Shown here piece after piece: positions 1-64,000 of a stretch of DNA of 64,000 bases. The notes beneath the pieces are model-generated. The model did no database searches, had not been told where the DNA came from, and saw nothing but the letters and a program-made list of their open reading frames with translations. The translations under genes were made by a program, and so were the position numbers. Origin of the DNA: an uncultured Solirubrobacterales bacterium. Its GTDB lineage: Bacteria; Actinomycetota; Thermoleophilia; Solirubrobacterales; 70-9. The stretch's first letter is position 1. Each line of letters starts with the position of its first letter. The DNA is taken from NCBI GenBank assembly GCA_963697695.1, contig OY969094.1:2415958-2479957 (forward strand), read 5' to 3'.

Positions 1-1
1 A

Positions 2-1288
2 GACGGCAACCGCATCTTCTTTGCGGCGTCTCCCACCGTTGGGAACGACACCGAACTCCATGCCTACATGCGCGAGGATCAGTCGCAGACGTTCGAGCTT
101 TCGCTTTCGGAGCGTGGACCCTGTCCAGCCGCGCCAGAATGCAGCAAGGTCGGGTCATTCCAGCTTGCCAGCAAGGATGGATCCGTGGCTTTCATCAGCA
201 ACACCAATCCATATGACCAGGGGGGCTTTTATTCCGCGCCCCTGACTGATGATTCTGATCCAAATGCAGAATGCTGCGATCTGTACCGTTGGGAGCGCAA
301 CGCACCGTTCGGTGAACGGCTGACGAACATTACCTCTTCAGATGGTCAAGGGGGATACATGGGGGTCGCTGGTTCCTCCGACGACGCCAGCCGGGTCTAT
401 TTCACCGACTCCGGCGTGTTGGCGCCGGGCGCCCTCAGGGGTCTGCGCAACCTCTATCTTTGGCAGCTGGGGTCTGGGGTCAGGTTCGTTGCCACCTTGG
501 CTCCTTCGGATGAAGGGGTGACCGGGACCAACCGAACCAGGTCCTCTGATCCCGACGCGTTCAAGGACGCTCGCGTGAGCCCGGACGGCGCCTACCTGCT
601 GTTCGCGTCCCGCGCACGACTGACCTCCTACGACACGGGGGGTCATAAGCAGATTTACCGCTACGACGCTTTGCAGGACGAGCTGACCTGCATCTCCTGC
701 AATCGCCGAACCGGTTCGGCGATTGCCGACGCAGTCCTGGGATCTTTCGCCGAGATCAAAACGAGTAAAGGCTTGGCTGTGAAGAGTCCGATGCCTGCCA
801 TCTGGTTGCCACGTAATCTCTCCTCAGACGGTCGCACGGTGTTCTTCGACACGCGCGAAGCGTTGGTCCCCACCGACAGCAACGGGAAGGTCGACGTCTA
901 TAGGTGGCGGGATGGTCAGGTAGGGCTGATCTCCAGCGGCAATAGCGCTACCGATTCCAGTTTCCTCGACGCAAGCAGCTCTGGAGACGACATCTTCTTC
1001 ACCACCCGAGAGCCGCTGGTTCGATCGGACAGCGACACGGTGATCGATGTCTATGACGCTCGTGTCAATGGAATGCTGGAGCCGCCCGTGGCTCAGCCCT
1101 GCGTAGGAGATGACTGTCAAACGACTCCGTCGCCGCCACCGGCTTTTCAGACACCGGGAAGCAGCACCTTCTCCGGCCTTGGAAACCCATCCGCGAAGAA
1201 AGCCAAAGCGAAGAAAAAACAAAACAAGCGAAAGCGCAGGGCACAGCGGAGCAAAGGAAGGCATCACCATGCCCAGGGGCAGTCGTGA
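2..1288 (+). CDS. secreted TolB/PD40-like beta-propeller repeat protein, 5' end outside the window
   Basis: The frame is open from base 2 (DGNRIFFAAS...), so the ATG at 68 is internal. Recurring 'SPDG/SSDG ... vfF' and 'DVYRW / DVYDA' strands are typical of PD40-type propellers. Strong GC3 bias. Ends in a Lys/Arg-rich tail. Confidence 0.6.
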   Translation, partial: DGNRIFFAASPTVGNDTELHAYMREDQSQTFELSLSERGPCPAAPECSKVGSFQLASKDGSVAFISNTNPYDQGGFYSAPLTDDSDPNAECCDLYRWERNAPFGERLTNITSSDGQGGYMGVAGSSDDASRVYFTDSGVLAPGALRGLRNLYLWQLGSGVRFVATLAPSDEGVTGTNRTRSSDPDAFKDARVSPDGAYLLFASRARLTSYDTGGHKQIYRYDALQDELTCISCNRRTGSAIADAVLGSFAEIKTSKGLAVKSPMPAIWLPRNLSSDGRTVFFDTREALVPTDSNGKVDVYRWRDGQVGLISSGNSATDSSFLDASSSGDDIFFTTREPLVRSDSDTVIDVYDARVNGMLEPPVAQPCVGDDCQTTPSPPPAFQTPGSSTFSGLGNPSAKKAKAKKKQNKRKRRAQRSKGRHHHAQGQS

Positions 1289-1314
1289 AGAGAAGAAAAG
1301 CTGAGGAGAGAAGA

Positions 1315-4164
1315 ATGACTATCCGCTGGGGTTCTAGTTTCCGAGCCATGCTTCTAGGAGCTCTGCTCGTGGTCGCGATGCCGGCGACGGCACACTCCGC
1401 TTTCGGGATATCTCAGTGGGACGGAGATTGGAGCGATCCCGGCGGAGGTCTTCAGGCTGCCGGTCATCCCGACACGATCCGCACGAGCTTCCGGATCAAC
1501 ACGATCGACGTCGACGACGAAGTCGGGTACCGGCCGGATGGTTACATCAGGGACGCCCATGGAGAGACGCCACCGGGCTTGGTGCCAAATCCCAATGCCG
1601 TTCCCAAATGCCCTGGTCTCTTGGCACTGCTGCAGGAGCAATGCTCGGCAGCAAGCCAGGTGGGTTACATCAATCTGGCCGTAGGCTCGGAAGGGAAAGA
1701 GCTCATTGCTCCGCGAATTGCTGTCTATAACATGTCCGCCTTGCCGGGCACGCCAGGATCCGTTGCTTTCAACTTCGCCAACACTCCGATCTATATAACC
1801 GGAAACATTCGGAACGACAGCGACTACGGTCTTACTGTCAGCAGTACCAACATTTCACAGGCGATCAATATCGTCGGCGTGGATCTGTACTTCTGGGGAG
1901 TACCGGGCGATCCGATCCACGACGCGGACCGAGTCGTCCCCGGGAGCTGCTTGCTCCCCGGGCTAGGGTGCAGCTATGGCGAATCGGCCGGGCTTGAGGA
2001 TCCAAGCGCGTTCCTGACCAACCCAACATCCTGTACTGGCGCTGAAGTGGGGTTGCCGTTCACCTTGAAGGCTTTCTCTTGGCAGTTGCAGACCGCAGAA
2101 TCGACCTTCACTACTCACGCCCCTGGCGATCCGAGCCAGCAGCTGGGGATCACGGGGTGTGATGTGGTTCCATTCGATCCGACGATATCGGCTCAGTTGA
2201 CGACTGGCCAGGCTGAGACGCCGACGGGCCTCGAATTCGACCTGCGTTTCCCTCAGCAGGGAGCGGCCAATCCAGACGGCTTGGGTCAGGCGCATCTGCA
2301 GGAAGCCGTGGTGAAGCTCCCGGAGGGGATGACGATCAACCCTTCGTATGGAGACGGCGTCAAAGCGTGCAGCGCGGCCCAGATAGGCCTTCTCTCAGGG
2401 GATAGCGAGCCGATTCGGTTCAGCGGGCAGGCGGCCCAGTGTCCCGACGCCTCGCAGATAGCGTCGGTGGAAGTGGAGTCGCCGCCTCTCGAAACGCCGC
2501 TGAAAGGCGCCCTCTACATCGGTCAGCAGAACGATCCCGTCGCGCCCGGGGTAGAGAATCCCTTCAACGGGTTGGTCGCGCTCTACATGGCGATCGAAGG
2601 CTCCGGCGTTCGAGTCAAGCTCGGCGGCGAGGTCACTCCCGATCCCGACACAGGGCAGGTGATCACCACCTTTGCCGGCAATCCTCAGGTCCCCTTCAGC
2701 CGCTTCACGCTCAAGTTCAAGGGAGGACAGCGGGCACCGCTCGCGACCCCCGCGGCCTGTGGCAGGTATACGACCGAGGCTGACCTACGGTCCTGGTCAC
2801 GGCCCGACGAGGTAATCACTGCCACTTCCTCATTCCACATAACCGAAGGCCCCCATGGAGGACCCTGCATCAACGACCCCGGTGCCAGGTCCTTCAGCCC
2901 GGACCTGAACGCCGGCACCCTCAACAACAACGCCGGCTCCTACAGCCCGCTCAACGTCCGCATGACCAGAGAAGACGGCGAACAGGAGATCACCTCCTTC
3001 TCCGCCGATCTGCCCCCGGGCCTGGTCGGCAAGCTGGCGGGGATCCCCTACTGCCCAGACGCGGCGATCGAGGCCGCAAAGACCAAGACGGGCATCCAGG
3101 AGCTGAACAGCCCCTCCTGCCCGCAGGCGAGCATGGTCGGCAAGACGCTGGTCGGCTCGGGCGTGGGATCGCTGCTCGTCTATGCCCCCGGCAAGGTCTA
3201 CCTCGCCGGCCCCTACAAAGGCGCGCCGATCTCGATCGCGGCGATCACCTCGGCCACGGTTGGGCCATTCGACCTGGGGACGGTGGTTGTCAGATCCGCC
3301 TTCAAGGTCGACCCGGAAACGGCAAAAGTCACCGTCGACTCATCCAGCTCTGACCCGATCCCCCACATCATCGCGGGGATCCCGGTTCACCTGCGCGACA
3401 TCCGCGTCTTCGTCGACAGGCCTGAATTCACGCTCAACCCGACCAGCTGCGATCGCTTCAGCTTTGCGACGAGGCTGACCGGCTCGGGCGCTGACTTCAC
3501 GAGCCCCCTAGACGATCCCTCGGTGGGAGTCTCGGTTCCCTTCCAAGCCGCCAACTGCGCCGCCCTGCCCTTCAAGCCGAAGCTCTCCTTCAAGCTCAAG
3601 GGAGGAACCAAGCGCGGTCAGTTCCCCGCCTTCCAGGCGGTGCTCAAAGCAAGACCGGGAGACGCCAACATCGCCGGCTCAACGGTCGTCCTGCCCCGCT
3701 CGGAGTTCATCGAACAAGGGCACATCAGAACCGTCTGCACCAGAGTGCAGTTCGCCGCCAACCAGTGCCCACCCGGCTCGATCTACGGCTACGCCAAAGC
3801 AACGACGCCGCTCTTCGACAAACCGCTCGAAGGGCCGGTCTACCTGCGCTCAAACGGAGGCGAAAGGGTCCTGCCTGATCTCGTCGTCTCCCTCAACGGA
3901 GAGATCGACGTCGCCCTGACCGGCTTCGTCGACTCGGTCAAAGGCAGGGTCAGGAACCGCTTCGCCGTCATCCCCGACGCCCCCGTGACCAAGTTCGTCC
4001 TCAACATGCAGGGCGGCAAGAAGGGCCTCCTGGTCAACCACCTGGACCTCTGCGAGGTCACCTCGAGGGCCGACGTGAAGCTGATCGGCCAGAACGGCAA
4101 GGTGGTCGAAGCGAGGCCGAAGATGGGGACTTCGTGCGGGAAGGGGCGGAAAGCCCGGCGCTAA
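1315..4164 (+). CDS. large secreted hypothetical protein (about 949 aa)
   Basis: ATG at 1315 is preceded by GAGGAGAG. The N-terminus MTIRWGSSFRAMLLGALLVVAMPATAHSAF looks like a signal peptide. Long uninterrupted high-GC3 ORF; no catalytic motif recognised. The listed GTG at 1285 is an alternative start. Confidence 0.6.
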   Translation: MTIRWGSSFRAMLLGALLVVAMPATAHSAFGISQWDGDWSDPGGGLQAAGHPDTIRTSFRINTIDVDDEVGYRPDGYIRDAHGETPPGLVPNPNAVPKCPGLLALLQEQCSAASQVGYINLAVGSEGKELIAPRIAVYNMSALPGTPGSVAFNFANTPIYITGNIRNDSDYGLTVSSTNISQAINIVGVDLYFWGVPGDPIHDADRVVPGSCLLPGLGCSYGESAGLEDPSAFLTNPTSCTGAEVGLPFTLKAFSWQLQTAESTFTTHAPGDPSQQLGITGCDVVPFDPTISAQLTTGQAETPTGLEFDLRFPQQGAANPDGLGQAHLQEAVVKLPEGMTINPSYGDGVKACSAAQIGLLSGDSEPIRFSGQAAQCPDASQIASVEVESPPLETPLKGALYIGQQNDPVAPGVENPFNGLVALYMAIEGSGVRVKLGGEVTPDPDTGQVITTFAGNPQVPFSRFTLKFKGGQRAPLATPAACGRYTTEADLRSWSRPDEVITATSSFHITEGPHGGPCINDPGARSFSPDLNAGTLNNNAGSYSPLNVRMTREDGEQEITSFSADLPPGLVGKLAGIPYCPDAAIEAAKTKTGIQELNSPSCPQASMVGKTLVGSGVGSLLVYAPGKVYLAGPYKGAPISIAAITSATVGPFDLGTVVVRSAFKVDPETAKVTVDSSSSDPIPHIIAGIPVHLRDIRVFVDRPEFTLNPTSCDRFSFATRLTGSGADFTSPLDDPSVGVSVPFQAANCAALPFKPKLSFKLKGGTKRGQFPAFQAVLKARPGDANIAGSTVVLPRSEFIEQGHIRTVCTRVQFAANQCPPGSIYGYAKATTPLFDKPLEGPVYLRSNGGERVLPDLVVSLNGEIDVALTGFVDSVKGRVRNRFAVIPDAPVTKFVLNMQGGKKGLLVNHLDLCEVTSRADVKLIGQNGKVVEARPKMGTSCGKGRKARR

Positions 4165-4192
4165 CCGGCAGGCCCGATCTCGTTTCGCAGTA

Positions 4193-4231
4193 CCGCGGCG
4201 CTCCGCCTTATGGGAGCGCCGCGGCTCGTTT
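4193..4231 (+). terminator. intrinsic terminator-like hairpin after the 949-aa gene
   Basis: Perfect 12-bp stem CCGCGGCGCTCC / GGAGCGCCGCGG (4193-4204 / 4213-4224) with an 8-nt loop, followed by CTCGTTT. Confidence 0.55.
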
Positions 4232-4316
4232 GAGTCACTGAATCGGCACGTTTGGGTCTAGTCCCGCGCGTTGGAGCGGGACAGCATCGACCTCCAATCG
4301 ACTGAAGGAGGCTTCG

Positions 4317-4556
4317 ATGTTCTATGCGCTGCTGGGGTACCTGCACGCGGCTGTGGCGAGAAGGGTGCAAACGATTCGCCTGCTCGCTGGAGAGCGGGGG
4401 CAGGGGACGGTCGAGTACGTGGGGCTGATCCTGCTCGTCTCGCTGCTGATGGTGGGGATGGTTGCCGCGATGAAAGGTTTCAATAGAAACTTTAGTAAGA
4501 CCCGAAACTTATATTGCCGACCGGACGCAGGCGATCAGGACAGCTCAAGGCACTGA
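4317..4556 (+). CDS. flp: Flp/Fap-family pilin paralog whose C-terminus is replaced at a repeat junction (possibly a pseudogene)
   Basis: GAAGGAGG RBS. Has the G-X4-EY prepilin motif (RG|QGTVEY) followed by the hydrophobic helix VGLILLVSLLMVGMV. Parallels the intact copy at 27168 up to ...MKGFN, then diverges into the AT-rich repeat (RNFSKTRNLY...). Confidence 0.6.
   Translation: MFYALLGYLHAAVARRVQTIRLLAGERGQGTVEYVGLILLVSLLMVGMVAAMKGFNRNFSKTRNLYCRPDAGDQDSSRH
4482..4527 (+). repeat. AT-rich conserved element, copy A (shortest; forms the junction with flp)
   Basis: AATAGAAACTTTAGTAAGACCCGAAACTTATATTGCCGACCGGACG. Shares the core with the copies at 9340, 12502 and 18195. Confidence 0.8.
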
Positions 4557-4568
4557 TGTCCGGTACGC

Positions 4569-5630
4569 GTGGTTTCCTCCCTTGGTATGCCTTTTGCGGC
4601 TTCCTTCTGGTTTATTGACCTGCCCTGGTGGGCCTTCTGGTCCCTGGTCGCAGTCGTCGTGTTGGTGGGCGGCTTTGTCCTCTGGTTCCTCTGGGACGAA
4701 TGGGGAACCTGGCGGCTGACGCGCGGGGTTAACGGCCCTGACGATGAGGACATGCCCTCGAAGATCGTTTACCCCTATTACGTCGAGAGCGGCAGCCTGC
4801 GCGACCTGGCGCACACGGTCAAGCTCGACTTGCCGACCGGGAAACACATCACCAAGTCCAAGAAATTCGGCTTCAATATTAAGGGAACTGGGGGGGAGAG
4901 CGGAGACAGCGAGACCGAGGAATACGGTGGCCAATTGCCGCTCTTGGAGCTGGCTGAGAGGGTCGAGGAGAGCGGAATGTACGGCGGGGACAGTCCTGCG
5001 AGACGGGTAGCTGACGCGGCATCTGTTTCTGATGAAGGCGCGCTTTCCGCTGCGATTGAGCAAATCCAGCAGGATTTCCCGACGACTTCCCAGACTGCGG
5101 AGCTACTTTCCCACGTCCAAGACGCTTTCAGCGGTGAGCGGGTCGAGGCGTTGGCAGCCAAGAAGCGCGAGGAGTTCGAGAACATTGCCAAACGTAATCA
5201 ACTGCTGGTCTTCAAAGGTCAGTTCGCCTTCAAAGAGGTCGGTCGAGACGGCTGCGGGCCGACCTTGAAATTGACGCACTTCAACCCGACTCCTGGCTAC
5301 ATCTCACCGCGCGGTGCCAATAACGAAGACGACCTACGCGCAGACCTGATTCCGCTCCCCGAAGGCGTTGGCCTCGACGTAACTCTGCCTGATGGCAAAG
5401 CGTTGACTCCTGCCGGAGGCGAGCGCATCCTGCGCGGCGAGCCGCTTTACGCCGGCCTCATCGCGCACAGTCCCAGCTTCAATTCCGAGACCGGCAGGCT
5501 GACCTGCTCTGCATGGGCGATATGGGGCGAGAACACGCCCGACTGGAATGAGTTGGCCCACTACCGCTACGGCGGACGAGGCGGCCCCTACGGCCCTGCC
5601 ATGGGTGCTCAGCCCGGCTATGGCTGCTGA
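4569..5630 (+). CDS. membrane-anchored hypothetical protein
   Basis: Hydrophobic, Trp-rich N-terminus (FWFIDLPWWAFWSLVAVVVLVGGFVLWFLW), then a soluble region with no motif I recognise. GTG start at 4569 (ATG at 4587 is an alternative). Good GC3 bias. Confidence 0.5.
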   Translation: MVSSLGMPFAASFWFIDLPWWAFWSLVAVVVLVGGFVLWFLWDEWGTWRLTRGVNGPDDEDMPSKIVYPYYVESGSLRDLAHTVKLDLPTGKHITKSKKFGFNIKGTGGESGDSETEEYGGQLPLLELAERVEESGMYGGDSPARRVADAASVSDEGALSAAIEQIQQDFPTTSQTAELLSHVQDAFSGERVEALAAKKREEFENIAKRNQLLVFKGQFAFKEVGRDGCGPTLKLTHFNPTPGYISPRGANNEDDLRADLIPLPEGVGLDVTLPDGKALTPAGGERILRGEPLYAGLIAHSPSFNSETGRLTCSAWAIWGENTPDWNELAHYRYGGRGGPYGPAMGAQPGYGC

Positions 5631-6018
5631 GTAGAGCTCGCCTGAGTCCGCTTATCGCTTTGGTGCGCCGCTCTCTCTGAAAATGTTCCGTGAAGTCGTC
5701 ATTCGCTCCCGCTTGTCGGGGCTAGCGGTTTCCGCACGCGCCGATGGAGCCTCGGCAGCCGCACCGGGTAAAAAGCAGTGCAAGGATCGCCAGGCGGAAT
5801 CGACAAGAAGAAGCGTCAGGCAAGGAGGCGATGCATCAGGAGGGCGAGGGGCAGCCGCTCGACCGAAGTAGGGGTCGTCATCGTCGGGCCCCCGACCGCC
5901 GCTCAATCCGGCTCCGCCGTGACAAGACTGCCAAGGCAGAACACGATCCGCACGGGGAGTCGATACCGCAGACGCGCAGTGTCGCCCGACTCCACTCGCC
6001 TACGATCCTGCTGATGAC

Positions 6019-7082
6019 TGTTGTAGTTCCTCACAACGTTGTTCAATCCGGGCCTCCTTGAAGGCTGGGGGTGTCGAGCCACCCACCCAACAAGGAGACA
6101 CCGGATGGACATCCACGCTAACGCCCGCACCTGCCCGAACAGCCGCAGGCTGCTGGTCGGGCGCATCGAAGAGGAGGGCTGGTCGCTGATGGTGGCGGCC
6201 GAGGCCGCCGGCATCAGCGAGCGCAGCGCCCGCAAGTGGCTGTCTCGCTGGCGGGCCGAGGGTGAGGTGGGGCTGCTGGATCGCAGCTCTGCTCCGAGGC
6301 GGGTGCCATCCCGCCTCCCAGCCGACCGCCTGGAGGCGATCGAGGCGCTGCGGCGGCTGCGGATGACAGCGGCGGAGCTCGCCGAGGTCCTCGGAATGGC
6401 ACTCTCGACGGTGTCCAGGTGGCTGGCGCGGATCGGGCTGGGCAAGCGCAGCCGACTCACTCCGCCAGAGCCACCCAACCGCTACGAGCGAAAGCGTCCC
6501 GGAGAGCTGATCCACGTCGACGTCAAGAAGCTCGCGCGGATCAGTGCCCGGGGCGCCGGGCACCGGGTGAGCGGCAACCGCAAGAGCCAGTTCGAACGCC
6601 GCTCCGGCTCCAATCGCAGGCGGGTCACCGGCTGGGAGTTCGTCCACGTCTGCGTCGATGACGCCACCCGCCTCGCCTACGTGGAGGTCTTGCCTGACGA
6701 GAAGGGCGCCACCGCGGCAGGGTTCCTGCGCCGCGCCGTCGGCTGGTTGAAGGGAATGGGAGTCGAGGTCGAGCGGGTGCTCTCAGACAACGGCTCCTGT
6801 TATCGCTCCGGCGTCCACGCCGAAGCTTGCGCGGAGCTCGGCATGCGCCACATCTTCACCCGCCCCTACCGGCCGCGAACCAACGGCAAGGCCGAGCGCT
6901 TCATCCAGACGCTCACCAACCGCTGGGCCTACGGGGCCATCTACGGCTCCTCGGCCGAGCGAGCCGGGGCGCTGCCCGGCTGGCTCGATCACTACAACTT
7001 CAGGAGACGACACGGCTCCCTTGGCCACAGGCCGCCTGCGGCTCGGCTTGCCGAGCTGGAACAACGTGCTGAGTAACTACAG
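6019..7082 (+). mobile_element. IS481-family insertion sequence, copy 1
   Basis: Ends ...TGTAGTTCC (6022-6030) and GTAACTACAG (7073-7082) are inverted. CTAG lies immediately right of the element (7083-7086). The first ~60 bp resemble those of copy 2 at 49763. Confidence 0.75.
6105..7076 (+). CDS. IS481-family DDE transposase (HTH + rve integrase core)
   Basis: AAGGAG RBS then ATG at 6105. Contains ...IHVDVKKL..., WEFVHVCVDDATRLAYVEVL, DNGSCYRS, YRPRTNGKAERF. Collinear with the second copy at 49856-50820. Confidence 0.85.
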   Translation: MDIHANARTCPNSRRLLVGRIEEEGWSLMVAAEAAGISERSARKWLSRWRAEGEVGLLDRSSAPRRVPSRLPADRLEAIEALRRLRMTAAELAEVLGMALSTVSRWLARIGLGKRSRLTPPEPPNRYERKRPGELIHVDVKKLARISARGAGHRVSGNRKSQFERRSGSNRRRVTGWEFVHVCVDDATRLAYVEVLPDEKGATAAGFLRRAVGWLKGMGVEVERVLSDNGSCYRSGVHAEACAELGMRHIFTRPYRPRTNGKAERFIQTLTNRWAYGAIYGSSAERAGALPGWLDHYNFRRRHGSLGHRPPAARLAELEQRAE

Positions 7083-7105
7083 CTAGTCAGGACGCCGACG
7101 GACCG

Positions 7106-9082
7106 ATGATGCCTAAACGCAAGCGCACCCAGAGGGTCGAAGAAGAGTCGCGACGGGTCTTCCCCGAAGTGCTTGAAGAGCGCTTTCTGTTTCGCGACGA
7201 GGTCCCCGACAACGGGATCGACGGGAGCGTCGAGGAGTTCGAGAAGAACGACCAGGCGACCGGACTGCGCTACTCGGTCCAGCTCAAGGCGACTGACGAG
7301 GAGAAATTGGGGACGGCGCTGAAGCGCTCGATCCCGATCGGCCACGCCGCCTACTACAACGCCCACCCGCTCCCGATCTTGATGGTGCGCTACATGGCGA
7401 GCACCGGCGACTTTTACGTCCGCTGGTGGCACAACCCACTGCCGGGGAAGTCGGCACCGAAGTCGGAGGCCAAGACGTTCACCTTCCATTGGTCCGAGGA
7501 CGACAAGTTCGAGGAAAGTGACTCGACGCGGATCGCGGAGGAGGCTCGCGGCTTCCTCGAACTGCGCTCGAGCACGCTGAAGCTTCCGGTCCAGCTCGAG
7601 GCGGTCGTCGAGGACCCGGACTGGGAACTCACTGCGGCGGAGATCGAGCTGGCCCTCGACGCCGCGGCGCGTGAACGCGCCGACGTCGTCGAGATGAAGT
7701 CCGCCGAGGCGAACGGCAAGATCGGCGTCCGAGGTCAGAGACTCGAGATCGAGCTGTTTGGAACGCTCGTAGCGAGCATGGAGCTCGAAGAGGACTACGA
7801 CCCCGGCGATGAAGCCGAGCAGCTGGCGGTCGACCTGATGGCGTTGACAGCGACCGCCCTCGCGCGCTGGGGGCAGAACGACCTAGCCGCGCGGATGACG
7901 CCTACCTTTTTCCCGGGCTCGACGCTTTCACGAGATCCGCAGGCGGCCCTGCTTCTCTCGGGGGCGATGACCGCAGCGAGGCGCGTGAGCGACGCCCTGG
8001 AGGTCGCCGAGGAGATCGACAGGACGGCGAAGGATTCAGAGATGAACACGAGCGTGCTGTTCACTCTGGTCTCACACCGACATGCAGCCTCGCTGAGCAC
8101 GGCGGAGAAAGCCGAGTACGCCACAGCGATCGAACGCCGGATTGAGAGGCGGAATTCGGACGGGGAAGCGGTCGAGGCCTCACGCGAAATGATCTCGCTC
8201 GGGAATCTCCACCGTTATGACCAGGATGGTCCGAAGGCGCTGGAGCTGTATGAGGGGGCCGCTAAGCTCGACCCTGACTATCTCAAGCGCGTTCACTACT
8301 GGCGCGAACTTGGCGGAGTCCTCTTTTTCTGCGATCGCTTCGCCGAGTCGGCCGATGCGTACGCCAAGGCGATCGAGCTCGGCGGAGAGGCATGGGATGA
8401 GATCCTGCGGGCCGATGCGCTGATGTTCGCTGGCGAGTACAGGGAGGGTCGCGAGGCTCTCGCGGAGGTAATCCCAGAGCTGCAGAGTGTCGAGCGGGGA
8501 GCGGAGTATCCGCTCAAGCACGTGATGCTTAACCACCTGGTAGAGGAGATGGGACTCGAGAGTCAGACCCGCGACATCGCCGGAGCCTACGCGGTTATGG
8601 GCGAGGTTATCTCGATGGACCGCGAGACCGAACGCGAGGCCCAGGAGGCCCGGAGTCGGGAGGCGCTCGAGCTCGACGCCCTCAACCCGGGCGCCTGGTC
8701 CTTCTTGGCGACCGTTCACGAAGAGGACGGCGATATCGCGACCGCTGGGCTGTTCTTGCTCTTCACCGCGCTATGCCGGCCTGAAGTCCCGCAGGCCTGG
8801 GCGCTCTCGTTCCTGCACCTAATGAACAGTGGAGAGAACGTGCTCCTGCCTCTGATCGTCGTCACCGGGAACCGGATGACTGGGCGCAAAGTGCTGCCGG
8901 AGATCAACCGCCTGATCAGGAGAGGTCCTGTCGACCCCAAGGACCGCGACCGGATGATTCGCAGCCTGAAGAAATTGGTCGACGATCTTGCCGATCCGAA
9001 GACTGACGGCTTCAAAATGAGGATGGTCGGTGACGAAGTGACCAACGTTGACGTTCCGGGGCAGGAACTCGGGGACCCCTAG
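7106..9082 (+). CDS. DUF4365-like (PD-(D/E)xK nuclease fold) N-terminal domain fused to TPR-like helical repeats
   Basis: The N-terminus D-NGIDGSVEEFE....TGLRYSVQLKAT matches the D.GID..xE...vQvK signature I associate with DUF4365. The middle and C-terminal parts have TPR-like repeats (ALELYEGAAKLDPDYLKRVHYWRELGGVLFFCDRFAESADAYAKAIELG). Confidence 0.55.
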   Translation: MMPKRKRTQRVEEESRRVFPEVLEERFLFRDEVPDNGIDGSVEEFEKNDQATGLRYSVQLKATDEEKLGTALKRSIPIGHAAYYNAHPLPILMVRYMASTGDFYVRWWHNPLPGKSAPKSEAKTFTFHWSEDDKFEESDSTRIAEEARGFLELRSSTLKLPVQLEAVVEDPDWELTAAEIELALDAAARERADVVEMKSAEANGKIGVRGQRLEIELFGTLVASMELEEDYDPGDEAEQLAVDLMALTATALARWGQNDLAARMTPTFFPGSTLSRDPQAALLLSGAMTAARRVSDALEVAEEIDRTAKDSEMNTSVLFTLVSHRHAASLSTAEKAEYATAIERRIERRNSDGEAVEASREMISLGNLHRYDQDGPKALELYEGAAKLDPDYLKRVHYWRELGGVLFFCDRFAESADAYAKAIELGGEAWDEILRADALMFAGEYREGREALAEVIPELQSVERGAEYPLKHVMLNHLVEEMGLESQTRDIAGAYAVMGEVISMDRETEREAQEARSREALELDALNPGAWSFLATVHEEDGDIATAGLFLLFTALCRPEVPQAWALSFLHLMNSGENVLLPLIVVTGNRMTGRKVLPEINRLIRRGPVDPKDRDRMIRSLKKLVDDLADPKTDGFKMRMVGDEVTNVDVPGQELGDP

Positions 9083-9330
9083 TGTCCGGAGTCGGCGTTG
9101 AAGCCTTCGGCCCCATCGCTGGCCAGAATGAAGTTCTCAAGTCGGGTCGAATTGCGGACTTGAACCGATCTCCTGCGCCGCCTACGTTTTCCGATGGCCA
9201 GCTTCGAAAGCCACTACACGGAGATGCTTGATATGGGCTTTGAGGCAGTGGACGAGTAAAAGCCGCCTCGAGCGTGATCGTGAGAATTCCTGTTCATCTC
9301 GGCGCCGGTCCCTTTTGAGACTGCACTGTG

Positions 9331-9425
9331 CCCTGCCTGAATAGAAACCCAAATAAGACCCGAAACCTACCGCCGATATCGGACGGCATGAATCTGACTC
9401 TGAGGGCCGGTTCGTCTCGTAGCGG
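9331..9425 (+). repeat. AT-rich conserved element, copy B (long form)
   Basis: CCCTGCCTGAATAGAAACCCAAATAAGACCCGAAACCTACCGCCGATATCGGACGGCATGAATCTGACTCTGAGGGCCGG..TCTCGTAGCGG. Collinear with copy D over about 95 nt. Confidence 0.8.
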
Positions 9426-9505
9426 CCAGGAGGAGGAAGGCGCGTGGGGCGTTTACCAAATGGCTCTGGAGAGCGCTCGTTGGCACATTTACTTGACGCT
9501 CTATG

Positions 9506-9522
9506 ATTAATTTGAGATACTC
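9506..9522 (+). promoter_or_regulatory. ATTAATTT-N1-AGATACTC motif upstream of the S1 protease gene (a TTGACG -35-like hexamer lies at 9493)
   Basis: The same two words occur at 18850-18881 upstream of the 2366-aa protease-bearing gene. Both sit in AT-rich islands just 5' of an AGGAGG RBS. Confidence 0.4.
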
Positions 9523-9583
9523 AGCCTAATCTTACGCAAGGAGGCGTCAGATGATTGGTCAGGCTTCCAGCGCCTGATGAGCG

Positions 9584-11752
9584 GTGATTATCCGCTTCAC
9601 ATTTCGGCCTAGATTCGCACCTCTGACGATGCTGTCCTTGGTGTGCATGGCCAGCATGGCAACCACTGCATCAGCTCAAGCTGCAGGCACTGGGGCACCT
9701 AGGGCTTTCCTCTTTCGTGCGGAGGTTTCCCGGTACGCACATGAGCACGAAATCCCGTTCCAGATTGCGGCCAAGCGGTTGGAATGGCAGCGCCTTGCTC
9801 CAAGCCTTCAGGAAAACGCAAGACAGCGGCTTGGCTCTAGTTTTGGAGGAGTTTGGATCGACAGTGGGAGCAATGGTCGAATTAAGCTGGGAATCACAGC
9901 TTTGAGTCCTGCATTGCTCACGCAGGCATATGCCACTGTAGCGAGTTCCGACCTCGCCGAAGCCGTGGACATTGTCCAGGTTCCCCACAGTGAAGCGAAA
10001 CTCAACGAAATCTCAGACTGGCTTGGTGCACGACTCGCCGACGTTAATACGGGTGCCAGGGCCACTCTTACGTTTGGAATTCTGCCCGACCTCAGCGTAG
10101 TCCGAATATCTCTTCCCCAAGGCACGATCCTTACCCACGCACAGCAGGAGCTTGTTGCCGACGCACAGAGAATCTATGGCAAGGCCATCACGACTGATTT
10201 CTATGAAGGTCGGATACAGCCAGAGGCATGCAGCTATCCGTTTTGTACATCACCGCTTAGGGCAGGAATTAAGGTAGGTCCATCTGGGGAAGAAGGATGC
10301 ACCGCTGCATTCCTAGCCCGAGGAAAAGAAGACGGCAAACTCTATCAGCTTACTGCGGGTCACTGCGACGCCGGAGCTGTAGGGTGGGGCACTAGATTCG
10401 CCAGCAAAGAACCTTGGGAAGAAATCGGGCCCTGGGCCAAAACCTCGATCAGTGAATCTGGGGATTCTGGTGTATATCAAGTAACCAATGACTTGGTGTG
10501 GAATGCACGTCCCTGGGTTTACTGGGCAGGAACTTCTGAAGGCTATCCAATCTTCTCGGATGCAGATCCTGTTAAAGGACAAGAAGTCTGCAAGAGTGGT
10601 GCTTTTTTTGGCACAACTAGCTGCGGTATAGTGACTGAAGTATCGGTCACTGTCGAATTCAATTACGGGCCCCCCATTGGCGTTAAAAAAGTAAAAGTTT
10701 TTCGGGCAAAATACTGTTCAGTCCCTGGCGATAGTGGATCACCTGTTCATTATTACGGCGTAGCGTATGGTATCCACACAGGAGGTTCAGGGGAATGCAA
10801 CAAGTACTTCTCTCGTATCCGTGCTGCAGAGGAAAAACTAAACGTCGATGTTAGGCATGAATCCGAATGCGACCCCTTGTTCGAATCGCCAATCAAGGTT
10901 GGCGATATGACCGGAGATGGAAAGGGGGATGTATTCCAGCTCCCCGGTGAAGGGAACGGCTGGGCATGGGAATCCAAAGGATCGAGCTATTCAGCGCTCG
11001 GGAAAATCGGCAGCGGGTTTGGAAGCACGTATCAGGACCGAGTTGGAGATATGGATGGAGACGGGGACGATGACCTTTTCCAGATGACCGATACGGGCGA
11101 TCTCTATGCATGGGAATCCAAAGGATCGAGCTATTCAGCGCTCGGGAAAATCGCGAGCGGCTTCGGCAGCGCTTGCGATACGCGACTGGCGGATATCAAT
11201 GGCGATTCGAAGGACGACATTCTTCGGTTTACCAACGATGGCTATGCCTACGGATGGCTCGACGGTAAAAGCGGCTACGAAGCACTGGGGCAAGTAGGAA
11301 CCGGGTTTGGCAGCACTTACCAGGATCGATCGGGCGACATGGATGGAGACGGGGACGATGATCTCTTCCAGATCACCGACGAAGGCAACGTCTATGTCTG
11401 GCACTCGAATGGGTCGAGCTACGCCGGCAAAGGCTTGGTGGCCACCGGTATTGGTAAAGCCTCCGAAGTCCGCATCGGCGACAGGGACGGAGACGGGGAC
11501 GATGATCTCTTCCAGATCACCAATGGCGGCGATGCATATGCATGGGAATCCAAAGGATCGAGCTATACCTATCTTGGGAAAGTAGGAACTGGATTTGGAT
11601 TGACTCGCGAAATCCGACTGGTCGATATTGACGGCGACTCGGATGCCGACATCCTCAAGTTCGCAGACGATGGATTTGCGTCTGCGTGGACCTTCAACGG
11701 CAAAACCTATACCTCGATCGGCAAAGTAGGCAGCGGGTTTGGGAAAGCATGA
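9584..11752 (+). CDS. secreted S1 (chymotrypsin/alpha-lytic-type) serine protease with a pro-region and six C-terminal FG-GAP/VCBS-like repeats
   Basis: Signal-like N-terminus. Catalytic motifs LTAGHC, DSGVYQV and GDSGSP. The C-terminal half has six ~48-aa repeats of the form GD(M/R/I)DGDGDDDLFQ...G..YAWESKGSSY..LGK.G.GFG. Confidence 0.8.
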   Translation: MIIRFTFRPRFAPLTMLSLVCMASMATTASAQAAGTGAPRAFLFRAEVSRYAHEHEIPFQIAAKRLEWQRLAPSLQENARQRLGSSFGGVWIDSGSNGRIKLGITALSPALLTQAYATVASSDLAEAVDIVQVPHSEAKLNEISDWLGARLADVNTGARATLTFGILPDLSVVRISLPQGTILTHAQQELVADAQRIYGKAITTDFYEGRIQPEACSYPFCTSPLRAGIKVGPSGEEGCTAAFLARGKEDGKLYQLTAGHCDAGAVGWGTRFASKEPWEEIGPWAKTSISESGDSGVYQVTNDLVWNARPWVYWAGTSEGYPIFSDADPVKGQEVCKSGAFFGTTSCGIVTEVSVTVEFNYGPPIGVKKVKVFRAKYCSVPGDSGSPVHYYGVAYGIHTGGSGECNKYFSRIRAAEEKLNVDVRHESECDPLFESPIKVGDMTGDGKGDVFQLPGEGNGWAWESKGSSYSALGKIGSGFGSTYQDRVGDMDGDGDDDLFQMTDTGDLYAWESKGSSYSALGKIASGFGSACDTRLADINGDSKDDILRFTNDGYAYGWLDGKSGYEALGQVGTGFGSTYQDRSGDMDGDGDDDLFQITDEGNVYVWHSNGSSYAGKGLVATGIGKASEVRIGDRDGDGDDDLFQITNGGDAYAWESKGSSYTYLGKVGTGFGLTREIRLVDIDGDSDADILKFADDGFASAWTFNGKTYTSIGKVGSGFGKA

Positions 11753-11819
11753 TTTGCCCATTCAGCACTACCAGAAACGTGAATAAGTAGCCGCTGGACA
11801 GAGCCCCGGTTTCGGCGAC

Positions 11820-12107
11820 TGGAGTGCCCCCGCTTTGACGGACACCTGAGCGCTGGGTCGTCTGGCCCAGCGGAAAGGATGTCCAGAGATGGAAAAGAGT
11901 GAAAGGGGCCGCGAGGGCCCTGGCCTACCCGCAGCGGATTAACGTCGGCGATCTTCGAGTGGATCGAGGTTTTCTACAACCGCGAGAGAAGACACTTCAC
12001 GCTGGGGTACCTCTCTCCCGAGCAGTATGAGCAAGAATCTCGATCCAAAGTTGAAAAGAAAGAGAGTCGACCAAATCAAGCGTGTCCGGAGAAGCGGGGG
12101 CACTCCA
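11820..12107 (+). mobile_element. 288-bp internally deleted IS3-family (IS407-like ends) element
   Basis: Ends are TGGAGTGCCCCCGCTTTGACGGACAC (11820-11845) and GTGTCCGGAGAAGCGGGGGCACTCCA (12082-12107). They form a TG...CA inverted repeat with 22 of 26 positions matching. The interior carries only the 3' end of a transposase orfB. Confidence 0.7.
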
Positions 12108-12130
12108 CGCCTAGTTGGAGTCGAAGATGA
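11936..12130 (+). pseudogene. IS3-family transposase C-terminal fragment
   Basis: Translation ...AIFEWIEVFYNRERRHFTLGYLSPEQYE... is the conserved tail of the rve domain of IS3 OrfB. There is no upstream catalytic region or start codon. Confidence 0.7.
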
Positions 12131-12321
12131 ACGAGCCACCAAAACGAACTTGCTACGACTGCGGAGGGGTTGGGACTAAGACCTGCCCTGTATGTCAGGG
12201 GTATCGTTTTTGTCAGAATCCGAACCCGCCCCCACCTGACGTCGCCTGTACCGTGTGCGGAGCTGCTGGGCAGGTCTTTTGTAATAACTGCAGCGGGAGA
12301 GGGTGGGTCTACGGCTCGTAG
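12127..12321 (+). CDS. stand-alone DnaJ-type cysteine-rich zinc-finger miniprotein (64 aa)
   Basis: Four CxxCxGxG-like units: CYDCGGVG, CPVCQGYR, CTVCGAAG, CNNCSGRG. ATG at 12127 (a TTG at 12115 is listed). Confidence 0.5.
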   Translation: MNEPPKRTCYDCGGVGTKTCPVCQGYRFCQNPNPPPPDVACTVCGAAGQVFCNNCSGRGWVYGS

Positions 12322-12492
12322 CCCGAGTCCAGGCCGCCAACGCTTCTAGCTGGCAAGCCATGGACCCAGCGGGCATAGGTCTTGTATCGAATTCGCGCCG
12401 CGACCGAGTCGTTGTGTGGCTCAATCCGGACGCTCGCTGACGGGGCAAAAGGGCCGGAATGCAACCGAGGTCGAGCAACAAGTTGGACCGTA

Positions 12493-12558
12493 CCCTGCCT
12501 CAATAGAAACCTTAGTAAGACCCGAAACCTATCGGCGATATCGGATGAATCTGACTTT
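12493..12558 (+). repeat. AT-rich conserved element, copy C
   Basis: CCCTGCCTCAATAGAAACCTTAGTAAGACCCGAAACCTATCGGCGATATCGGATGAATCTGACTTTG. Confidence 0.8.
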
Positions 12559-12701
12559 GATCAGCCTCGGGACGGCCTTCGAGGCCTCAGTCCATGCAGT
12601 CGCTGTTGCTCTGGACTTCGGGGGACACTTTCTCTACGAGCGCCTCCAGCGTTGAGGTTGCAGAGCGTGGACTCGAAGTGGTCCAGGTGTCCGCGGCCTA
12701 A

Positions 12702-12731
12702 CTATTGATCAAATAGATGTCTATTGATCAA
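12702..12731 (+). promoter_or_regulatory. two direct copies of CTATTGATCAA (19-nt period), candidate operator
   Basis: Copies at 12702-12712 and 12721-12731, each containing the palindrome TTGATCAA, 36 nt upstream of the GTG at 12767, in an AT-rich patch. Confidence 0.35.
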
Positions 12732-12766
12732 CAGATGCCTTTTACAAAGGTCTAGCTTCGCATGAC

Positions 12767-13558
12767 GTGCTGGGGAGAGGCAACCGATTGGGAGCTGGGA
12801 GGCTCGGGGTGGCGATCGTGCTGGGTTGCGCGATCGCTCTGGTCGTCGTAGCCGTTGCCGGCGGCGGTTCTACGCCTGCCCCGGACACCGGGGAACGTCG
12901 AGCCCCAGAGTTCGCAGCCGATGCTTCCGGCAGTGAATTCAGACTCGCCAGGGATGAGCCGGCTCGTTCAACGCGATCTGCCGCCGACTCTAAGCACTGG
13001 TCCCCAGTCTTCAATGATGAAGCTCTTCCTTGCACCGCCCCGCGCGAGCCCGTCAACTTCGAAACCTTCTCCGTGGGTCCGTCCATTGAGGGGCTAGCCC
13101 TGACTCATGCCGAACGACGCTGCGGCGGCGGTCCGGTTGCTACGCGCGTCAACTACGTCTCCTACATATATGGCGACTGTGAGATCTCCGACGGCGCGAC
13201 TGGTTGCCAGCCTCCGCTCGAGATACAGACCTGGCCCGCATGCCAGCGCTTTCTCGCCAAGTACTCCTTCAGAGGTAGGCCGCTGCCGCACAGGTTTCTG
13301 CCGGGCCCCAGCGGCGCCAAGGTGGTCGAATTCAACTTCGCCTTTGACAAGCGCATCGAGGTCTACACCGGCTCCGCCACGGTGGTGATCTTCGCTACCG
13401 ACCGGGCTCGCGCCATCGAAGCGGTGGAGATGCTTCGTCTGGAGGGGAGGCGGGAGCCGCCCGCGAGCAACTCAACGGAATTGGACAGCGGCCTCCCGGA
13501 CAGGCTCGAACCGCCCGCGCAGGGCTCGATGGAAGGGAACCTCTCATGCCAAGCCTAA
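12767..13558 (+). CDS. membrane-anchored/secreted hypothetical protein
   Basis: N-terminal hydrophobic segment LGVAIVLGCAIALVVVAVAGGG. Overlaps the next gene by 13 nt, suggesting an operon. No recognisable domain. Confidence 0.5.
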   Translation: MLGRGNRLGAGRLGVAIVLGCAIALVVVAVAGGGSTPAPDTGERRAPEFAADASGSEFRLARDEPARSTRSAADSKHWSPVFNDEALPCTAPREPVNFETFSVGPSIEGLALTHAERRCGGGPVATRVNYVSYIYGDCEISDGATGCQPPLEIQTWPACQRFLAKYSFRGRPLPHRFLPGPSGAKVVEFNFAFDKRIEVYTGSATVVIFATDRARAIEAVEMLRLEGRREPPASNSTELDSGLPDRLEPPAQGSMEGNLSCQA

Positions 13559-16500
13559 GCTCCAATCGCTCACCAGTCGGCATCGCGGCGGCTGTCGCAG
13601 TGACGGTGTTGATGGCAATCGTTCTCTTCGGGTCGCCCGCCGCCACTGCGGAAACCATCGGAGAAGAAGACGTCCAATGGGGATGGGGGGTCGGTGAGGG
13701 CCCGGCCGGAGACTACGACTTCCCCAGCGACGATTGCACGGGCAACCACACCGATCCCGTCGGAGTGCTCTTCATCGGAAAGAGGGCCGGGGTGACGAGC
13801 GTCCAGAGACATATCGAAATCCATAATCGCTGGGATGCGGGTGTCGGCGACACGGGTTCCAATCACTCTCTGTTCGTTCGCAACGATGAAGGAGGGCTCG
13901 AATGCAAAGAGATGGACGCGTCGAGCGCAAATGCCGACGACGCCAGCGATCGAATGCACGTGCGCCTTTGGCACATACCCGCCACCGAGTCTCCCCAGGT
14001 GATGACGGTCGGCACCCCCCATCACGAGGATTTTGTCGTCGGCAACGGTTGCAATACGCATGCGGTCGATCCCAACGGATCGGTCGGAACGAACCACGGG
14101 CCGAATGCGAGCGGCTTCGACTGGGCACGCCACGAGCTCAAGTGGTACTTCTCGCTCCCCAACTCCTGGCACCCCAGTCACTTCCCACAGCATTACGGCG
14201 GAAGGCACCACGTTGAAACCGAGTATTGGGGCAACAGCGCGAACTTCACCCAATGCACGGGCAAAAAAGCCGGGAGCGACGGGTTCGGCGTGGTCATCTG
14301 GATCAATCGCAAGACCGATCCGAGAACCCAGCCGGCATCTGCCTCGCAGAGCAACGCGACACTGTTGGGCGGATTCCAGGGCGATGGAACGACCAACGAA
14401 TGGTGGTTCGGCTACGGGACCAAATCCGCTCAGGGACCCTCGGGATATCAGAAAACGACCTCAGTCAAAACGAGCTCCGCAGTAGCCGAGGTCTCCGTCA
14501 ACGCACCGGTCTCCGACCTGAAGCCGAACACGAGGTATTACGCGAGGCTGTTCATCAAAACCGCCGAAGGCGAGGTTGAGGAAGGAGACGAGGTCGCATT
14601 CACGACCCAGGCGCCCCCGATCGCCGCCTACTCCTTCGACGCAGGCGAAGGGACGCTCGCCGAGGACTCCGCCGGCGGCCACGACGGCACCATCAAAGGC
14701 GCCCAGTGGGTCCGCGGCAAGTTCGGCGGCTCACTCTCCTTCGACGGCGAAAACGACTGCATCTCGGTCCCCGAAAGCGCCCAGCTGCAGTTCCTCGAAG
14801 ACGAAGAATTCACCCTCGAGGCCTGGGTGCGGCCCAAGGACGGGGAAGAAATCCAGGCGATCGTCACCCAGGAAGACGACAGCGCAGCCGAAGAAGAAAG
14901 GCCTTTCTCCTACTCGCTGCTGGTGGGCGGCGAAGAACCCCCCAAGGGCTGGCTGCGAAAAAGCGGCGAAAGCGGCCACATCGTGGTTGCCGAAGGCGAA
15001 CCGCTGCCGCTGAACGCCTGGTCGCACATCGCCTTCGTCAACGACGGCGCGACCCTGCGCTTCTACGTCAACGGCGAGCTCAGCGCCGAGCGGTCCACCC
15101 TCCCGCTTGCGGCTGCCGAAGGGCCGCTGACGATCGGTTGCCTCGACAACATGGGCATCTTCTTCGACGGCCGCATCGACGAGGTCCGCGTCTATGACCG
15201 GGCGCTCGAGGCCGGGGAAGTGGCCACCGACAGGTCGACGCCGATCGTGACGCCACGAGCCGGGCCTGTTGCGGCCTACTCCTTTGACAGAGGTCAGGGT
15301 CAGATTGCTGACGATCTCGTGGGAGAGCATCACGGCACCATCAAAGGCGCCCAGTGGGTCCGCGGCAAGTTCGGCGGCTCACTCTCCTTCGACGGCGAAA
15401 ACGACTGCATCTCGGTCCCCGAAAGCGCCCAGCTGCAGTTCCTCGAAGACGAAGAATTCACCCTCGAGGCCTGGGTGCGGCCCAAGGACGGGGAAGAAAT
15501 CCAGGCGATCGTCACCCAGGAAGACGACAGCGCAGCCGAAGAAGAAAGGCCTTTCTCCTACTCGCTGCTGGTGGGCGGCGAAGAACCCCCCAAGGGCTGG
15601 CTGCGAAAAAGCGGCGAAAGCGGCCACATCGTGGTTGCCGAAGGCGAACCGCTGCCGCTGAACGCCTGGTCGCACATCGCCTTCGTCAACGACGGCGCGA
15701 CCCTGCGCTTCTACGTCAACGGCGAGCTCAGCGCCGAGCGGTCCACCCTCCCGCTTGCGGCTGCCGAAGGGCCGCTGACGATCGGTTGCCTCGACAACAT
15801 GGGCATCTTCTTCGACGGCCGCATCGACGAGGTCCGCGTCTATGACCGGGCGCTCGAGGCCGGGGAAGTGGCCACCGACAGGTCGACGCCGATCGTGACG
15901 CCCCAGGCGCCCCCGATCGCCGCCTACTCCTTCGACGCAGGCGAAGGGACGCTCGCCGAGGACTCCGCCGGCGGCCACGACGGCACCATCAAAGGCGCCC
16001 AGTGGGTCCGCGGCAAGTTCGGCGGCTCACTCTCCTTCGACGGCGAAAACGACTGCATCTCGGTCCCCGAAAGCGCCCAGCTGCAGTTCCTCGAAGACGA
16101 AGAATTCACCCTCGAGGCCTGGGTGCGGCCCAAGGACGGGGAAGAAATCCAGGCGATCGTCACCCAGGAAGACGACAGCGCAGCCGAAGAAGAAAGGCCT
16201 TTCTCCTACTCGCTGCTGGTGGGCGGCGAAGAACCCCCCAAGGGCTGGCTGCGAAAAAGCGGCGAAAGCGGCCACATCGTGGTTGCCGAAGGCGAACCGC
16301 TGCCGCTGAACGCCTGGTCGCACATCGCCTTCGTCAACGACGGCGCGACCCTGCGCTTCTACGTCAACGGCGAGCTCAGCGCCGAGCGGTCCACCCTCCC
16401 GCTTGCGGCTGCCGAAGGGCCGCTGACGATCGGTTGCCTCGACAACATGGGCATCTTCTTCGACGGCCGCATCGACGAGGTCCGCGTCTATGACCGGGCG

Positions 16501-17199
16501 CTCGAGGCCGGGGAAGTGGCCACCGACAGGTCGACGCCGATCGTGACGCCACGAGCCGGGCCTGTTGCGGCCTACTCCTTTGACAGAGGTCAGGGTCAGA
16601 TTGCTGACGATCTCGTGGGAGAGCATCACGGCACCATCAAAGGCGCCCAGTGGGTCCGCGGCAAGTTCGGCGGCTCACTCTCCTTCGACGGCGAAAACGA
16701 CTGCATCTCGGTCCCCGAAAGCGCCCAGCTGCAGTTCCTCGAAGACGAAGAATTCACCCTCGAGGCCTGGGTGCGGCCCAAGGACGGGGAAGAAATCCAG
16801 GCGATCGTCACCCAGGAAGACGACAGCGCAGCCGAAGAAGAAAGGCCTTTCTCCTACTCGCTGCTGGTGGGCGGCGAAGAACCCCCCAAGGGCTGGCTGC
16901 GAAAAAGCGGCGAAAGCGGCCACATCGTGGTTGCCGAAGGCGAACCGCTGCCGCTGAACGCCTGGTCGCACATCGCCTTCGTCAACGACGGCGCGACCCT
17001 GCGCTTCTACGTCAACGGCGAGCTCAGCGCCGAGCGGTCCACCCTCCCGCTTGCGGCTGCCGAAGGGCCGCTGACGATCGGTTGCCTCGACAACATGGGC
17101 ATCTTCTTCGACGGCCGCATCGACGAGGTCCGCGTCTATGACCGGGCGCTCGAGGCCGGGGAAGTGGCCACCGACAAGGGGTCGCCGATCGAAGGGTGA
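13546..17199 (+). CDS. secreted protein with an N-terminal unknown region, an FN3-like domain and four tandem LamG (concanavalin-A-like lectin) domains
   Basis: Signal-like N-terminus. Each repeat has the LamG_3-type pattern (G..W.H.A.V.DG..LR.YVNGEL.......G.L.IG......FFDGRIDEVRVYDRAL). The FN3-like segment ends ...LKPNTRYYARLFIKTAEGEVEEGDEVAFTT. Confidence 0.7.
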   Translation: MPSLSSNRSPVGIAAAVAVTVLMAIVLFGSPAATAETIGEEDVQWGWGVGEGPAGDYDFPSDDCTGNHTDPVGVLFIGKRAGVTSVQRHIEIHNRWDAGVGDTGSNHSLFVRNDEGGLECKEMDASSANADDASDRMHVRLWHIPATESPQVMTVGTPHHEDFVVGNGCNTHAVDPNGSVGTNHGPNASGFDWARHELKWYFSLPNSWHPSHFPQHYGGRHHVETEYWGNSANFTQCTGKKAGSDGFGVVIWINRKTDPRTQPASASQSNATLLGGFQGDGTTNEWWFGYGTKSAQGPSGYQKTTSVKTSSAVAEVSVNAPVSDLKPNTRYYARLFIKTAEGEVEEGDEVAFTTQAPPIAAYSFDAGEGTLAEDSAGGHDGTIKGAQWVRGKFGGSLSFDGENDCISVPESAQLQFLEDEEFTLEAWVRPKDGEEIQAIVTQEDDSAAEEERPFSYSLLVGGEEPPKGWLRKSGESGHIVVAEGEPLPLNAWSHIAFVNDGATLRFYVNGELSAERSTLPLAAAEGPLTIGCLDNMGIFFDGRIDEVRVYDRALEAGEVATDRSTPIVTPRAGPVAAYSFDRGQGQIADDLVGEHHGTIKGAQWVRGKFGGSLSFDGENDCISVPESAQLQFLEDEEFTLEAWVRPKDGEEIQAIVTQEDDSAAEEERPFSYSLLVGGEEPPKGWLRKSGESGHIVVAEGEPLPLNAWSHIAFVNDGATLRFYVNGELSAERSTLPLAAAEGPLTIGCLDNMGIFFDGRIDEVRVYDRALEAGEVATDRSTPIVTPQAPPIAAYSFDAGEGTLAEDSAGGHDGTIKGAQWVRGKFGGSLSFDGENDCISVPESAQLQFLEDEEFTLEAWVRPKDGEEIQAIVTQEDDSAAEEERPFSYSLLVGGEEPPKGWLRKSGESGHIVVAEGEPLPLNAWSHIAFVNDGATLRFYVNGELSAERSTLPLAAAEGPLTIGCLDNMGIFFDGRIDEVRVYDRALEAGEVATDRSTPIVTPRAGPVAAYSFDRGQGQIADDLVGEHHGTIKGAQWVRGKFGGSLSFDGENDCISVPESAQLQFLEDEEFTLEAWVRPKDGEEIQAIVTQEDDSAAEEERPFSYSLLVGGEEPPKGWLRKSGESGHIVVAEGEPLPLNAWSHIAFVNDGATLRFYVNGELSAERSTLPLAAAEGPLTIGCLDNMGIFFDGRIDEVRVYDRALEAGEVATDKGSPIEG
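14608..17176 (+). repeat. in-frame tandem duplication: a 1296-bp unit repeated twice (the second copy about 25 bp short), each unit made of two 648-bp LamG-encoding subrepeats
   Basis: CAGGCGCCCCCGATCGCC starts at 14608 and again at 15904. All six-frame ORFs recur unchanged at +648 or +1296 (for example 14706, 15354, 16002, 16650; minus strand 14731-15333 equals 16027-16629). Confidence 0.9.
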
Positions 17200-17255
17200 C
17201 CAGCGACCTGGTTTACGCGTCTCCACCCTAGGACCAGCGCCGCACGGCTCACGGC

Positions 17256-17468
17256 TCAGTCCCAAGCGGCGAGGGCGTCATCGACGCTCTCAAAGACAGC
17301 CCGTTCTGGGTGAGACCCGTGATTGAAAGAACTCAATGCACCTGCGTCGAGCAGCCGTAAACAGCGATTCGCTGCCCCTGTCCCGCCATTCTGATTGTAG
17401 GCGTGGATGATCACCGCAATGGCCGTGGAGTCGATGAACTCAGGTTTGAGAGAGGTCGAATTCGGCTG
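17256..17468 (-). pseudogene. STAS-domain (anti-sigma-factor antagonist-like) C-terminal fragment
   Basis: Translation ...PEFIDSTAIAVIIHAYNQNGGTGAANRCLRLLDAG.....VFESVDDALAAWD*. There is no start codon. It begins directly, in frame, after the TAA of the upstream membrane-protein gene. Confidence 0.45.
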
Positions 17469-17873
17469 TTAGCTGAGCTTGTCCCGGAGCCTGCGGACCC
17501 ATCTTTCGGAGACCATCCGATCGAATACGGCGCGCAGCAAGAAGCCGAGCGAGTAGATGGCGAGCAGGAATCCGGTCCCGAAGATGACGAGGGCTGGGTA
17601 GGGATCCTCGTGGAAGGGATAGACGTAGTCGGTCGCTTCGTGCAGGTAGAACTCGACGGCGAAGGGGACAAGGGCAAGCGATAGCGCCCACCAGCGGTTG
17701 ACGAGCGCGACCGCGAGGACCGGGAGGACAAAAAATGCCCAGTCAACAGTAGTGCTGAACACGATCGTGCCGAGCGCCCCGTTTCGGTCGAGATCGGACG
17801 CACTCGCGTAGGTGTAGGCCCCCACCCCAAGTGCCGCGACAATGATGATGGCTCCACGACCGACGTTGCTCAT
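17469..17873 (-). CDS. small integral membrane protein (about 134 aa)
   Basis: From MSNVGRGAIIIVAALGVGAYTY... there are four hydrophobic segments. The upstream part of the listed ORF (to 17993) looks non-coding. Confidence 0.5.
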   Translation of the reverse strand: MSNVGRGAIIIVAALGVGAYTYASASDLDRNGALGTIVFSTTVDWAFFVLPVLAVALVNRWWALSLALVPFAVEFYLHEATDYVYPFHEDPYPALVIFGTGFLLAIYSLGFLLRAVFDRMVSERWVRRLRDKLS

Positions 17874-18182
17874 TCGGAAGGAGTACCCCTGAGGCCTTGA
17901 TTGGTTGCCGGCGCTACCGTGGACCGCGGAGATTCTCATTCGTCCACGAGGGCCGGGAGGGAATCTTTCAAGGCAGGAAGGGCTACCGGTCAAGCACTGA
18001 CGAGTGGTTAGGCAGTGAGCATGAAAGGCAGCTGGACTGCCTCCGGGCTCTCAGATCGATCCCCCGGGGGGATGGCAGACAGACACATCGAGACCGGCTC
18101 GATCATGCCGACTGCCAACAACGCCTTCCGCGAATGCGGCTGGTAGACCGCCTAAGGGGACTGCGAAGCTGCGCCATCTCTT

Positions 18183-18281
18183 CCCTGCGTCTCGAATAGA
18201 AACCTTAGTAAGACCCGAAACCTATTACTGATATCGGACGGCATGAATCCGACTCTGAGTGCCGGATTTATCTCGTAGCGG
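18183..18281 (+). repeat. AT-rich conserved element, copy D (long form)
   Basis: CCCTGCGTCTCGAATAGAAACCTTAGTAAGACCCGAAACCTATTACTGATATCGGACGGCATGAATCCGACTCTGAGTGCCGG..TCTCGTAGCGG. Confidence 0.8.
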
Positions 18282-18849
18282 TGTGGAGGGGGGAAGCGGG
18301 TGAGGCGAGGGTCAGAGAAGTCAGAGAAGGCGGTTCTCGACCTTTTCATCCCCTGGACATTCCCTCATCCGCACCGGCTGGTGAGCCGCCTGCCCGTCAG
18401 TCCAAGGCAGATACCACAGAACCCTGAACGGGTTCGCGACAAGGATCAATCGTTGGTCCGGTTTCAATTGTTTGGGCAATCGCTGTAGGTGGCCCTATGT
18501 GCAGAAGGCGCATCCAATCGTTGTTCGTCTGTGGGGCTTCCCCCATGTTGCGCGCTCTGGTGCTCCTTCGAAGGCTTCAATCTGTTCTCGAGCCTTTCAG
18601 GCTTGCTCCTTGTCAGGTGTGAGCGAGATGCCTGGCCATCAGCGCTCACCCGTTCGATCTGCTGCATAGCTGGGGGAGTAGCCGGTCCATAGATCCTTGA
18701 TGCTCGCGCTTCGGAAGTCGCTCCACATAGGTGCCCCGACCTAGGGACCGCGTGGGACAAAACGTCGAATCTAACGTGGTTAGCCAGGACCCCATGAACA
18801 GTCTTTGTCAAAACCCTACTTTTCATATTGCGCTACCCGCCTTCCAAGC

Positions 18850-18881
18850 ATTAATTTAATTATGCCGATTAATAGATACTC
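18850..18881 (+). promoter_or_regulatory. ATTAATTT-N16-AGATACTC motif upstream of the 2366-aa gene
   Basis: Same two words as at 9506-9522, in the AT-rich island immediately 5' of GAGGAGG and the ATG at 18899. Confidence 0.4.
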
Positions 18882-18898
18882 TGAAAGAGGAGGATCTA

Positions 18899-21800
18899 AT
18901 GGGAAGCGCACGCTGGATGGCCGCTGGGGAGGAGCGAATTCCTGCGAGGTCGCAAGTTACCGCCAGCCGCCGGATTGCCGTTGTAGCTCTGTTCTTTCTT
19001 GCTGTCTCGGCGGCATCCGTTGTTGCTGCCTCTGCAGCCAACGGACCCGAGGAATTGTTTTCGGCCCCAGAAGCGCCGAGCCCAAGCGGCGTCGAAGTCG
19101 CCGCAGTCGAAGACGAACGACAAGAACGTGCCGAGTGGCTCTCGAGCCCCGAAGCTCAAAAGCAGCGCGAAGCGTCCCGCGCCGCCTACACGACCCTCTC
19201 GGCAGGCGAAGCCCAGAGCTTGCTTGTCGAAGCCTTCCCCGAACAGCTCGCTCAACTGAACGCCGACCCAGCGCGCCTTCTCAGCGAACTCGAAATCGAA
19301 GAAATCCTCGGCACCTACGGCGCCCTAGCCTCGAACAGCAAGGGTGAAACCTCGATAGTCGAGTCATCTATCCAGATCGTGAGCGAGGTGGGCGGCGAAG
19401 GCAAGCAGCCTGTCGATCTCAGCTTGGAACGATCCGGTAATGACTTTGTTTCAGAGAACCCGCTCACCGAGGTCAAGCTTCCTGTCTCAACTGAAGAACT
19501 GATCCAACTCCAGAATGGGATTGAAGTCCAGCTGCCAGCCAACGACGCTCACGACGCCCAGACTCTCGGCACTAAGAATCTCTTCTATCCAGAAACCGCA
19601 ACGGCCACCGACACACTTCTCTCCCCGATAGCCGCCGGCGTCGAGGTCTTCGAGCAGCTGCGCTCACCTGAGAGTCCCGAGCAGTTTCGCTTCGCACTCC
19701 AGCTGCCAGCGGGTGCGACGCTGCGTCCGACCGACGTTGGCGGTGCTGAAGTCCTCTCTTCATCGGAAGCCGCGATTGGACAGGTGCCGTCTCCCTCCGC
19801 CGTGGACGCTCAGGGCACCCTGGTCCCGGTCACGATGAGCGTCGAGGGGGAATCGCTCGTCCTCGACGTCCCGCATCGCTCGCACGACTTCGCCTACCCG
19901 ATTCTCGTCGACCCGCAGTTCCTCGAAGAGGGGTATGTGGCCTTCAATTACTGGGCCCCGAGCTGGAACGCCGCATACAACCTCTCGAACAGTTCCAGCC
20001 TCTTGGCGAGTGCGCAGGGGAACGGTTATGTCTACGGCGCCAATACTTACGGACATTGGGTCTACACCGCCCCCGGCCAGACGACCTATATCGCGGCCGC
20101 CACCTACTTCTCTAACACCTTCACCCTCCCGGAAAACTGCGCTAAAGAACAACCCACCAACCAGCCTCACGGCTACGCCGGCCTCTTCAATCCTTCCTCA
20201 GGGGGCTACGTCGGTCTCGGTATCTGGTATGGGGGCAATCACTACATGGGCCAATACCAGACCGGCTGGGTCGGAGGTCCCGGTGTCCGCCAGGCGGTGG
20301 TGGGTATCGGCACCGGCCCGGCCTCAGTTCACCACAAATGCGCGTTCACATTCTCTGTGGGCGGCGTCACGATCCAAGAGAAGGATCCCGAGGCACCGAC
20401 TATCTATTCAGTCGTCGGCGCCTCTGGTAACTGGGTCAAAGACATCACCGTCACCGCCTATGTCAGCGATCCGGGACTTGGGGTCAAGGGGATAACGCTT
20501 AGCCCCGAAGGGAGTCTGCCTTACACCTACCCGGTTGGTAACTGCACCGGCACCTACACCAGCCGCTGTCCGGCCAGCGCGCAAGCCAGCTTCGGCGTCT
20601 CCTATTTTTTCGAAGGCGAAAGGAATGCCAGCCTCTCGGCCTATGACCCGCTCGGCCCTGACGAACCGGCACACGTCTCCTCCTCCTACAAATGGACGAC
20701 CAGGCTCGACCGCAGCAAGCCCGAAGTTGAGCTCGAAGGCGAATTCACCGAGGCGCTGGAGGAAGCCGAAGAAGAGGAAGAGGGAAAAGAAGCTCCAGAG
20801 CTCCATCTCCCGGTCTACAACCTGAAGATCGAAGCCACCGACAAAGCCGCTACGGGCAACCCCCTCTCAGAACCGAAAGCTAGGCGCTCGGGCGTCAAAA
20901 ACATCGCCGTATTTCTCGACGGCAAAGAACTGAAAGTGCCCTGGCTCCCACAGGGATGCTCCGGACCTACATTCAGCTGTCCGATGAAAGTGAACTACCC
21001 GGTTCCGATGGACGAAGTGAAAGGAGGCGGCGTTCACAAACTGAATGTGATTGCAACCGATCAAGTGGGCAACGCCCGAGAACGCCCCATCGAATTCGAA
21101 TACTTCCCTGCAACCGGGATCAAGGACGAATACGTGATGCACCACTTCCCGCTTCCCAACGGTGAAGGAGAATCAGAAGAAGAGCATCCAAACCGGCCCG
21201 AACTCGCGGTCAATGTCACGAACGGCAATCTCGTCTACCGCCAAAAGGATGTCGAAGTCACCGGTCCCGCCGTCGACCTCGAAGTTGAACGCTATTACAA
21301 CTCCCAGCTGCCCGACGACGACAACACTGAGTGGGGCGACGGCTGGACTCTTGCCCAGACCCCCAAGCTGGAACCCGAAGAAACCAAAGAAGGAGCCCCG
21401 CCCGTCAAGGCTTCGATGGTGCGCACCAGCGGCATTCTGGAGAGCGCTGTCGGACTGCCTACCAAAATCGGTGCCACGCAGTTCGACAAGAAGCTGCAGG
21501 CGGTGGTGACTAAGGAACCGGATGGTGGCTACGAGGTCGATGACCAAAGCGACGAAACGAGCACCTCGCTTGCCTTCGACAAAGTCGGCAAGGTAACCGA
21601 AATGCGCACGCCTGGCGCCGCCAAGATCGACTACTCCTACGAAGCAGGTGACCTCTCCGAAATCGCGGTCGAAGACCCCGCCAGCTCGCCGATGAGCCCT
21701 ACGGTGCTCGAAGAATTGCAGGAGGAACCAGCAGAATGGTCCCTGCAAACCACCCCCAATCCCGCACCACCCAAAACCAACGCCGAACTCAGCGACGTCG

Positions 21801-24800
21801 CCTGCTCCTCGGCTAGCGCCTGTCTCGCGGTCGGCTATGACAACGCCAACGGCCGCAGTCTCGGCGAGTTTTGGAACGGCAGCAAATGGGTCGCCGGGAC
21901 CTCCGTGTCGGGCCGCCGCCTGAAAGCGGTCTCCTGCGGGGCTCCCTCGGTGTGCTGGGTGCTCGCCACCAATTCCGACGGCAGTGCCGCCACCGAGTAC
22001 TGGGAAGGCCAGATCTGGGAAGGCGCCCCCAAACCGGCGGTTCCCAGCGGCGGCTCCTCAGTGACGCTGAACAGCATCTCCTGCACCGCCGCCATGACCT
22101 GCACTGCGGTCGGCTCCTACGTCAAAGAAGGCAAAACCCTGCCCCTGATCGAGCGCCTCAGCAGCTTCAACTGGTCGGTGCAAAACGCCGCAACCACCAG
22201 CTCGGCTTCGCTCAAGGACGTCTCCTGTGTCTCTGCCAGTGAATGCGTCGCGATCGGCTTCGGCGAAGGCAAACTGATCGCCGAACGCTGGAACGGCACG
22301 ACCTGGTCGGTGCTCTCGGCCCCACCCAACCCGGCAAGCAAATACGCGTCGTCCACGACGCTCACCGATCTCTCCTGCACCTCCTCGAGCGCCTGCATGG
22401 CGATCGGCTTCTACTACAAAGACGGAAAAGTAGTCGAAGAAGAAGTGCAACAAGAACGTTTCTGGTTCGCAGACAGATGGAACGGATCGAGCTGGTCGGC
22501 TGCCGGCCAGGGCACAGAAGCAGCAGAATCCCTCAACGACCTCGCCTGCACCACAGCCACCAACTGCACTGCAGTCGGCACCAAGGGCTCCAAAACCCTG
22601 GCGCTGAGCTGGAACGGAAGCAGTTGGAGCACCCAGTCCTCGCCCAACCCCGAAGGCAAGACCCCCATTCTGAGTGCGATCTCCTGCAGCGCGACGGCGG
22701 CCTGCACCAGCATCGGCAAGGCCACCGGGGGCGGGGAAACGGTGAGCTTGGCGGAGCGCTGGAACGGAACGTCCTGGTCCCTGCAAACCACCCCCAATCC
22801 CGCACCACCCAAAACCAACGCCGAACTCAGCGACGTCGCCTGCTCCTCGGCTAGCGCCTGTCTCGCGGTCGGCTATGACAACGCCAACGGCCGCAGTCTC
22901 GGCGAGTTTTGGAACGGCAGCAAATGGGTCGCCGGGACCTCCGTGTCGGGCCGCCGCCTGAAAGCGGTCTCCTGCGGGGCTCCCTCGGTGTGCTGGGTGC
23001 TCGCCACCAATTCCGACGGCAGTGCCGCCACCGAGTACTGGGAAGGCCAGATCTGGGAAGGCGCCCCCAAACCGGCGGTTCCCAGCGGCGGCTCCTCAGT
23101 GACGCTGAACAGCATCTCCTGCACCGCCGCCATGACCTGCACTGCGGTCGGCTCCTACGTCAAAGAAGGCAAAACCCTGCCCCTGATCGAGCGCCTCAGC
23201 AGCTTCAACTGGTCGGTGCAAAACGCCGCAACCACCAGCTCGGCTTCGCTCAAGGACGTCTCCTGTGTCTCTGCCAGTGAATGCGTCGCGATCGGCTTCG
23301 GCGAAGGCAAACTGATCGCCGAACGCTGGAACGGCACGACCTGGTCGGTGCTCTCGGCCCCACCCAACCCGGCAAGCAAATACGCGTCGTCCACGACGCT
23401 CACCGATCTCTCCTGCACCTCCTCGAGCGCCTGCATGGCGATCGGCTTCTACTACAAAGACGGAAAAGTAGTCGAAGAAGAAGTGCAACAAGAACGTTTC
23501 TGGTTCGCAGACAGATGGAACGGATCGAGCTGGTCGGCTGCCGGCCAGGGCACAGAAGCAGCAGAATCCCTCAACGACCTCGCCTGCACCACAGCCACCA
23601 ACTGCACTGCAGTCGGCACCAAGGGCTCCAAAACCCTGGCGCTGAGCTGGAACGGAAGCAGTTGGAGCACCCAGTCCTCGCCCAACCCCGAAGGCAAGAC
23701 CCCCATTCTGAGTGCGATCTCCTGCAGCGCGACGGCGGCCTGCACCAGCATCGGCAAGGCCACCGGGGGCGGGGAAACGGTGAGCTTGGCGGAGCGTACG
23801 ATCCTTCGCCCAGAACCCGCTCCAGAAGAAGATCCCAAGGTTGAAGTCAATACCTCCGCCGGGCTCGTCACCAGCGTCCAAGGCGAGGAGGCAGGTCCGA
23901 CCACCTACACCCATACAGCCGAACTGCTGACAGCGGTCAACGGTCCCAAAGGCAAAACCCAATACGTATATGACTCCGAGAAACGGCTGACCAAAGTCAC
24001 GCTGCCTAACGGTACCTGGGGCGAAGTTAAATACGACAGTTTCAGTCGAGTGGAAGCCGTGATCGTCTCAGTCGAAGGCGGAAAAGCCAAGACCGCCAAA
24101 TTCACCTACAAAGAGGAACCGAGGCGAACAACCGTCTCTCCTGAAGGAGAACGGACGACGGTTTACGACATCGCCCTCGACGGCTCGATACTCAAGTGGT
24201 GGAATACTAAAGTGCCACCCGAAATCCAGAACCTCTCGGGCACCCTTTACGCAAACAAGGAAACCGAGAAAGCGATAACCCCCGGCGACTACAGTCTCCT
24301 CGTCCAAGCCTACTCCGTCGAAGGGGTCGCTTTGATCGAAATCGTCGCCAACGGCGATCAGGTCGTCTCTGAAAAGACCTGCAAACAAACTGAAGGAACG
24401 AGCTGCAAAACCGTCGAAGACCCCTGGATTACTAACACTGGCAACTGGCCACCTGGAATTCTGCAGCTTGAAGTGATCATTACAGACACAACAGGCAACG
24501 TCGAATCCGTCAAATTCTGGGTCAACGTTCCCTACACGCCACCATCCAACCCTGAGGCCGACGAACCACCGATATTCGAAGACATCCTCCATTTCCGTGA
24601 AGAATTCGGTCTCGATCTCGATCTCAAAGGCAACGAGCTCGCGATCGTCGAACGGATCTCCAACTCAATCGGCGATTGGTACAATCCGCATACACCAGAG
24701 GGAGAAGTTGCGCGAGCGACCTATGAACGCTGGAGTGTGCCACTTCGTGCGATTGATGCGGCAGAGCTGGAATATCGCGACTGGTTCTACAACCACAACG

Positions 24801-25999
24801 CGCAGCGAATCAACCAATGGCTCGAAGAAACTCAGTCAAGTAGCTTTGCCGGGTACTACATCGACCATGCCGCCGGCGGAGTCATGCATATTGGCTTTCT
24901 CGGCAACCAAGCAGAACAACTGGCAAGCCTAGAGGCGTCACTGTCGCTGGCGGCAGGGGAGAGGCTGCAGGTCTATCCAGTGGGCCCGACCGTGTCGTAC
25001 CTTTCGGTTCGGGCAGCTTCGGAATCGGTCTCGAATGCGCTCGAATCGAATTCCACACTCAGCGGACTCGTCGTTGATGTGAAGTTCGACGAATCCGGGA
25101 GAGCCGTACGAGTCGGAACCCCTAGCGTGGCCCAGGTCGAAGGGATTCTGCACCAGATGTTCGGCTCCAATGCTCCGATAGTGGTCGAATACGAAACGGC
25201 CGATGGGAGTTTGCTGGGGGGCCGCTGGCGTAATGAAGGAAGGATGCGAGCCGGTGATGGGATTTTCACCAAACACTTTGACGCTGAAAATGTATATCAG
25301 GGCATCCATGAATGCACCGCAGCCTTTGGCGCTAAGGACAAGGCTGGCGAGTCCCACGGCCAGCCTCGCTGGCGACTATTCGTTCTCACCGCTGGCCATT
25401 GCAATCCGATAACATGGGAAAATTGGGTATATCGGACTTCTGATGGCGGTACGTCTGTATCCGACCAGACAGAGAGGCGAGAAAATGAAGATAACTGGCG
25501 AAAAATTGGAGAGGTAAGACGCTCAGCCTACCGTGTGCTTGATGAATCACCCACCACCGACGGAGAGGCGATCAGGGTCGAAAGCGCTGGAGTTGTGCCG
25601 CAGGGGATATTCGGCTCCGAGGGACGCCTATTGCCCACCGAGCCAGCGGCGACGGCAAGGGAGGGGGATCTCGTCTGCTTTTCCGGTGTCGCAACTAACG
25701 GCGTCTCTTGCGGCCCGATAATCGGACGCACATCATTTTGGGCGGGGGCGGGTGATGGAGTTGCACACGCTGGATACTGGGTCAGATTTAACCGTCACGC
25801 TATCCCCGGCGACAGCGGCGCACCCGTTTACAGTGCCTCGGATCGGCGGTCTATCGGATTGGTGTCGGCTGGCCGCCACAATCTCACTCAGACTCTCGTC
25901 CAGCCGCTGCGAACTCCGCCTGGAATGAACTCGGGCAGGGTCCCTGGGATCCTCGACAATCCGTACCTGCGACCTCTTAGTCTCAAGCTCGGCAATTGA
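18899..25999 (+). CDS. 2366-aa secreted multidomain protein: N-terminal anchor, Ig-like regions, YD/RHS-type repeats, Cys-rich 'WNG..W' repeats, and a C-terminal pro-S1 serine protease module
   Basis: Good RBS and signal/anchor (RRIAVVALFFLAVSAASVVAASA). YD-type repeats include VNVTNGNLVYRQKDVEV, GKTQYVYDSEKRLTKVTLPNG and KYDSFSRVEAV. There are about 12 repeats of the form L.D(V/L)(S/A)C.S...C.A(V/I)G...ERWNG..W. The C-terminus carries LTAGHC ... DGEAIRV ... IPGDSGAPVY. Confidence 0.8.
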   Translation: MGSARWMAAGEERIPARSQVTASRRIAVVALFFLAVSAASVVAASAANGPEELFSAPEAPSPSGVEVAAVEDERQERAEWLSSPEAQKQREASRAAYTTLSAGEAQSLLVEAFPEQLAQLNADPARLLSELEIEEILGTYGALASNSKGETSIVESSIQIVSEVGGEGKQPVDLSLERSGNDFVSENPLTEVKLPVSTEELIQLQNGIEVQLPANDAHDAQTLGTKNLFYPETATATDTLLSPIAAGVEVFEQLRSPESPEQFRFALQLPAGATLRPTDVGGAEVLSSSEAAIGQVPSPSAVDAQGTLVPVTMSVEGESLVLDVPHRSHDFAYPILVDPQFLEEGYVAFNYWAPSWNAAYNLSNSSSLLASAQGNGYVYGANTYGHWVYTAPGQTTYIAAATYFSNTFTLPENCAKEQPTNQPHGYAGLFNPSSGGYVGLGIWYGGNHYMGQYQTGWVGGPGVRQAVVGIGTGPASVHHKCAFTFSVGGVTIQEKDPEAPTIYSVVGASGNWVKDITVTAYVSDPGLGVKGITLSPEGSLPYTYPVGNCTGTYTSRCPASAQASFGVSYFFEGERNASLSAYDPLGPDEPAHVSSSYKWTTRLDRSKPEVELEGEFTEALEEAEEEEEGKEAPELHLPVYNLKIEATDKAATGNPLSEPKARRSGVKNIAVFLDGKELKVPWLPQGCSGPTFSCPMKVNYPVPMDEVKGGGVHKLNVIATDQVGNARERPIEFEYFPATGIKDEYVMHHFPLPNGEGESEEEHPNRPELAVNVTNGNLVYRQKDVEVTGPAVDLEVERYYNSQLPDDDNTEWGDGWTLAQTPKLEPEETKEGAPPVKASMVRTSGILESAVGLPTKIGATQFDKKLQAVVTKEPDGGYEVDDQSDETSTSLAFDKVGKVTEMRTPGAAKIDYSYEAGDLSEIAVEDPASSPMSPTVLEELQEEPAEWSLQTTPNPAPPKTNAELSDVACSSASACLAVGYDNANGRSLGEFWNGSKWVAGTSVSGRRLKAVSCGAPSVCWVLATNSDGSAATEYWEGQIWEGAPKPAVPSGGSSVTLNSISCTAAMTCTAVGSYVKEGKTLPLIERLSSFNWSVQNAATTSSASLKDVSCVSASECVAIGFGEGKLIAERWNGTTWSVLSAPPNPASKYASSTTLTDLSCTSSSACMAIGFYYKDGKVVEEEVQQERFWFADRWNGSSWSAAGQGTEAAESLNDLACTTATNCTAVGTKGSKTLALSWNGSSWSTQSSPNPEGKTPILSAISCSATAACTSIGKATGGGETVSLAERWNGTSWSLQTTPNPAPPKTNAELSDVACSSASACLAVGYDNANGRSLGEFWNGSKWVAGTSVSGRRLKAVSCGAPSVCWVLATNSDGSAATEYWEGQIWEGAPKPAVPSGGSSVTLNSISCTAAMTCTAVGSYVKEGKTLPLIERLSSFNWSVQNAATTSSASLKDVSCVSASECVAIGFGEGKLIAERWNGTTWSVLSAPPNPASKYASSTTLTDLSCTSSSACMAIGFYYKDGKVVEEEVQQERFWFADRWNGSSWSAAGQGTEAAESLNDLACTTATNCTAVGTKGSKTLALSWNGSSWSTQSSPNPEGKTPILSAISCSATAACTSIGKATGGGETVSLAERTILRPEPAPEEDPKVEVNTSAGLVTSVQGEEAGPTTYTHTAELLTAVNGPKGKTQYVYDSEKRLTKVTLPNGTWGEVKYDSFSRVEAVIVSVEGGKAKTAKFTYKEEPRRTTVSPEGERTTVYDIALDGSILKWWNTKVPPEIQNLSGTLYANKETEKAITPGDYSLLVQAYSVEGVALIEIVANGDQVVSEKTCKQTEGTSCKTVEDPWITNTGNWPPGILQLEVIITDTTGNVESVKFWVNVPYTPPSNPEADEPPIFEDILHFREEFGLDLDLKGNELAIVERISNSIGDWYNPHTPEGEVARATYERWSVPLRAIDAAELEYRDWFYNHNAQRINQWLEETQSSSFAGYYIDHAAGGVMHIGFLGNQAEQLASLEASLSLAAGERLQVYPVGPTVSYLSVRAASESVSNALESNSTLSGLVVDVKFDESGRAVRVGTPSVAQVEGILHQMFGSNAPIVVEYETADGSLLGGRWRNEGRMRAGDGIFTKHFDAENVYQGIHECTAAFGAKDKAGESHGQPRWRLFVLTAGHCNPITWENWVYRTSDGGTSVSDQTERRENEDNWRKIGEVRRSAYRVLDESPTTDGEAIRVESAGVVPQGIFGSEGRLLPTEPAATAREGDLVCFSGVATNGVSCGPIIGRTSFWAGAGDGVAHAGYWVRFNRHAIPGDSGAPVYSASDRRSIGLVSAGRHNLTQTLVQPLRTPPGMNSGRVPGILDNPYLRPLSLKLGN
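21737..23796 (+). repeat. in-frame tandem duplication with 1038-bp period (two copies identical over 1022 bp) inside the 2366-aa gene
   Basis: TGGTCCCTGCAAACC occurs at 21737 and 22775. Identity runs to ...GGCGGAGCG at 22758 and 23796. ORFs in several frames recur unchanged at +1038 (21835 and 22873, 21871 and 22909, 22117 and 23155). Confidence 0.9.
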
Positions 26000-26003
26000 G
26001 ATT

Positions 26004-26441
26004 ATGAATCGAATGCTTCGGCTCCATTCTCGCCCGCATGGGATGTGGGCAAGAGTCTGCCTAGCTATCCTGGTAGCGCTGCTTTCTACGGTCGCCTTTA
26101 CTGGCTGCGGCTCGTCTATGACCACGAGTCCAGCTGAGGCTAAGGCCATCTCAATTGCAGAACATAGATTCTTGGAGGAATGGAAAGATGCGAGTGTGGA
26201 TAGAACCGCCCGGTGTTCAAGGAAGGGCGAACCAGCAGGCACCAGGTGCTACCAGAAGACAGTTGCCCCCCTCGAGACGAAAGCCATAGCAAGATTCTCG
26301 GGGTCTATCAATGGATTTCTAGAAGGCGGCGTAGGTCCGAAATGTGCCGATGAGCTCGAGAAGACTTTGTCAACTATGAACTCTGTGCCCTTGTTTCCTG
26401 GGGGAATCGCCTCGATCTGCCGTTTTGAGAGTCGGGGGTAG
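26004..26441 (+). CDS. small lipoprotein (145 aa) immediately downstream of the 2366-aa protease-bearing gene
   Basis: Lipobox LSTVAFTG|C after a basic/hydrophobic leader. It starts 5 nt after the upstream stop codon. No recognisable domain. Confidence 0.55.
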   Translation: MNRMLRLHSRPHGMWARVCLAILVALLSTVAFTGCGSSMTTSPAEAKAISIAEHRFLEEWKDASVDRTARCSRKGEPAGTRCYQKTVAPLETKAIARFSGSINGFLEGGVGPKCADELEKTLSTMNSVPLFPGGIASICRFESRG

Positions 26442-26814
26442 AGGTCGATCGCGCTCGCGTGGTTCCCATCGTCCTCGGACCTTTAGCGCCTGCAGCGGCT
26501 AGCAGTGGCCGGTCGAGGCGATCATCGAGGCCGGGGTCGGCACCGTTCGCGAGATCGGTGCGCGTTCGGCCGCGGGCGGCACGATCGGAGCCGAGTTGAA
26601 TTTGGCCATCCTCCCCGCGCAGCGACAAAGCACATCGCTCGCCGAGGGAATTTCGATCCAGATGGGCTTCCACCCGAGGGCGCGAGCCACGCGATGCGTG
26701 GGCCCAATCAGGTGCTCTCCACTCGCGAGGCGCAGCTGTCGCTCACGGATCCAAAGTTCGAGGCAGCCGAACCCGACAAGACCCCGCCGCTGGCGGTCCA
26801 GAAGATCGGGTCGC

Positions 26815-26882
26815 AACAAGCCCTGTCCCTGCGGCAGCGGCAAAAGCACGAGAAGTGTTGTGGGCGGAAAGCATTCGCCTGA
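26815..26882 (+). pseudogene. decayed SEC-C metal-binding motif (gene remnant)
   Basis: One frame reads NKPCPCGSGKS... and the neighbouring frame continues ...KHEKCCGRKAFA*. Together they rebuild PCPCGSGKKHEKCCG only if a frameshift is assumed. The upstream sequence is not protein-like. Confidence 0.45.
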
Positions 26883-27167
26883 CGAGCTTCCTGACTACTG
26901 GGCTCCATTCATCGCGGTCGGTGTCTAGGAAGACGTAGAGCTCGGTGGCTTTGGCGTAGTGCCCTGTCGAGCCCTCCGGGGGGATGTTGCGGTAGGAGTG
27001 GGCACAAGGCCGACCGACTTTCTCCTTCCCTATATCACCCCCAAGTAACGCCGGTATTTGCCGGGCGTTCCGCATTTCTCTCTCATCACTGAAACGACAC
27101 AGATGGGTCTAGATCCGTGCGTCGGCGCGGAGCAGCATCGGGCTCCAATCGACTGAAGGAGGCTTCG

Positions 27168-27413
27168 ATGTTCTATGCGCTAGTGGGGTATCTGCACGCG
27201 GTCGCGACGGCGAGGGTGCAGGCGATCCGTTCGCTTGCGGGTGAGCGGGGGCAGGGGACGGTCGAGTATGTGGGGCTGATCCTGCTCGTCTCGCTGCTGA
27301 TGGTGGGCATGGTCGTTGCGATGAAAGGGTTCAACGGCAAACAGGGGACCGAGTTGGCGGACGTGATCGTCGACAAGATCAAGGAGTCCGTCGACCGGGT
27401 GACGTTCAAATAA
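27168..27413 (+). CDS. flp: Flp/Fap-family type IVb pilin (81 aa)
   Basis: GAAGGAGG RBS. Has the G-X4-EY motif (G|QGTVEY) plus the hydrophobic helix. Paralog of 4317-4556, including about 64 bp of upstream sequence. Confidence 0.75.
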   Translation: MFYALVGYLHAVATARVQAIRSLAGERGQGTVEYVGLILLVSLLMVGMVVAMKGFNGKQGTELADVIVDKIKESVDRVTFK

Positions 27414-27424
27414 AGGGTGGTGGA

Positions 27425-27448
27425 GGGGCGGCTCGAGCGGGCCGCCCC
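27425..27448 (+). terminator. GC-rich hairpin after flp
   Basis: GGGGCGGC-tcgagcgg-GCCGCCCC, 12 nt after the stop codon. There is no T-tract. Confidence 0.35.
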
Positions 27449-27542
27449 GCTGCGCGTGCCGGGGCGGAGCCGGTTGGTCGATCCCGTGCAGGTTCCGGTG
27501 GAGAGGATTCCGTCTGGGTCGAAGCGTACGCTGTATTACAGC

Positions 27543-27779
27543 ATGAAGCATCGAACTCAGCTATATCTGGATGAGGGTCAGTACCGCTGGCTCAAACAGC
27601 GTGCGGGAGAGGCGGGCAGCATCGCCGCGGTCGTGCGCGAGCTGATCGATGCGGAGCGGGCTCGCGGGGTCGGTTCGGCCACCGATCCCCTGCTGAGCTA
27701 CCTCGTCGACGAGGCGCCCAGCAAGGGACGGGAGGGGACGAGCGTCAGCACGCTGGACCGCGACCTCTACGGCCCATGA
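27543..27779 (+). CDS. vapB: antitoxin (RHH/CopG-like), VapB-type
   Basis: 78 aa. MKHRTQLYLDEGQYRWLKQRAGEAGSIAAVVRELI has the RHH pattern. Its stop overlaps the start of the PIN gene (ATGA). Confidence 0.65.
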   Translation: MKHRTQLYLDEGQYRWLKQRAGEAGSIAAVVRELIDAERARGVGSATDPLLSYLVDEAPSKGREGTSVSTLDRDLYGP

Positions 27780-28189
27780 GGTCGGTCTTCATCGACACCA
27801 GCGCCTTCGTCGCGCTGCGCAACTCTGCCGAGGCCGAGCACGAGCAGGCCCGCTCGGCGCTGGCCGATCTGATCGCCGAGGGAGTGGCGCTCTTCACCTC
27901 GAACTACGTGTTCGCCGAGACGTACACGGCGCTGATGGTCCGGGTTGGGCGGGGGGAGGCGATCGAGTGGGGTCGTCGCTTTCGTGCAGGCGGGGCGATC
28001 GACCTCGTCCATCTCGACCGGTCCACCGAGGCACGCGCCTGGGAGATCCTCGAGCAGCACGGGGACAAGCGCTGGAGCTACGTCGACGCAACCTCCTTCG
28101 CCCTGATCGAGCGCGACGGCGGCAACGAAGCCTTCGCCTTCGACGCCCACTTCGCCCAGCGAGGCCTTCGGGTTTTGCCGGATGCGTGA
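27776..28189 (+). CDS. vapC: PIN-domain toxin, VapC-type
   Basis: VFIDTSAFVAL ... ETYTAL ... SYVDATSFALIE ... AFAFDAHF supplies the conserved acidic residues of a PIN domain. Confidence 0.75.
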   Translation: MRSVFIDTSAFVALRNSAEAEHEQARSALADLIAEGVALFTSNYVFAETYTALMVRVGRGEAIEWGRRFRAGGAIDLVHLDRSTEARAWEILEQHGDKRWSYVDATSFALIERDGGNEAFAFDAHFAQRGLRVLPDA

Positions 28190-28241
28190 AAGAGCGCTTG
28201 CGGCAGCGCCTGGCTCGGTGTCCGCGTGAAACACTCGCGGA

Positions 28242-28967
28242 ATGCCAGCTTCGCGCAGCTATGCCCGGGCGCCGGCCGACATCCGGCCGGTGACGATCGA
28301 TCCGGGGTTCGTCGAAAGCGCTGACGGGTCTGCGCTGATCTCCGTCGGCAAGACGAGGGTCATCTGCACCGCCTCGGTCAGCGACACGGTGCCGCGCTGG
28401 ATGCAGGGGCGCGGCAAGGGCTGGGTCACGGCCGAGTACGCGATGCTGCCGGCCTCGACCGGCGACCGTAAGGCACGCGACATCTCGCGCGGCAAGCAGG
28501 ACGGGCGCGGGGTCGAGATCCAGCGCCTGATCGGCCGTTCGCTGCGGGTCGTCGTCGATTTCAAGGCGCTCGGGGAACGCAGCGTCTACGTCGACTGCGA
28601 CGTGCTCGAAGCGGACGGCGGCACGCGCTGCGCCGCGATCACAGGCGGCTACGTCGCCCTTCGCCTCGCCTGCCAGAAGCTGCTCGACGCCGGTGAGATC
28701 GAGGCGATGCCGTTCACCGGTTCGGTGGCGGCGGTCAGCGTCGGGATGGTCGACGGCAGGGCCCTCTGCGATCTCGACTACTCCGAGGACTCCTCCGCCG
28801 AGGTCGATGCCAACGTGGTGATGACCGGCGATGGCGGACTGGTCGAGGTGCAGGCGACGGCGGAGCGCACGCCGCTCTCTCGCGCCTCGCTCGACGAGCT
28901 GCTCGGCCTTGCCGAGATGGGGATCTCGCGCTTGCGGGAGGTGCAGGAGCGGGTAGCCGGCAGTTGA
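28242..28967 (+). CDS. rph: ribonuclease PH
   Basis: RPVTIDPGF...ADGSALISVGKTRVICTASV...GWVTAEYAMLPAST..R..RD...GKQDGRGVEIQRLIGRSLR. Confidence 0.9.
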   Translation: MPASRSYARAPADIRPVTIDPGFVESADGSALISVGKTRVICTASVSDTVPRWMQGRGKGWVTAEYAMLPASTGDRKARDISRGKQDGRGVEIQRLIGRSLRVVVDFKALGERSVYVDCDVLEADGGTRCAAITGGYVALRLACQKLLDAGEIEAMPFTGSVAAVSVGMVDGRALCDLDYSEDSSAEVDANVVMTGDGGLVEVQATAERTPLSRASLDELLGLAEMGISRLREVQERVAGS

Positions 28968-29563
28968 TCTTCGCCACGGCCAACAAGCACAAGCTGCGCG
29001 AGATGCGCGAACTGCTGTCGGGTATCGAGCTGGAGTCATTGCCGGAGGGCGTGGAGCTGCCACCCGAGGAGGGCGACTCTTTCGCCGAGATTGCGCTGGA
29101 GAAGGCCCGCGCCGCTCACGTGGCCACCGGCAAGCCAGCCATCGGCGACGACTCCGGGATCGAGGCGATGGGGCTCGGGGGCCGGCCTGGAATCCACTCG
29201 GCGCGCTACGGCGGCCCCGGCGCGACCGATGAGGAGAACCTGGCAAAGCTTCTGCGCGAGGTCGCCGAGGCCGGTGAGGATCGCCGAGCCGCCTACCATT
29301 GCGCGCTCGCCCTGGTCGAAGCAGACGGCTCCGAGCGCGTCTTCGAGGCACGCTGCGAGGGGCACCTGATCGAGGGGCCTCGGGGCGAGGGTGGTTTTGG
29401 CTACGACCCCGCCTTCGTCCCGGACGACACCGGTCCCGACGACCTCCGCACGATGTCGGAGCTGTCGCAGGCGGAGAAGAACGAGATCAGCCATCGCGGG
29501 CGCGCCGCGAGGCTGCTGGCCGGGCACCTGAGCGCCGGCGAGGCGGCGCCGACAGGGCGATGA
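28964..29563 (+). CDS. rdgB: non-canonical purine NTP pyrophosphatase (RdgB/HAM1)
   Basis: IFATANKHKLREM..., GFGYDPAFVP, EMSELSQAEKNEISHRGRA. Overlaps the rph stop by 4 nt. Confidence 0.9.
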   Translation: MIFATANKHKLREMRELLSGIELESLPEGVELPPEEGDSFAEIALEKARAAHVATGKPAIGDDSGIEAMGLGGRPGIHSARYGGPGATDEENLAKLLREVAEAGEDRRAAYHCALALVEADGSERVFEARCEGHLIEGPRGEGGFGYDPAFVPDDTGPDDLRTMSELSQAEKNEISHRGRAARLLAGHLSAGEAAPTGR

Positions 29564-30471
29564 TCCGCACCAAGAGCGGCGCCGCGGCGCTCTCGATCGC
29601 ATCCAACTCGATCCTGATCGCGATCAAGCTGGCCGCCGGGGCGATCACCGGCTCGATCGCGATCCTCACCGAGGCGATCCACTCGCTGATCGACCTGGTC
29701 GCCTCGGTCGTCGCCTTCGTCTCGGTGCGCAAGGCCGACGAGCCCGCCGACGCCGACCACCCCTACGGCCACGAGAAGGTCGAGAGCCTGGCGGCGACGA
29801 TCGAGGGTCTGCTGATCCTGGTCGGCGCTGGGATCATCGTCTACGAGGCGACGCACCGGCTGGTCGACGGGGCCGAGGTCAAGACGCTCGGCGTCGGCAT
29901 CGCGGTGATGGGCTTCTCGGTCGTCGCCAACCTCGTCGTATCGACGGTTCTCTCGCGCCAGGCGAAGACTCACGAATCTCCGGCGCTGGAAGGGGACGCG
30001 GCCCACCTGCGGGCCGACGCGCTCACCTCGGCCGGGGTGCTGGTTGGCCTCGGCTTGGTAGCGATCACCGGCAACGCCGCCTTCGACTCGATCACGGCGC
30101 TGGCGGTTGCGGCCGCGATAGTCGTCGCCGGGATCAGGATCGTCAGGCGCTCCTCTGGGGTGCTCGTCGACGAGGCACTTCCCGACGCCGAGATGGACCG
30201 GATCGAGGCGGCAATCGCGGCCGCTCGCACCCCCGAGGTCGCCGGCTACCACAAGCTGCGAGCTCGCCGCGCCGGCCGCCACCGATACATCGATTTCCAC
30301 GTCCAGTACCGCTCCGGCACCAGCCTGGAGCGGGCACATGAGCTCGCTCACGAGATGCGCGCCTCGATCGAGGCCGCGATCCCCGGTGCCGAGGTCCTCA
30401 TCCACGCCGAGCCCGAGACCTCCCTGCGCGACCCCAGGCGAGCGAACTCAGGCCCCTTCCGCGCCGGCTAG
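29560..30471 (+). CDS. cation diffusion facilitator (CDF) family metal efflux transporter
   Basis: ATG at 29560 overlaps the rdgB stop. Contains SNSILIAIKLAAGAITGSIAILTEAIHSLIDL and HPYGHEKVE, plus a C-terminal cytoplasmic domain. The listed upstream extension to 29299 lies in another frame of rdgB. Confidence 0.85.
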   Translation: MIRTKSGAAALSIASNSILIAIKLAAGAITGSIAILTEAIHSLIDLVASVVAFVSVRKADEPADADHPYGHEKVESLAATIEGLLILVGAGIIVYEATHRLVDGAEVKTLGVGIAVMGFSVVANLVVSTVLSRQAKTHESPALEGDAAHLRADALTSAGVLVGLGLVAITGNAAFDSITALAVAAAIVVAGIRIVRRSSGVLVDEALPDAEMDRIEAAIAAARTPEVAGYHKLRARRAGRHRYIDFHVQYRSGTSLERAHELAHEMRASIEAAIPGAEVLIHAEPETSLRDPRRANSGPFRAG

Positions 30472-30479
30472 GCGCGCTC

Positions 30480-30825
30480 ATCAGCTCTTGGGCAGGTTCT
30501 CCAAAGTCCAGGCGATCTTGAGTGCGATCCTGCGCAAGCTGCACCACATCTAGTTCACCGAATCTCGTCATGGCCGTCACATTGCCCCCTCGCCGAATGA
30601 CGCCAGAGTCACTCGTGGATCGAAGGCCCTGCCTCCGGCTGTGGGGAGGGTTGTTTCCAAAGCCTCCAGGGCCTGCGTCAGCCGCTGCAGGTTTTCTGGG
30701 TCGGGATCGGGAGCTAGGTCCAAGTCCTCGGTTCCCCGAACGAACCCGTGTGCAGCGACCGCTACACCACCGATCACGACGAACCGAACGTCATGCTCGT
30801 GCAGGGCCTCGAGCAGAGCCGCAGG
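30480..30825 (-). pseudogene. disrupted nucleotidyltransferase-fold gene
   Basis: AALLEALHEHDVRFVVIGGVAVAAHGFVRGTEDLDLAPDP... has no canonical start and follows an in-frame TGA (complement of 30826-30828). The expected continuation (...TRFGELDVV...) lies in a different frame, indicating a frameshift. Confidence 0.4.
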
Positions 30826-31031
30826 TCAAATTCGATCAACGCGATTTGCGGCGCCCTTGATTGCGCTCATCTGCTTGCAGAGCGCGGGCACGCAAGCCAG
30901 CCGCTCGTTCATCGGTGCACTGTGATCGTTAAGGCGGAGCTCCCGAGCCCGCCTCAGTTCGCCGGCATCGCCATTGAGCATTTTGGCCGCCATGGGGCGA
31001 TTCTAACGTCGGTTTTGGCTCTGCCGCCCCT

Positions 31032-31226
31032 TTACGGGGACGGGAGCAAATTGACCGCGGCGGCGAGGCCGACGGCGGCGACGGTGACGGCGTAGCCGGT
31101 GTAGTCGCTGACCGCGAAGAGGACCGCGGCGATCGCGCAGATCGAGACGACGGTGATCCAGGAAGCTCGGGCCAGGGACACGGGGCCCGGTATTTTGGCC
31201 GAGATGCCCGACGGTCCGACGAGCAC
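31032..31226 (-). CDS. small membrane protein (64 aa or shorter)
   Basis: Nearly every codon across WITVVSICAIAAVLFAVSDYTGYAVTVAAVGLAAAV ends in G or C. Two hydrophobic helices. Confidence 0.5.
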   Translation of the reverse strand: MLVGPSGISAKIPGPVSLARASWITVVSICAIAAVLFAVSDYTGYAVTVAAVGLAAAVNLLPSP

Positions 31227-31590
31227 GGCGATCTCCGGAGGTGCGGCTGAGGCTGCGCTGGCCTACCTGACCGAGATGTCGCCCGACCTGCGCGGGGGCG
31301 CGATCCTCGATGCGCAGGGAGCTGTTCTGGCTGCTGCGGGCCAACCGAACCGCTGGCGCGAGGACGTTGCGGCGCTGCTCGAGGTCGCGGACCGGACCGG
31401 GGACGAGCCGGTCGAGCAGATCCACATCGCCACCGAGCAGGGGGAGGTCTTTGCTTTGCGCCATGCCGGCCTGACCGCTGTCGCGGTGACCGAGCGCTTT
31501 GCCCTGGCATCACTGCTCTTCTTTGACATGCGCTCGGTCCTGCGCGACCTGGCAGCCGGTGGCGATGGAAGGGGTGCCGATGCCGCCTAA
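31204..31590 (+). CDS. Roadblock/LC7 (MglB-like) domain protein
   Basis: ...LRGGAILDAQGAVLAAAG...VEQIHIATEQGEVFALRHAGLTAVAVTERFALASLLFFDMRSVLRDL fits the Roadblock/LC7 pattern. The start is uncertain (ATG at 31204 chosen; GTG at 31153 is listed). Confidence 0.6.
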   Translation: MPDGPTSTAISGGAAEAALAYLTEMSPDLRGGAILDAQGAVLAAAGQPNRWREDVAALLEVADRTGDEPVEQIHIATEQGEVFALRHAGLTAVAVTERFALASLLFFDMRSVLRDLAAGGDGRGADAA

Positions 31591-31804
31591 GCCACACCGA
31601 GTGCTGCTCGACCGGGTCTCCGGTTACGCCGACGAGGCGGCTGCCTATATGCGCCGCCGCCGCGTCTCGCGCCGCCCCTTCGCCCGCCTCTACTACGCGG
31701 GCGGTCGCGCCGGCGACCACGCCGCCGACTCGGTTGCCGGCGGCGAGCTGTTCGTCGCGGCCGGCCGCTTGATCGAGGTAGCGGGGAAGAGGCCGAAATC
31801 GTGA
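31580..31804 (+). CDS. small basic hypothetical protein (74 aa)
   Basis: GGAAGGGG then ATG at 31580. High GC3. Overlaps the Roadblock stop upstream and the tldD start downstream. Confidence 0.45.
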   Translation: MPPKPHRVLLDRVSGYADEAAAYMRRRRVSRRPFARLYYAGGRAGDHAADSVAGGELFVAAGRLIEVAGKRPKS

Positions 31805-33186
31805 GCGGGTTGATCGAGCCCGCGGTCGCGGAGCGCGTTCTCGCGCGGGCGCTTGCCAACGGCGGCGAGTTCGCCGAGGTCTTCGCCGAACGCAGCGGCG
31901 GGATGACAATGGCGATCGACGAGTCGCGGATCGAATCGGTGCAGTCCGGCGCCGGTGAAGGGGCCGGGGTCAGGGTCCTCAGCGATGGCACCACCTACTT
32001 CGCCCACGTCGACGGGCTTGACCCCGATGACATCGAGCGCGCCGCTGACGAGGCAGCCTCGGCGTTGCACGCCGACCGCGCCGAGCCACACTCGCTGACG
32101 GCAGTCGCCAGCACGCCGCAGCCGATCGAGCGGCCGCCCGCCGCGGTTCCCGCCGAGCGCAAGGCGGAGCTGCTGCGCACGCTGGACGAGCGCGGTCGCG
32201 GCGCCGGTCCCGAGATCGCCCAGTTTCTCGCTTCCTACGCGGAGATCCGGCGCGAGATAGCCGTCGCCAACTCCGATGGGCTCTTCGCCGCCGACGACCG
32301 CACTCGCGTGCGGATCGGAGCCCAGGCCGTGGCCCGCCGGGCCGAGACGGTCGAGACCGGCGCCGAGACGCTCGGTGGCCACCGGGGCTTCGAGCTCTTC
32401 GACGACGATCCGGGCAGGATCGCGGAGCAGGCGGCGGGCAAGGCGCTGACCCTGCTTGACGCGAGCCCGGCACCGGCGGGCTCGATGCCGGTGGTCGTCG
32501 GCGGCGGCTTCGGCGGCGTCCTCTTCCACGAGATGACCGGCCATGGGCTGGAGGCCGACCACATCCAGAAGGGCGCCAGCGTCTACGTCGGCAAGCTGGG
32601 TGAGCAGGTGGCGCAGCCGCTCGTCACCGCCTACGACGACGGTCGCATGCCGAACGAGTGGGGGAGCGACTCGATCGACGACGAGGGGGTGGCGACCCAG
32701 AAGACGCCGGTGCTCGAAGGCGGCCGGCTCACCTCCTACCTCTACGACGGACTCACGGCGAGGAAGGACGGCGTCGCCTCGACCGGCAACGGCCGCCGCG
32801 AGAGCTTCCGTCACCTGCCGATCCCACGCATGACCAACACCTACATCGCGCCCGGCGACGCCGAGCCCGAGGCGATGATCGCCGAGGTGAAGCGGGGCTT
32901 CTACGCCGTCTCCTTCGGCGGCGGTCAGGTCGATCCGGCTACGGGCGATTTCGTCTTCGGTGTCTCCGAGGGGTACCTGATCGAGGACGGGAAGGTGACC
33001 AGGCCATGCCGCGGCGCCACCTTGATCGGCAACTGCCTGGAGGCGCTGGCGGCGATCGACGCGGTCGGCAACGACTTCGAGATGAAGACCGGCGTCTGCG
33101 GCAAGGGCGGTCAGAAAGCGCCGGTGGGGACCGGTCAGGGACACGTTCGCATCGGCGCGATGACGGTCGGGGGGACCGAGGTTTGA
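31801..33186 (+). CDS. tldD: metalloprotease TldD
   Basis: GVLFHEMTGHGLEADH (HExxxH variant) and GKGGQ near the C-terminus. Paired with pmbA downstream. Confidence 0.85.
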   Translation: MSGLIEPAVAERVLARALANGGEFAEVFAERSGGMTMAIDESRIESVQSGAGEGAGVRVLSDGTTYFAHVDGLDPDDIERAADEAASALHADRAEPHSLTAVASTPQPIERPPAAVPAERKAELLRTLDERGRGAGPEIAQFLASYAEIRREIAVANSDGLFAADDRTRVRIGAQAVARRAETVETGAETLGGHRGFELFDDDPGRIAEQAAGKALTLLDASPAPAGSMPVVVGGGFGGVLFHEMTGHGLEADHIQKGASVYVGKLGEQVAQPLVTAYDDGRMPNEWGSDSIDDEGVATQKTPVLEGGRLTSYLYDGLTARKDGVASTGNGRRESFRHLPIPRMTNTYIAPGDAEPEAMIAEVKRGFYAVSFGGGQVDPATGDFVFGVSEGYLIEDGKVTRPCRGATLIGNCLEALAAIDAVGNDFEMKTGVCGKGGQKAPVGTGQGHVRIGAMTVGGTEV

Positions 33187-34529
33187 TCGAGCTGACGCGC
33201 CGTGCCGTCGAGGCGGCGCTTGCGGCAGGGGCTTCCGACGCCGAGGCCTATTCCTCGGAGGAGACCGGGCGCGAGGTGCGCGCCCACGGCGGCGAGGTCG
33301 AGAGCCTTACTGTCGCCACCCAGCGTGGGATCGGTGTGCGCGCCTGGCTCGGCGCCCGGGTCGGCTATGCCTACGGCACCGATCTGTCGGAAGCGGGGAT
33401 CGCCGCGATCGCGGCCCGCGCCGCCGAGGCGGCGCGGATTGCCGACGAGGACGAGTTCGCAGGCCCCCCGCAGGCCGCCGACGGGCCGCTGCCGGAGCTC
33501 GAGCTGAGCGACGCCTCGGTCGGCGAGTGGACGACCGAGCGGGTCGCCGAGCTCGCGCTCACGGTCGAGCGGACTGCGCTCGAGGCGGACTCGCGCATCG
33601 CCGGTGTCGAGCAGGCCGTCTATGCCGACGCTGCGGAGCGGGTCGCGATCTCCTCCTCGACCGGCGTAGCCGGCGAGTTCGAGACGTCCAGTTGCTACGC
33701 CTACTTGACCGCTCTTGCCGAAGGGGAGGACGGGCGCGAGACCGGCCTCGGCTTCGACCTCGCTCGCGGTCCCGCCCGCCTCGACCCGGTTGCGGTCGGC
33801 CAAGAGGGGGCCGAGCGCGCAACGTCGATGATCGGCGCCCGGAAGCCGGCGTCGCGCGCCTGTCCGGTCGTTCTCGACCCGACGGTCGCTGCCAGCTTCA
33901 TCGGGCTGATCGGCGGTGGCGTGGCCGCCGGCGCCGTGCAGCGGGGACGCTCGCCATTCGCCGACCGGGTAGGCGAGGAGGTCGCCAACGAGGTCTTGGT
34001 CATCTACGACGATGGGCTCGACCCGCAGGGCTCCGCCTCCTCGCCGGTGGACGGCGAGGGGGTGCCGAGGCGCCGCACGCCCCTGATCGAGGGTGGCAGG
34101 CTGCGCACCTATCTCTACGACACCTACACGGCGCGGCGCGGCGACGGCGCCTCGACCGGCAATGCGGGCCGCGGCGGCTACCGCTCGCAACCCTCGGTCT
34201 CCGCCTCCAACCTGATCGTCGCCCCTGGCGCGCAGAGCCTCGCGGAGCTCTTCGGCGAGGCGGGGGAGGGTGTCTTCGTCACCGACGTCGCCGGGCTCCA
34301 CTCGGGGGTCAACCCGGTCTCCGGGGTCTTTTCGGTTGGAGCTTCGGGGCGGGCGATCCGGGGCGGCGAGCCGGCCGAGCCGTTGCGCGAGTTCACGATT
34401 GCCAGCGACCTGGTTTCGATGCTGAAGGCCGTGCGCAGCGCCGGCGCTGCGTCGCGCTGGGTGCCCTTCGGCGGCTCCGTCAGCACGCCGCCGCTGCTGG
34501 TCGCGGAGATGACGATCGCCGGATCGTGA
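33183..34529 (+). CDS. pmbA: metalloprotease PmbA/TldE
   Basis: TTG at 33183 overlaps the tldD stop. The product LIELTRRAVEAALAAGASDAEAYS... is collinear with the PmbA family. The first 175 listed codons belong to another frame of tldD. Confidence 0.8.
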   Translation: MIELTRRAVEAALAAGASDAEAYSSEETGREVRAHGGEVESLTVATQRGIGVRAWLGARVGYAYGTDLSEAGIAAIAARAAEAARIADEDEFAGPPQAADGPLPELELSDASVGEWTTERVAELALTVERTALEADSRIAGVEQAVYADAAERVAISSSTGVAGEFETSSCYAYLTALAEGEDGRETGLGFDLARGPARLDPVAVGQEGAERATSMIGARKPASRACPVVLDPTVAASFIGLIGGGVAAGAVQRGRSPFADRVGEEVANEVLVIYDDGLDPQGSASSPVDGEGVPRRRTPLIEGGRLRTYLYDTYTARRGDGASTGNAGRGGYRSQPSVSASNLIVAPGAQSLAELFGEAGEGVFVTDVAGLHSGVNPVSGVFSVGASGRAIRGGEPAEPLREFTIASDLVSMLKAVRSAGAASRWVPFGGSVSTPPLLVAEMTIAGS

Positions 34530-34608
34530 GCCGTGGTGCCGTTTACGCCGTACCCGCTGTTAGATTGCGGCCGACTTCAACCACCCATGGAGACGGAGGA
34601 GCTTCGAC

Positions 34609-34887
34609 GTGACAAAGGCTGAGTTTCTTGATCAACTGGCAGGCGACGAGCGGGTCGGCAGCAAGAAGGCTGCAAGCGATGCGCTTGACGCAGTGCTCGA
34701 CGCGATCACCGACACGCTGAGCGGCGGCGGCGAGGTCAGCTTCACCGGCTTCGGCAAGTTCCACGTCGCCGAGCGCGGTCCCCGCCAGGGAGTCAACCCC
34801 CGCACCGGCGAGCGGATCACGATCCCGGGCGGCAAGGTCCCCCGCTTCTCCGCCGGTTCGGCTCTGAAGACCAAGGTCAAGGGCTGA
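34609..34887 (+). CDS. hup: DNA-binding protein HU
   Basis: MTKAEFLDQLA...VSFTGFGKFHVAERGPRQGVNPRTGERITIPGGKVPRFSAGSALK. Confidence 0.9.
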   Translation: MTKAEFLDQLAGDERVGSKKAASDALDAVLDAITDTLSGGGEVSFTGFGKFHVAERGPRQGVNPRTGERITIPGGKVPRFSAGSALKTKVKG

Positions 34888-35771
34888 GCAGGGCACCTTT
34901 TGCGGATCGGCTGGCGGCGCTCGTAGAGGAGCGCCGCAGCCAGATCTGTCTCGGCCTCGACCCCGATCCCTCGAAGCTCGGCGGGGACGGGGCCGATCCC
35001 GGCAACGCCTCGGCTGCGGAGCGTGCGGCCGAGGCGGTATCCGCTCACTGCCGCTCCCTGATCGAGCGCGCGGGCCCGGCCTGCGTCGCGGTGAAGCCGC
35101 AGCTCGCCTGCTTCGAGCGGCTCGGGGCGCCTGGCTGGGCGGCGCTGGAAGAGGTTTGCGTGGCCGCCCGCGAAGCGGGACTGCTCACGGTCGCCGATGG
35201 CAAGCGCGGCGACGTCCCGGTGACCGCGGCTGCCTATGCCCAGGCGCTGGTCGGCGAGACGCCGACGCCCTGGGGGCCGGTCCCCGGCCTCGGCGCCGAC
35301 GCCTTCACCGCCAACCCGCTGCTCGGCGGCGACGCGCTGGAGCCGCTGATCGCTGCGGCTGAGGCGGCTGGGGCAGGGGTCTTCGCCCTCGTCCGCACCA
35401 GCAATCCCGGCGCCGCCGACCTGCAGGACCTGCCGGCGCCCGAAGAGCCGTTGCACGAGCGCCTCGCCGCGGTGGTCGATGGGCTCGCGGCCAGGCTCGA
35501 GGGAGACAGCGGTTTGAGCGGCATGGGGGCCGTCGTCGGCGCCACCGCGCCAGAGCACATCGCCCGCCTGCGCTCGCTGATGCCGCGCTCGGTATTCCTC
35601 ATCCCCGGCGTCGGCGCGCAGGGCGGCCGGCCGGAGCTGCTGGGCGCAGCCTTCGCTCCCGGCCGGGCTGGAGCCCTCGTCGCCGCCTCGCGAGGGATTG
35701 CCGCCGCCGAGGATCCTGCCGCTGCGGCTGAGGATCTCCGCAGCGCGGTTTGGGACGTTTCGACCGCGTGA
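34884..35771 (+). CDS. pyrF: orotidine 5'-phosphate decarboxylase (type 2); start codon unresolved
   Basis: ICLGLDPD (34944-34967), VAVKPQLACFE, ADGKRGD, FLIPGVGAQGG. The first in-frame ATG/GTG/TTG is at 35091, downstream of the conserved DP motif. CTG codons at 34884 and 34911 are the only plausible starts. Confidence 0.75.
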   Translation: MSRAPFADRLAALVEERRSQICLGLDPDPSKLGGDGADPGNASAAERAAEAVSAHCRSLIERAGPACVAVKPQLACFERLGAPGWAALEEVCVAAREAGLLTVADGKRGDVPVTAAAYAQALVGETPTPWGPVPGLGADAFTANPLLGGDALEPLIAAAEAAGAGVFALVRTSNPGAADLQDLPAPEEPLHERLAAVVDGLAARLEGDSGLSGMGAVVGATAPEHIARLRSLMPRSVFLIPGVGAQGGRPELLGAAFAPGRAGALVAASRGIAAAEDPAAAAEDLRSAVWDVSTA

Positions 35772-35828
35772 AACACGCCTGACCGTATATACGATCTGCG
35801 GCGCCCATTCGCCCTCCCGCCCCGACCG

Positions 35829-36149
35829 ATGAAACAGCGCTCCTCAGTTGCCGCCCGCGTCTTCGCGACGATCGCCCTGATCGCCGGGTTCGTCATCGCC
35901 GTGATGGTGATCGGCAGCGCCGGGGGAGGGGACGAGGAGACCACGGGGAGCAAGGACGGGCGCGGTGGCCAGGTGACTCGCACAAGCGAGAACGAGGGCA
36001 GGCCGCCGGCGACCTACGTGGTGCAGAGCGGCGACACGCTGACCTCGATCGCCCGCGAGACCGGCGTCTCGGTGGCGCGGATCCAGGTGCTGAACCCCGG
36101 GATCGATCCCCAGATCCTGATCTCGGGCGAAACGCTGAAACTGAGGTGA
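35829..36149 (+). CDS. membrane-anchored LysM domain protein
   Basis: N-terminal TM segment (VFATIALIAGFVIAVMVIG). LysM domain YVVQSGDTLTSIARETGVSVARIQVLNPGIDPQILISGETLKL. Confidence 0.8.
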   Translation: MKQRSSVAARVFATIALIAGFVIAVMVIGSAGGGDEETTGSKDGRGGQVTRTSENEGRPPATYVVQSGDTLTSIARETGVSVARIQVLNPGIDPQILISGETLKLR

Positions 36150-37330
36150 TCCGGCGCCGTCTCGGCGTGGCGCTCGCAGCGATCCTGCTTGCGCTCGCTC
36201 TGGCCACGCCGGTGGCCGCCGCGAAAGGACCAAAGCTGGAAGCGCGTGCCTGGGCGTTGATCGACGCCCGTACGGGCACGGTGCTCGCCTCCCACGCTGC
36301 TGGGCGACGCCTGCCGATCGCCAGCACCACAAAGCTGATGACCGCCTATGTGGCGATGCAGGAGTTGCCGCTGAACGAGATCGTCCGCGCGGCCCCCTAC
36401 TCGGCGATCTACGGCGAGTCGCTGCTCGAACTGCGACCGGGGCAGCGGATCAGCGTGCGGGACCTGCTCTACGGCTTGATCCTGCGCAGCGGCAACGACG
36501 CCGCCTTCGACCTGGCGCTCGCCGCAGCCGGCTCGGAAGACCGCTTCGTCCGTCAGATGAACCGGCGGGCGGCCGCACTCGGCCTCGCCGATACCCACTA
36601 CGCGAACCCGATCGGGCTCGACGAGCCCGGCAACTACTCCAGCGCCCGCGACCTCAGCGTGCTCGGTCAGCGCCTGCTGCGCATCCCGGCCTTCGCCGAG
36701 ATCGCCGATGCGCGCAGCGCGACGCTGCGCAGCCTGCAGCCGCCGCGGCGGATCGACACCCTCAACGACCTCCTCTACCTTGCCCCCTGGGCGACCGGGG
36801 TGAAGACCGGCCACACCTTCGATGCCGGCTACGTCCTCGTCGCTTCCGGCAAGCGCAAAGGGGTCGAGCTGATCTCGGCGGTGATCGGGACCACGACAGA
36901 GGCCGGCCGGGATCTGGAGAGCATGGAGCTGCTCGAGTACGGCTTCTCCCGGTACGAGCGCCGCGTACCGATCCGCGCCGGCGAGCGCCTCGCCAGGCCC
37001 TCCATCCGCTACGCCGACGGCGAGCTGCCCCTGCGTGCCGCCCGCACCGTCGCAGTGGGGCTGCGCCGCGACCAGCGCCTCAGCGTCGCCGTGCGGGCGC
37101 CTGGAGAGGTCGAGGGGCCGATACGTCGCGGTGCCGTGTTGGGGCGAGCGACGGTATTCGTCGACGGCCTACGGGCGGCGACGGTGCCGCTGCGGGCGGG
37201 GCGGAGCGTGCCCGAGGCAAGCACGCTCGACCGGGTCCAAAGCTTCCTCGGTGCCGACTGGATCCTGGTCGCAGTTGCCGTTTGCGTGATACTGGTTGGC
37301 GCGATTTTGCTGAGGCGCTTCTCACGATGA
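36146..37330 (+). CDS. D-alanyl-D-alanine carboxypeptidase (S11, PBP5-like)
   Basis: Signal peptide. SxxK (ASTTK), SxN (RSGND) and KTG (VKTGHT) motifs. C-terminal TM anchor. Confidence 0.85.
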   Translation: MIRRRLGVALAAILLALALATPVAAAKGPKLEARAWALIDARTGTVLASHAAGRRLPIASTTKLMTAYVAMQELPLNEIVRAAPYSAIYGESLLELRPGQRISVRDLLYGLILRSGNDAAFDLALAAAGSEDRFVRQMNRRAAALGLADTHYANPIGLDEPGNYSSARDLSVLGQRLLRIPAFAEIADARSATLRSLQPPRRIDTLNDLLYLAPWATGVKTGHTFDAGYVLVASGKRKGVELISAVIGTTTEAGRDLESMELLEYGFSRYERRVPIRAGERLARPSIRYADGELPLRAARTVAVGLRRDQRLSVAVRAPGEVEGPIRRGAVLGRATVFVDGLRAATVPLRAGRSVPEASTLDRVQSFLGADWILVAVAVCVILVGAILLRRFSR

Positions 37331-38283
37331 TCCTCACCGTCACCCTCAACGCCGCGATCGACCGCACGGTGGCGGTACCGAATTTCCGTCTTGCCCACCG
37401 CCACCGCGCGGTGGAGAGCCGCACCGTGGCCGGCGGCAAGGGAATCAACGTCGCCCGCGCGCTCAACCGGCTCGGCCGGCCGGTGATCGCCACCGGCTTC
37501 GTCGGCGGCCCGACGGGCACCCGGGTGCTGGAAGCGCTGCGCGAAGAAGCGGTGCTGACGGACTTCACCCGGATCGCCGGCGAGACGCGGGTCAACATGG
37601 CCGTGATCGACCCCACCTCGGGAGAGCAGACGGAGATCAACGAGCGCGGCCCCGCGGTCAGCCCCGAGGAGGTGGAGTCCTTCGTCACCCGCCTCCGCTA
37701 CCTGGCCAAAGGGGCGAAGCTCTGCGTGCTCGCCGGGACCCTGCCGCCTGGCGCGGGCTCCGACCTCTACGCACGCCTGGTCAAAGACCTCTTAGATCTG
37801 GGCATACCGGTCGTCCTCGACGCCGAGGGCGACGCGATGCTCGCCGGCCTACGCGCCGGCGCCTCGGTCGTCACCCCGAACGAGCGCGAGGCGGAGGAGC
37901 TGGTCGGGCAGGAGTTCGCCGATGGCGACGACGTCGTCCACGGCCTCTCGGAGCTGGTCCGGCTCGGCGCCGAGGAGGCGGCGATCACGCGGCCCGACGG
38001 CTGCGTCGCCGTGGTCGGCGAGGGGTCTGAGCGGCGCTTCCTCGAAGTGCGCACGGAGTCGCTGGAGGCGGTCTCCTCCGTCGGTTCCGGCGATGCCTTC
38101 CTGGCCGGCTACGTCGCCGCCCGCTATGACGGCGGCAGCCCCGACGAGTGCCTCGCCTATGGCGTTGCCTGCGGGGCCGAGTCGACTCAGCACTTCGGTG
38201 CCGGCAAGGTCGACCGCAACCAGATCGAGCGCCTCCTGGGCGAGGTCCACGTCCAGGATTTGGAGGTCCCCGCAGAAGTGTAG
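37327..38283 (+). CDS. pfkB: PfkB-family sugar kinase (1-phosphofructokinase-like)
   Basis: MILTVTLNAAIDRT..., GGKGINVARAL, GSGDAFLAGY. The ATG overlaps the upstream stop. Confidence 0.8.
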   Translation: MILTVTLNAAIDRTVAVPNFRLAHRHRAVESRTVAGGKGINVARALNRLGRPVIATGFVGGPTGTRVLEALREEAVLTDFTRIAGETRVNMAVIDPTSGEQTEINERGPAVSPEEVESFVTRLRYLAKGAKLCVLAGTLPPGAGSDLYARLVKDLLDLGIPVVLDAEGDAMLAGLRAGASVVTPNEREAEELVGQEFADGDDVVHGLSELVRLGAEEAAITRPDGCVAVVGEGSERRFLEVRTESLEAVSSVGSGDAFLAGYVAARYDGGSPDECLAYGVACGAESTQHFGAGKVDRNQIERLLGEVHVQDLEVPAEV

Positions 38284-38318
38284 GCTGGCTTTTCAACGCC
38301 ACCCCCTGGAGGACCTAA

Positions 38319-39524
38319 TTGGAGATCGACATCGGTCGAGGCAAGAAGGGGCGGCGCGCTTACGGATTCGACGACATCGCGATCGTCCCGTCGCGTCGCA
38401 CACGTGATCCCGACGACATAGACATCAGCTGGACCCTCGGCCCCTATCGCTTCGAGCTGCCGCTGGTGGCCTCGGCGATGGACGGGGTTGTCAGCCCTGA
38501 CACCGCCGTCCTGGTCAACGAGCTCGGCGGGCTCGGCGTGCTCAACCTGGAGGGAATCTGGACCCGCTTCGAGAACGCCGAGGAGCAGCTGGAGAAGGTC
38601 GCCGCTGCGCCGAAGCACGTGGCGACCAGGCTGATGCAGGAGATCTACACCGAGCCGGTCAAGCCGGAGCTGGTCGGGCAGCGGATCGCCGAGATCAAGG
38701 AGCGCGGCGCAGTAGCCTGCGGCTCGCTCACTCCGCAGAAGGTGCGGGAGCACTTCGAGATCGCGGTCGAGGCCGGTATCGACATCCTCGTCATCCAGGG
38801 CACCGTTATTTCGGCCGAACACGTCTCGACCACGGTCGAGCCGCTCAACCTGAAGGAGTTCATCTCCGAAGTCCCGGTTCCGACGGTGGTCGGCGGCTGC
38901 GCCTCCTACTCGACCGGGCTGCACCTGATGCGGACCGGCGCCGTCGGCGTCCTCGTCGGGGTCGGCCCCGGCGCCGCCTGTACGACCAGGGGCGTGCTCG
39001 GGATCGGCGTCCCGCAGGCGACCGCGATCGCCGATGTCGCCGCCGCCCGCTCCCAGCACATGCTGGAGACCGGCGAGTACGTCAACGTGATCGCCGACGG
39101 CGGCATGCGGACCGGCGGGGACGTCTCCAAGGCGATCGCCTGTGGGGCGGACTCGGTGATGGTCGGCTCGCCTTTGGCTCGTGCCAAGGAGGCGCCCGGC
39201 CGCGGTTTCCATTGGGGAATGGCCACCTTCCATCCCTCGCTGCCGCGCGGTACCCGCGTCTCGACCACGCAGGACGGGACGATGGAGGAGATCGTCCTCG
39301 GCCCGGCCCAGGAGAACGACGGCACCTTCAACCTGATGGGGGCACTGAAGACCTCGATGGCCACCTGCGGCTACGAGGACATCCGCTCCTTCCAGCGGGC
39401 CGAGGTGATGGTTGCTCCGGCGCTGATGAGCGAGGGCAAGAAGCTGCAGAACGAGCAGTCGGTGGGGATGGGTTCGAACGGGCGCGCGGCGGTCTCCGCC
39501 GGTGTTGGAGTCGCCGACGACTGA
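38319..39524 (+). CDS. GuaB3-like IMP dehydrogenase family protein (no CBS insert)
   Basis: TTG start after GGAGGA. Contains [21 protein letters not shown] and a TIM-barrel IMPDH-like core ([15 protein letters not shown]). Sits next to guaA, as in actinobacteria. Confidence 0.75.
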
Positions 39525-41088
39525 GGCCGGTGCCACAGCGGCGCCGGCCCAGGCCTCCGAGGAGGTTCTCGTCCTCGACTTCGGGGGGCAGTACTCGCAG
39601 CTGATCGCGCGGCGGATTCGCGAGTGCGGCGTTTTCGCCGAGCTGCTGCCCTCGACCACGTCGCTGGAGGCGATTCGCGAGCGCCGGCCGAAGGGGCTGG
39701 TCCTCTCCGGCGGGCCGGCCTCGGTCTACGAGGAGGGGGCGCCCGCGTTCCCGACCGAGCTGCTCGATCTCGAGATCCCGATGCTGGGGATCTGTTACGG
39801 GATGCAGGCGATGGTCCAGGCACTCGGCGGCCGCGTGGAGGCAGCGGAGGCCGGGGAGTTCGGTCGGACCGACCTGGTTCTGCGCGACGGCGGCGGGCGC
39901 CTGCTCGCCGGTCTGCCCGAGGAGCAGCACTGCTGGATGAGCCACCGCGACGCGGTCTTCGAGCCCCCCGAGGGGTTCGTCGCACTCGCCTCCAGCCCGG
40001 GCTCGCCGGTCGCCGCCTGCGAGTACCCCGAGCGCGGCCTCTACGGCATCCAGTTCCACCCCGAGGTCGTCCACACGCCCTACGGGACCGAGATCCTCAC
40101 CCGCTTCCTGCGCGATGTCGCCGGTTGCGAGCAGCAGTGGTCGCCGCAATCGGTGATCGCCGAACAGGTGGCGAAGATCCAGGCGCAGGTGGGGGAGGGG
40201 CGAGTGATCTGCGGCCTCTCCGGCGGCGTCGACTCCTCGGTCGCGGCGCTGCTCGTCCACAAGGCGATCGGCGAGCAGTTGACCTGCGTCTTCGTCGACC
40301 ACGGCCTGATGCGGCTGAACGAGGCCGAGCAGGTCGTGGCGGCCTTCGAGCAGTTCGGCATCCCGCTCGTCCACGTCGACGCCGAGCAGCGCTTCCTCGC
40401 CAGGCTGGCCCGCATCGACGAGCCCGAGCGCAAGCGCAAGATCATCGGCGAGGAGTTCATCCGCGTCTTCGAGGAGGAGGCGGCGAAGCTCCAGGACGCC
40501 GCCTATCTGGTCCAGGGCACGCTCTACTCCGACGTGATCGAGTCCGGTGGCAGCGACAACGCCGCGACGATCAAGTCCCACCACAACGTCGGCGGGCTGC
40601 CGGAGGACCTCGAGTTCGAGCTGGTCGAGCCGCTGCGGATGCTGTTCAAGGACGAGGTCCGCGCGGTCGGTGCCGAGCTGGGGCTGCCGGAACGGATGGT
40701 CTGGCGCCAGCCCTTCCCCGGTCCCGGCCTGGCGATCCGCATCGTCGGCGGCGAGGTGACCAAAGAGCGGCTCGACATCCTGCGTGCTGCCGACGCGATC
40801 CTGCAGGAGGAGATCCGCGCCGCAGAGCTCTACCGCCAGCTCTGGCAGTCCTTCTGCGTCCTGCCCGTCGTGCGCTCGGTCGGGGTCCAGGGCGACGGTC
40901 GCACCTACGCCTACCCGATCGTGATCCGCGCCGTCACCTCCGACGATGCGATGACCGCCGACTGGGCCCGCCTCCCCTACGACCTGCTCGAGCGCGTCTC
41001 CAACCGGGTCATCAACGAGATCCCCGAAGTCAACCGCGTCGCCCTCGATATTTCCTCAAAGCCCCCCGCCACCATCGAGTGGGAGTGA
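39502..41088 (+). CDS. guaA: GMP synthase (glutamine-hydrolysing)
   Basis: [36 protein letters not shown], ...PPATIEWE C-terminus. Confidence 0.95.
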
Positions 41089-41102
41089 TGACGGTCCAGG
41101 AC

Positions 41103-41173
41103 GCCGCCTGGCGGTGTCCTCGGGGTTCCACGATGCGCCGCATCGCGAAACCCCTGCGTCCTGGCCAGGCAAC
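41103..41173 (+). repeat. ~70-nt intergenic element, copy 1 (3' of guaA)
   Basis: GCCGCCTGGCGGTGTCCTCGG-N34-GTCCTGGCCAGGCAAC. Same termini as 58044-58113. The ends are partly inverted (GCCTGGC / GCCAGGC). Confidence 0.7.
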
Positions 41174-41198
41174 GTCCTGACCTCGTCATCAACGGTCC

Positions 41199-42044
41199 AT
41201 GTCGTTCGCAGTCTCGATCGCGATCCTGGGGCTCGCTCAGGCGGCGTTGGTGGCGCTGCCGGCGCCGCGGCCGCTGCCGCCGCGGCTGGCGGCGCTGAGC
41301 AGCCGCTGGTGGGCGCTGGCGCCGGCGCTCTCGATCGTCGTCGTGATCGCGGCGATCGAGCTCGACTCGGACTCGGCTGAGGCGCTTGCGTATCTGGCGC
41401 TGGTCGCGGTGCCACCGCTGGCGGCGCTGGCGCTGGGGGCGCTCGTGCACGGCTCGCGGCCGGTCTGGGCGCTCGCGGTCGTGCCGCTCTTCGCCATCGC
41501 CTGGGTCTCGGTCGACACGCTCGCCGGTGAGACCGCGGCGCTGGCGCTCTCTGGCCTCGCCTGCATCTCCCTCGGCTGGCTGCTGGTCTCGGTCGTGCCC
41601 GCCTCCTGGCTGCGAATCGGTATCTACGCGATGGCGGCGATCGACGCCTTCCTGATCGGGGTCGAGCTGCTGCAGGAGCCGAGCTCGGTCCTCAGCGCAG
41701 CCGCTCCGCTCGCCGATCTGCCGCGCCTGCAGGTGGTCAACTTCGGCTCCGCTCGGATGGGGTTCGGCGACATCTTCGTCGCCGCCCTGGTCGGTTGCCT
41801 CCTTGCCGCCCCCGCCGATGGGCCGGGAATACGCTCAGGTGGCGGATCTTCGGCCCGTCGGCTCTCAGCGGGCCGGTGGCAGCTCTACGCGGCCGGGCTG
41901 GTCGCCGTGCTTGCGCTCAGCTTCGACTTGCTTTTCTTCGTCCTCGACACGCTGCCGGGGACGGTTCCGGTCGCGCTCGCCCTGGCGATCGTGCAGCGAT
42001 CCCGCAAAGCGGAATCGGCTGCGGGGGTCGCCGGTCAGCTGTAG
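41199..42044 (+). CDS. polytopic membrane protein with a GxGD motif (candidate presenilin/SPP-like or A24-like intramembrane aspartyl protease)
   Basis: About 8 hydrophobic segments. AMAAIDAFLIG in one helix. ...APLADLPRLQVVNFGSARMGFGDIFVAALVG in the next resembles the SPP pattern AP..LvfP....f.mLGLGDivIPG. Confidence 0.4.
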   Translation: MSFAVSIAILGLAQAALVALPAPRPLPPRLAALSSRWWALAPALSIVVVIAAIELDSDSAEALAYLALVAVPPLAALALGALVHGSRPVWALAVVPLFAIAWVSVDTLAGETAALALSGLACISLGWLLVSVVPASWLRIGIYAMAAIDAFLIGVELLQEPSSVLSAAAPLADLPRLQVVNFGSARMGFGDIFVAALVGCLLAAPADGPGIRSGGGSSARRLSAGRWQLYAAGLVAVLALSFDLLFFVLDTLPGTVPVALALAIVQRSRKAESAAGVAGQL

Positions 42045-42988
42045 GCGTCCCATTTCTGCAGGTAGGGCAGGGGGTCGACCGGGCTGCCGCCCTCGTACCA
42101 GCCAGGGGCGGTCCAGAGCTCGAAGTGGAGATGGCAGGCGGAGGCCGAGCCGGTGTCGCCGACGATGCCGATCGGCTGGCCGGTGCGGACCGAGTCGCCG
42201 GTCAGCAGGGGCGAGGGTTCGGCGAGGTGCGCGTACATGAAGTCGTAGGTGGTGCCCTTGCCGTCGATGACGACGTAATTGCCGGCGGCGCTCTGGTAGC
42301 CGGAGTACTGGACCGTGCCGCCGCGGGCGGCAACCAGAGGCTCCCCGCAGGCCGCCATCACGTCGTGGCCCTGGTGGGTGTGCCCGGAGCGCCCAGCGCC
42401 GAAGACAGCGCCGCTGTTGCCGTAGTCGTGGGCCCCAAGGATCGGGAAGGCATAGCCGTAGAGGGCGAAGGCGAGGTTGAGCGGTTCGCTCGAGGTGGCG
42501 GCGCGAGCGAGCGGCGGGGCCGACACTCCCTGGGGGAGGATGCGGAAGCTGTAGCGGCCGTTGCGGGCTGGGCGACCTTCGGCGGTGGTCCCGTCCCAGC
42601 GGATCCGGGTTTCGAGGTTGGGCGCTACGTCGTTGCGGAAGAAGCTGCGCACCGCCGCGCCCGCCGCGTCGACGACGTCGATCTGGAGGTCGTTCTGCGC
42701 TTGTGTGCTGGCGATCGCGAAGCGCAGGCTCGGGTAGCGGAAGCCGTAGAAGAAGGACTTGCGAGGGGTGGCCTGGGCGGAAACCAGGGTCAGCGCGCCG
42801 GCGCTGGGAGCGTCGGCGGCGGGGGCTCCGGTGGGGCTGCCTGCGGGCGGTTTCGCGCCGGCGGGAGTGGGTGCGCCGCCGGTCGTCATCGCCGAGGCGT
42901 AGCCGGCAACCGCCAGCAGAAGAACCGTCGCTACGACTGTGATTGAAATTCCCGCCAACCAAGGCTGGGCCCTCACGCTGCGCGCCAC
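42035..42988 (-). CDS. secreted M23-family metallopeptidase (LytM-like)
   Basis: Signal anchor. HTHQGHDVMA ... YAHL ... GDTGSASACHLHFELW gives the HxxxD and HxH motifs. Confidence 0.85.
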   Translation of the reverse strand: MARSVRAQPWLAGISITVVATVLLLAVAGYASAMTTGGAPTPAGAKPPAGSPTGAPAADAPSAGALTLVSAQATPRKSFFYGFRYPSLRFAIASTQAQNDLQIDVVDAAGAAVRSFFRNDVAPNLETRIRWDGTTAEGRPARNGRYSFRILPQGVSAPPLARAATSSEPLNLAFALYGYAFPILGAHDYGNSGAVFGAGRSGHTHQGHDVMAACGEPLVAARGGTVQYSGYQSAAGNYVVIDGKGTTYDFMYAHLAEPSPLLTGDSVRTGQPIGIVGDTGSASACHLHFELWTAPGWYEGGSPVDPLPYLQKWDAYS

Positions 42989-43263
42989 ATGCCCTCTCTT
43001 TCCTTCGCCTACGGAGTTAGCTGTCGGGCTCGCGCTGAAAGAGATGCGCTACGGACTCTTCGTCCGATTCGCCCCCGGGACCTTCAAGCTGCAAAGGTCC
43101 CTGCGGTTCCTCCGCTTCCACCCGACTGTCCGGATGGAATTCGGCAGTTGTTGGCGCGGCAGTATAGACGGGCCGGGGGCGGGTCTCGGGAATCCCCGTA
43201 TGGCGGGTTCAGAGACCTCGCCATATGCGGAGAAATGCCGACTTCCCTATCATCCGCCGGCCG

Positions 43264-43698
43264 ATGAAGACCTATGTGGCCACACCCGCCGACCGCCAGC
43301 GCGACTGGTACGTCGTCGACGCTGAGGGGCAGACCCTGGGGCGGCTGGCGACCCGGATCGCCGATGCGCTGCGCGGCAAGCGCAAGCCCGAGTACACGCC
43401 GCACATCGACACCGGCGATTTCATCGTCGTCGTCAACGCGGAGAAGATCCACGTCACCGGCGACAAGCTCGCGCAGAAGCGCTACTGGCGGCACAGCGGT
43501 TACCCCGGCGGGATTAAGTCCCGAACCCTCGGCGAGATGCTCGAGCGGCGTCCCGAGGAGGTCATTCGCAAGGCGGTCAAGGGCATGCTGCCCCGCAACC
43601 GATTGGCGCGGCAGCAGCTGACCAAGCTGAAGGTCTACGCCGGGCCCGAGCACCCACACGAGGCCCAGAAGCCGAAACCGATGGAGATACAGACTTGA
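43264..43698 (+). CDS. rplM: 50S ribosomal protein L13
   Basis: [59 protein letters not shown]. Confidence 0.95.
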
Positions 43699-44603
43699 CG
43701 GACGAGCAGGACAAAGCTTCAGAGCAGCCCGAGACCCCTACCGAGGGCTCGGAGGCTCAGCCCGAGGAGCCAACGGCGGAGGAGTCCTCGTCCGCGCAGG
43801 CTGAGGGCGAGGAGCCCACGCCGGCCGCGGGGGAGCCCACGGCCGAGGAGGCCGAGGCAGAGGCAGACACCGCCGAGGAGCCCGAGGCAGAGGCAGACAC
43901 CGCCGAGGAGCCCGAGGCAGAGGCAGACACCGCCGAGGAGCCCGTCGCAGGGGAGGCCCCGGCTGAGGAGGCCGAGGCGCCCGCGGCTGAGGAGCCGGCC
44001 CCAGAGCCGAAGGCCGAGGAGAAGAAAAAAGACGTCATTCCCGGTGCCGACCTGGAGCCGATTGCGGTCGAGCCGGAGGAGAAGCCGCTCAGCGCCGAGG
44101 AGCAGGCTCGCCGTGAAGCTGAAGAGGAGGAGCGTGCCCAACGCGAGGCCGAGCTGGTCGGCGAGGCAGAGGAGGAGCCCGCCGCGGCGAGCCGCGCCCC
44201 CGCCAAACTGGAGGGCGATGCCCGCTACCTCGCGACCGGCAAGCGCAAGTGCTCGATCGCCCGCGTAACCCTGTTGCCGGGCAGCGGCAAGATCGAGATC
44301 AACAAGCGGGCGCTGGATGAGTTCTTTCCCCGCCCCCTGCACCAGACGATGGCCCGCCAGCCGCTTTCGATCGCCGGCTACGAGGGCAGCGTCGACGTTC
44401 GGGTCCGCGTCCACGGCGGCGGCATCAGCGGCCAGGCCGGCGCGGTCCGCCACGGGATCGCCCGGGCCCTGACCGAGATCGACCCGGAGCTGCGCGGCGA
44501 GCTGAAGCGGCGCGGCTTCCTCACGCGCGACGCGCGGGTCAAGGAGCGCCGCAAGGCCGGCCTGAAGAAGGCACGCAAGCGGCCTCAGTTCTCCAAGCGT
44601 TAG
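43695..44603 (+). CDS. rpsI: 30S ribosomal protein S9 with a ~170-aa acidic N-terminal extension
   Basis: The C-terminal ~130 aa are canonical S9 ([14 protein letters not shown]...[19 protein letters not shown]...[13 protein letters not shown]). The only in-frame ATG/GTG/TTG upstream of the S9 core is the TTG at 43695, which overlaps the rplM stop. Confidence 0.85.
43854..43943 (+). repeat. three perfect 30-bp tandem repeats inside the rpsI extension
   Basis: GAGGCAGAGGCAGACACCGCCGAGGAGCCC repeated three times, encoding [10 protein letters not shown]. Confidence 0.9.
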
Positions 44604-44613
44604 GAGCCGACCA

Positions 44614-45927
44614 GTGACCACAGGGCGCAAGCTCTTCGGAACCGATGGGGTCCGAGGAGAGGCCGGAACGTTCCTCACAGCCGAGTTGGCAACCGCGCTC
44701 GGCCGGGCGGCGACGGCTTCGCTGGCGGCCGAGCGGCCACAGGTTCTGATCGTCCGTGACCCACGCGAGTCTGGTCCGATGCTGGAGTCGGCGCTGGCGG
44801 CCGGGATCGCAGCCGCCGGTGGGGACGCCCTGCTTGGCGGCGTGCTGCCGACCCCTGCAGCCGCGATCTTGGTCAAACGCCTCGGCTTCGACCTTGCCGC
44901 GGTGGTCTCCGCCTCGCACAACCCCTACCGCGACAACGGGATCAAGTTCTTCTCGGCCCAGGGGACGAAGCTCGACGACGCCGACGAGGCAAGGATCGAG
45001 TCGCTGATCGAGACCGAGGGGGAGGCCGTCGAGCCGGGCCGGGTGCGCGAGCTGAACGGCGGCCTCGAGGACTACCTGCGCGCGCTCGAGACTGCCTTCC
45101 CGCTGGACCTCTCCGGGGTCACGGTGATGCTCGATTGCGCCAACGGCGCAACCTTCCGCGCCGCGCCGGCGATCTTCGAGCGACTCGGGGCCACGATCGA
45201 GACGCTCGCCGACGAGCCCGACGGGCGCAACATCAACGACGGCTGCGGCTCGACCCACCTCGAGCAGATCGCCGAGCGAATCGCCGCTTCCGAGGCGACG
45301 ATCGGATTCGCCTTCGACGGCGACGGCGATCGCGTGCTGGCGGTCGACGGTCGTGGCCGTACCCATGACGGCGACGAGCTGATCGCGCTGGCGGTCCGCG
45401 GGATGGCTGCGCGCGGCGAGCTCGGCGGTGGCGTGGCCGTAACCGTGATGAGCAACTACGGCTTTCACCAGGCGATGGAGGCGGCGGAGATCGAGGTTGC
45501 GATAACCCAGGTCGGCGACCGCTACGTCCTCGACGAGCTGCGCGAGCGGGACTGGGCGGTCGGGGGCGAGCAGTCGGGACACATCATCGACACCCGTTTT
45601 GTCGCCACCGGTGACGGCATCGCCGCGGCGCTGATGACGATGCGGGAGCTGGGCGGCGGAGAGCTCTCCGATGTCGTGCCGATGGAGAAGCTGCCCCAGA
45701 CGCTGGTCAACGTCAAGGTCGCCGACCGCGAGGCGGTGAACGGCGCCGCTGCAGTCTGGGAGGCGGTCGAGCGCGAGAGTGCGGCGCTCGAGGGGCGAGG
45801 CCGCGTGCTGCTGCGCCCGTCCGGCACCGAGCCCCTCGTGCGGGTGATGGCCGAGGCGCCGACGGCGGAGGAGGCAGACGCTGCTTGCGAACGCCTTGTC
45901 ACCGTCGTCAAGCAAGAGCTGGGCTGA
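44614..45927 (+). CDS. glmM: phosphoglucosamine mutase
   Basis: KLFGTDGVRGEAG, SASHNPYRDNGIKFF, DGDGDR. Confidence 0.95.
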   Translation: MTTGRKLFGTDGVRGEAGTFLTAELATALGRAATASLAAERPQVLIVRDPRESGPMLESALAAGIAAAGGDALLGGVLPTPAAAILVKRLGFDLAAVVSASHNPYRDNGIKFFSAQGTKLDDADEARIESLIETEGEAVEPGRVRELNGGLEDYLRALETAFPLDLSGVTVMLDCANGATFRAAPAIFERLGATIETLADEPDGRNINDGCGSTHLEQIAERIAASEATIGFAFDGDGDRVLAVDGRGRTHDGDELIALAVRGMAARGELGGGVAVTVMSNYGFHQAMEAAEIEVAITQVGDRYVLDELRERDWAVGGEQSGHIIDTRFVATGDGIAAALMTMRELGGGELSDVVPMEKLPQTLVNVKVADREAVNGAAAVWEAVERESAALEGRGRVLLRPSGTEPLVRVMAEAPTAEEADAACERLVTVVKQELG

Positions 45928-45960
45928 GCCCCGGCCTCTACTCTTCAACCACCTCCCTTT

Positions 45961-47820
45961 ATGTGCGGAATCGTTGGATACGTCGGTGGGCGTCCCTGCC
46001 GCGACCTCCTGGTCGCCGGCTTGGAGAAGCTCGAGTACCGCGGCTATGACTCGGCCGGGGTGTCGGTGATCGAGGATGGCCGAATCGAGAGCGTGCGCGC
46101 GGTCGGCAATCTCGACAACCTGCGGGCGGCCTTCGCGGAAAGCGCCGAGAACGGCGGTGGCGTGGCGGTCGCCGCGCCACCGGCGACCACCGGCGTCGCC
46201 CACACCCGCTGGGCGACTCATGGTCGCGTCACCGAGGAGAACGCTCACCCGCACGGCGACTGCTCCGACCGCATTCACATCGTCCTCAACGGGATCGTCG
46301 AGAACCATGCCGAGCTGCGCCGCGAGCTCGCTGCCGAAGGACACCACTTCAGCTCCGAGACCGACGCCGAGATCGTCGCCCACCTGATCGAGCGCCACTA
46401 CGACGACGACCTCGCCGCCTCCGTGCGCGCCTCCTTCGCCGAGCTGCGCGGACACTACGCCTTCGTTGCGATGCACGCCGACGAGCCCGGGCTGCTGGTC
46501 GGCGCCCGCCGCGAGTGCCCGCTGGTGGCGGGCGTGGGGGAGGGCGAGACCTTCCTCGCCTCGGCGATCCCAGCCTTCCTCGCCCAGACCCGCGACGCGG
46601 TCGCGATCGAAAACGACGAGGTCGTCACGATCGACGCCTCCGGCGTGACGATCACCGACGCCTCCGGTGCTCCGGTCCAGCGTGAAGCGGAGCAGATCTC
46701 CTGGGACGAGGCCGCTGCCGAGAAGGGCGGCTACGAGACCTACATGCTGAAGGAGATCCACGAACAGGCCGACGCGGTCGCCGAGACGATCGCCGACCGG
46801 CTGCCGGGCGAGGACGGGGTCGACCTCTCCGAGGTGGAGCTCGACGATTCCTATCTGCGCGACCTGAAACGGATCGTGATCGTCGCCTGCGGCACCTCCT
46901 ACCACGCCGGCCTGATCGGCCGCTACGCGATCGAGGAGTGGGCGCGGGTGCCGGTCGAGATGGACATCGCCTCCGAGTACCGCTACCGCAACCCGGTGAT
47001 CGGCTCCGGCGACCTGGTGATCGGGATGACCCAGTCGGGCGAGACCGCCGACACCCTGGCGGCGATGCGCCTCGCCCGCGAGAACGGCGCCAAGGTGCTG
47101 GCGATCACCAACATCATGGGCAGCCAGGCGACCCGCGATTCCGATGCCGTCCTCTACACCCGCGCCGGGCTCGAGGTCAGCGTCGCCGCGACCAAGACCT
47201 TCGTCGCCCAGGTCGCCGCGATGTACCTGCTCGGGCTGCGCCTGGCCGAGCTGCGTGGAACGCTCGCCCCCGAGCGTCTGGCCGAGCTGGTCGCTGAGCT
47301 GAAGGCGCTGCCTTCGCGGATCGAAACGACGATCGCCAACTGCGAGGACCGTGTGCGCGAGGTCGCCTCGACCCATCACAGCCAAGAGTTCTTCCTCTAT
47401 CTGGGCCGGCACATCGGGCTGCCGGTCTGCCTCGAGGGTGCCCTGAAGCTGAAGGAGGTCTCCTACATCCCGACCGACGCTTATGCCGCCGGCGAGATGA
47501 AGCACGGCCCGATCGCCCTGCTCGACGAGTCGACTCCGGTCGTCTGCGTTGCGACCGAGAGCCCCGTCCTCGAGAAGGTCCTCTCCAACGTAGAGGAGGT
47601 GCGTGCCCGCGGCGCCGAGACGATCGCGATCGCCACCGAAGGGGACAAGCGGGTCGACGAGGTCGCCGACCAGACGATCGAGGTCGCCCGCACCGACTGG
47701 ATCCTGCAGCCGATTGTCGCGATCCTGCCGCTGCAGCTACTCGCCTACGACATCGCCAGGGCCCGCGGTCTCAACGTCGATCAGCCGCGCAACCTGGCGA
47801 AGACGGTCACGGTCGAGTAG
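45961..47820 (+). CDS. glmS: glutamine--fructose-6-phosphate aminotransferase
   Basis: MCGIVGYVG N-terminal nucleophile, two SIS domains, ...KTVTVE C-terminus. Confidence 0.95.
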   Translation: MCGIVGYVGGRPCRDLLVAGLEKLEYRGYDSAGVSVIEDGRIESVRAVGNLDNLRAAFAESAENGGGVAVAAPPATTGVAHTRWATHGRVTEENAHPHGDCSDRIHIVLNGIVENHAELRRELAAEGHHFSSETDAEIVAHLIERHYDDDLAASVRASFAELRGHYAFVAMHADEPGLLVGARRECPLVAGVGEGETFLASAIPAFLAQTRDAVAIENDEVVTIDASGVTITDASGAPVQREAEQISWDEAAAEKGGYETYMLKEIHEQADAVAETIADRLPGEDGVDLSEVELDDSYLRDLKRIVIVACGTSYHAGLIGRYAIEEWARVPVEMDIASEYRYRNPVIGSGDLVIGMTQSGETADTLAAMRLARENGAKVLAITNIMGSQATRDSDAVLYTRAGLEVSVAATKTFVAQVAAMYLLGLRLAELRGTLAPERLAELVAELKALPSRIETTIANCEDRVREVASTHHSQEFFLYLGRHIGLPVCLEGALKLKEVSYIPTDAYAAGEMKHGPIALLDESTPVVCVATESPVLEKVLSNVEEVRARGAETIAIATEGDKRVDEVADQTIEVARTDWILQPIVAILPLQLLAYDIARARGLNVDQPRNLAKTVTVE

Positions 47821-47849
47821 GCGCCTGGCCTCTCGTTAGGCTGCGCGCC

Positions 47850-49397
47850 ATGACCAGCCCCCGTCTCGTCCTCGCGCTGCTCGCTGCCCTTTTCTCGATC
47901 GCCCTCGCGGGCTGCGGTGACGGCGGCGGTTCGAGCTCCGATCCGGCGAGCGCCGCACCGGCGAAATCGCCCCTCTTCATCGAAGCCTCGCTGCGCCCGA
48001 CCGGGGAGACGAAGTCGAATCTCGAAGCGCTGGCCCAGAAGATCGCCGGAATCGACGACCTCGGCGCGACGATCGTCGAAGAGCTGGAATCGGGAAGCTC
48101 CGGCGGGGAGGTCGACTACGGGAAAGACGTCGAGCCCTGGCTCGGCGACAAGGGCGCCTTCTTCTTCCAGCGCTACGACGGCGATGAATTCACCGGCGTC
48201 GGCGCCGTGATCCAGAGCACCGACCCCGAGGTGACGCAGGCCTTCATCGACGAACAGGCGCAGTCCAGCGACGAGCCGATCGAGGATGCCTCTTACGAAG
48301 GGCTCGACTACAAGGTCGACAGCGAGGACGGGACAGCAATAGGGGTCATCGGCGACTTCTTCGTCTTCGGCGAAGACGAGCAGACTTTTCAGGATGCGGT
48401 CGACGCCTACGAAGGCGAATCGCTGGCCGAGGTCGAACGCTACGAGGACGCGGTTGCGGCGGCTCCCGGCGACAGCTTCGCCGACGTCTATGTCGATGTC
48501 GGCGATCTGATCAGGCAGTCCGGCGAGGAAATCGACAGCCAGGCGCGAGGGGTGCTCGAGGGGGCGGGGGTCGATCCGGACGAAGCGACGGCGCTGGCCA
48601 GCGTCACGCCCGGCTCCGACCTGATCGAAATCGACGTCAGCAGCGACCTCGAGGGAACGCAGCCACCCACCGGCGATGCCTCGGCGCTGCTGGGCACGCT
48701 GCCGGCGGATTCCTTTGCTGCCCTGGCGGTCTCCGGCTTCGGCGACGAGCTCGGCGAAGCGATCGACAGCCTCGACAAGTCCGGCATCCCGCCGGATGTG
48801 CCCCCGGGGCAGCTGAAGAGCACGCTGAAGGCGATCGGGATCGACCTCGACAAACTCGCGGCATCGGTCAGCGACGGAGCGGCCTTCGCCACAGGCGGCA
48901 GCGAGAGCAGCCTCGGCGGGGCGCTGGTCCTGAGCACCGACAATTCGGGCGAAGCAGCCGACGCCGTCGCCAGCCTCGGTTCGCTGCTGCGTTTCTCCAA
49001 AACCCCTGGAGTGACGGCGGTCAGCGGCAAAGCCAGCGGTTTCTCGATTCGCGATCCGGAGCTCGGTCCCCGGCCGGCCGTGGTTGTCGCCAAGGGCGAG
49101 CGAATCGCGATCGGCTACGGGCTCGCAGAGACCTTGCGCGGTCTTTCGACCTCTGGTGCGAGACTCGCGGACGACCCGGACTACAAGGCGGGGACCTCGG
49201 CTCTCGGCAACACGCCGATCGACGCTTTCGTCGACGGGCCGGCAGCGCTGCAGCTCGCCGAAGCTCTGGTGCCGCGGTCGGAGACCGATTTCCAGAACGC
49301 CAAGCCCTACCTGAGGAAGGTTCGCTTCATCGCGGTCGGCAGCGGCAGCGAAGGCGAACTGGCGACGGCCAAGCTGATCGTCGGCATCGAGAAGTAG
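47850..49397 (+). CDS. lipoprotein, function unknown
   Basis: Lipobox LFSIALAG|CGDGG. Acidic, Ala/Gly-rich mature protein. Confidence 0.6.
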   Translation: MTSPRLVLALLAALFSIALAGCGDGGGSSSDPASAAPAKSPLFIEASLRPTGETKSNLEALAQKIAGIDDLGATIVEELESGSSGGEVDYGKDVEPWLGDKGAFFFQRYDGDEFTGVGAVIQSTDPEVTQAFIDEQAQSSDEPIEDASYEGLDYKVDSEDGTAIGVIGDFFVFGEDEQTFQDAVDAYEGESLAEVERYEDAVAAAPGDSFADVYVDVGDLIRQSGEEIDSQARGVLEGAGVDPDEATALASVTPGSDLIEIDVSSDLEGTQPPTGDASALLGTLPADSFAALAVSGFGDELGEAIDSLDKSGIPPDVPPGQLKSTLKAIGIDLDKLAASVSDGAAFATGGSESSLGGALVLSTDNSGEAADAVASLGSLLRFSKTPGVTAVSGKASGFSIRDPELGPRPAVVVAKGERIAIGYGLAETLRGLSTSGARLADDPDYKAGTSALGNTPIDAFVDGPAALQLAEALVPRSETDFQNAKPYLRKVRFIAVGSGSEGELATAKLIVGIEK

Positions 49398-49405
49398 GCC
49401 GCCCG

Positions 49406-49762
49406 ATGGCTCCCGCGGTCGGCATCGATCTGCTCGAGATCGATCGGCTGGAGCGCGCGCTGGAGCGCCATCCCCGCCTCGCCGAGCGCGTCTTCACCGA
49501 GGCCGAGCGCGAGTACGCCGCGGCCCGGGCCCGCCCGGCTCGCCACCTGGCCGCCCGCTTCGCCGCCAAGGAGGCGGTGATCAAGGCCCTCGGCCTCCGC
49601 GGCGGTTTCCTGCGCGAGGTCGAGGTCGTCGCGGGCGAGCCGCCCTCGGTGCGCCTTTCGGGGCGCGCTGCCGAGGCCGCTGCGGAGCAGAGCATCGAGA
49701 TCTCGCTGACCCACTCGCGCGATTACGCAGCCGCCGTGGCGATGGCTCACCCGAGTCGCTAG
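49406..49762 (+). CDS. acpS: holo-[acyl-carrier-protein] synthase
   Basis: VGIDLLEIDR..., FAAKEAVIKALG, ISLTHSRDYAAAVAM. Confidence 0.9.
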   Translation: MAPAVGIDLLEIDRLERALERHPRLAERVFTEAEREYAAARARPARHLAARFAAKEAVIKALGLRGGFLREVEVVAGEPPSVRLSGRAAEAAAEQSIEISLTHSRDYAAAVAMAHPSR

Positions 49763-50816
49763 CTGTAGTTCCTAACCACCTTCGTCAGTAGCTGAGACAT
49801 CCGGGCCTCGCTGGAGGCTGGAGCTGCGAAGCCAAACCAGCCCCAGGAGGTCCGGATGCAAGTCCACGCTAGAGCACGCCTTACGCCGAAAGGCAGGGCC
49901 CTTGTCATAGAGAGGGTCTTGGAGCACGGTTGGTCGGCAAGGGCGGCGGCCGAGGCCGCCGGCGTTGCCGACCAACCGTCTATCGCTGGATCTCCCGCTA
50001 CCGCTCCGAGGGAGAGGCCGGCCTACTTGACCGCTCCTCGGCCCCGCACTCGATCCCCCACCGGACACCGCGCGAGAGGGTCGCCGCGATCCTGGCCCTT
50101 CGCCGCCTGCGGATGACCTCGACTGAGATCGCCGAGCTGCTCGCAATGCCCCTCTCGACGGTATCGGTGGTGTTGAAACGCGAGGGGCTTGGCAAGCTCA
50201 GCCGGCTGGAGCCACCTGAGCCACCCAATCGCTACGAGAGACGGCAACCGGGCGAGCTGATCCACATCGACGTCAAGAAGCTGGGCCGCATCCTCAAGCC
50301 GGGTCACCGGGTGACCGGCAATAGGCGGGGACAGGCGAGCACCCACCGCAACGGCAAGCCCGTGCGTCTCGCCGGCTGGGAGTTCGTCCACATCGCCATC
50401 GACGATCACTCTCGCCTGGCCTACGCCGAGGTTCTGTCCAACGAGCGAGGCGAGACCGCAGTTGGCTTCCTGCGCCGGGCGGTTGGGTTCTTCGCCTCTC
50501 ACGGGATCTCGGTGCAGCGGGTCATGACCGACAACGGCTCGCCCTACGTCTCCTCTGTCCACGCCCTCGCCTGCCGCGAGCTCGGCCTGCGCCACCTGCG
50601 CACCCAGCCCTATCGTCCTCGCACTAACGGCAAGGCCGAGCGCTTCATCCAGACGATGCTGCGCGAGTGGGCCTATGGACGGGTCTTTCCCACCAGCGCA
50701 GAGCGCACCGCGGCGCTGCCTTCCTGGCTCGAGCGCTACAACTGGCGAAGACCACACGGCAGCCTCGGCCACCGACCGCCCGCGTCAAGGCTGACGAACG
50801 TTGCTGGGAACTACAG
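49763..50816 (+). mobile_element. IS481-family insertion sequence, copy 2, inserted at a CTAG that overlaps the acpS stop codon
   Basis: Perfect terminal inverted repeat CTGTAGTTCC (49763-49772) / GGAACTACAG (50807-50816), flanked by CTAG on both sides (49759-49762 and 50817-50820). Confidence 0.85.
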
Positions 50817-50820
50817 CTAG
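49856..50820 (+). pseudogene. IS481-family transposase with a frameshift near 49969
   Basis: The HTH part reads in the 49856 frame up to ...AAEAAGVA. The rest (RPTVYRWISRYRSEGEAGLLDRSS...DDE core) is in the 49930 frame. Alignment to copy 1 implies one missing base. No slippery heptamer is evident. Confidence 0.7.
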
Positions 50821-50852
50821 CGCGGCATCGCTCAGGCGATCTCGACTGTAGG

Positions 50853-52409
50853 GTGCTGCCCGTGAGCGGGAAGGCGAAGGCGGCGATCGTGCTCGGGTTC
50901 GTGCTCAGCTTCGTCGCCGGCGGGGCGCTGGTCTTCATTTTGAAGGAAAACCACCGGGTCGAGGTGACTCCGGATCGCGGCCGGGCCTACGCCCCGGTGA
51001 TCGGGACCGAAGCTGCGGAACTTGCCGAGCGCTTCCGGCCGCAGTTGATGTTCGACAGCCGCGAGCGCTGGCGCCCGGTCTCGGTCGAGAGCCTGTTCGC
51101 GGAGCGCAACGAGGGCAACAATCCGCTGCACAGTTTCTGCAAGCGCGTCCAGAGTGGCGTCGAATGCGAGCCGATCGACGACCTCGCCGAGTTCGAGACG
51201 CTGGTCTCCGAAAACAGCGCCCAGGGCAGCTCTACCTACGTCGACATCGCCGGCAGGAAGCTCGGTGACTACCGGGCGCCGCGTCGCAGCCTCGCCTGCG
51301 CGGAGGCCGGTCTCTGGGACTGCGACGACGATCCGGGCTCGGCGATCTATTACAGCGTCGTCTCCTCCAACGAGCGCTTCTACATCGACTACTGGTGGTT
51401 CATGCGCTTCAACCACTTCGGCCTGACCAGTTGCTCGGCAGAGATCGATCTCTGTGGCGAGCACGAGGGCGACTGGGAGGGCGTCACCCTCGTCACCGCT
51501 CCCAACGACAGCAGCAGCCTCGACTACGTCGTCTACGCGGCTCACAACGGCACCTTTCGCTATCCCGCGCGGGCACTGATCCCAGCAGGACAGCGACGGC
51601 CTCAGGTGTTCGTCGCCGACGGCAGCCACGCCTCATACCCCAAACCCTGCTCGAGTCCCTGCTCGCAGCCGATCGCCTTCGCCGGCCTGGTCGGCCTGCC
51701 GGAGTCGAGCACGGACGGGAAGCGGGCGTGGGCCCGCAACGACGACTCCTGCGAGACCCCCTCTGCCGGATCCTGCCTGCTGCCCCTGCCGCCTGTCGAA
51801 CCCGGCCGTTCCCCCTGGACCACCTGGGCTGGCCTTTGGGGAGAGTCTTGCGGCAGCCGCTGCGGCACCAAGCATCCGCAGGCGCCGGCATCGCCGGGCC
51901 TGCAGGCGCGCTTCCAGTCGCCATGGTGCTCGATCCAGACCGGTGCCCTGACCTGCGACACCACCGCCCAGGGCTGCAGCGACTGGCTGGGCCCAGTGGT
52001 CGCGGCGCTGGCCTGTAATCCGGCGGCGGTCTCACGCAGCCTGACCGAGCCGGAGGAGCTGCCGAGCGGTGGGCTGAAGCTCACGGTCATCCCCGCCGAT
52101 GGCAAGGCGCGTCGGATCAGCCCGACCACGCGCGGGATCGTGCAGGCGCTGGGCCCGCCGCTGCGGGTCGGCGATCGCCTCCAGGTCAGCGACGCGGGGG
52201 CGAGCACCGAGATCCTGATCCGCGCCCAGGAGGGCAACCGCCTGCTCGAGGCCCGCTTCAGTCCCTTCACCAGCGGGGCCGCCGGCCAGCGGCTCGAGAT
52301 CACGGTCGAAGCAACCGAAGGCGGCATCCCGGTTCTGCGCGCGGTGGACATCGACGGAGCCAGAGTCGCCCCGGTCGAAAGAAGGCGCATCGCGCTGAAA
52401 CCCAGCTGA
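50853..52409 (+). CDS. membrane-anchored Vps62/DUF946-like protein
   Basis: GTG at 50853 (or 50862) just outside the IS. TM segment AAIVLGFVLSFVAGGALVFIL. Contains RFRPQLMFDSRERWRPVSVESLF ... YIDYWWFMRFNHFG ... CGEHEGDWEGVTLV (the H.GDWE motif of the Vps62 family). Confidence 0.5.
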   Translation: MLPVSGKAKAAIVLGFVLSFVAGGALVFILKENHRVEVTPDRGRAYAPVIGTEAAELAERFRPQLMFDSRERWRPVSVESLFAERNEGNNPLHSFCKRVQSGVECEPIDDLAEFETLVSENSAQGSSTYVDIAGRKLGDYRAPRRSLACAEAGLWDCDDDPGSAIYYSVVSSNERFYIDYWWFMRFNHFGLTSCSAEIDLCGEHEGDWEGVTLVTAPNDSSSLDYVVYAAHNGTFRYPARALIPAGQRRPQVFVADGSHASYPKPCSSPCSQPIAFAGLVGLPESSTDGKRAWARNDDSCETPSAGSCLLPLPPVEPGRSPWTTWAGLWGESCGSRCGTKHPQAPASPGLQARFQSPWCSIQTGALTCDTTAQGCSDWLGPVVAALACNPAAVSRSLTEPEELPSGGLKLTVIPADGKARRISPTTRGIVQALGPPLRVGDRLQVSDAGASTEILIRAQEGNRLLEARFSPFTSGAAGQRLEITVEATEGGIPVLRAVDIDGARVAPVERRRIALKPS

Positions 52410-52441
52410 GGCGGGAATCGCCTCAGTAGGCTGGCTGCGCA

Positions 52442-53962
52442 ATGGAGCCCTGGCTCACCCCCCTCCACGACTCCGAGGGAATGCGCTCGGTAGATCGCTG
52501 GGCGATCGAGGAGAAGGGAGTCCCCTCGCTCGAGCTGATGGAGGCCGCTGGGCACGCCGTCGCCGAGGCGGTCGCCGGCCTCGCCCCGGAGGGCCCGGTC
52601 AGGGTCGTCTGCGGCAAGGGCAACAACGCCGGAGATGGGCTGGTGGCCGCTCGCCTGCTGGCGGAGATGGGATTCGAGGTCGAGGCGCTGCTCCTCTGGC
52701 CAGGGGAGGAGCTGAGCGGCGACGCCGCGGCGAACCTCGAGCGCTTCGCTGCTGAGCGGGTCGAGGAGGGTCTCGACGGGCGGCTGGCCGGCTCGGGCGC
52801 GGTCGTCGACGCGATCTTCGGCACCGGCTTCGCCGGGACACCACGCGAACCGGCGCTGGCGGTGATCGACGCGATCAACCGCTGCGGAGTGCCGGTCGTC
52901 GCCTGCGACATCGCCTCCGGGGTCGACGCTTCCAGCGGGGAGGTCGAAGGTGCTGCGGTCGAGGCCGACCTCACCGTCGCCTTCCACGCGGCAAAGATCG
53001 GGCACCGGATCGCCCCCGGCAAGTGGCACGCGGGTGAGCTGCGGGTGGCGCCGATCGGGATTCCCGTCGGCGCTCCGGGCGAGCCCTTCGCCGGCACGAT
53101 CGGACCGGCGGTGCTCGACCTGGCGCCGCGCCGCGGTCCCCGCTCGACCAAGTTCAGCTCCGGGCAGGTCGTGATCGCAGGCGGTTCGCGGGGCCTCACC
53201 GGCGCCGTCCAGATGTCATCTCAGGCGGCGATCCGCGCCGGGGCCGGCTACGCGACCGTCGCTGTGCCGGCGGACCTCGAGCTCGTCTTCGAGCAGGGCC
53301 AGCCCGAGGTGATGTCGGTCGGCTGCCCTGGCGGGGACGGATGCCTGGCGCCGGCCTCGCTCAAGTCCGTCCTGCGCACTTTCGAGCGCGCCGCCGCCGG
53401 CGTCCTCGGTCCGGGACTCGGGCGCGATCCCGGCTCGGTCGAGCTGGTTCGCGATGCAGCCGCTGCGATCGAGGCCCCGCTGGTGGTCGACGCCGACGGC
53501 CTCAACGCCTTTGCCGGTGAGGTCGGGCGGATCGCCGGCCGAAGCGCCTCCACTGTCCTCACCCCGCATGCGGGCGAGCTGGGACGATTGCTGGACCGTT
53601 CCTCGGAGGAGATCTCTGCCCATCGGCTTTCCTCGGCACGAGAGGCAGCACGCCTCGCCGGTGCGGTCGTCGTCCTCAAGGGCGACGACACGATCGTCAC
53701 CGACGGCGAGCGGGTCGCGGTCAACGCGCTCTCGGCTCCGGCGCTGGCCACTGCCGGCACAGGCGATGTCCTGTCCGGGATCGTTGCGGCACTGCTGTCC
53801 CGCGGTCTGGAGCCTTTTGCCGCAGCCTGCGCCGCGGTCCTTGCCCACGCCCGCGCCGGCCGCGACGCCGCGATCCGGATCGGCGCGGCCGAGTCGGTGA
53901 TCGCCGGCGACGTGATCGCTTCGGTCCCGGCGGGGATGCTTCGCGACTCGCGCGTCGAATAA
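52442..53962 (+). CDS. nnr: bifunctional NAD(P)H-hydrate repair enzyme (epimerase/dehydratase)
   Basis: YjeF-N motif GKGNNAGDGLVAARLL. YjeF-C carbohydrate kinase region with GTGDVLSG. Confidence 0.9.
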   Translation: MEPWLTPLHDSEGMRSVDRWAIEEKGVPSLELMEAAGHAVAEAVAGLAPEGPVRVVCGKGNNAGDGLVAARLLAEMGFEVEALLLWPGEELSGDAAANLERFAAERVEEGLDGRLAGSGAVVDAIFGTGFAGTPREPALAVIDAINRCGVPVVACDIASGVDASSGEVEGAAVEADLTVAFHAAKIGHRIAPGKWHAGELRVAPIGIPVGAPGEPFAGTIGPAVLDLAPRRGPRSTKFSSGQVVIAGGSRGLTGAVQMSSQAAIRAGAGYATVAVPADLELVFEQGQPEVMSVGCPGGDGCLAPASLKSVLRTFERAAAGVLGPGLGRDPGSVELVRDAAAAIEAPLVVDADGLNAFAGEVGRIAGRSASTVLTPHAGELGRLLDRSSEEISAHRLSSAREAARLAGAVVVLKGDDTIVTDGERVAVNALSAPALATAGTGDVLSGIVAALLSRGLEPFAAACAAVLAHARAGRDAAIRIGAAESVIAGDVIASVPAGMLRDSRVE

Positions 53963-53977
53963 CCTCGCTGCCTGCCG

Positions 53978-54442
53978 ATGAAGACAGCCGCTGAAATCAT
54001 GGACGCCGACGTGCCGAGCGTCTCCCCGGAGGCCGACGCCCGCGCTGCGATCGAGCTGCTGGCGAAGACCGATATGGGGGCGATCCCGGTGGTGGACGAG
54101 GATCGCAAGGTGGTAGGGATCGTCAGCGAGTCGGACCTCGTTCTCAGCGACGAGGAGGCTGACCTGCACCTGCCCCACTACCTCAACATCATGGGCGGCA
54201 TCGTCTTCGTCGGCTCGATGAAGGGCTTCGAAGAGCGGCTCAACAAGGCTTTCGCGACCAAGGTCTCGGAGCTGATGAGCGCCGACCCGGTCGTCGCCGG
54301 CGTCGGTGACGATGCCGAGGCGGTGGCGCAGACGATCGCCGAGTCGCACCACAACCACCTGCCCGTGGTCGACGCCGAGGGGCGCCTCGCCGGCCTGGTC
54401 ACGCGGGCTGATGCGCTCGCCGCGCTCGTCGCCGACGGCTAG
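53978..54442 (+). CDS. CBS domain pair protein
   Basis: Two CBS motifs (...GAIPVVDEDRKVVGIVSESDL... and ...HNHLPVVDAEGRLAGLVTRADAL). Confidence 0.8.
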   Translation: MKTAAEIMDADVPSVSPEADARAAIELLAKTDMGAIPVVDEDRKVVGIVSESDLVLSDEEADLHLPHYLNIMGGIVFVGSMKGFEERLNKAFATKVSELMSADPVVAGVGDDAEAVAQTIAESHHNHLPVVDAEGRLAGLVTRADALAALVADG

Positions 54443-54445
54443 GCC

Positions 54446-55555
54446 ATGAAGCGGGCAGTCGCCCGGATCGACCTCGGTGCCGTCGAGCGCAACTGCGCCC
54501 GGCTGAAGTCGACCCTGCGCGAGGGCGCCGAGCTCTGTGCGGTGGTCAAGGCGGACGGCTACGGGCATGGCGCCGATGCCTGCGCTTCGGCGGCGCTGGC
54601 CGGCGGAGCGATGCGGCTGGCCGTGGCGACCGGGGTGGAGGCAGCGCAGATCGGCCGCCGCTTTCCCCAGATCCCGCTGCTGGTCCTTGGGGCGCTGACC
54701 CTGGACGATCTCGACGACGCGCTTGCGGCGGGCGCCGAGGTTTCCGTTTGGCGCGACAGCTTCCGGCAGGCGATCAGCGCCCGCGGCCGGGCTCAGGGGC
54801 GTCCGGTCCGCGCTCACGTCAAGTACGACAGCGGCATGGGCCGCCTCGGCAATCCCGACCCAGGCGAGGCGATGGCGCTCGCGCACGCCTGCGCCGAGGA
54901 TCCAAATCTCGATCTCGCCGGCGTTTGGACCCATTTCGCGACCGCCGACGAACCCGACTCGGACTTCTTCGACACGCAGCTCGAACGCTTCTCCAGCCTC
55001 GCCGAGGCGGTCAAGGCCGAGTTCCCCACGGTCACCGTCCACGCCGCCAACAGCGCCGCCGTCTTCCGCGATCCACGCTCGCACTTCGACATGGCCCGCT
55101 GTGGGGTGGCGGTGTATGGGCTCGATCCCTTCCAGGGCGATCCCGCCGAGCGGGGCCTGGCGCCGGCGATGTCGCTGCGCTCCTACGTTGCTGACGTGAA
55201 GCGCTTTTCGGCCGGCGACAGCGCCGGCTACGGCCAGACTTGGCGCGCAGCCGGCGACACCTGGGTGGGCGTGTTGCCGCTTGGCTACGGGGACGGGGTC
55301 CGGCGCGGCCTCTCGAACAACGCCGAGGTGCTGATTCGCGGCCGTCGCCACCCCCTGGTCGGCACGGTCTCGATGGACAACGTGACGGTGGATCTCGGCC
55401 CGGAGACCGAGGTCGAGCCCGGCGACGAGGCGGTGCTGATCGGCAGTCAGGGGAGCGAGACGATCCTGACCGAGGAGATCGCGGCTCGACTCGGCACGAT
55501 CAACTACGAGGTGACCTGCGGGATCTCTGCAAGGGTGCCGCGGGAAGAGGCATGA
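54446..55555 (+). CDS. alr: alanine racemase
   Basis: AVVKADGYGHG PLP-lysine motif. Collinear with Alr to the C-terminus. Confidence 0.9.
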   Translation: MKRAVARIDLGAVERNCARLKSTLREGAELCAVVKADGYGHGADACASAALAGGAMRLAVATGVEAAQIGRRFPQIPLLVLGALTLDDLDDALAAGAEVSVWRDSFRQAISARGRAQGRPVRAHVKYDSGMGRLGNPDPGEAMALAHACAEDPNLDLAGVWTHFATADEPDSDFFDTQLERFSSLAEAVKAEFPTVTVHAANSAAVFRDPRSHFDMARCGVAVYGLDPFQGDPAERGLAPAMSLRSYVADVKRFSAGDSAGYGQTWRAAGDTWVGVLPLGYGDGVRRGLSNNAEVLIRGRRHPLVGTVSMDNVTVDLGPETEVEPGDEAVLIGSQGSETILTEEIAARLGTINYEVTCGISARVPREEA

Positions 55556-56973
55556 GCGTCGCCGATCGCCTCGCGGCGGCACCGTTGGTCGAGCTTGCCC
55601 GGCGGGCGCTGGATGGCGAGGAGGGGGTCTGGGTCGCGGGTGGTGCGATCCGCGATGCCGCGCTGGATCGGGACGTGGCCGATCTCGATCTGGCGGTTCT
55701 CGGCGACCCGGCGACGGTCGCCAAGCGCATCGCCCGCGAGGGCAAGGGCCACGCATTCGAGCTCTCGGCGGAGTTTGCGAGCTGGCGGACCTCCGCCGCC
55801 GACCGGTCCTGGCAGGTGGACGTCACCGCCCTGCGCGGCGAGACGATCGAGTCCGACCTCGGGGAGAGGGACTTCACGATCGGCGCCGTCGCCGTCCCTC
55901 TCGCCGGCGGCCAACCGCTCGATCCCTACGGGGGACTCGGCGATCTAGATCGCCGAGTCCTGCGCGTCGTCGGCGAGCGCAGCTTTGCCGCTGACCCCCT
56001 GCGGTTGCTGCGCGCCGCCCGCCTGGCGGCCGAGCTGGATCTGGAGATCGACTCCGAGACCGCCCGCCTTGCCCGCGGCGAAGCCGCGCGGGCGGCTGAG
56101 GCGGCGGGCGAGCGCCAATTGGTCGAGCTTCGCCAGCTCGTCGGCGGCCCTGGACCCTTGCGCGGACTGACGCTGCTGGACGAGATCGGCCTCACCCCGG
56201 TCGTACTGCCCGAGCTGGACGCCCTGCGCGGGGTCCAGCAGGGACCCAACCACCACCTCGACGTGCACGGCCACACCTTGGCGGTGCTCGAACGGACGCT
56301 CGAGGTCGAGGCCGACCTCGGGCGCTTCGGGGGAGAGCGGGCCGCAGAGGTGGCCGAACTCCTCGCCGAGCCGCTTGCCGACGAGATGACCCGTGGCACG
56401 GCGCTTCGCTTCGGCGCCCTCCTGCACGACATCGGCAAGCCGGCGACGCGGGGTGAACGCGATGGCTTTGTCACCTTCATCGGCCACGACCACGTCGGTG
56501 CCGAGATCGTCGCCGACGTCTGTAGGCGCCTGCGCGCCAGCCGAGTGCTGAGTGCGCACCTGCAAGGCCTGACCCTGCACCACTTGCGGCTTGGCTTCCT
56601 CGTCCATGAGGCGCCGCTGCCGCCGCGGCGGGTCCACGAATACCTGCGGGCGACCGAACCGGTTGCCGCCGACGTGACGCTGCTGACGGTGGCCGATCGC
56701 CTTTCGGCAAGGGGGTCTGGGCCCTTTGCCACCGAGGAGGCGATCGAGGCCCATCTCGACCTTGCCCGTCAGATGCTGGCTTCAGCCCTCGACTGGCGCC
56801 GCGACGGTCCGCCCACGCCGCTGCTGCGGGGCGATGAGCTGGCGGGCGAGCTCGGCATCGAGGAGGGGCCGGAGATCGGCACCCTGCTGGCGGAGCTGGA
56901 GGCCGCCCAGTACGCGGGTGAGGTGACGAACCGTGCCGAGGCCCTGCAGCGGGCGCGCGAGGTGCGGGGATAG
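55552..56973 (+). CDS. CCA-adding enzyme / poly(A) polymerase family nucleotidyltransferase with an HD domain
   Basis: The ATG overlaps the alr stop. GGAIRDAALDRDVADLDLAV (Pol-beta NT motif) and HDIGKP (HD domain). Confidence 0.8.
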   Translation: MSVADRLAAAPLVELARRALDGEEGVWVAGGAIRDAALDRDVADLDLAVLGDPATVAKRIAREGKGHAFELSAEFASWRTSAADRSWQVDVTALRGETIESDLGERDFTIGAVAVPLAGGQPLDPYGGLGDLDRRVLRVVGERSFAADPLRLLRAARLAAELDLEIDSETARLARGEAARAAEAAGERQLVELRQLVGGPGPLRGLTLLDEIGLTPVVLPELDALRGVQQGPNHHLDVHGHTLAVLERTLEVEADLGRFGGERAAEVAELLAEPLADEMTRGTALRFGALLHDIGKPATRGERDGFVTFIGHDHVGAEIVADVCRRLRASRVLSAHLQGLTLHHLRLGFLVHEAPLPPRRVHEYLRATEPVAADVTLLTVADRLSARGSGPFATEEAIEAHLDLARQMLASALDWRRDGPPTPLLRGDELAGELGIEEGPEIGTLLAELEAAQYAGEVTNRAEALQRAREVRG

Positions 56974-57011
56974 GCTGCGCCCCGACTTGATCACCGATAG
57001 GAGGAGCGACG

Positions 57012-57788
57012 ATGGCTGACCCGGTACGTCTTGAGCGCGACGGAGATGTCGCGGTGCTGGTGCTCGACAACCCGCCGCTCAACCTCTTTGGGCGGGAGGC
57101 GTTCGAAGCCCTCACCGCGAAGGTCGACGAGGTCGCCGGCTCCGATGCTCGAGCGCTGGTTTGGCGCGCCGAGGGGGAGCTCTTCACCGGCGGCGCCGAC
57201 GTCAACGCCTTCGACGGCACCTCGCCCGAGCAGGGCGGCGAGATGTTCGGTGCCCTGGTCGAGGGGGTGCGGCGGCTCGAGGCGCTGCCGATCCCGACCC
57301 TGGCGCTGGTCCATGGCCTCTGCCTTACGGCCGGGCTCGAGGTCTCGCTCGGCTGCGACATGATCTGGGCCACCGAGTCGGCCCGGTTCGGCTTGGTCGA
57401 GGCGGTGGTCGGTCTCACCCCTGGCGCCGGTGGCACGCAGCGGATGGCGGAGCGGGCCGGCCCGGGACGGGCGCGCGAGTTCGTCATGACCGGCGGCCTC
57501 TATGACGCGGCGACCCTGGAGCGCTGGGGCGTGCTCAACCGCGTGGTCGGAGACGACGAGTTGCTGGAGAAGGGGATGCGCTTCGCCCACAGCCTCGCTG
57601 CCGGTCCGACCAAGGCGCATGCGGCAACGAAGCGGCTGGTTCGCGCCTATCTGGAGGGTGGTATCGACGCGGCGGATGCCGCCACTCCCGAGGTCTCGGG
57701 CGGCCTCTTCGCCACGGAGGACCTGCAGCGCGCGGTCCGTTCCTTCCTTGACGATGGCCCCGGCAAGGCCACCTTCGAGGGTCGCTAG
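57012..57788 (+). CDS. enoyl-CoA hydratase/isomerase (crotonase) family protein
   Basis: Typical crotonase N-terminus (VAVLVLDNPPLNLFG), FTGGADVN, and GLVEAVVGLTPGAGGTQR. Confidence 0.85.
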   Translation: MADPVRLERDGDVAVLVLDNPPLNLFGREAFEALTAKVDEVAGSDARALVWRAEGELFTGGADVNAFDGTSPEQGGEMFGALVEGVRRLEALPIPTLALVHGLCLTAGLEVSLGCDMIWATESARFGLVEAVVGLTPGAGGTQRMAERAGPGRAREFVMTGGLYDAATLERWGVLNRVVGDDELLEKGMRFAHSLAAGPTKAHAATKRLVRAYLEGGIDAADAATPEVSGGLFATEDLQRAVRSFLDDGPGKATFEGR

Positions 57789-57817
57789 GGCCCGGTTAGG
57801 TACGCTGCGCACCGCAG

Positions 57818-58036
57818 ATGGGCAAAGAGGAGAAGATCGAGATGGAGGGCGAGATCACCGAGGCCCTCCCGAACACCATGTTCCGGGTCAAACTCGACAA
57901 CGGCCATGACGTGCTCGGGCACATCTCAGGCAAGATGCGTCGCCACTACATCCGCATCCTGCCCGGCGACCGGGTGAAGATCGAGCTCTCCCCCTACGAC
58001 CTCGACAGAGGTCGGATCACCTACCGCTACAAATAG
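57818..58036 (+). CDS. infA: translation initiation factor IF-1
   Basis: [72 protein letters not shown]. Confidence 0.95.
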
Positions 58037-58043
58037 CCCAGTA

Positions 58044-58113
58044 GCCGCCTGGCGGTGTCCTCGGTCGCTCGCGTGCAGAGCACGCCACGCTCCCTGTGTC
58101 CTAGCCAGGCAAC
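58044..58113 (+). repeat. ~70-nt intergenic element, copy 2 (3' of infA; overlaps the last codons of the convergent hydrolase gene)
   Basis: GCCGCCTGGCGGTGTCCTCGG-N33-GTCCTAGCCAGGCAAC. The 21-nt left arm is identical to the one at 41103. Confidence 0.7.
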
Positions 58114-59270
58114 TCCTGGAGGTCTGCGAGCTCGGCGATCAGGGCGGACCAGGCGAAATCGCGTGCGCCGAGGCCGGTGCCGGTTCGCGGGTCGTAGTAC
58201 TCGCGCAGGCCTTCGCGCTCGACGGCGCCGGTCAGACCGTTTGCCAGGCGGGTCGCCTCCCTCTCGTAGCCGAGGCGACGCAGGCCGAGCCAGACCATCC
58301 AGGCCGAGTTGACCCAGGTCGGCCCGCGCCAGTAACGGCGGATCGGTCCTCGGCTGCCGCCGGGTTCGTAGCTCGGCTCGCCGGCCGCGACCGACGGCGG
58401 CGCAACCGGCGTCAGGAACTCCTCCTCGTTCAGCAGATGCTCCTCGACCAGCCGCCGGCCGATCTCCTCCGGCAGGTCGGGCAGGGCAAGCGGCGCGAGG
58501 GACGACCAGGTGACTGTCTGCGGTCTTACGCCGCGCGGCTGTGCCTCGTCGAGGAAGAGGCCGCGCCGCTCGTCCCAGAGCCGCTCGACCAGTGCCGGGG
58601 TCGCCGAGGGCTGGCCCAGCGCCTGCAGCGAGAGCGACCACATCGTGTTGACCAGGGCTTCGCAGAGCACCGGCCCGCCGCGCTCGCCGATCCGCCGCGC
58701 GTCGAAGCCGAGGCCGCGGTTGCGGTGGACGAGCAGGGGGAAGCCGATCCGTGCATTGGCCCGGCAGCCCCAGACCTCTTCGAACTTGGGCGAGGCATCG
58801 AGGCCCGACTCGTCGGGCTGCACGATCCAGAGCAGGCCGTCGCCCTCGAGGTCGCGGTTCTCGCGCAGCCAGTCGATATGGGCGCCGATCCGCGGCTCGG
58901 CCGCCGGGTCACCGACGGCGATCTGCCAGGCCCAGGCAAGCAGCGGCGGCTGGATCGTCCCGGTCTGGAACGAGCGCCGCGAGGCGACGTTGTAGAAGGG
59001 CAGGCGGCCAAGCGAGACGGGCCGGTCCCAGAAGATCGTGTGGCCGATGAAGCCGTTGGGCTGCTGGGCGGCCAGCAGGCTCTCCAACTCGGCCCGGGAC
59101 CGGGCTGGGTCGAAGCGGCGCCAGACAATCGCGGCGAAGCAGGAGTCCCAGTACCACTGCCACGGGTAGCGGCTGGGGCTGGGACGGGTGTAGGCGAAGT
59201 GGACGCCGTCGCGCTCGCCCTCCAGCCAGTTCTGGCGCAGGACCCGCTCGGCGATCCCGGTCGCCGACAT
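58101..59270 (-). CDS. GH63-like (alpha/alpha)6-barrel glycoside hydrolase (glucosylglycerate/mannosylglycerate hydrolase-like)
   Basis: Starts MSATGIAERV... (ATG at 59270). Contains YPWQWYWDSCFAAI, PNGFIGH, QPPLLAWAW. The listed 645-aa ORF upstream of this ATG overlaps the permease gene in another frame. Confidence 0.55.
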   Translation of the reverse strand: MSATGIAERVLRQNWLEGERDGVHFAYTRPSPSRYPWQWYWDSCFAAIVWRRFDPARSRAELESLLAAQQPNGFIGHTIFWDRPVSLGRLPFYNVASRRSFQTGTIQPPLLAWAWQIAVGDPAAEPRIGAHIDWLRENRDLEGDGLLWIVQPDESGLDASPKFEEVWGCRANARIGFPLLVHRNRGLGFDARRIGERGGPVLCEALVNTMWSLSLQALGQPSATPALVERLWDERRGLFLDEAQPRGVRPQTVTWSSLAPLALPDLPEEIGRRLVEEHLLNEEEFLTPVAPPSVAAGEPSYEPGGSRGPIRRYWRGPTWVNSAWMVWLGLRRLGYEREATRLANGLTGAVEREGLREYYDPRTGTGLGARDFAWSALIAELADLQELPG

Positions 59271-59272
59271 GC

Positions 59273-60064
59273 TCAGACCGCGGTGCGGCGCATCTCGCGC
59301 AGCGCCAGAAAGCCGAGGATCGCCAAGAGCCCCATCAGCGCCACGATCCCGGGCCAGGTATCGGCACAGGTGACCGAGCCGACGAAACCCTGGCGGGCCG
59401 CTTCGACTACTTCCGTCACCGGGTTGATTTCGGCGACCTTCTGCATCCACGGCTGCAGCAGCGCGAGGGGCGCATAGGCGGTCGTGGTGAGGATCAGCGC
59501 CATCATCCCGGCCTGCATCAGCGGCGCCGCCGACTGACTTTTGAAGCGCAGGGCAAGCATCGAGCCCCAGCAGGCCGCGACCGCCGCCATCGAAACGACC
59601 ATGAAGTAGGTGACGAGGAGACCCTCGATGCCCGGCCAGCCCGCGCCCAGCGGCAGGGCGATGGCGAGGACGAAGGTGGCGGGGATCGTTGCCCGGGTGC
59701 TGGCGGCGAGCACGTTCCCCGCCAGCAGGACCCAGCGCGGGGCAGGGGAGACGAGCAGCCGGTCGACCCAGCCCTGCTCGATGTCGCGGGCCAGGTTGAC
59801 CCCGGCGGCGGCGCCGGTGAAGCCCGCCCCCTGCAGCATGCTGACCGGCACGACGAAGCTCTCGTAGGTCCCGGTGGTGAAGCCGTTGAGCTGGGTAAGC
59901 GCGCCGAAGACCCCGTTCAGCCCGAGGAAGAAGATCGTCGGCGCCAGCACGCCCGGGATCGCGGCCCCCGGCACCCGCAGCAGCTCGTTCCTGGCGCGCG
60001 CCATCAGGGCGCCGATCGTCGCCAGGTTGGCGCGCCATTCCGGCATCGTCGCGGCGGTGTCCAT
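59273..60064 (-). CDS. ABC-2 type transporter permease
   Basis: Six hydrophobic segments. Starts MDTAATMPEW...; its ATG overlaps the stop of the upstream permease by 1 nt (TGATG). Confidence 0.75.
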   Translation of the reverse strand: MDTAATMPEWRANLATIGALMARARNELLRVPGAAIPGVLAPTIFFLGLNGVFGALTQLNGFTTGTYESFVVPVSMLQGAGFTGAAAGVNLARDIEQGWVDRLLVSPAPRWVLLAGNVLAASTRATIPATFVLAIALPLGAGWPGIEGLLVTYFMVVSMAAVAACWGSMLALRFKSQSAAPLMQAGMMALILTTTAYAPLALLQPWMQKVAEINPVTEVVEAARQGFVGSVTCADTWPGIVALMGLLAILGFLALREMRRTAV

Positions 60065-60849
60065 CAGCCGACCTTCAGCCGGTGTCGCAGGGCACGGGCG
60101 CTGAGGATCAGGCTGACGACGACGATCCCGGCGATCGCCAGCACCGCGGCGAGCAGATTGGAGGCGGTGATCTCGGAGATGATCGGGTCGCGGATCCCTT
60201 CGACGATGAAGCTGAGCGGGTTGTAGGCGGCGATCGTCTTCGCCGGCTCGATCATCAGTTCCTCGGGGAAGAAGGCAGAAGATAGGAAGAGGACGACGAG
60301 GACCAGCGGGAAGAGGCCTTGGACGACGCTGGCGCTGCCGGTGCGCAGGGCGATCGCGGCGCCGATTCCCCCGACTGCCATAGCCGTCGCGGTGACGAGG
60401 ACGATGGCGATCAACGCTCCCGCCACGCCGCTGTGGATCTCCGCTCCGAAGATGAGCCCGATTGCGAGGAACCACAGCGCCGCGAACAGACCCAGGGCCG
60501 CCGTTCCGGCGAGGCGGCCGAGCACGATCGTGTAGCGGGGGATCGGCGCCGAGAAGAGGCGGTCGGTGAAGCCCATCTCGATGTCGACCGCGAGGGCGAT
60601 GCCGCCGCTGTTGCCGGCCAGCATCAGCGACTGCATCATCGCCCCGGCCAGCATGAACTGGAGGAAGCTCTGCACGGGCGGGAAGCCGGGCAGGTTGACG
60701 GCGCCGCCCGCGCCGCCGGTCTGGATCGCCAACAGCAGCGTGGGGAAGACCAGGATCGGAGCCATCAGCTGCGGGCGGCGGAAGGTCTGGCGGATCGAGC
60801 GCATGCCGAGCGCCCGCACCACCCGCACGTTGGTTGCGAGGTCGCTCAC
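60064..60849 (-). CDS. ABC-2 type transporter permease
   Basis: Polytopic. Its start overlaps the stop of the ATPase gene by 4 nt. Confidence 0.75.
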   Translation of the reverse strand: MSDLATNVRVVRALGMRSIRQTFRRPQLMAPILVFPTLLLAIQTGGAGGAVNLPGFPPVQSFLQFMLAGAMMQSLMLAGNSGGIALAVDIEMGFTDRLFSAPIPRYTIVLGRLAGTAALGLFAALWFLAIGLIFGAEIHSGVAGALIAIVLVTATAMAVGGIGAAIALRTGSASVVQGLFPLVLVVLFLSSAFFPEELMIEPAKTIAAYNPLSFIVEGIRDPIISEITASNLLAAVLAIAGIVVVSLILSARALRHRLKVG

Positions 60850-61817
60850 GCCTCGATCCGCTCCTGGTCGGCGGCCTCCTCGTCCTCGCTCTCCAGGTGA
60901 TAGCCGGTCTTGGCGACGAAGACGTCGTCGAGGGTGGGCTGGACCAGCTCGAGCGCGCCGACCCCGATGCCGGCGTCGTCGAGCGCCCTCACCACCCGCG
61001 GGATGTCGGCAGCGCCGTTCTCGACCTCGACCAGGACCGTGCGGCCGTCCTTGGGCGGCAACAGCTTGCCGATCCGGCCGCAGATCTCCTCGGCCTCGAC
61101 TATCGAGCCCTCCTCGAGCTGCAGCCGGACGTGGGGGTTGCCGATTTCGGCCTTGAGCGACTCCGGCGTTCCTTCGGCGACGATCCTGCCGCTGTCGATG
61201 ATGCCGACGTTGTCGGCAAGCTGGTCGGCCTCCTCCAGGTACTGCGTGGTGAGGAAGACGGTGGTGCCCTCGTCGTTCAGCGTCTGCACCTCTTCCCAGA
61301 TCGTTTTGCGGCTGACCGGGTCGAGGCCGGTGGTCGGCTCGTCGAGGAAGAGGACGCGGGGCTCGTGGACGAGCGCCGCGGCCAGGTCGAGCCGCCGCTT
61401 CATCCCGCCCGAGTAGCCGCCGACCCGCCGGTCGGCTGCGGCGGCGAGATCGACCCGCTCCAGCAGGCTGTCGGCGCGCCGCTTGCCCTCGGCGGTCGGC
61501 AGGCCTTGCAGCGTGGCCTGGAGGCGGATCAGCTCGCGGCCCGTCATCAGCGGATCGAGGGCCGCCTCCTGCAGGGCCACGCCGATGGTGGCGCGCACGG
61601 CGCGCGCCTCGGCGACCACGTCGTGGCCGGCGACCGTGGCCCGGCCGCCGGTCGGCAGCAACAGCGTGGTCAGCATCCGCACGGTCGTCGTCTTGCCCGC
61701 CCCGTTGGGGCCGAGGAAGCCGTAGATCTCTCCCTCGTCGACTTCGAGGTCGACCCCCTGCACGGCAAGCACGTCGTCGAAGGCGCGCTGCAGGCCCTCC
61801 ACGAGGATGGCCGGCAT
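60846..61817 (-). CDS. ABC transporter ATP-binding protein (DrrA-like)
   Basis: Walker A GPNGAGKTT, signature YSGGMKRRL, Walker B LFLDEPTTGLD, plus a C-terminal extension typical of DrrA-type exporters. Confidence 0.9.
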   Translation of the reverse strand: MPAILVEGLQRAFDDVLAVQGVDLEVDEGEIYGFLGPNGAGKTTTVRMLTTLLLPTGGRATVAGHDVVAEARAVRATIGVALQEAALDPLMTGRELIRLQATLQGLPTAEGKRRADSLLERVDLAAAADRRVGGYSGGMKRRLDLAAALVHEPRVLFLDEPTTGLDPVSRKTIWEEVQTLNDEGTTVFLTTQYLEEADQLADNVGIIDSGRIVAEGTPESLKAEIGNPHVRLQLEEGSIVEAEEICGRIGKLLPPKDGRTVLVEVENGAADIPRVVRALDDAGIGVGALELVQPTLDDVFVAKTGYHLESEDEEAADQERIEA

Positions 61818-61819
61818 CG

Positions 61820-63190
61820 TCAGGCTCCGGTCGGCTCTGCTTGGGCGAGCGGTGGCCGCGAGTCGACCCAGCGGCGCTCGTTTGCCCGCTCCAGCGCCTC
61901 GGCCGCGTCGAGCAGCAGCTCGTCGCGTCCCCAGGCCGCCTGCAGCTGCAGGGCGATCGGCAGTCCGTCGGAGCTCAGCCCGGCCGGCACGCTGATCGCC
62001 GGGATGCCGGTCAGGTTGGCGAGCGCGGCGCCGCGGACATTCGCCTGATCCGCCGTCAGCGTCCCCGAGGGCAGCTCGACCAAGGGTGCCTCAAGCGGCG
62101 GGGCGACGGCGGGGATCGTGGGCCAGGCGATTACGTCGACATCCTCGAAGAGGGCTGCCAGCTGGCGTCTCACCAGGGTGCGCACCCGTTGTGCCTGCAC
62201 GGCCACCGCCGCCGGAAGCAACATCCGGTACTTCATGAAGCCGCGATTGATCGGGCTGATCTCCGGGTTGAGCTCGTTGAGCCGCTCCGGCGTCACTCCG
62301 TTGAGGCTCTCGGTGTTGATCGCCAGGATCGCCGCCAACGTCGCCGCCTCCAGGTTCGACAGCTCGATCTCGCGGACCTCACCACCGGTTGCAGCCCGCA
62401 AATCCCCGATTGCGGCCTCGCAGGCCTCGCGAACCTCGGGCGTGACGTCCTCTGAGACGGGGTCGCGGACGACGCCGATTCGCAGTCCACCGGCATCGCC
62501 GGCCTGCAGCTCCTCGCCGAAGAGGGCGGCGCCGAGCAGGCGGCAGTCGGCTGCGTCGGCGCAGAGCGGGCCGGAGACGATCAGCGTGGTGATGGCGGCC
62601 ATGTGGTGACCCTCCATCGCTGCCCGGCCGAAGGTCGGCTTGAGTCCGGTGAGGCCGCAGTAGGCAGCGGGGAAGCGAACGGAGCCGAGCCCGTCGGCGC
62701 CGACCGCGCCGGCGACGAGGCGGGCCGCCGCGGCCGCGGCCGGTCCGCTGGAAGAGCCGCCAGGGCAGCGCTCGGTGTTCCAGGGGTTGCGGGCCGGTCC
62801 GTAGACGGAGACGTTGCCGGTGCTGCCCGAGCCCAGCTCGTGCATGTTGCCGACGCCGACGATCACGGCGCCCGCGTCGCGCAAGGCCTTGTAGGGGCCG
62901 GACTCGCCCGGCGCAGTCTTGGTGAGCAGTTCGGCTGCGCCAAAACGCTGCGCGCGCCAGGGCAGCGGCCACTCGTCCTTGATCACGACGGGGACGCCGT
63001 GCAGCGGCCCCTGGGGTGCGGCATCGAGCATCTCGCGAGAACGCTCGGGGAAGGTCTCGACGACGGCGTTGATCGCCGGGTTCCGCTCCTCGATCCGGGC
63101 CAGGGCCGCGTCGAGCAGCTCGCCGGCGTCGAGGTCGCCGCCGGCGATCGCCGCCGCCTGGCCGCGCAGCGACAGGTCCAGCGCGCTCAC
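61820..63190 (-). CDS. amidase-signature family amidase (GatA/AtzE-like)
   Basis: GGSSSGPAAAAAA....GADGLGSVRFPAAYCGLTGLKPTFG is the AS signature with the Ser-cisSer-Lys context. The GTG start overlaps the upstream small ORF (GTGA). Confidence 0.85.
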   Translation of the reverse strand: MSALDLSLRGQAAAIAGGDLDAGELLDAALARIEERNPAINAVVETFPERSREMLDAAPQGPLHGVPVVIKDEWPLPWRAQRFGAAELLTKTAPGESGPYKALRDAGAVIVGVGNMHELGSGSTGNVSVYGPARNPWNTERCPGGSSSGPAAAAAARLVAGAVGADGLGSVRFPAAYCGLTGLKPTFGRAAMEGHHMAAITTLIVSGPLCADAADCRLLGAALFGEELQAGDAGGLRIGVVRDPVSEDVTPEVREACEAAIGDLRAATGGEVREIELSNLEAATLAAILAINTESLNGVTPERLNELNPEISPINRGFMKYRMLLPAAVAVQAQRVRTLVRRQLAALFEDVDVIAWPTIPAVAPPLEAPLVELPSGTLTADQANVRGAALANLTGIPAISVPAGLSSDGLPIALQLQAAWGRDELLLDAAEALERANERRWVDSRPPLAQAEPTGA

Positions 63191-63390
63191 GGGAGCTCCG
63201 GGGCTTTGGAGAGGTCCGGTGCGCGCTCCGGCTCGAGCTCACCCAGATCGAGCGACAGCAGCGCCCTGATCGCCGGCCAGAACATTCCGTGCGCCGCGTT
63301 CATCACCGCAAGGTCGGTCTCATCGGCCTCGATTCCAAGCGAAGCGAGCCCGGCGGGGATGAACTCCTCTGCTGAATCCGCGGCCTCCAT
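63187..63390 (-). CDS. small (67 aa) protein translationally coupled to the amidase; possible GatC/AtzG-like (DUF4089-like) subunit
   Basis: ATG at 63390 chosen because GC3 falls off upstream and a convergent-looking plus-strand gene begins near 63523. Acidic, with ...LDLGELEPERAP... resembling the GatC-type tail. Confidence 0.4.
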   Translation of the reverse strand: MEAADSAEEFIPAGLASLGIEADETDLAVMNAAHGMFWPAIRALLSLDLGELEPERAPDLSKAPELP

Positions 63391-63522
63391 TCCGGCAGGC
63401 AACCCTACAGAGAGGCCGTGGCCGGGATCGTGCAAACACGTCGTGGCGCCGCATTTCGCCTGGACGGAAGGCAGAATCGTGGCCGCAACCATGGCCATGA
63501 GGCCGGGTTGCAATTGAGAATC

Positions 63523-64000
63523 TTGCAAGGAGCAGCGGAAAACCGGCTTGGTGGCAGGTCACGCGCGCTGGTCGCCGTGGCCCTGGCCTGCGCGCTCGTC
63601 GCCCTGGTCGCGGCGATCTCGCCTGGGGCGGCGGACTCCGCCCCCGCTCAGGTCGTCGTCCTCGGCAAGACGGCAACCACGCCGCCGCCCTCTTGCCCGG
63701 GCAAAGTCGTCAATGGCGTCGAGACGGTTCCCTGCCGCGTCGAGGGCCATGTCACCGGCTTCCAGGCGGTTGCCGGCGGCGTCGCCAAACCCTATGAGGC
63801 GCCCTTCGACGGCAAGATCGTCGCCTGGTCGATCACTCTGGCGCGCCCTTCCAAGGCGGACACGGATACGACCAACAACGAGGTCAGCTTCTTCGACGAC
63901 TTCCTCGGCAGCCCCTCGCAGGCCCGGATCGGGGTCCTGCGACCGGTGGAAGACTCCAAACCTCCCAAATACACACTGGTCCGCCAGAGCCCGCTCGAGA
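63523..64000 (+). CDS. secreted hypothetical protein, 3' end outside the window (not in the ORF track)
   Basis: Open frame with strong GC3 from about 63523 to the window end. Signal-like RSRALVAVALACALVALVAAISPGAADSA. The start codon is uncertain (TTG at 63523, 63514 or 63508). Confidence 0.5.
   Translation, partial: MQGAAENRLGGRSRALVAVALACALVALVAAISPGAADSAPAQVVVLGKTATTPPPSCPGKVVNGVETVPCRVEGHVTGFQAVAGGVAKPYEAPFDGKIVAWSITLARPSKADTDTTNNEVSFFDDFLGSPSQARIGVLRPVEDSKPPKYTLVRQSPLE

Follow-up and report, generated by a model that had tools for sequence, protein, structure and literature searches.

An AT-rich repeat in a Solirubrobacterales genomic island is probably the P' arm of a serine-recombinase attachment site in flp

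Four copies of an AT-rich repeat lie within the 64-kb window (the whole stretch of DNA that was analysed), and we consider it probable that the repeat is the P' arm of the site used by a serine-recombinase (LSR) element in the pilin gene flp, with copy A being an attL and copies B, C and D most likely being fossil left junctions. The elements concerned form an integrative and probably mobilizable family, moved by an LSR, in uncultured soil Solirubrobacterales. A P' site is of a known kind; what is unusual is the presence of three extra solo copies in one island that lacks an integrase.

In the 64-kb window the pattern AATAGAAACYTTAGTAAGACCCGAAACYTA was matched without mismatches at 4482, 12502 and 18195 and with three mismatches at 9340, always on the plus strand, and it was never matched in 100 shuffles of the sequence, so that no match is expected by chance. 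An nhmmer profile built from the four copies and run against the 64 kb returned neither a fifth copy nor a reverse-strand partner. These results bear out an earlier sequence-only reading with regard to the four same-strand copies, and the same holds for the low G+C content of the core (11 of 30 positions), for the CCCTGC that copies B, C and D have in common directly 5' of the core, and for the direct repeat with an 18-nt period within the core (GAAACCT..GAAACCT, in copy A GAAACTT twice), which is readable from the matches. The collinearity that it reported for copies B and D is also present, although its length is ~110-125 nt instead of ~95 nt, with the first 72 nt being 88% identical. The distances it gave to the next gene (42, 159, 209 and 618 nt) are superseded by those from the ORF listing, which places the next plus-strand ORF start 57, 214, 235 and 674 nt from the core end of copies A to D. 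The G+C content is 54-67% around the repeats up to ~27 kb and 68-72% past ~27 kb, and gene content changes at each of the four copies (4482, 9340, 12502 and 18195). The features of the region are given below.

4235..4481, plus strand: left flp copy, comprising the promoter region and the first 165 nt of flp; matches the flp upstream of RNase PH in relatives
4317-4556, plus strand: fused ORF reading through the left junction
4482..4530, plus strand: copy A, predicted attL junction; AA at 4482-4483, then the predicted P' arm TAGAAACTTTAGTAAGACCCGAAACTTA .. CGGACGC
4484..27085: low-GC island of 22.6 kb, flanked by the truncated flp on the left and the complete flp on the right
6039..7076, plus strand: IS481-family transposase (Pfam rve, rve_3, LZ_Tnp_IS481), a separate IS in the island, unrelated to the repeat
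9323..9451, plus strand: copy B; 17-nt non-flp left arm ACTGTGCCCTGCCTG, AA at 9340-9341, predicted P' arm, extension of ~85 nt shared with copy D
9584..11752, plus strand: secreted FG-GAP-repeat protein following copy B (Pfam FG-GAP_3; a trypsin-like protease according to one source)
~11930-12050: IS3-like remnant, unrelated to the repeat
12485..12570, plus strand: copy C; left arm ACCGTACCCTGCCTC, AA at 12502-12503, predicted P' arm, 5-nt deletion in the extension
17469..17993, minus strand: membrane-protein gene to the left of copy D
18181..18307, plus strand: copy D; left arm TTCCCTGCGTCTCG, AA at 18195-18196, predicted P' arm and extension
27086..27413, plus strand: right flp, complete with promoter; unoccupied site ..GGGTTC-AA-CGGCAAACAGGGG.., AA at 27333-27334

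Copy A is located at the boundary of an interrupted gene. The left flp (4235-4483) and the right flp (27086-27334) are 84% identical, and their homology stops exactly at TTCAA, the start of core A, as the sequence-only reading had noticed; the insertion point of the island within flp is ..GGTTTC-AA|TAG... RNase PH is encoded directly downstream of flp in relatives. Among these, flp is intact at 13 loci and interrupted at exactly this TTCAA in several genomes (L005, L007, L008, L126, L163, L217, L222-L227 and L245), and the 13 intact sites compare with more than 40 occupied at this point altogether. A scan of metagenomes with a junction word yielded 35 contigs (32 distinct) in which the 5' part of flp is followed on its right by the conserved arm TAGATACTTGAGTAAG(G/A)..GGATACTAG-N10-TCGGACGG; the junction type of copy A is also present in these ~35 contigs, as it is in L007 and L008. 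When a profile was built from foreign junctions (22 arms, no window sequence), copy A was detected with E = 2e-7, copy C with 3e-5 and copy D with 1e-3. Both half-sites of copy A are recognisable, with the flp B arm on the left and the P' arm on the right. We read copy A as the attL of an island inserted in flp, with the last ~20 nt of the left flp copy serving as its host-side (B) arm.

This fixed position bears on whether the repeat could be a MITE or could derive from a DDE transposon of which only one end is left; the sequence-only reading had suggested the solo end of an unknown transposon. A short, AT-rich, multicopy repeat with IS elements in the same island could have such an origin, but it has neither an inverted partner (TIR) nor a flanking target-site duplication (TSD), in dozens of genomes it occupies one point of a single gene, beside a serine recombinase rather than a transposase, and exact-pattern scans of genome and metagenome collections revealed no dispersed copies. 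We reject this origin as extremely improbable. The lack of an inverted partner had been stated correctly before. No transposase had been seen adjacent to the repeat, but the region does contain transposase genes: the IS481 element (6039-7076) and the IS3-like remnant (~11930-12050) both lie within the island.

Complete related islands span 4.4-11.6 kb and carry the LSR at their far end, ~30 nt from the crossover; LSR-bearing relatives are L005, L007, L008, L126, L202, L204, L217, L218, L222-229 and L245. The recombinase has 474-495 aa, contains Resolvase, Recombinase and Zn_ribbon_recom domains with an N-terminal YIRVSR, matches gamma-delta resolvase and the TP901-1 and SPbeta integrases in PDB, and belongs to a family of 578 members at E <= 1e-30. 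In the five two-ended elements (4.4-9.5 kb), 13-18 of 28 positions are the same in the P' arm and in the reverse-complemented P arm, and GTAAG occupies +12..+16 on both arms; AA is common to attB, attP, attL and attR. Since foreign islands at flp start with the same kind of sequence, carry an LSR and have ends that together form an imperfect palindrome around AA, as an LSR attP should, the 30-nt core together with ~25 conserved bases is best interpreted as the half of an LSR attachment site that lies on the island side, its P' arm. Among complete elements, L222 has the P' arm nearest to the window type (..TTAAGACCCGAAACATATCGG..ATCGGAC..), and its left end shares TTCGTCTC with the extension of copies B and D. 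The earlier idea of a recombination or cassette-boundary site is therefore upheld for copy A and plausible for copies B-D, but the system is not an unrecognised one, as it is that of an LSR element.

According to the proposed mechanism, the circular element would carry attP, an imperfect palindrome around AA, with the LSR gene starting ~30 nt off centre on the side of the P arm. The LSR, presumably the one encoded by the element, would recombine attP with the flp site ..ATGAARGGNTTC-AA-CGGCAARCAGGG.., and integration would split flp, so that one end of the element is flp-5'/P' (attL) and the opposite end P/flp-3' (attR). Simple integration would not yield the right end of the window island, where flp is complete with its promoter and is not a bare 3' part. 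The intact site sequence of this right flp recurs in 13 flp genes of relatives, and the RHH-PIN and RNase PH genes downstream of it match L003, L202 and L222. A tblastn search of the window with two family LSRs (best E = 0.5) detected neither a serine recombinase gene nor a remnant of one, and the P-arm motif and attR were not found in the window. The island lacks both LSR and attR, which suggests a decayed, locked-in descendant of such an element that has grown to 22.6 kb. Cargo genes are shared with the family: homologues of the FG-GAP-repeat protein (67-69% identity) reside inside LSR elements of L244 and L245, the latter situated at the flp/RNase PH locus, and the homologue of the membrane-protein gene left of copy D (L008 7799-8320; 80% identity by blastn, 66% by tblastn) adjoins the serine recombinase in the L008 island.

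Copies B-D would represent P' arms of the same sub-type, each joined at AA to a short non-flp left arm. Their P' arms are clear, neither the B arm of flp nor the P arm matches their left arms, and no interrupted gene is identifiable at any of them. When the left arms were compared with the inverted flp B' arm, per-position p values were 7e-4 and 3e-3 before correction for 9 shifts, which is suggestive only, and a local alignment of the two was not significant. Most likely, we infer, copies B-D are traces left when further LSR elements inserted into the resident island, and for this reason each of them would head a block of cargo; they may have arisen by accretion or by secondary-site insertion, followed by loss of the recombinase ends. 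LSRs normally recombine only attP with attB, therefore serial accretion would be non-standard and would need secondary sites. None of the other related islands (~15 examined) has an internal P' copy.

It is also conceivable, though unlikely, that copies B-D arose without site-specific recombination, the left-end sequence of related islands (~50-125 nt) having acted as a homology anchor or having been duplicated segmentally as homologous or illegitimate recombination and IS activity exchanged the cargo, in which case the repeats would be passive leftovers. The island does contain an IS481 element and an IS3 remnant, the similarity of copies B-D far exceeds an att half-site (~125 nt for B and D), and the copies fall into different groups depending on whether left arm, core or extension is compared, a pattern that gene conversion or recombination would give. 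However, copies B-D all start at a sharp common left arm joined at AA, the attL crossover point, and random breakpoints would not recreate that arrangement three times.

A rather doubtful possibility is that copies B-D form a working cassette platform of the SCCmec/ECC or integron kind, in which an LSR encoded elsewhere in the genome adds or removes recombinase-less cassettes downstream of the flp promoter. Four sites in the same orientation, each at a cassette boundary, speak for such a platform, and so do the co-orientation of 9 of the 10 island genes with flp, the retention of an intact attB at the right end, the left arm of ~17 nt (about half-site length) common to B and C, and the identity of the C and D P' arms over 30 nt despite unrelated flanks; LSR-driven cassette islands, including recombinase-less remnants, are known (PMC6222049). 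The 64 kb nevertheless contain no LSR, the left arms lack the CTTAC at -16..-12 that is the half-site signature of all P arms, a similar array is present in none of ~15 related islands, and the 10-15% divergence of the copies, with indels in the extension, looks like decay. We prefer to regard copies B-D as fossil left junctions of LSR elements.

Conservation on the P' side of the family extends over ~55 nt, past the ~25-nt half-site, and includes a repeated GA(T/A)AC motif and TCGGACGG at +44..+52. The conserved GA(T/A)AC(T/C) repeats and TCGGACGG are confined to the P' side and exceed the requirements of an LSR half-site; they could point to a mainly regulatory repeat, that is, the promoter, operator or 5' leader of surface-protein operons put forward in the sequence-only reading, with GAAACCT-N11-GAAACCT as a transcription-factor site. 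A plus-strand gene does follow each copy, and a TANNNT hexamer is conserved at a fixed position on the minus strand; this -10-like hexamer, however, faces away from the cassette genes. No sigma-70-like site with 16-18-nt spacing was found on the plus strand inside any copy, and the only good promoter-like site near copy B, TTGGCA-16-TATGAT at 9480-9507, is downstream of the repeat. The copies have no match in Rfam, the conserved RNA fold that had been proposed as a check did not appear (RNAalifold on the arms of 20 family members gave 0 pairs and no consensus fold), and the first gene after the site varies among relatives in both identity and orientation. We consider a mainly regulatory role very unlikely. 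Elsewhere in the window, a c-di-AMP riboswitch at 42991-43156 constitutes the sole Rfam match.

The elements at flp resemble large serine integrase systems in several respects. The phiC31, Bxb1, TP901-1, A118 and SPbeta integrases likewise consist of three domains (Resolvase, Recombinase and Zn ribbon), the integrase gene abuts attP in those systems as in flp elements, and attP is likewise a ~50-bp imperfect palindrome around a non-palindromic 2-bp crossover. Serine-recombinase IMEs, whose general features have been described along with those of LSR attachment sites (PMC10083194, PMC5704250), insert inside protein-coding genes, typically without a long duplication, and have hybrid attL and attR at their ends, as here. 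In contrast, the nearest annotated phage integrases (from Arthrobacter phages) share only ~30% identity with the flp-element recombinase, flp elements carry Replic_Relax or TraG-like genes where phage integrase systems carry phage genes, and their P' side is conserved over ~55 nt compared with ~25 in large serine integrase sites. To our knowledge, the flp pilin gene has not been described as an LSR target.

Composite SCC arrays with several repeats exist, and the four same-strand copies in the window likewise bound cassettes as direct repeats. SCCmec/ECC islands (CcrAB, rlmH) have highly variable cargo, direct att repeats, recombinase-less remnants and internal IS (PMC6222049); the likeness lies in serine-recombinase islands at one conserved gene, with variable cargo, direct att repeats and IS inside. 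In SCC/ECC islands, every repeat has the full core shared with attB and the target gene is intact, whereas in the window island only AA is shared, the left junction truncates flp, the left arms of the internal sites are non-canonical, and the recombinase is absent. Same-orientation arrays of att sites separating cargo blocks are also produced by site-specific accretion in the ICESt1/ICESt3 CIMEs (PMC5704250), which the window island resembles in this respect. Those systems, however, depend on tyrosine recombinases, and their long identical cores keep attL and attR as substrates, which would be non-standard for an LSR, and the window island, unlike islands of that type, has no attR. Finally, phiBT1 integrates at secondary sites that partly resemble attB (PMC5937489). 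Copies B-D differ from scattered pseudo-sites in that all three share nearly the same 12-17-nt left arm in one island, while integration into a pseudo-attB would put the crossover and P' behind a left arm of foreign origin, an arrangement like that of copies B-D.

The AT-rich element occurs in the window at 4482, 9340, 12502 and 18195 (copies A, B, C and D, respectively), always on the plus strand. A pattern scan with a degenerate 30-mer matched copies A, C and D without mismatch and copy B with three, and it returned no matches in 100 shuffles; a profile built from the four copies found neither a fifth copy nor a reverse-strand partner across the 64 kb. The positions, the single orientation and the absence of an inverted partner noticed in the sequence-only reading are thereby confirmed, as is the CCCTGC immediately upstream of B, C and D. 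The collinearity of B and D is also present, with a length of about 110-125 nt rather than the ~95 nt reported there. Exact scans for ATAGAAACNNNNNTAAGACCCGAAAC gave no matches in the genome contigs and none in the metagenome contigs, which places the window genome and its exact variant outside both collections, and a look-up of the window's 353-aa protein returned no record.

The GC content is 54-67% in the first ~27 kb of the window and 68-72% beyond. The low-GC part codes for secreted and surface proteins, namely an FG-GAP protease-like protein, a LamG protein with four repeats and an RHS/DUF6531 toxin, and it contains an island of 22.6 kb (4484-27085) located between a truncated left copy and a complete right copy of the pilin gene flp.

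Genes and remnants with internal repeats or transposase similarity (window coordinates; strand where assigned)
6039-7076, plus strand: IS481-family transposase gene, inside the island
about 11930-12050: C-terminal remnant of an IS3-like transposase
14623-17200: LamG protein gene, four tandem 648-nt repeats at 88-100% identity
21737-23074: RHS/DUF6531 toxin gene, internal duplication with 1038-nt spacing, identical over at least 300 nt

The sequence-only reading, which saw no transposase adjacent to the repeats, missed the first two of these entries, neither of which is related to the repeat; the IS3-like remnant is flanked by 26-nt inverted repeats of its own (11820-11845 and 12082-12107). A small lipoprotein-like ORF after the toxin gene (26004-26441) is a candidate immunity gene. 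To the left of flp, the window encodes two large secreted proteins of 406 and 959 aa (68-4164) with no Pfam match; their 33-38% homologues are found in the same order upstream of flp in one metagenome contig (L192) and downstream of RNase PH in another locus (L058), and the two genes may form a module linked to the pilus locus.

A stretch of 248 nt, spanning the flp promoter and 167 nt from the start of flp, is present in two copies, at 4235-4483 and 27086-27334, with 84% identity. The flp sequence of the left copy ends exactly at TTCAA, where core A begins, in agreement with the earlier observation that copy A is the precise point at which this gene loses its 3' end. The right copy runs on to the normal 3' end, giving a complete flp (27086-27413) with its own promoter and an unoccupied attB. 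The relatives have one flp, and it is possible that the complete right flp originated from tandem flp paralogues followed by a deletion, or from a flp 5' copy carried by an element.

The locus is readily recognized in relatives: the RNase PH of the window (28242-28967) is 86-92% identical to versions from uncultured Solirubrobacterales MAGs, and flp lies immediately upstream of RNase PH or, in some relatives, is separated from it by the same RHH-PIN pair. The site is uninterrupted (..GGNTTCAACGGCAARCAGGG..) in 13 loci, and insertions at the identical TTCAA are found in loci L007, L008 and L005. A scan of metagenomes with the junction word GATGAARGGNTTCAATAG matched at least 120 contigs; among the matches listed, 35 contigs (32 distinct) combine flp 5' sequence to the left of the junction with a conserved arm to its right. 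This arm reads TAGATACTTGAGTAAG(G/A)..GGATACTAG, followed by ~10 variable bases and then TCGGACGG; the four window copies all conform to this pattern, down to the CGGACGG near +45. A profile of 22 foreign arms, built with no window sequence, matches copies A (E = 2e-7), C (3e-5) and D (1e-3), and flp precedes every match in other loci. Copy A is an insertion junction common to many genomes. Scans of viral contigs gave one match to the junction word and 14 to TAAGACCCGAAACNTA, all of them chance matches in unrelated low-GC DNA.

The far end of the insertions encodes, on the opposite strand, a large serine recombinase (LSR) of 474-495 aa with Resolvase, Recombinase and Zn_ribbon_recom domains and the N-terminus MKLDGYIRVSR; its sequence matches in PDB include gamma-delta resolvase and the TP901-1 and SPbeta integrases. 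At E <= 1e-30 the family comprises 578 members, nearly all from Solirubrobacterales metagenomes; ~100 protein clusters are at least 69% identical to the L007 recombinase, and dozens of metagenomes contain sites of the family. Among annotated phage serine integrases, even the nearest are only ~30% identical, and no relatives of the protein were found in IMG/VR. Both ends could be read in five elements, and a further example, in locus L245, measures 11.6 kb.

Elements with both ends identified (locus, length)
L007: 9.5 kb
L126: 4.4 kb
L163: 8.8 kb
L217: 8.5 kb
L222: 7.5 kb

The right junctions of the insertions read CAT..CCCCCCTTACGTTAGAGACTG-AA-CGGCAA.., with the recombinase start codon ~29 nt from the crossover. 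We place the crossover at AA because no other dinucleotide at the breakpoint is shared by attB, attP, attL and attR; AA is non-palindromic, a property that directional serine integrases need in their crossover. In the five elements, the element-side arm P' agrees with the reverse complement of the other element-side arm, P, at 13-18 of 28 positions, and GTAAG is present at +12..+16 on both. The element genes include Replic_Relax or TraG-like genes and HTH regulators, and for this reason the elements look like integrative mobilizable elements, not phages. In two other loci (L205, 9603-15426, and L220, 9602-14971), recombinases 77-81% identical to the flp-targeting one belong to elements that split an enoyl-CoA hydratase gene instead of flp while having a P' arm of the same type (..GTGG-AA-TAGATACTTCACTAAG..), as if attB had been retargeted while the attP arm stayed conserved. 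The right junction in L008 (CAVUCS010000001, 9740-9890) joins the P arm to flp at a second point, with the centre GT, 65 nt upstream of the AA site and leading to a 65-nt duplication of flp; this suggests that related recombinases have used two attachment points in flp and that the island is a hybrid.

We identify the AT-rich core as the P' half-site of an LSR attP and copy A as attL. Among the P' arms of relatives, that of the complete element in L222 (..TTAAGACCCGAAACATATCGG..ATCGGAC..) resembles the window type most. This element also has part of the longer B/D extension, TTCGTCTC; the extension is therefore the ordinary left end of LSR elements. The repeat behaves like a serine-integrase att site; the att-site properties examined for this enzyme family are present in the relatives, and the enzyme itself is absent from the window. 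The proposal of a mobile-system recombination site is upheld to this extent, and no new mobile system is needed. A solo transposon end, also proposed, is at odds with the identity of the sequence as an LSR-element junction and with the lack of inverted partners and target duplications, which likewise removes a MITE from consideration. No LSR gene or remnant was detected anywhere in the window, nor any P-arm motif or attR, and the island is unable to excise by the normal attL x attR route.

A role as a shared promoter or 5' leader is not borne out. There is no sigma-70-like site on the plus strand inside any copy (the good site near B falls outside the repeat, on its downstream side), the only Rfam match in the window is a c-di-AMP riboswitch elsewhere, and RNAalifold predicts no pairs on 20 arms. 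That riboswitch (ydaO/yuaA leader, RF00379, 81 bits; 42991-43156, minus strand) lies upstream of minus-strand ORFs ending near 42988. Most P' arms have a -10-like TANNNT hexamer at a fixed position on the minus strand, pointing toward the crossover (TAGTAT or TATAAT; TAGGTT in the window).

TANNNT hexamers of the four copies, at +23..+28 from the crossover
4506-4511, minus strand: copy A
9364-9369, minus strand: copy B
12526-12531, minus strand: copy C
18219-18224, minus strand: copy D

The circular form of an element would place this hexamer ~50 nt upstream of the LSR start, and it may therefore be a promoter of the LSR, complete only once the element has excised. Additionally, GTAAGGGGG in the P arm, 8-10 nt before the recombinase start, could be the recombinase ribosome-binding site. 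Taken together, the two motifs point to a recombinase gene that acquires its promoter only when the element is circular.

Copies B-D have the same AA followed by the P' arm and extension, and the 12-17 nt to the left are not from flp.

Left arms of copies B-D (word of this type: ACNGTNCCCTGCCTNAA)
9325-9339: left arm of B, ACTGTGCCCTGCCTG
12487-12501: left arm of C, ACCGTACCCTGCCTC
18181-18194: left arm of D, TTCCCTGCGTCTCG

These arms lack CTTAC at -16..-12 and are therefore not P arms. Read outward, they are weakly similar to the B' arm of flp (CGGCAAGCAGGGCAC): the PWM per-position p value is 7e-4 for B when shifted by 3 nt, and 3e-3 for D in register; this likeness is only suggestive. Extended homology to the inverted flp 3' end was rejected, local alignment being no better than with shuffles. 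Only three positions distinguish the arms of B and C, each of them a third codon position in the frame of the following AAT, and both arms read TVPCLN; D has an in-frame extra of 3 nt. These features hint at an origin from coding sequence. The related loci, 2.5 Mb in total, contain no gene encoding ..VPCLN.. as a second target and no other CCCTGC-N-AATAG junction. No internal P' copy was seen in the other readable islands, including L204 and L218, which have no left junction within the 10 kb read from the recombinase. LSR elements elsewhere carry homologues of the gene after B (67-69% identity) as cargo, and one such element sits at the flp/RNase PH locus; a homologue of the membrane-protein gene left of D adjoins the recombinase in L008. 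The cassettes are therefore made of LSR-element material.

A Xer/dif-type (IMEX) array was rejected, as the same sequence is the junction of LSR-bearing elements. We also considered the B/D extension as a decayed LSR 5' end (ATGAAT.. versus ATGAAGCTC..) and dropped this idea because motifs specific to P' are present in the arm, and because the resemblance to L222 holds for the DNA but falls in another reading frame. Copies B-D are most likely fossil left junctions of further insertions, which may have been accretion events or insertions at secondary sites, with the recombinase ends lost afterwards. The use of pseudo-attB sites has been documented for phiBT1 (PMC5937489). The array of solo arms stands out as the single unusual feature and is only partly accounted for.

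A puzzling repeat is in this way explained without a new mobile system: the window holds a decayed island of an LSR integrative-element family targeting flp. To our knowledge, a serine-integrase element family targeting flp has not been described previously. It is now defined as widespread in soil Solirubrobacterales, with an attB precisely mapped in a pilin gene, reconstructed attP sites and close relatives targeting enoyl-CoA hydratase, and such natural pairs of LSRs and att sites are raw material for genome-engineering integrases. Insertion truncates the Tad-pilus pilin gene, through which carriage of an element could be tied to surface or adhesion phenotypes, and the islands deliver secreted proteases, LamG proteins and an RHS toxin. 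LSRs are considered one-way, two-site enzymes; if the solo-arm array is real LSR accretion, they are able to build cassette arrays.

Among known systems, the array comes closest to SCCmec/ECC islands (PMC6222049) and to accretion involving decayed cis-mobilizable elements (PMC5704250). Both comparisons break down at a defining property: those systems have a recombinase, and their internal repeats retain the core in common with attB, whereas the window array has neither. It seems rather unlikely that the flp locus is an LSR-driven platform for cassette capture, where an LSR acting in trans stacks recombinase-less cassettes and regenerates an intact flp distally. In this scheme, a hybrid site composed of a short B-type arm, AA and the P' arm would stand at the head of each cassette, and the stack would form behind the strong pilin promoter. 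Such a platform would be the LSR analogue of an integron or of SCC accretion, with an attL-like site as its landing pad.

Follow-up and report, generated by a model that had tools for sequence, protein, structure and literature searches.

The locus described here encodes a 2366-residue, predicted exported protein tipped by a serine protease of the S1E type, followed closely by a gene for a predicted lipoprotein, and we give roughly even chances to the reading that it is a polymorphic protease-effector locus carried by a soil-dwelling, Gram-positive actinobacterium. The host of the window (the whole 64,000-nucleotide stretch of DNA analysed) presumably belongs to the order Solirubrobacterales, and the comparison set consists of about 65 related loci, nearly all from Solirubrobacterales MAGs, some of which carry frameshifts or IS insertions (L059, L067, L071). 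Comparison across these loci shows, at the level of sequence, that the stretch after a conserved DAAELEYR motif has recombined independently of the scaffold before it, along with the coupled downstream gene.

Two open reading frames on the + strand make up the locus, with the placement and sizes that an earlier sequence-only reading had given them. The giant protein gene (nt 18899-25999; ATG start, 2366 aa, TGA at 25997-25999), taken from the ORF list and its translation, encodes a protein whose exact sequence is on public record (NCBI/ENA). It is separated by a 4-nt spacer ('gatt') from the partner lipoprotein gene of family A (nt 26004-26441; ATG at 26004, 145 aa). A terminator scan returned no + strand sites between the two genes and a sigma-70 promoter scan returned no sites. 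The giant protein is a mosaic of a scaffold, an interchangeable centre with a binding module, a YD/Ig part, an adaptor and a pro-S1E protease. As had been claimed, it begins with a predicted Sec signal peptide or signal anchor (nt 18899-19036, + strand, residues 1-46), in which reading by eye identifies R24R25, a hydrophobic region at residues 26-44 and a likely ASA|A cleavage site at residues 44-47.

The conserved N-terminal scaffold (nt 19046-21736, + strand, residues ~50-946) is 37-71% identical to its relatives and holds a weak Ig-like match, a DUF6531 domain and about three YD hairpins. Of the Ig-like regions proposed earlier, the scaffold offers a weak trace, a Big_3_3 match at residues 697-738 whose E of 5.5e-4 lies under the Pfam cut-off. 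DUF6531 (PF20148) is recognized above the cut-off (residues 771-827, nt 21209-21379, E 6.4e-9); it opens with the VNVTNGNLVYR stretch rightly singled out as an entry motif, and the same region is present in the Rhs proteins P0097, P0101, P0103 and P0107. The N-terminal 946 residues found no useful relatives among PDB sequences, and the corresponding profile matched only NHL propellers of homologues. The central variable binding module (nt 21737-23812, + strand) comprises 14 repeats, each 44-57 aa long and carrying a Cys pair (C-x5-C), arranged as 2 x 7, with the seven-repeat block present twice as an exact tandem duplication with a period of 1038 nt (21737-23796). The existence of Cys-rich repeats had been noticed correctly, although they number 14 and not about 12. 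These repeats probably form two seven-bladed beta-propellers; the block gave no Pfam or PDB matches, and in relatives NHL propellers or LamG repeats occupy its position. Tandem Repeats Finder reported no repeats in the locus, their periods being longer than 500 nt. Behind the module lie the C-side YD hairpins and an Ig-like domain (nt 23798-24571, + strand; Pfam), the latter running to ...KFWVNVPY, and this region is 39-74% identical to relatives. Counted by eye, some three hairpins precede the Cys repeats and some five follow them, for a total of about eight, and a single Pfam RHS_repeat match is found in the entire protein (residues 1677-1706). A helical adaptor (nt 24572-24778, + strand, residues 1892-1960), with AF2 helices at module residues 2-87, closes with DAAELEYR (nt 24755-24778, residues 1953-1960), the pattern best conserved across the family and, as alignment of the related loci shows, the demarcation motif ahead of the exchangeable cassette.

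Several of these features recall Rhs and WapA proteins (PMC3150448, PMC3967940, PMC12704120), namely an N-terminal export signal, as in Gram-positive WapA, DUF6531 together with YD repeats, a divergent C-terminal end set off by a conserved demarcation motif, a tightly coupled downstream gene that co-varies with that end and, in related loci, further ends lying downstream as truncated orphans, each with a partner gene of its own. In contrast to Rhs proteins, no closed YD shell is formed, and Pfam counts a single RHS_repeat stretch where P0097, a true Rhs protein, has 17; the Pfam TEN_YD-shell model reaches only E 0.058 in the giant protein, NCBIfam returned no Rhs core match at E <= 1, and the DPxGL (DP.GL) autoprotease motif is absent. 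Encapsulation and delivery of the Rhs/teneurin type, as first suggested, is therefore not borne out and we rejected an 'Rhs cocoon' reading of the protein; the accompanying caveat that its YD repeats are too few for a full Rhs shell was well founded. The exchanged end is also always a pro-S1E protease outside the cytoplasm, whereas Rhs proteins carry assorted, mostly cytoplasmic toxins, and the partners are here predicted exported lipoproteins, membrane or secreted proteins.

The last ~475 residues of the giant protein are a pro-domain and an S1E (streptogrisin/alpha-lytic) protease with an intact catalytic triad. The pro-domain (nt 24779-25246, + strand, residues ~1961-2116) opens the exchangeable cassette and is presumed to act as an intramolecular foldase and inhibitor. 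In the AF2 model a region of ~225 aa with two alpha/beta units precedes the protease; Pfam Pro_Al_protease gives no match there, the proDom HMM spans nt 24575-25246 at E 9e-109, and the same pro-region is borne by P0049, a free-standing 453-aa S1 peptidase. The identity of the mature protease (nt 25247-25996, + strand, residues 2117-2366) rests on a profile search of the PDB and on AF2/Foldseek; Pfam is blind to the module, with no family reported on the C-terminal 499 aa even at E <= 10 and both the trypsin and Pro_Al_protease models missing it; NCBIfam gave a weak Rv1815_serprot match alone at this end. The profile search identified 2sfa (E 5.6e-12) as well as L5/L1, TFPA, SGPB, SGPA and alpha-lytic protease. 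As modelled by AF2 (pLDDT 85), the module has the chymotrypsin double-barrel fold, with Foldseek placing 2sfa, 2sga, 5mrt, 2sgp, 2oua, 2lpr and 2pfe at the top (TMt 0.66-0.79, E ~1e-10), a set made up of SGPA/SGPB, Lysobacter L1/L5, NAPase, TFPA and alpha-lytic protease. The catalytic residues located by alignment, H2167 (nt 25397-25399), D2221 (nt 25559-25561) and S2306 (nt 25814-25816), all on the + strand, fall in the motifs LTAGHC (2163), DGEAIRV (2221) and GDSGAP (2304), and TAGHC and GDSG align with SGPB. The triad had been called intact, and all three residues are invariant across 30 aligned homologues that are only 24-61% identical to the window module. A processing site is predicted at ...GRMR|AGDGIF, from the conserved GRMRAGD and by analogy with ISGGDAIY, the N-terminus of mature SGPB. 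Alpha-lytic protease, the streptogrisins and Lysobacter L1/L5, all of MEROPS subfamily S1E, share with the window module the fold, the H-D-S order, the TAGHC/GDSG motifs and a preceding pro-domain. They differ from it as free-standing preproenzymes of ~400 aa, whereas here the pro-enzyme makes up the last ~475 aa of a scaffold of 2366 aa, its mature part measures ~250 aa and includes insertions as well as a conserved ~40-aa extension at the C-terminus, and a coupled, co-varying partner gene is present.

The family-A lipoprotein is a putative cognate inhibitor or immunity protein of this enzyme. Its FTGC lipobox (Cys35) is present as described earlier, although atypical at position -3, where homologues have the canonical IAGC, LAGC or VAGC; the mature part of ~111 aa is helical, with four conserved Cys and an invariant SVPLFPGG-AS-C segment. 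The description of the 145-aa product as having no recognizable domain held throughout, as Pfam, NCBIfam and PDB searches returned no relatives and matched no described protease-inhibitor family (serpin, SSI, ecotin), the AF2 model of the lipoprotein alone was helical and of low confidence (pLDDT 62), and Foldseek with that model retrieved generic helical bundles only (best E 0.96). Exhaustive HMMER searching of 1.84 billion representatives found family A to be small and closed, with about 24-30 clusters, and its profile showed no tie to a known family. The family-A pairing recurs in L001-L004, L009, L010 and L023.

Across the related loci the first partners belong to at least five unrelated families (A-E), and every family has a lipobox, a signal peptide or four TM segments. 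Families A and C are predicted lipoproteins in which no toxin domain is recognizable; BLAST single-linkage had joined them as one family via their signal peptides, a grouping we rejected after hhalign of the mature parts gave a probability of 0.2%, showing them to be unrelated. Families D and Ds hold an Ig-like Big_14 domain, and PDB sequence searches with families C and D gave no useful relatives. Family B is a 4-TM membrane protein often found distally in arrays, an odd shape for a protease inhibitor and as such a point against the reading we favour. Intact serpins (Pfam E ~1e-87) are present within the downstream arrays of L024 and L036, with serpin-like sequences also in L031 and, split in two ORFs, in L008. 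A single universal downstream gene type was rejected; family B and serpins recur at distal array positions and thus may be accessory. In L055, L028 and L072, downstream genes encode free-standing pro-domain homologues, which parallel Spi, itself a free-standing homologue of the SpeB pro-domain; in staphopain-staphostatin, SpeB-Spi and AprA-AprI alike, the inhibitor gene lies directly 3' of the protease gene. Such protease-inhibitor pairs are conserved one-to-one, and are not known to involve cassette exchange, multi-family arrays, orphans or giant scaffolds.

The coupling of partner to protease is nearly universal. Full-length relatives of 1840-2901 aa were found in ~40 Solirubrobacterales MAG loci, and an exported small gene of families A-E starts between -6 and +163 nt past the stop in 54 of 55 testable loci, with a free pro-domain protein in its place in the 55th; in the upstream flank, which covered about 3-5 kb next to the giant gene in most loci, no gene of these kinds was detected. 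Partner families segregate by clade on the protease tree, and the nearest mature-protease neighbour shares the partner family in 43 of 56 cases, whereas 2000 label shuffles average 17 such cases and never exceed 29. Among the 40 full-length proteins, the nearest neighbour shares the partner family in 29 when judged by the mature protease and in only 16 when judged by the N-terminal scaffold, so that the downstream gene co-varies with the C-terminal module, as the earlier reading required, rather than with the scaffold. An Amidase_6 domain forms the C-terminal end of remoter relatives of the N-terminal scaffold, and these have no consistent coupled gene, which indicates that the partner goes with the protease.

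Scaffold and cassette vary independently. Identities of the N-terminal part and the mature protease correlate at r = 0.17 over 861 pairs, and the window protein is 68-80% identical to those of L072, L073, L036 and L026 up to residue ~1960 and 15-38% identical thereafter; these loci have a free pro-domain (L072) or family C (L073, L036, L026) as partner where the window has family A. Whether like scaffolds bear different C-terminal modules had been proposed as a check, and the scaffolds closest to that of the window, 69-74% identical in the YD/Ig region, have much more divergent pro-protease ends (26-34% in the mature part), while their downstream genes differ too, encoding a family-D protein, a free pro-domain or a family-C protein. 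The check comes out in favour for divergence in sequence and fails for unrelated effector folds, the variants after DAAELEYR being divergent members of one pro-S1E family and not different folds. That the effector is always of the same enzyme family counts against the reading we favour. The mature protease is the fastest-diverging part of the giant protein; an enzyme and a self-protective inhibitor could also diverge fast without inter-bacterial antagonism, again a consideration against that reading. Within partner families the mirror-tree signal varies, as partner and protease similarity are uncorrelated in family D and modestly correlated in family C (rho 0.46, for pairs that are not independent).

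Orphan truncated protease 3' ends with a partner gene are found in L021, L066, L074 and L075. The type of the orphan tail equals that of the adjacent partner in all four, and in L066, L074 and L075 it differs from the type of the main gene; the window itself has a single partner and no orphan cassette. Judged by genetic criteria, these comparisons show the related loci to behave like a polymorphic toxin system, with the variable ends, coupled genes and orphans by which such systems are recognized in the sense of Zhang et al. 2012 (PMC3482391).

Two further systems invite comparison. Umbrella toxins (UmbA, UmbB, UmbC; PMC11062931) are likewise actinobacterial, Sec-exported agents of antagonism that combine a trypsin fold with diverse lectin and beta-propeller modules, and a small partner engages the protease cleft, as may also be the case for the window pair. 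S. coelicolor UmbA has an incomplete triad and is a catalytically inert adaptor, the toxin being the C-terminus of the separate UmbC (PMC11062931), whereas here the triad is invariant and a presumed foldase pro-domain is kept, and we rejected a place among inert adaptors of the UmbA kind; no ALF-repeat UmbC-like protein was seen among the window ORFs scanned. The ABP and S8-Ntox loci (PMC12582261, PMC13556192) share Sec-exported serine proteases with cognate co-varying partners and a setting in inter-bacterial competition. They differ in that the S8 protease is a separate activator of a nuclease-type toxin with cytoplasmic immunity, whereas here the S1E protease itself is the terminal domain and there is no other toxin domain.

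On the reading we favour, the giant protein would be exported via Sec and kept tethered to or near the cell surface, where the pro-domain would fold the protease and autocleavage near R2116/A2117 would free or activate an enzyme of ~250 aa where the scaffold reaches farthest out. Binding to a target surface would fall to the lectin-like module in the centre, and the protease would attack envelope proteins or peptidoglycan cross-bridges of neighbours in the manner of Lysobacter L1/L5, its closest relatives in structure, which hydrolyse peptidoglycan peptide bridges and so lyse competitors (PMC12250508). The co-transcribed lipoprotein would sit on the outer face of the producer membrane and confer immunity by binding its cognate protease, and the multi-gene partner arrays of relatives, serpins and free pro-domains included, could be inhibitor collections; both the inhibition and the antibacterial action are what we infer for the pair. 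At somewhat short of even chances stands a bolder reading, in which the locus would represent the first polymorphic toxin system with an exchangeable, active alpha-lytic-type S1 warhead that carries its own foldase pro-domain and is delivered on a giant lectin-bearing surface scaffold in place of an Rhs cocoon, and the five or more unrelated families (A-E) would be new classes of extracytoplasmic serine-protease inhibitor forming immunity libraries beside serpins and free pro-domains. Trypsin-fold or alpha-lytic-type proteases are absent from the part of the toxin reference catalogue that was searched (PMC3482391). If correct, the polymorphic toxin-immunity scheme would extend to trypsin-fold proteases acting in the Gram-positive envelope, several candidate protease-inhibitor families would each come with a natural matrix of cognate and non-cognate specificities, DAAELEYR would offer a clean recombination junction for swaps of pro-protease cassettes, and a function would be assigned to the conspicuous genes for proteins of 2000-2900 aa in Solirubrobacterales, a soil order that is abundant yet hardly cultured. 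As antimicrobials, lytic S1E proteases also hold applied interest (PMC12250508).

The same coupling and inhibitor theme would fit equally well with self-protection in the absence of warfare, an account we hold to be unlikely though deserving of real weight, in which a surface-tethered digestive or remodelling protease serves nutrient acquisition or matrix or cell-wall turnover, housekeeping inhibitors shield the producer envelope, and cassette exchange reflects ordinary recombination and rapid enzyme/inhibitor co-evolution. In the classical case, S1E enzymes made with a pro-domain are general proteases that the cell secretes, the ligands of the central NHL, LamG or propeller modules could be polymers and not cells, and the effector fold is constant within the protease-tipped set. 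However, the orphan cassettes and mixed-family arrays weigh against self-protection alone because one cognate inhibitor would suffice, and the switching of partner family between similar scaffolds looks like diversifying, frequency-dependent selection.

We consider it rather improbable that the downstream proteins are instead cognate substrates or accessory subunits, processed or activated by the protease or held in its cleft. There is precedent for each, as S8 proteases (AbpP) activate only cognate AbpT toxins, and cognate protease-substrate pairs likewise yield co-variation (PMC12582261), while in Streptomyces umbrella toxin particles UmbA uses its trypsin-like domain to hold UmbB, a small beta-sandwich partner, by the N-terminus (PMC11062931); the Ig-like Big_14 of families D and Ds would suit such a role and the 4-TM family B could provide docking at the membrane. 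Families A and C are nevertheless predicted lipoproteins of the producer's own membrane in which no toxin domain is recognizable, the invariant triad and retained, presumed foldase pro-domain set these proteases apart from the S. coelicolor UmbA proteins, and bona fide inhibitors (serpins, free pro-domains) are present in the same arrays. The slimmest chance goes to an adhesin with a self-maturation protease, the downstream gene being unrelated operon cargo. Exported proteins that are large, rich in repeats and built with modules of the Ig-like, propeller and LamG kinds are typical adhesins, and autoprocessing domains are common in such proteins (PMC3482391). Against this stand the tightly coupled partner gene retained at 54 of the 55 loci and the tracking of partner with protease over scaffold, to the point of travelling with orphan protease tails; the mature protease also diverges fastest, which one would not expect if its only role were housekeeping within its own molecule.

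The locus encodes a giant exported protein of mosaic build, with an intact pro-S1E protease at its C-terminus. Its gene is an uninterrupted plus-strand ORF with an ATG start (18899-25999, 2366 aa), and its TGA stop codon (25997-25999) is followed by the spacer 'gatt' and then the ATG of the 145-aa partner lipoprotein gene (26004-26441, +), with no plus-strand terminator-like site detected between the two genes by a terminator scan. The close pairing of a giant surface-protein ORF with a lipoprotein gene proposed in the sequence-only reading is thus present. The exact sequence of the giant protein is on record in NCBI/ENA, and the protein is the sole member of its 90%-identity cluster.

The C-terminal module, comprising a helical adaptor, a pro-domain and the protease, is undetected by Pfam, and a single-sequence PDB search returned just a marginal match to streptogrisin B, in which the LTAGHC and PGDSGAP motifs nevertheless both align. 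Database searches identified 49 homologues (23-69% identity), and the module profile matched 2sfa in the PDB (E 5.6e-12), followed by Lysobacter L5/L1, TFPA, SGPB, SGPA and alpha-lytic protease. The intact catalytic triad that had been claimed is borne out by the invariance of H2167, D2221 and S2306 in a 30-sequence alignment of the module. An AF2 model (pLDDT 85) consists of four helices (module residues 2-87), two alpha/beta units (92-207) and a double-barrel protease that Foldseek groups with the S1E enzymes of the profile search (TMt 0.66-0.79, E ~1e-10). Fold and profile agree with the trypsin-fold effector read from the sequence, and the locus protease belongs, as a divergent member, to peptidase subfamily S1E. 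The pro-region layout is the same in P0049, a related free-standing 453-aa 'S1 family peptidase'. The conserved GRMR/AGDGIF segment of the module resembles the mature N-terminus of SGPB, and because of this likeness processing is predicted to occur near R2116/A2117.

Judged from the sequence, residues 1-46 form a predicted Sec signal or signal anchor. Pfam yields just three matches across the whole giant protein: DUF6531 (residues 771-827, E 6e-9), a single RHS_repeat (1677-1706) and a sub-threshold Ig-like Big_3_3 (697-738), so that the Ig-like regions claimed for the window protein find a Pfam match only below threshold. The Cys-rich repeats are present but number 14, not about 12 as first counted; each spans 44-57 aa within residues 947-1638 and carries one C-x5-C pair, and the block has no relative in Pfam or the PDB. 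These repeats form two identical 7-repeat blocks generated by an exact tandem duplication with a period of 1038 nt at 21737-23796. By eye, exact internal tandem duplication of the central, probably propeller-forming module also occurs in several relatives, including the central regions of loci L012, L023 and L036; either the copy number of the binding module truly varies, or assembly has repeatedly produced the same artefact. The giant protein has about eight YD hairpins in total and yielded neither an Rhs core match nor a DPxGL motif, so that a closed Rhs/teneurin shell is ruled out and membership of the Rhs-cocoon family is rejected, as anticipated from the scarcity of YD repeats.

A scan of one genome per species recovered 59 loci with the module, almost all from Solirubrobacterales MAGs; as almost all comparison loci are MAG or metagenome assemblies, individual ones may be affected by frameshifts and misassemblies. 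Where complete, the module-bearing ORFs usually encode 1840-2901 aa and share an N-terminal region of ~940 aa (37-71% identical) and a C-terminal region of ~720 aa containing YD hairpins, an Ig-like domain and the pro-protease. Between them lies a variable centre: most relatives have NHL propellers there, the window, L026 and L037 carry Cys-pair repeats, and L045, L053 and L059 carry LamG repeats. The DUF6531 part of the scaffold is common to genuine Rhs proteins. In more distant scaffold relatives (proteins P0085, P0076 and P0106) a putative Amidase_6 end takes the place of the protease; amidase-tipped relatives, at L068 5001-9380, L069 5001-9941 and L070 2393-5866, are 26-42% identical to the N-terminal scaffold, and in some NHL propellers lie between scaffold and Amidase_6. 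Since relatives end in either a pro-protease or a putative Amidase_6, this scaffold is combined with two or more kinds of C-terminal hydrolase. The system is decaying in L059 (~10984-11953), where an IS481-like integrase gene interrupts the protease gene, and in the Terriglobia-labelled MAG L067 (9300-13170), where that gene is in fragments.

Of the 55 loci with enough sequence, 54 have a small gene for an exported product beginning -6 to +163 nt from the stop codon; the downstream gene of the 55th encodes a free pro-domain homologue. These first downstream genes fall into mutually unrelated families: the helical lipoproteins of the window type (A), 4-TM proteins (B), the commonest family of beta-rich lipoproteins ending ..FD.S..PP..RWP (C), secreted proteins of ~300 aa with a Big_14 Ig-like domain (D; short versions, Ds) and proteins of ~300 aa (E); hhalign detected no relatedness between A and C. 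Many loci contain arrays of several partner genes in mixed order, for example C C C ... C D B C B in L021, Ds A B B in L035, and C C C D serpin B followed by a second D on the opposite strand in L024. The L024 and L036 arrays include intact serpins (Pfam E ~1e-87), serpin-like sequences occur in L031 and, split over two ORFs, in L008, and free pro-domain genes are found in L055, L028 and L072. No partner-type gene was detected 5' of the giant gene in the flank examined (about 3-5 kb in most loci), and no consistent coupled gene stands beside the amidase-tipped relatives. Family B often occurs in two copies and at the distal array end, sometimes adjoining a serpin (L012, L015, L021, L035); instead of being a partner specific to one clade, it may be a membrane component of conserved, accessory character.

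The window lipoprotein has the lipobox FTGC, its homologues having canonical IAGC, LAGC or VAGC, and family A shares four conserved cysteines and an invariant SVPLFPGG-AS-C segment. As had been noted, it has no recognisable domain: neither Pfam nor NCBIfam gave a match, nor did Foldseek with its helical, low-confidence AF2 model (pLDDT 62). A word-index search returned 4 homologues, and exhaustive HMMER against 1.84 billion representatives extended family A to only ~30 clusters. Four metagenome contigs (L001-L004) have the homologue behind a gene with the same pro-protease end, the two genes sharing a 4-nt overlap. In L005 a family-A homologue (5597-5965, +) stands alone, with no protease gene before it, and divergently adjoins a 452-aa secreted protein (4032-5390, -) whose Cys-pair repeats are of the same kind as those of the window's central module.

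The sequence-only reading had raised the question of whether the C-terminal module and the downstream gene co-vary. The first partner family is clade-specific on the module tree, and in 43 of 56 cases it is shared with the nearest neighbour by mature protease, whereas 2000 label shuffles average 17 and never exceed 29. Among 40 full-length proteins, agreement is 29/40 by protease versus 16/40 by N-terminal scaffold, and identity in the N-terminus has almost no correlation with identity in the mature protease (r = 0.17, 861 pairs). Between the window (A) and L026 and L037 (C), identity is 71% in the N-terminus, 58-59% in the YD/Ig region, 51% in the pro-domain and 37% in the mature protease. 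A metagenome scan with the window YD/Ig region found the closest scaffolds in L071 (74%), L072 (71%) and L073 (69%), so that, as that reading had proposed looking for, like scaffolds carry different ends, with mature proteases only 26-34% identical to the window's, and different first downstream genes (family D, a free pro-domain protein and family C, respectively, versus A in the window). Sliding identity between the window and like scaffolds is 68-80% up to residue ~1960 and 15-38% beyond, breaking directly behind DAAELEYR (residues 1953-1960), a motif conserved more strongly than any other pattern in the family. In L021, L066, L032, L074, L075 and L001-type contigs, truncated protease 3' ends that lack an upstream reading frame are found downstream of the main gene; a partner gene follows the orphan fragment in four cases, each time of the same family as in the fragment's closest full-length relatives. 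For L066, L074 and L075 the orphan's partner family differs from that of the main gene. In all probability, the DNA that begins directly behind DAAELEYR and runs through the partner gene behaves as an exchangeable cassette.

What the cassette does is less firmly indicated. We lean slightly towards the partner being a cognate inhibitor or immunity protein, and regard a protease turned against neighbouring cells, in an antibacterial role, as a tentative extension; as a whole, this best explanation has about an even chance of being correct. In favour of both readings, all partners are extracytoplasmic, known inhibitor types (serpins and free pro-domains) share their arrays, the partner accompanies the protease and not the scaffold or the amidase-tipped relatives, and the bacteriolytic L1/L5 enzymes, which cleave peptidoglycan bridges (PMC12250508), are among the nearest structural relatives. 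Against them, the membrane proteins of family B may be accessory, partner and protease co-evolve only weakly inside families, the warhead fold never changes, and family A has no fold match.

Orphan protease ends with partners follow the same pattern as the orphan toxin-immunity modules of Rhs and CDI systems (PMC3150448, PMC3967940). In 300,000 of the 357,715 characters of the polymorphic-toxin catalogue of Zhang et al. 2012 (PMC3482391) the word 'trypsin' is absent, and the peptidase toxins in that portion are of metallo-, papain-, caspase-, LD-peptidase and MCF1-SHE types. Umbrella toxins (PMC11062931) also contain a trypsin fold, but as a triad-less adaptor, whereas the locus here keeps an intact triad; in ABP systems (PMC12582261) a separate S8 protease activates a nuclease toxin, whereas here the protease is the C-terminal end of the giant protein itself. 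On the basis of these comparisons we assign the locus to the polymorphic toxin-immunity kind, as a variant of it. The literature searched contained no publication joining Solirubrobacterales with polymorphic toxins.

Both genes lie in the first ~28 kb of the window, where G+C is 54-64% compared with about 70% in the remainder. The same low-GC stretch (1-28000) contains an IS481-type transposase (6039-7076), a DUF4365+TPR protein (7106-9082) and large ORFs lacking a Pfam match (68-1288, 1285-4164 and 4569-5630), and horizontal transfer may be the origin of the entire surface-protein cluster. A second S1E-like protease domain (residues 232-407; streptogrisin B, E 3e-10), missed by Pfam, is fused to FG-GAP repeats in the product of 9584-11752 (+). 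The 1217-aa secreted protein encoded at 13546-17199 (+) has four LamG (Laminin_G_3) repeats, 40-44% identical to the central region of the protease-tipped giants in L045, L053 and L059, and its gene harbors an exact duplication with a period of 1296 nt (14606-17176); it could be a donor or relic of the swappable central binding module. Further downstream, a 98-aa ORF (27117-27413, +) with no Pfam match contains GQGTVEYVGLILLVSLL, which resembles the Flp-type pilin signal motif. At the island edge, a small ORF (27417-27779, +) overlaps a PIN-domain gene (27776-28189, +; PF01850, E 9e-14), the two forming a VapBC-like toxin-antitoxin pair, and a MazE/PIN pair lies at a comparable distance 3' of the amidase-tipped relative in L068.
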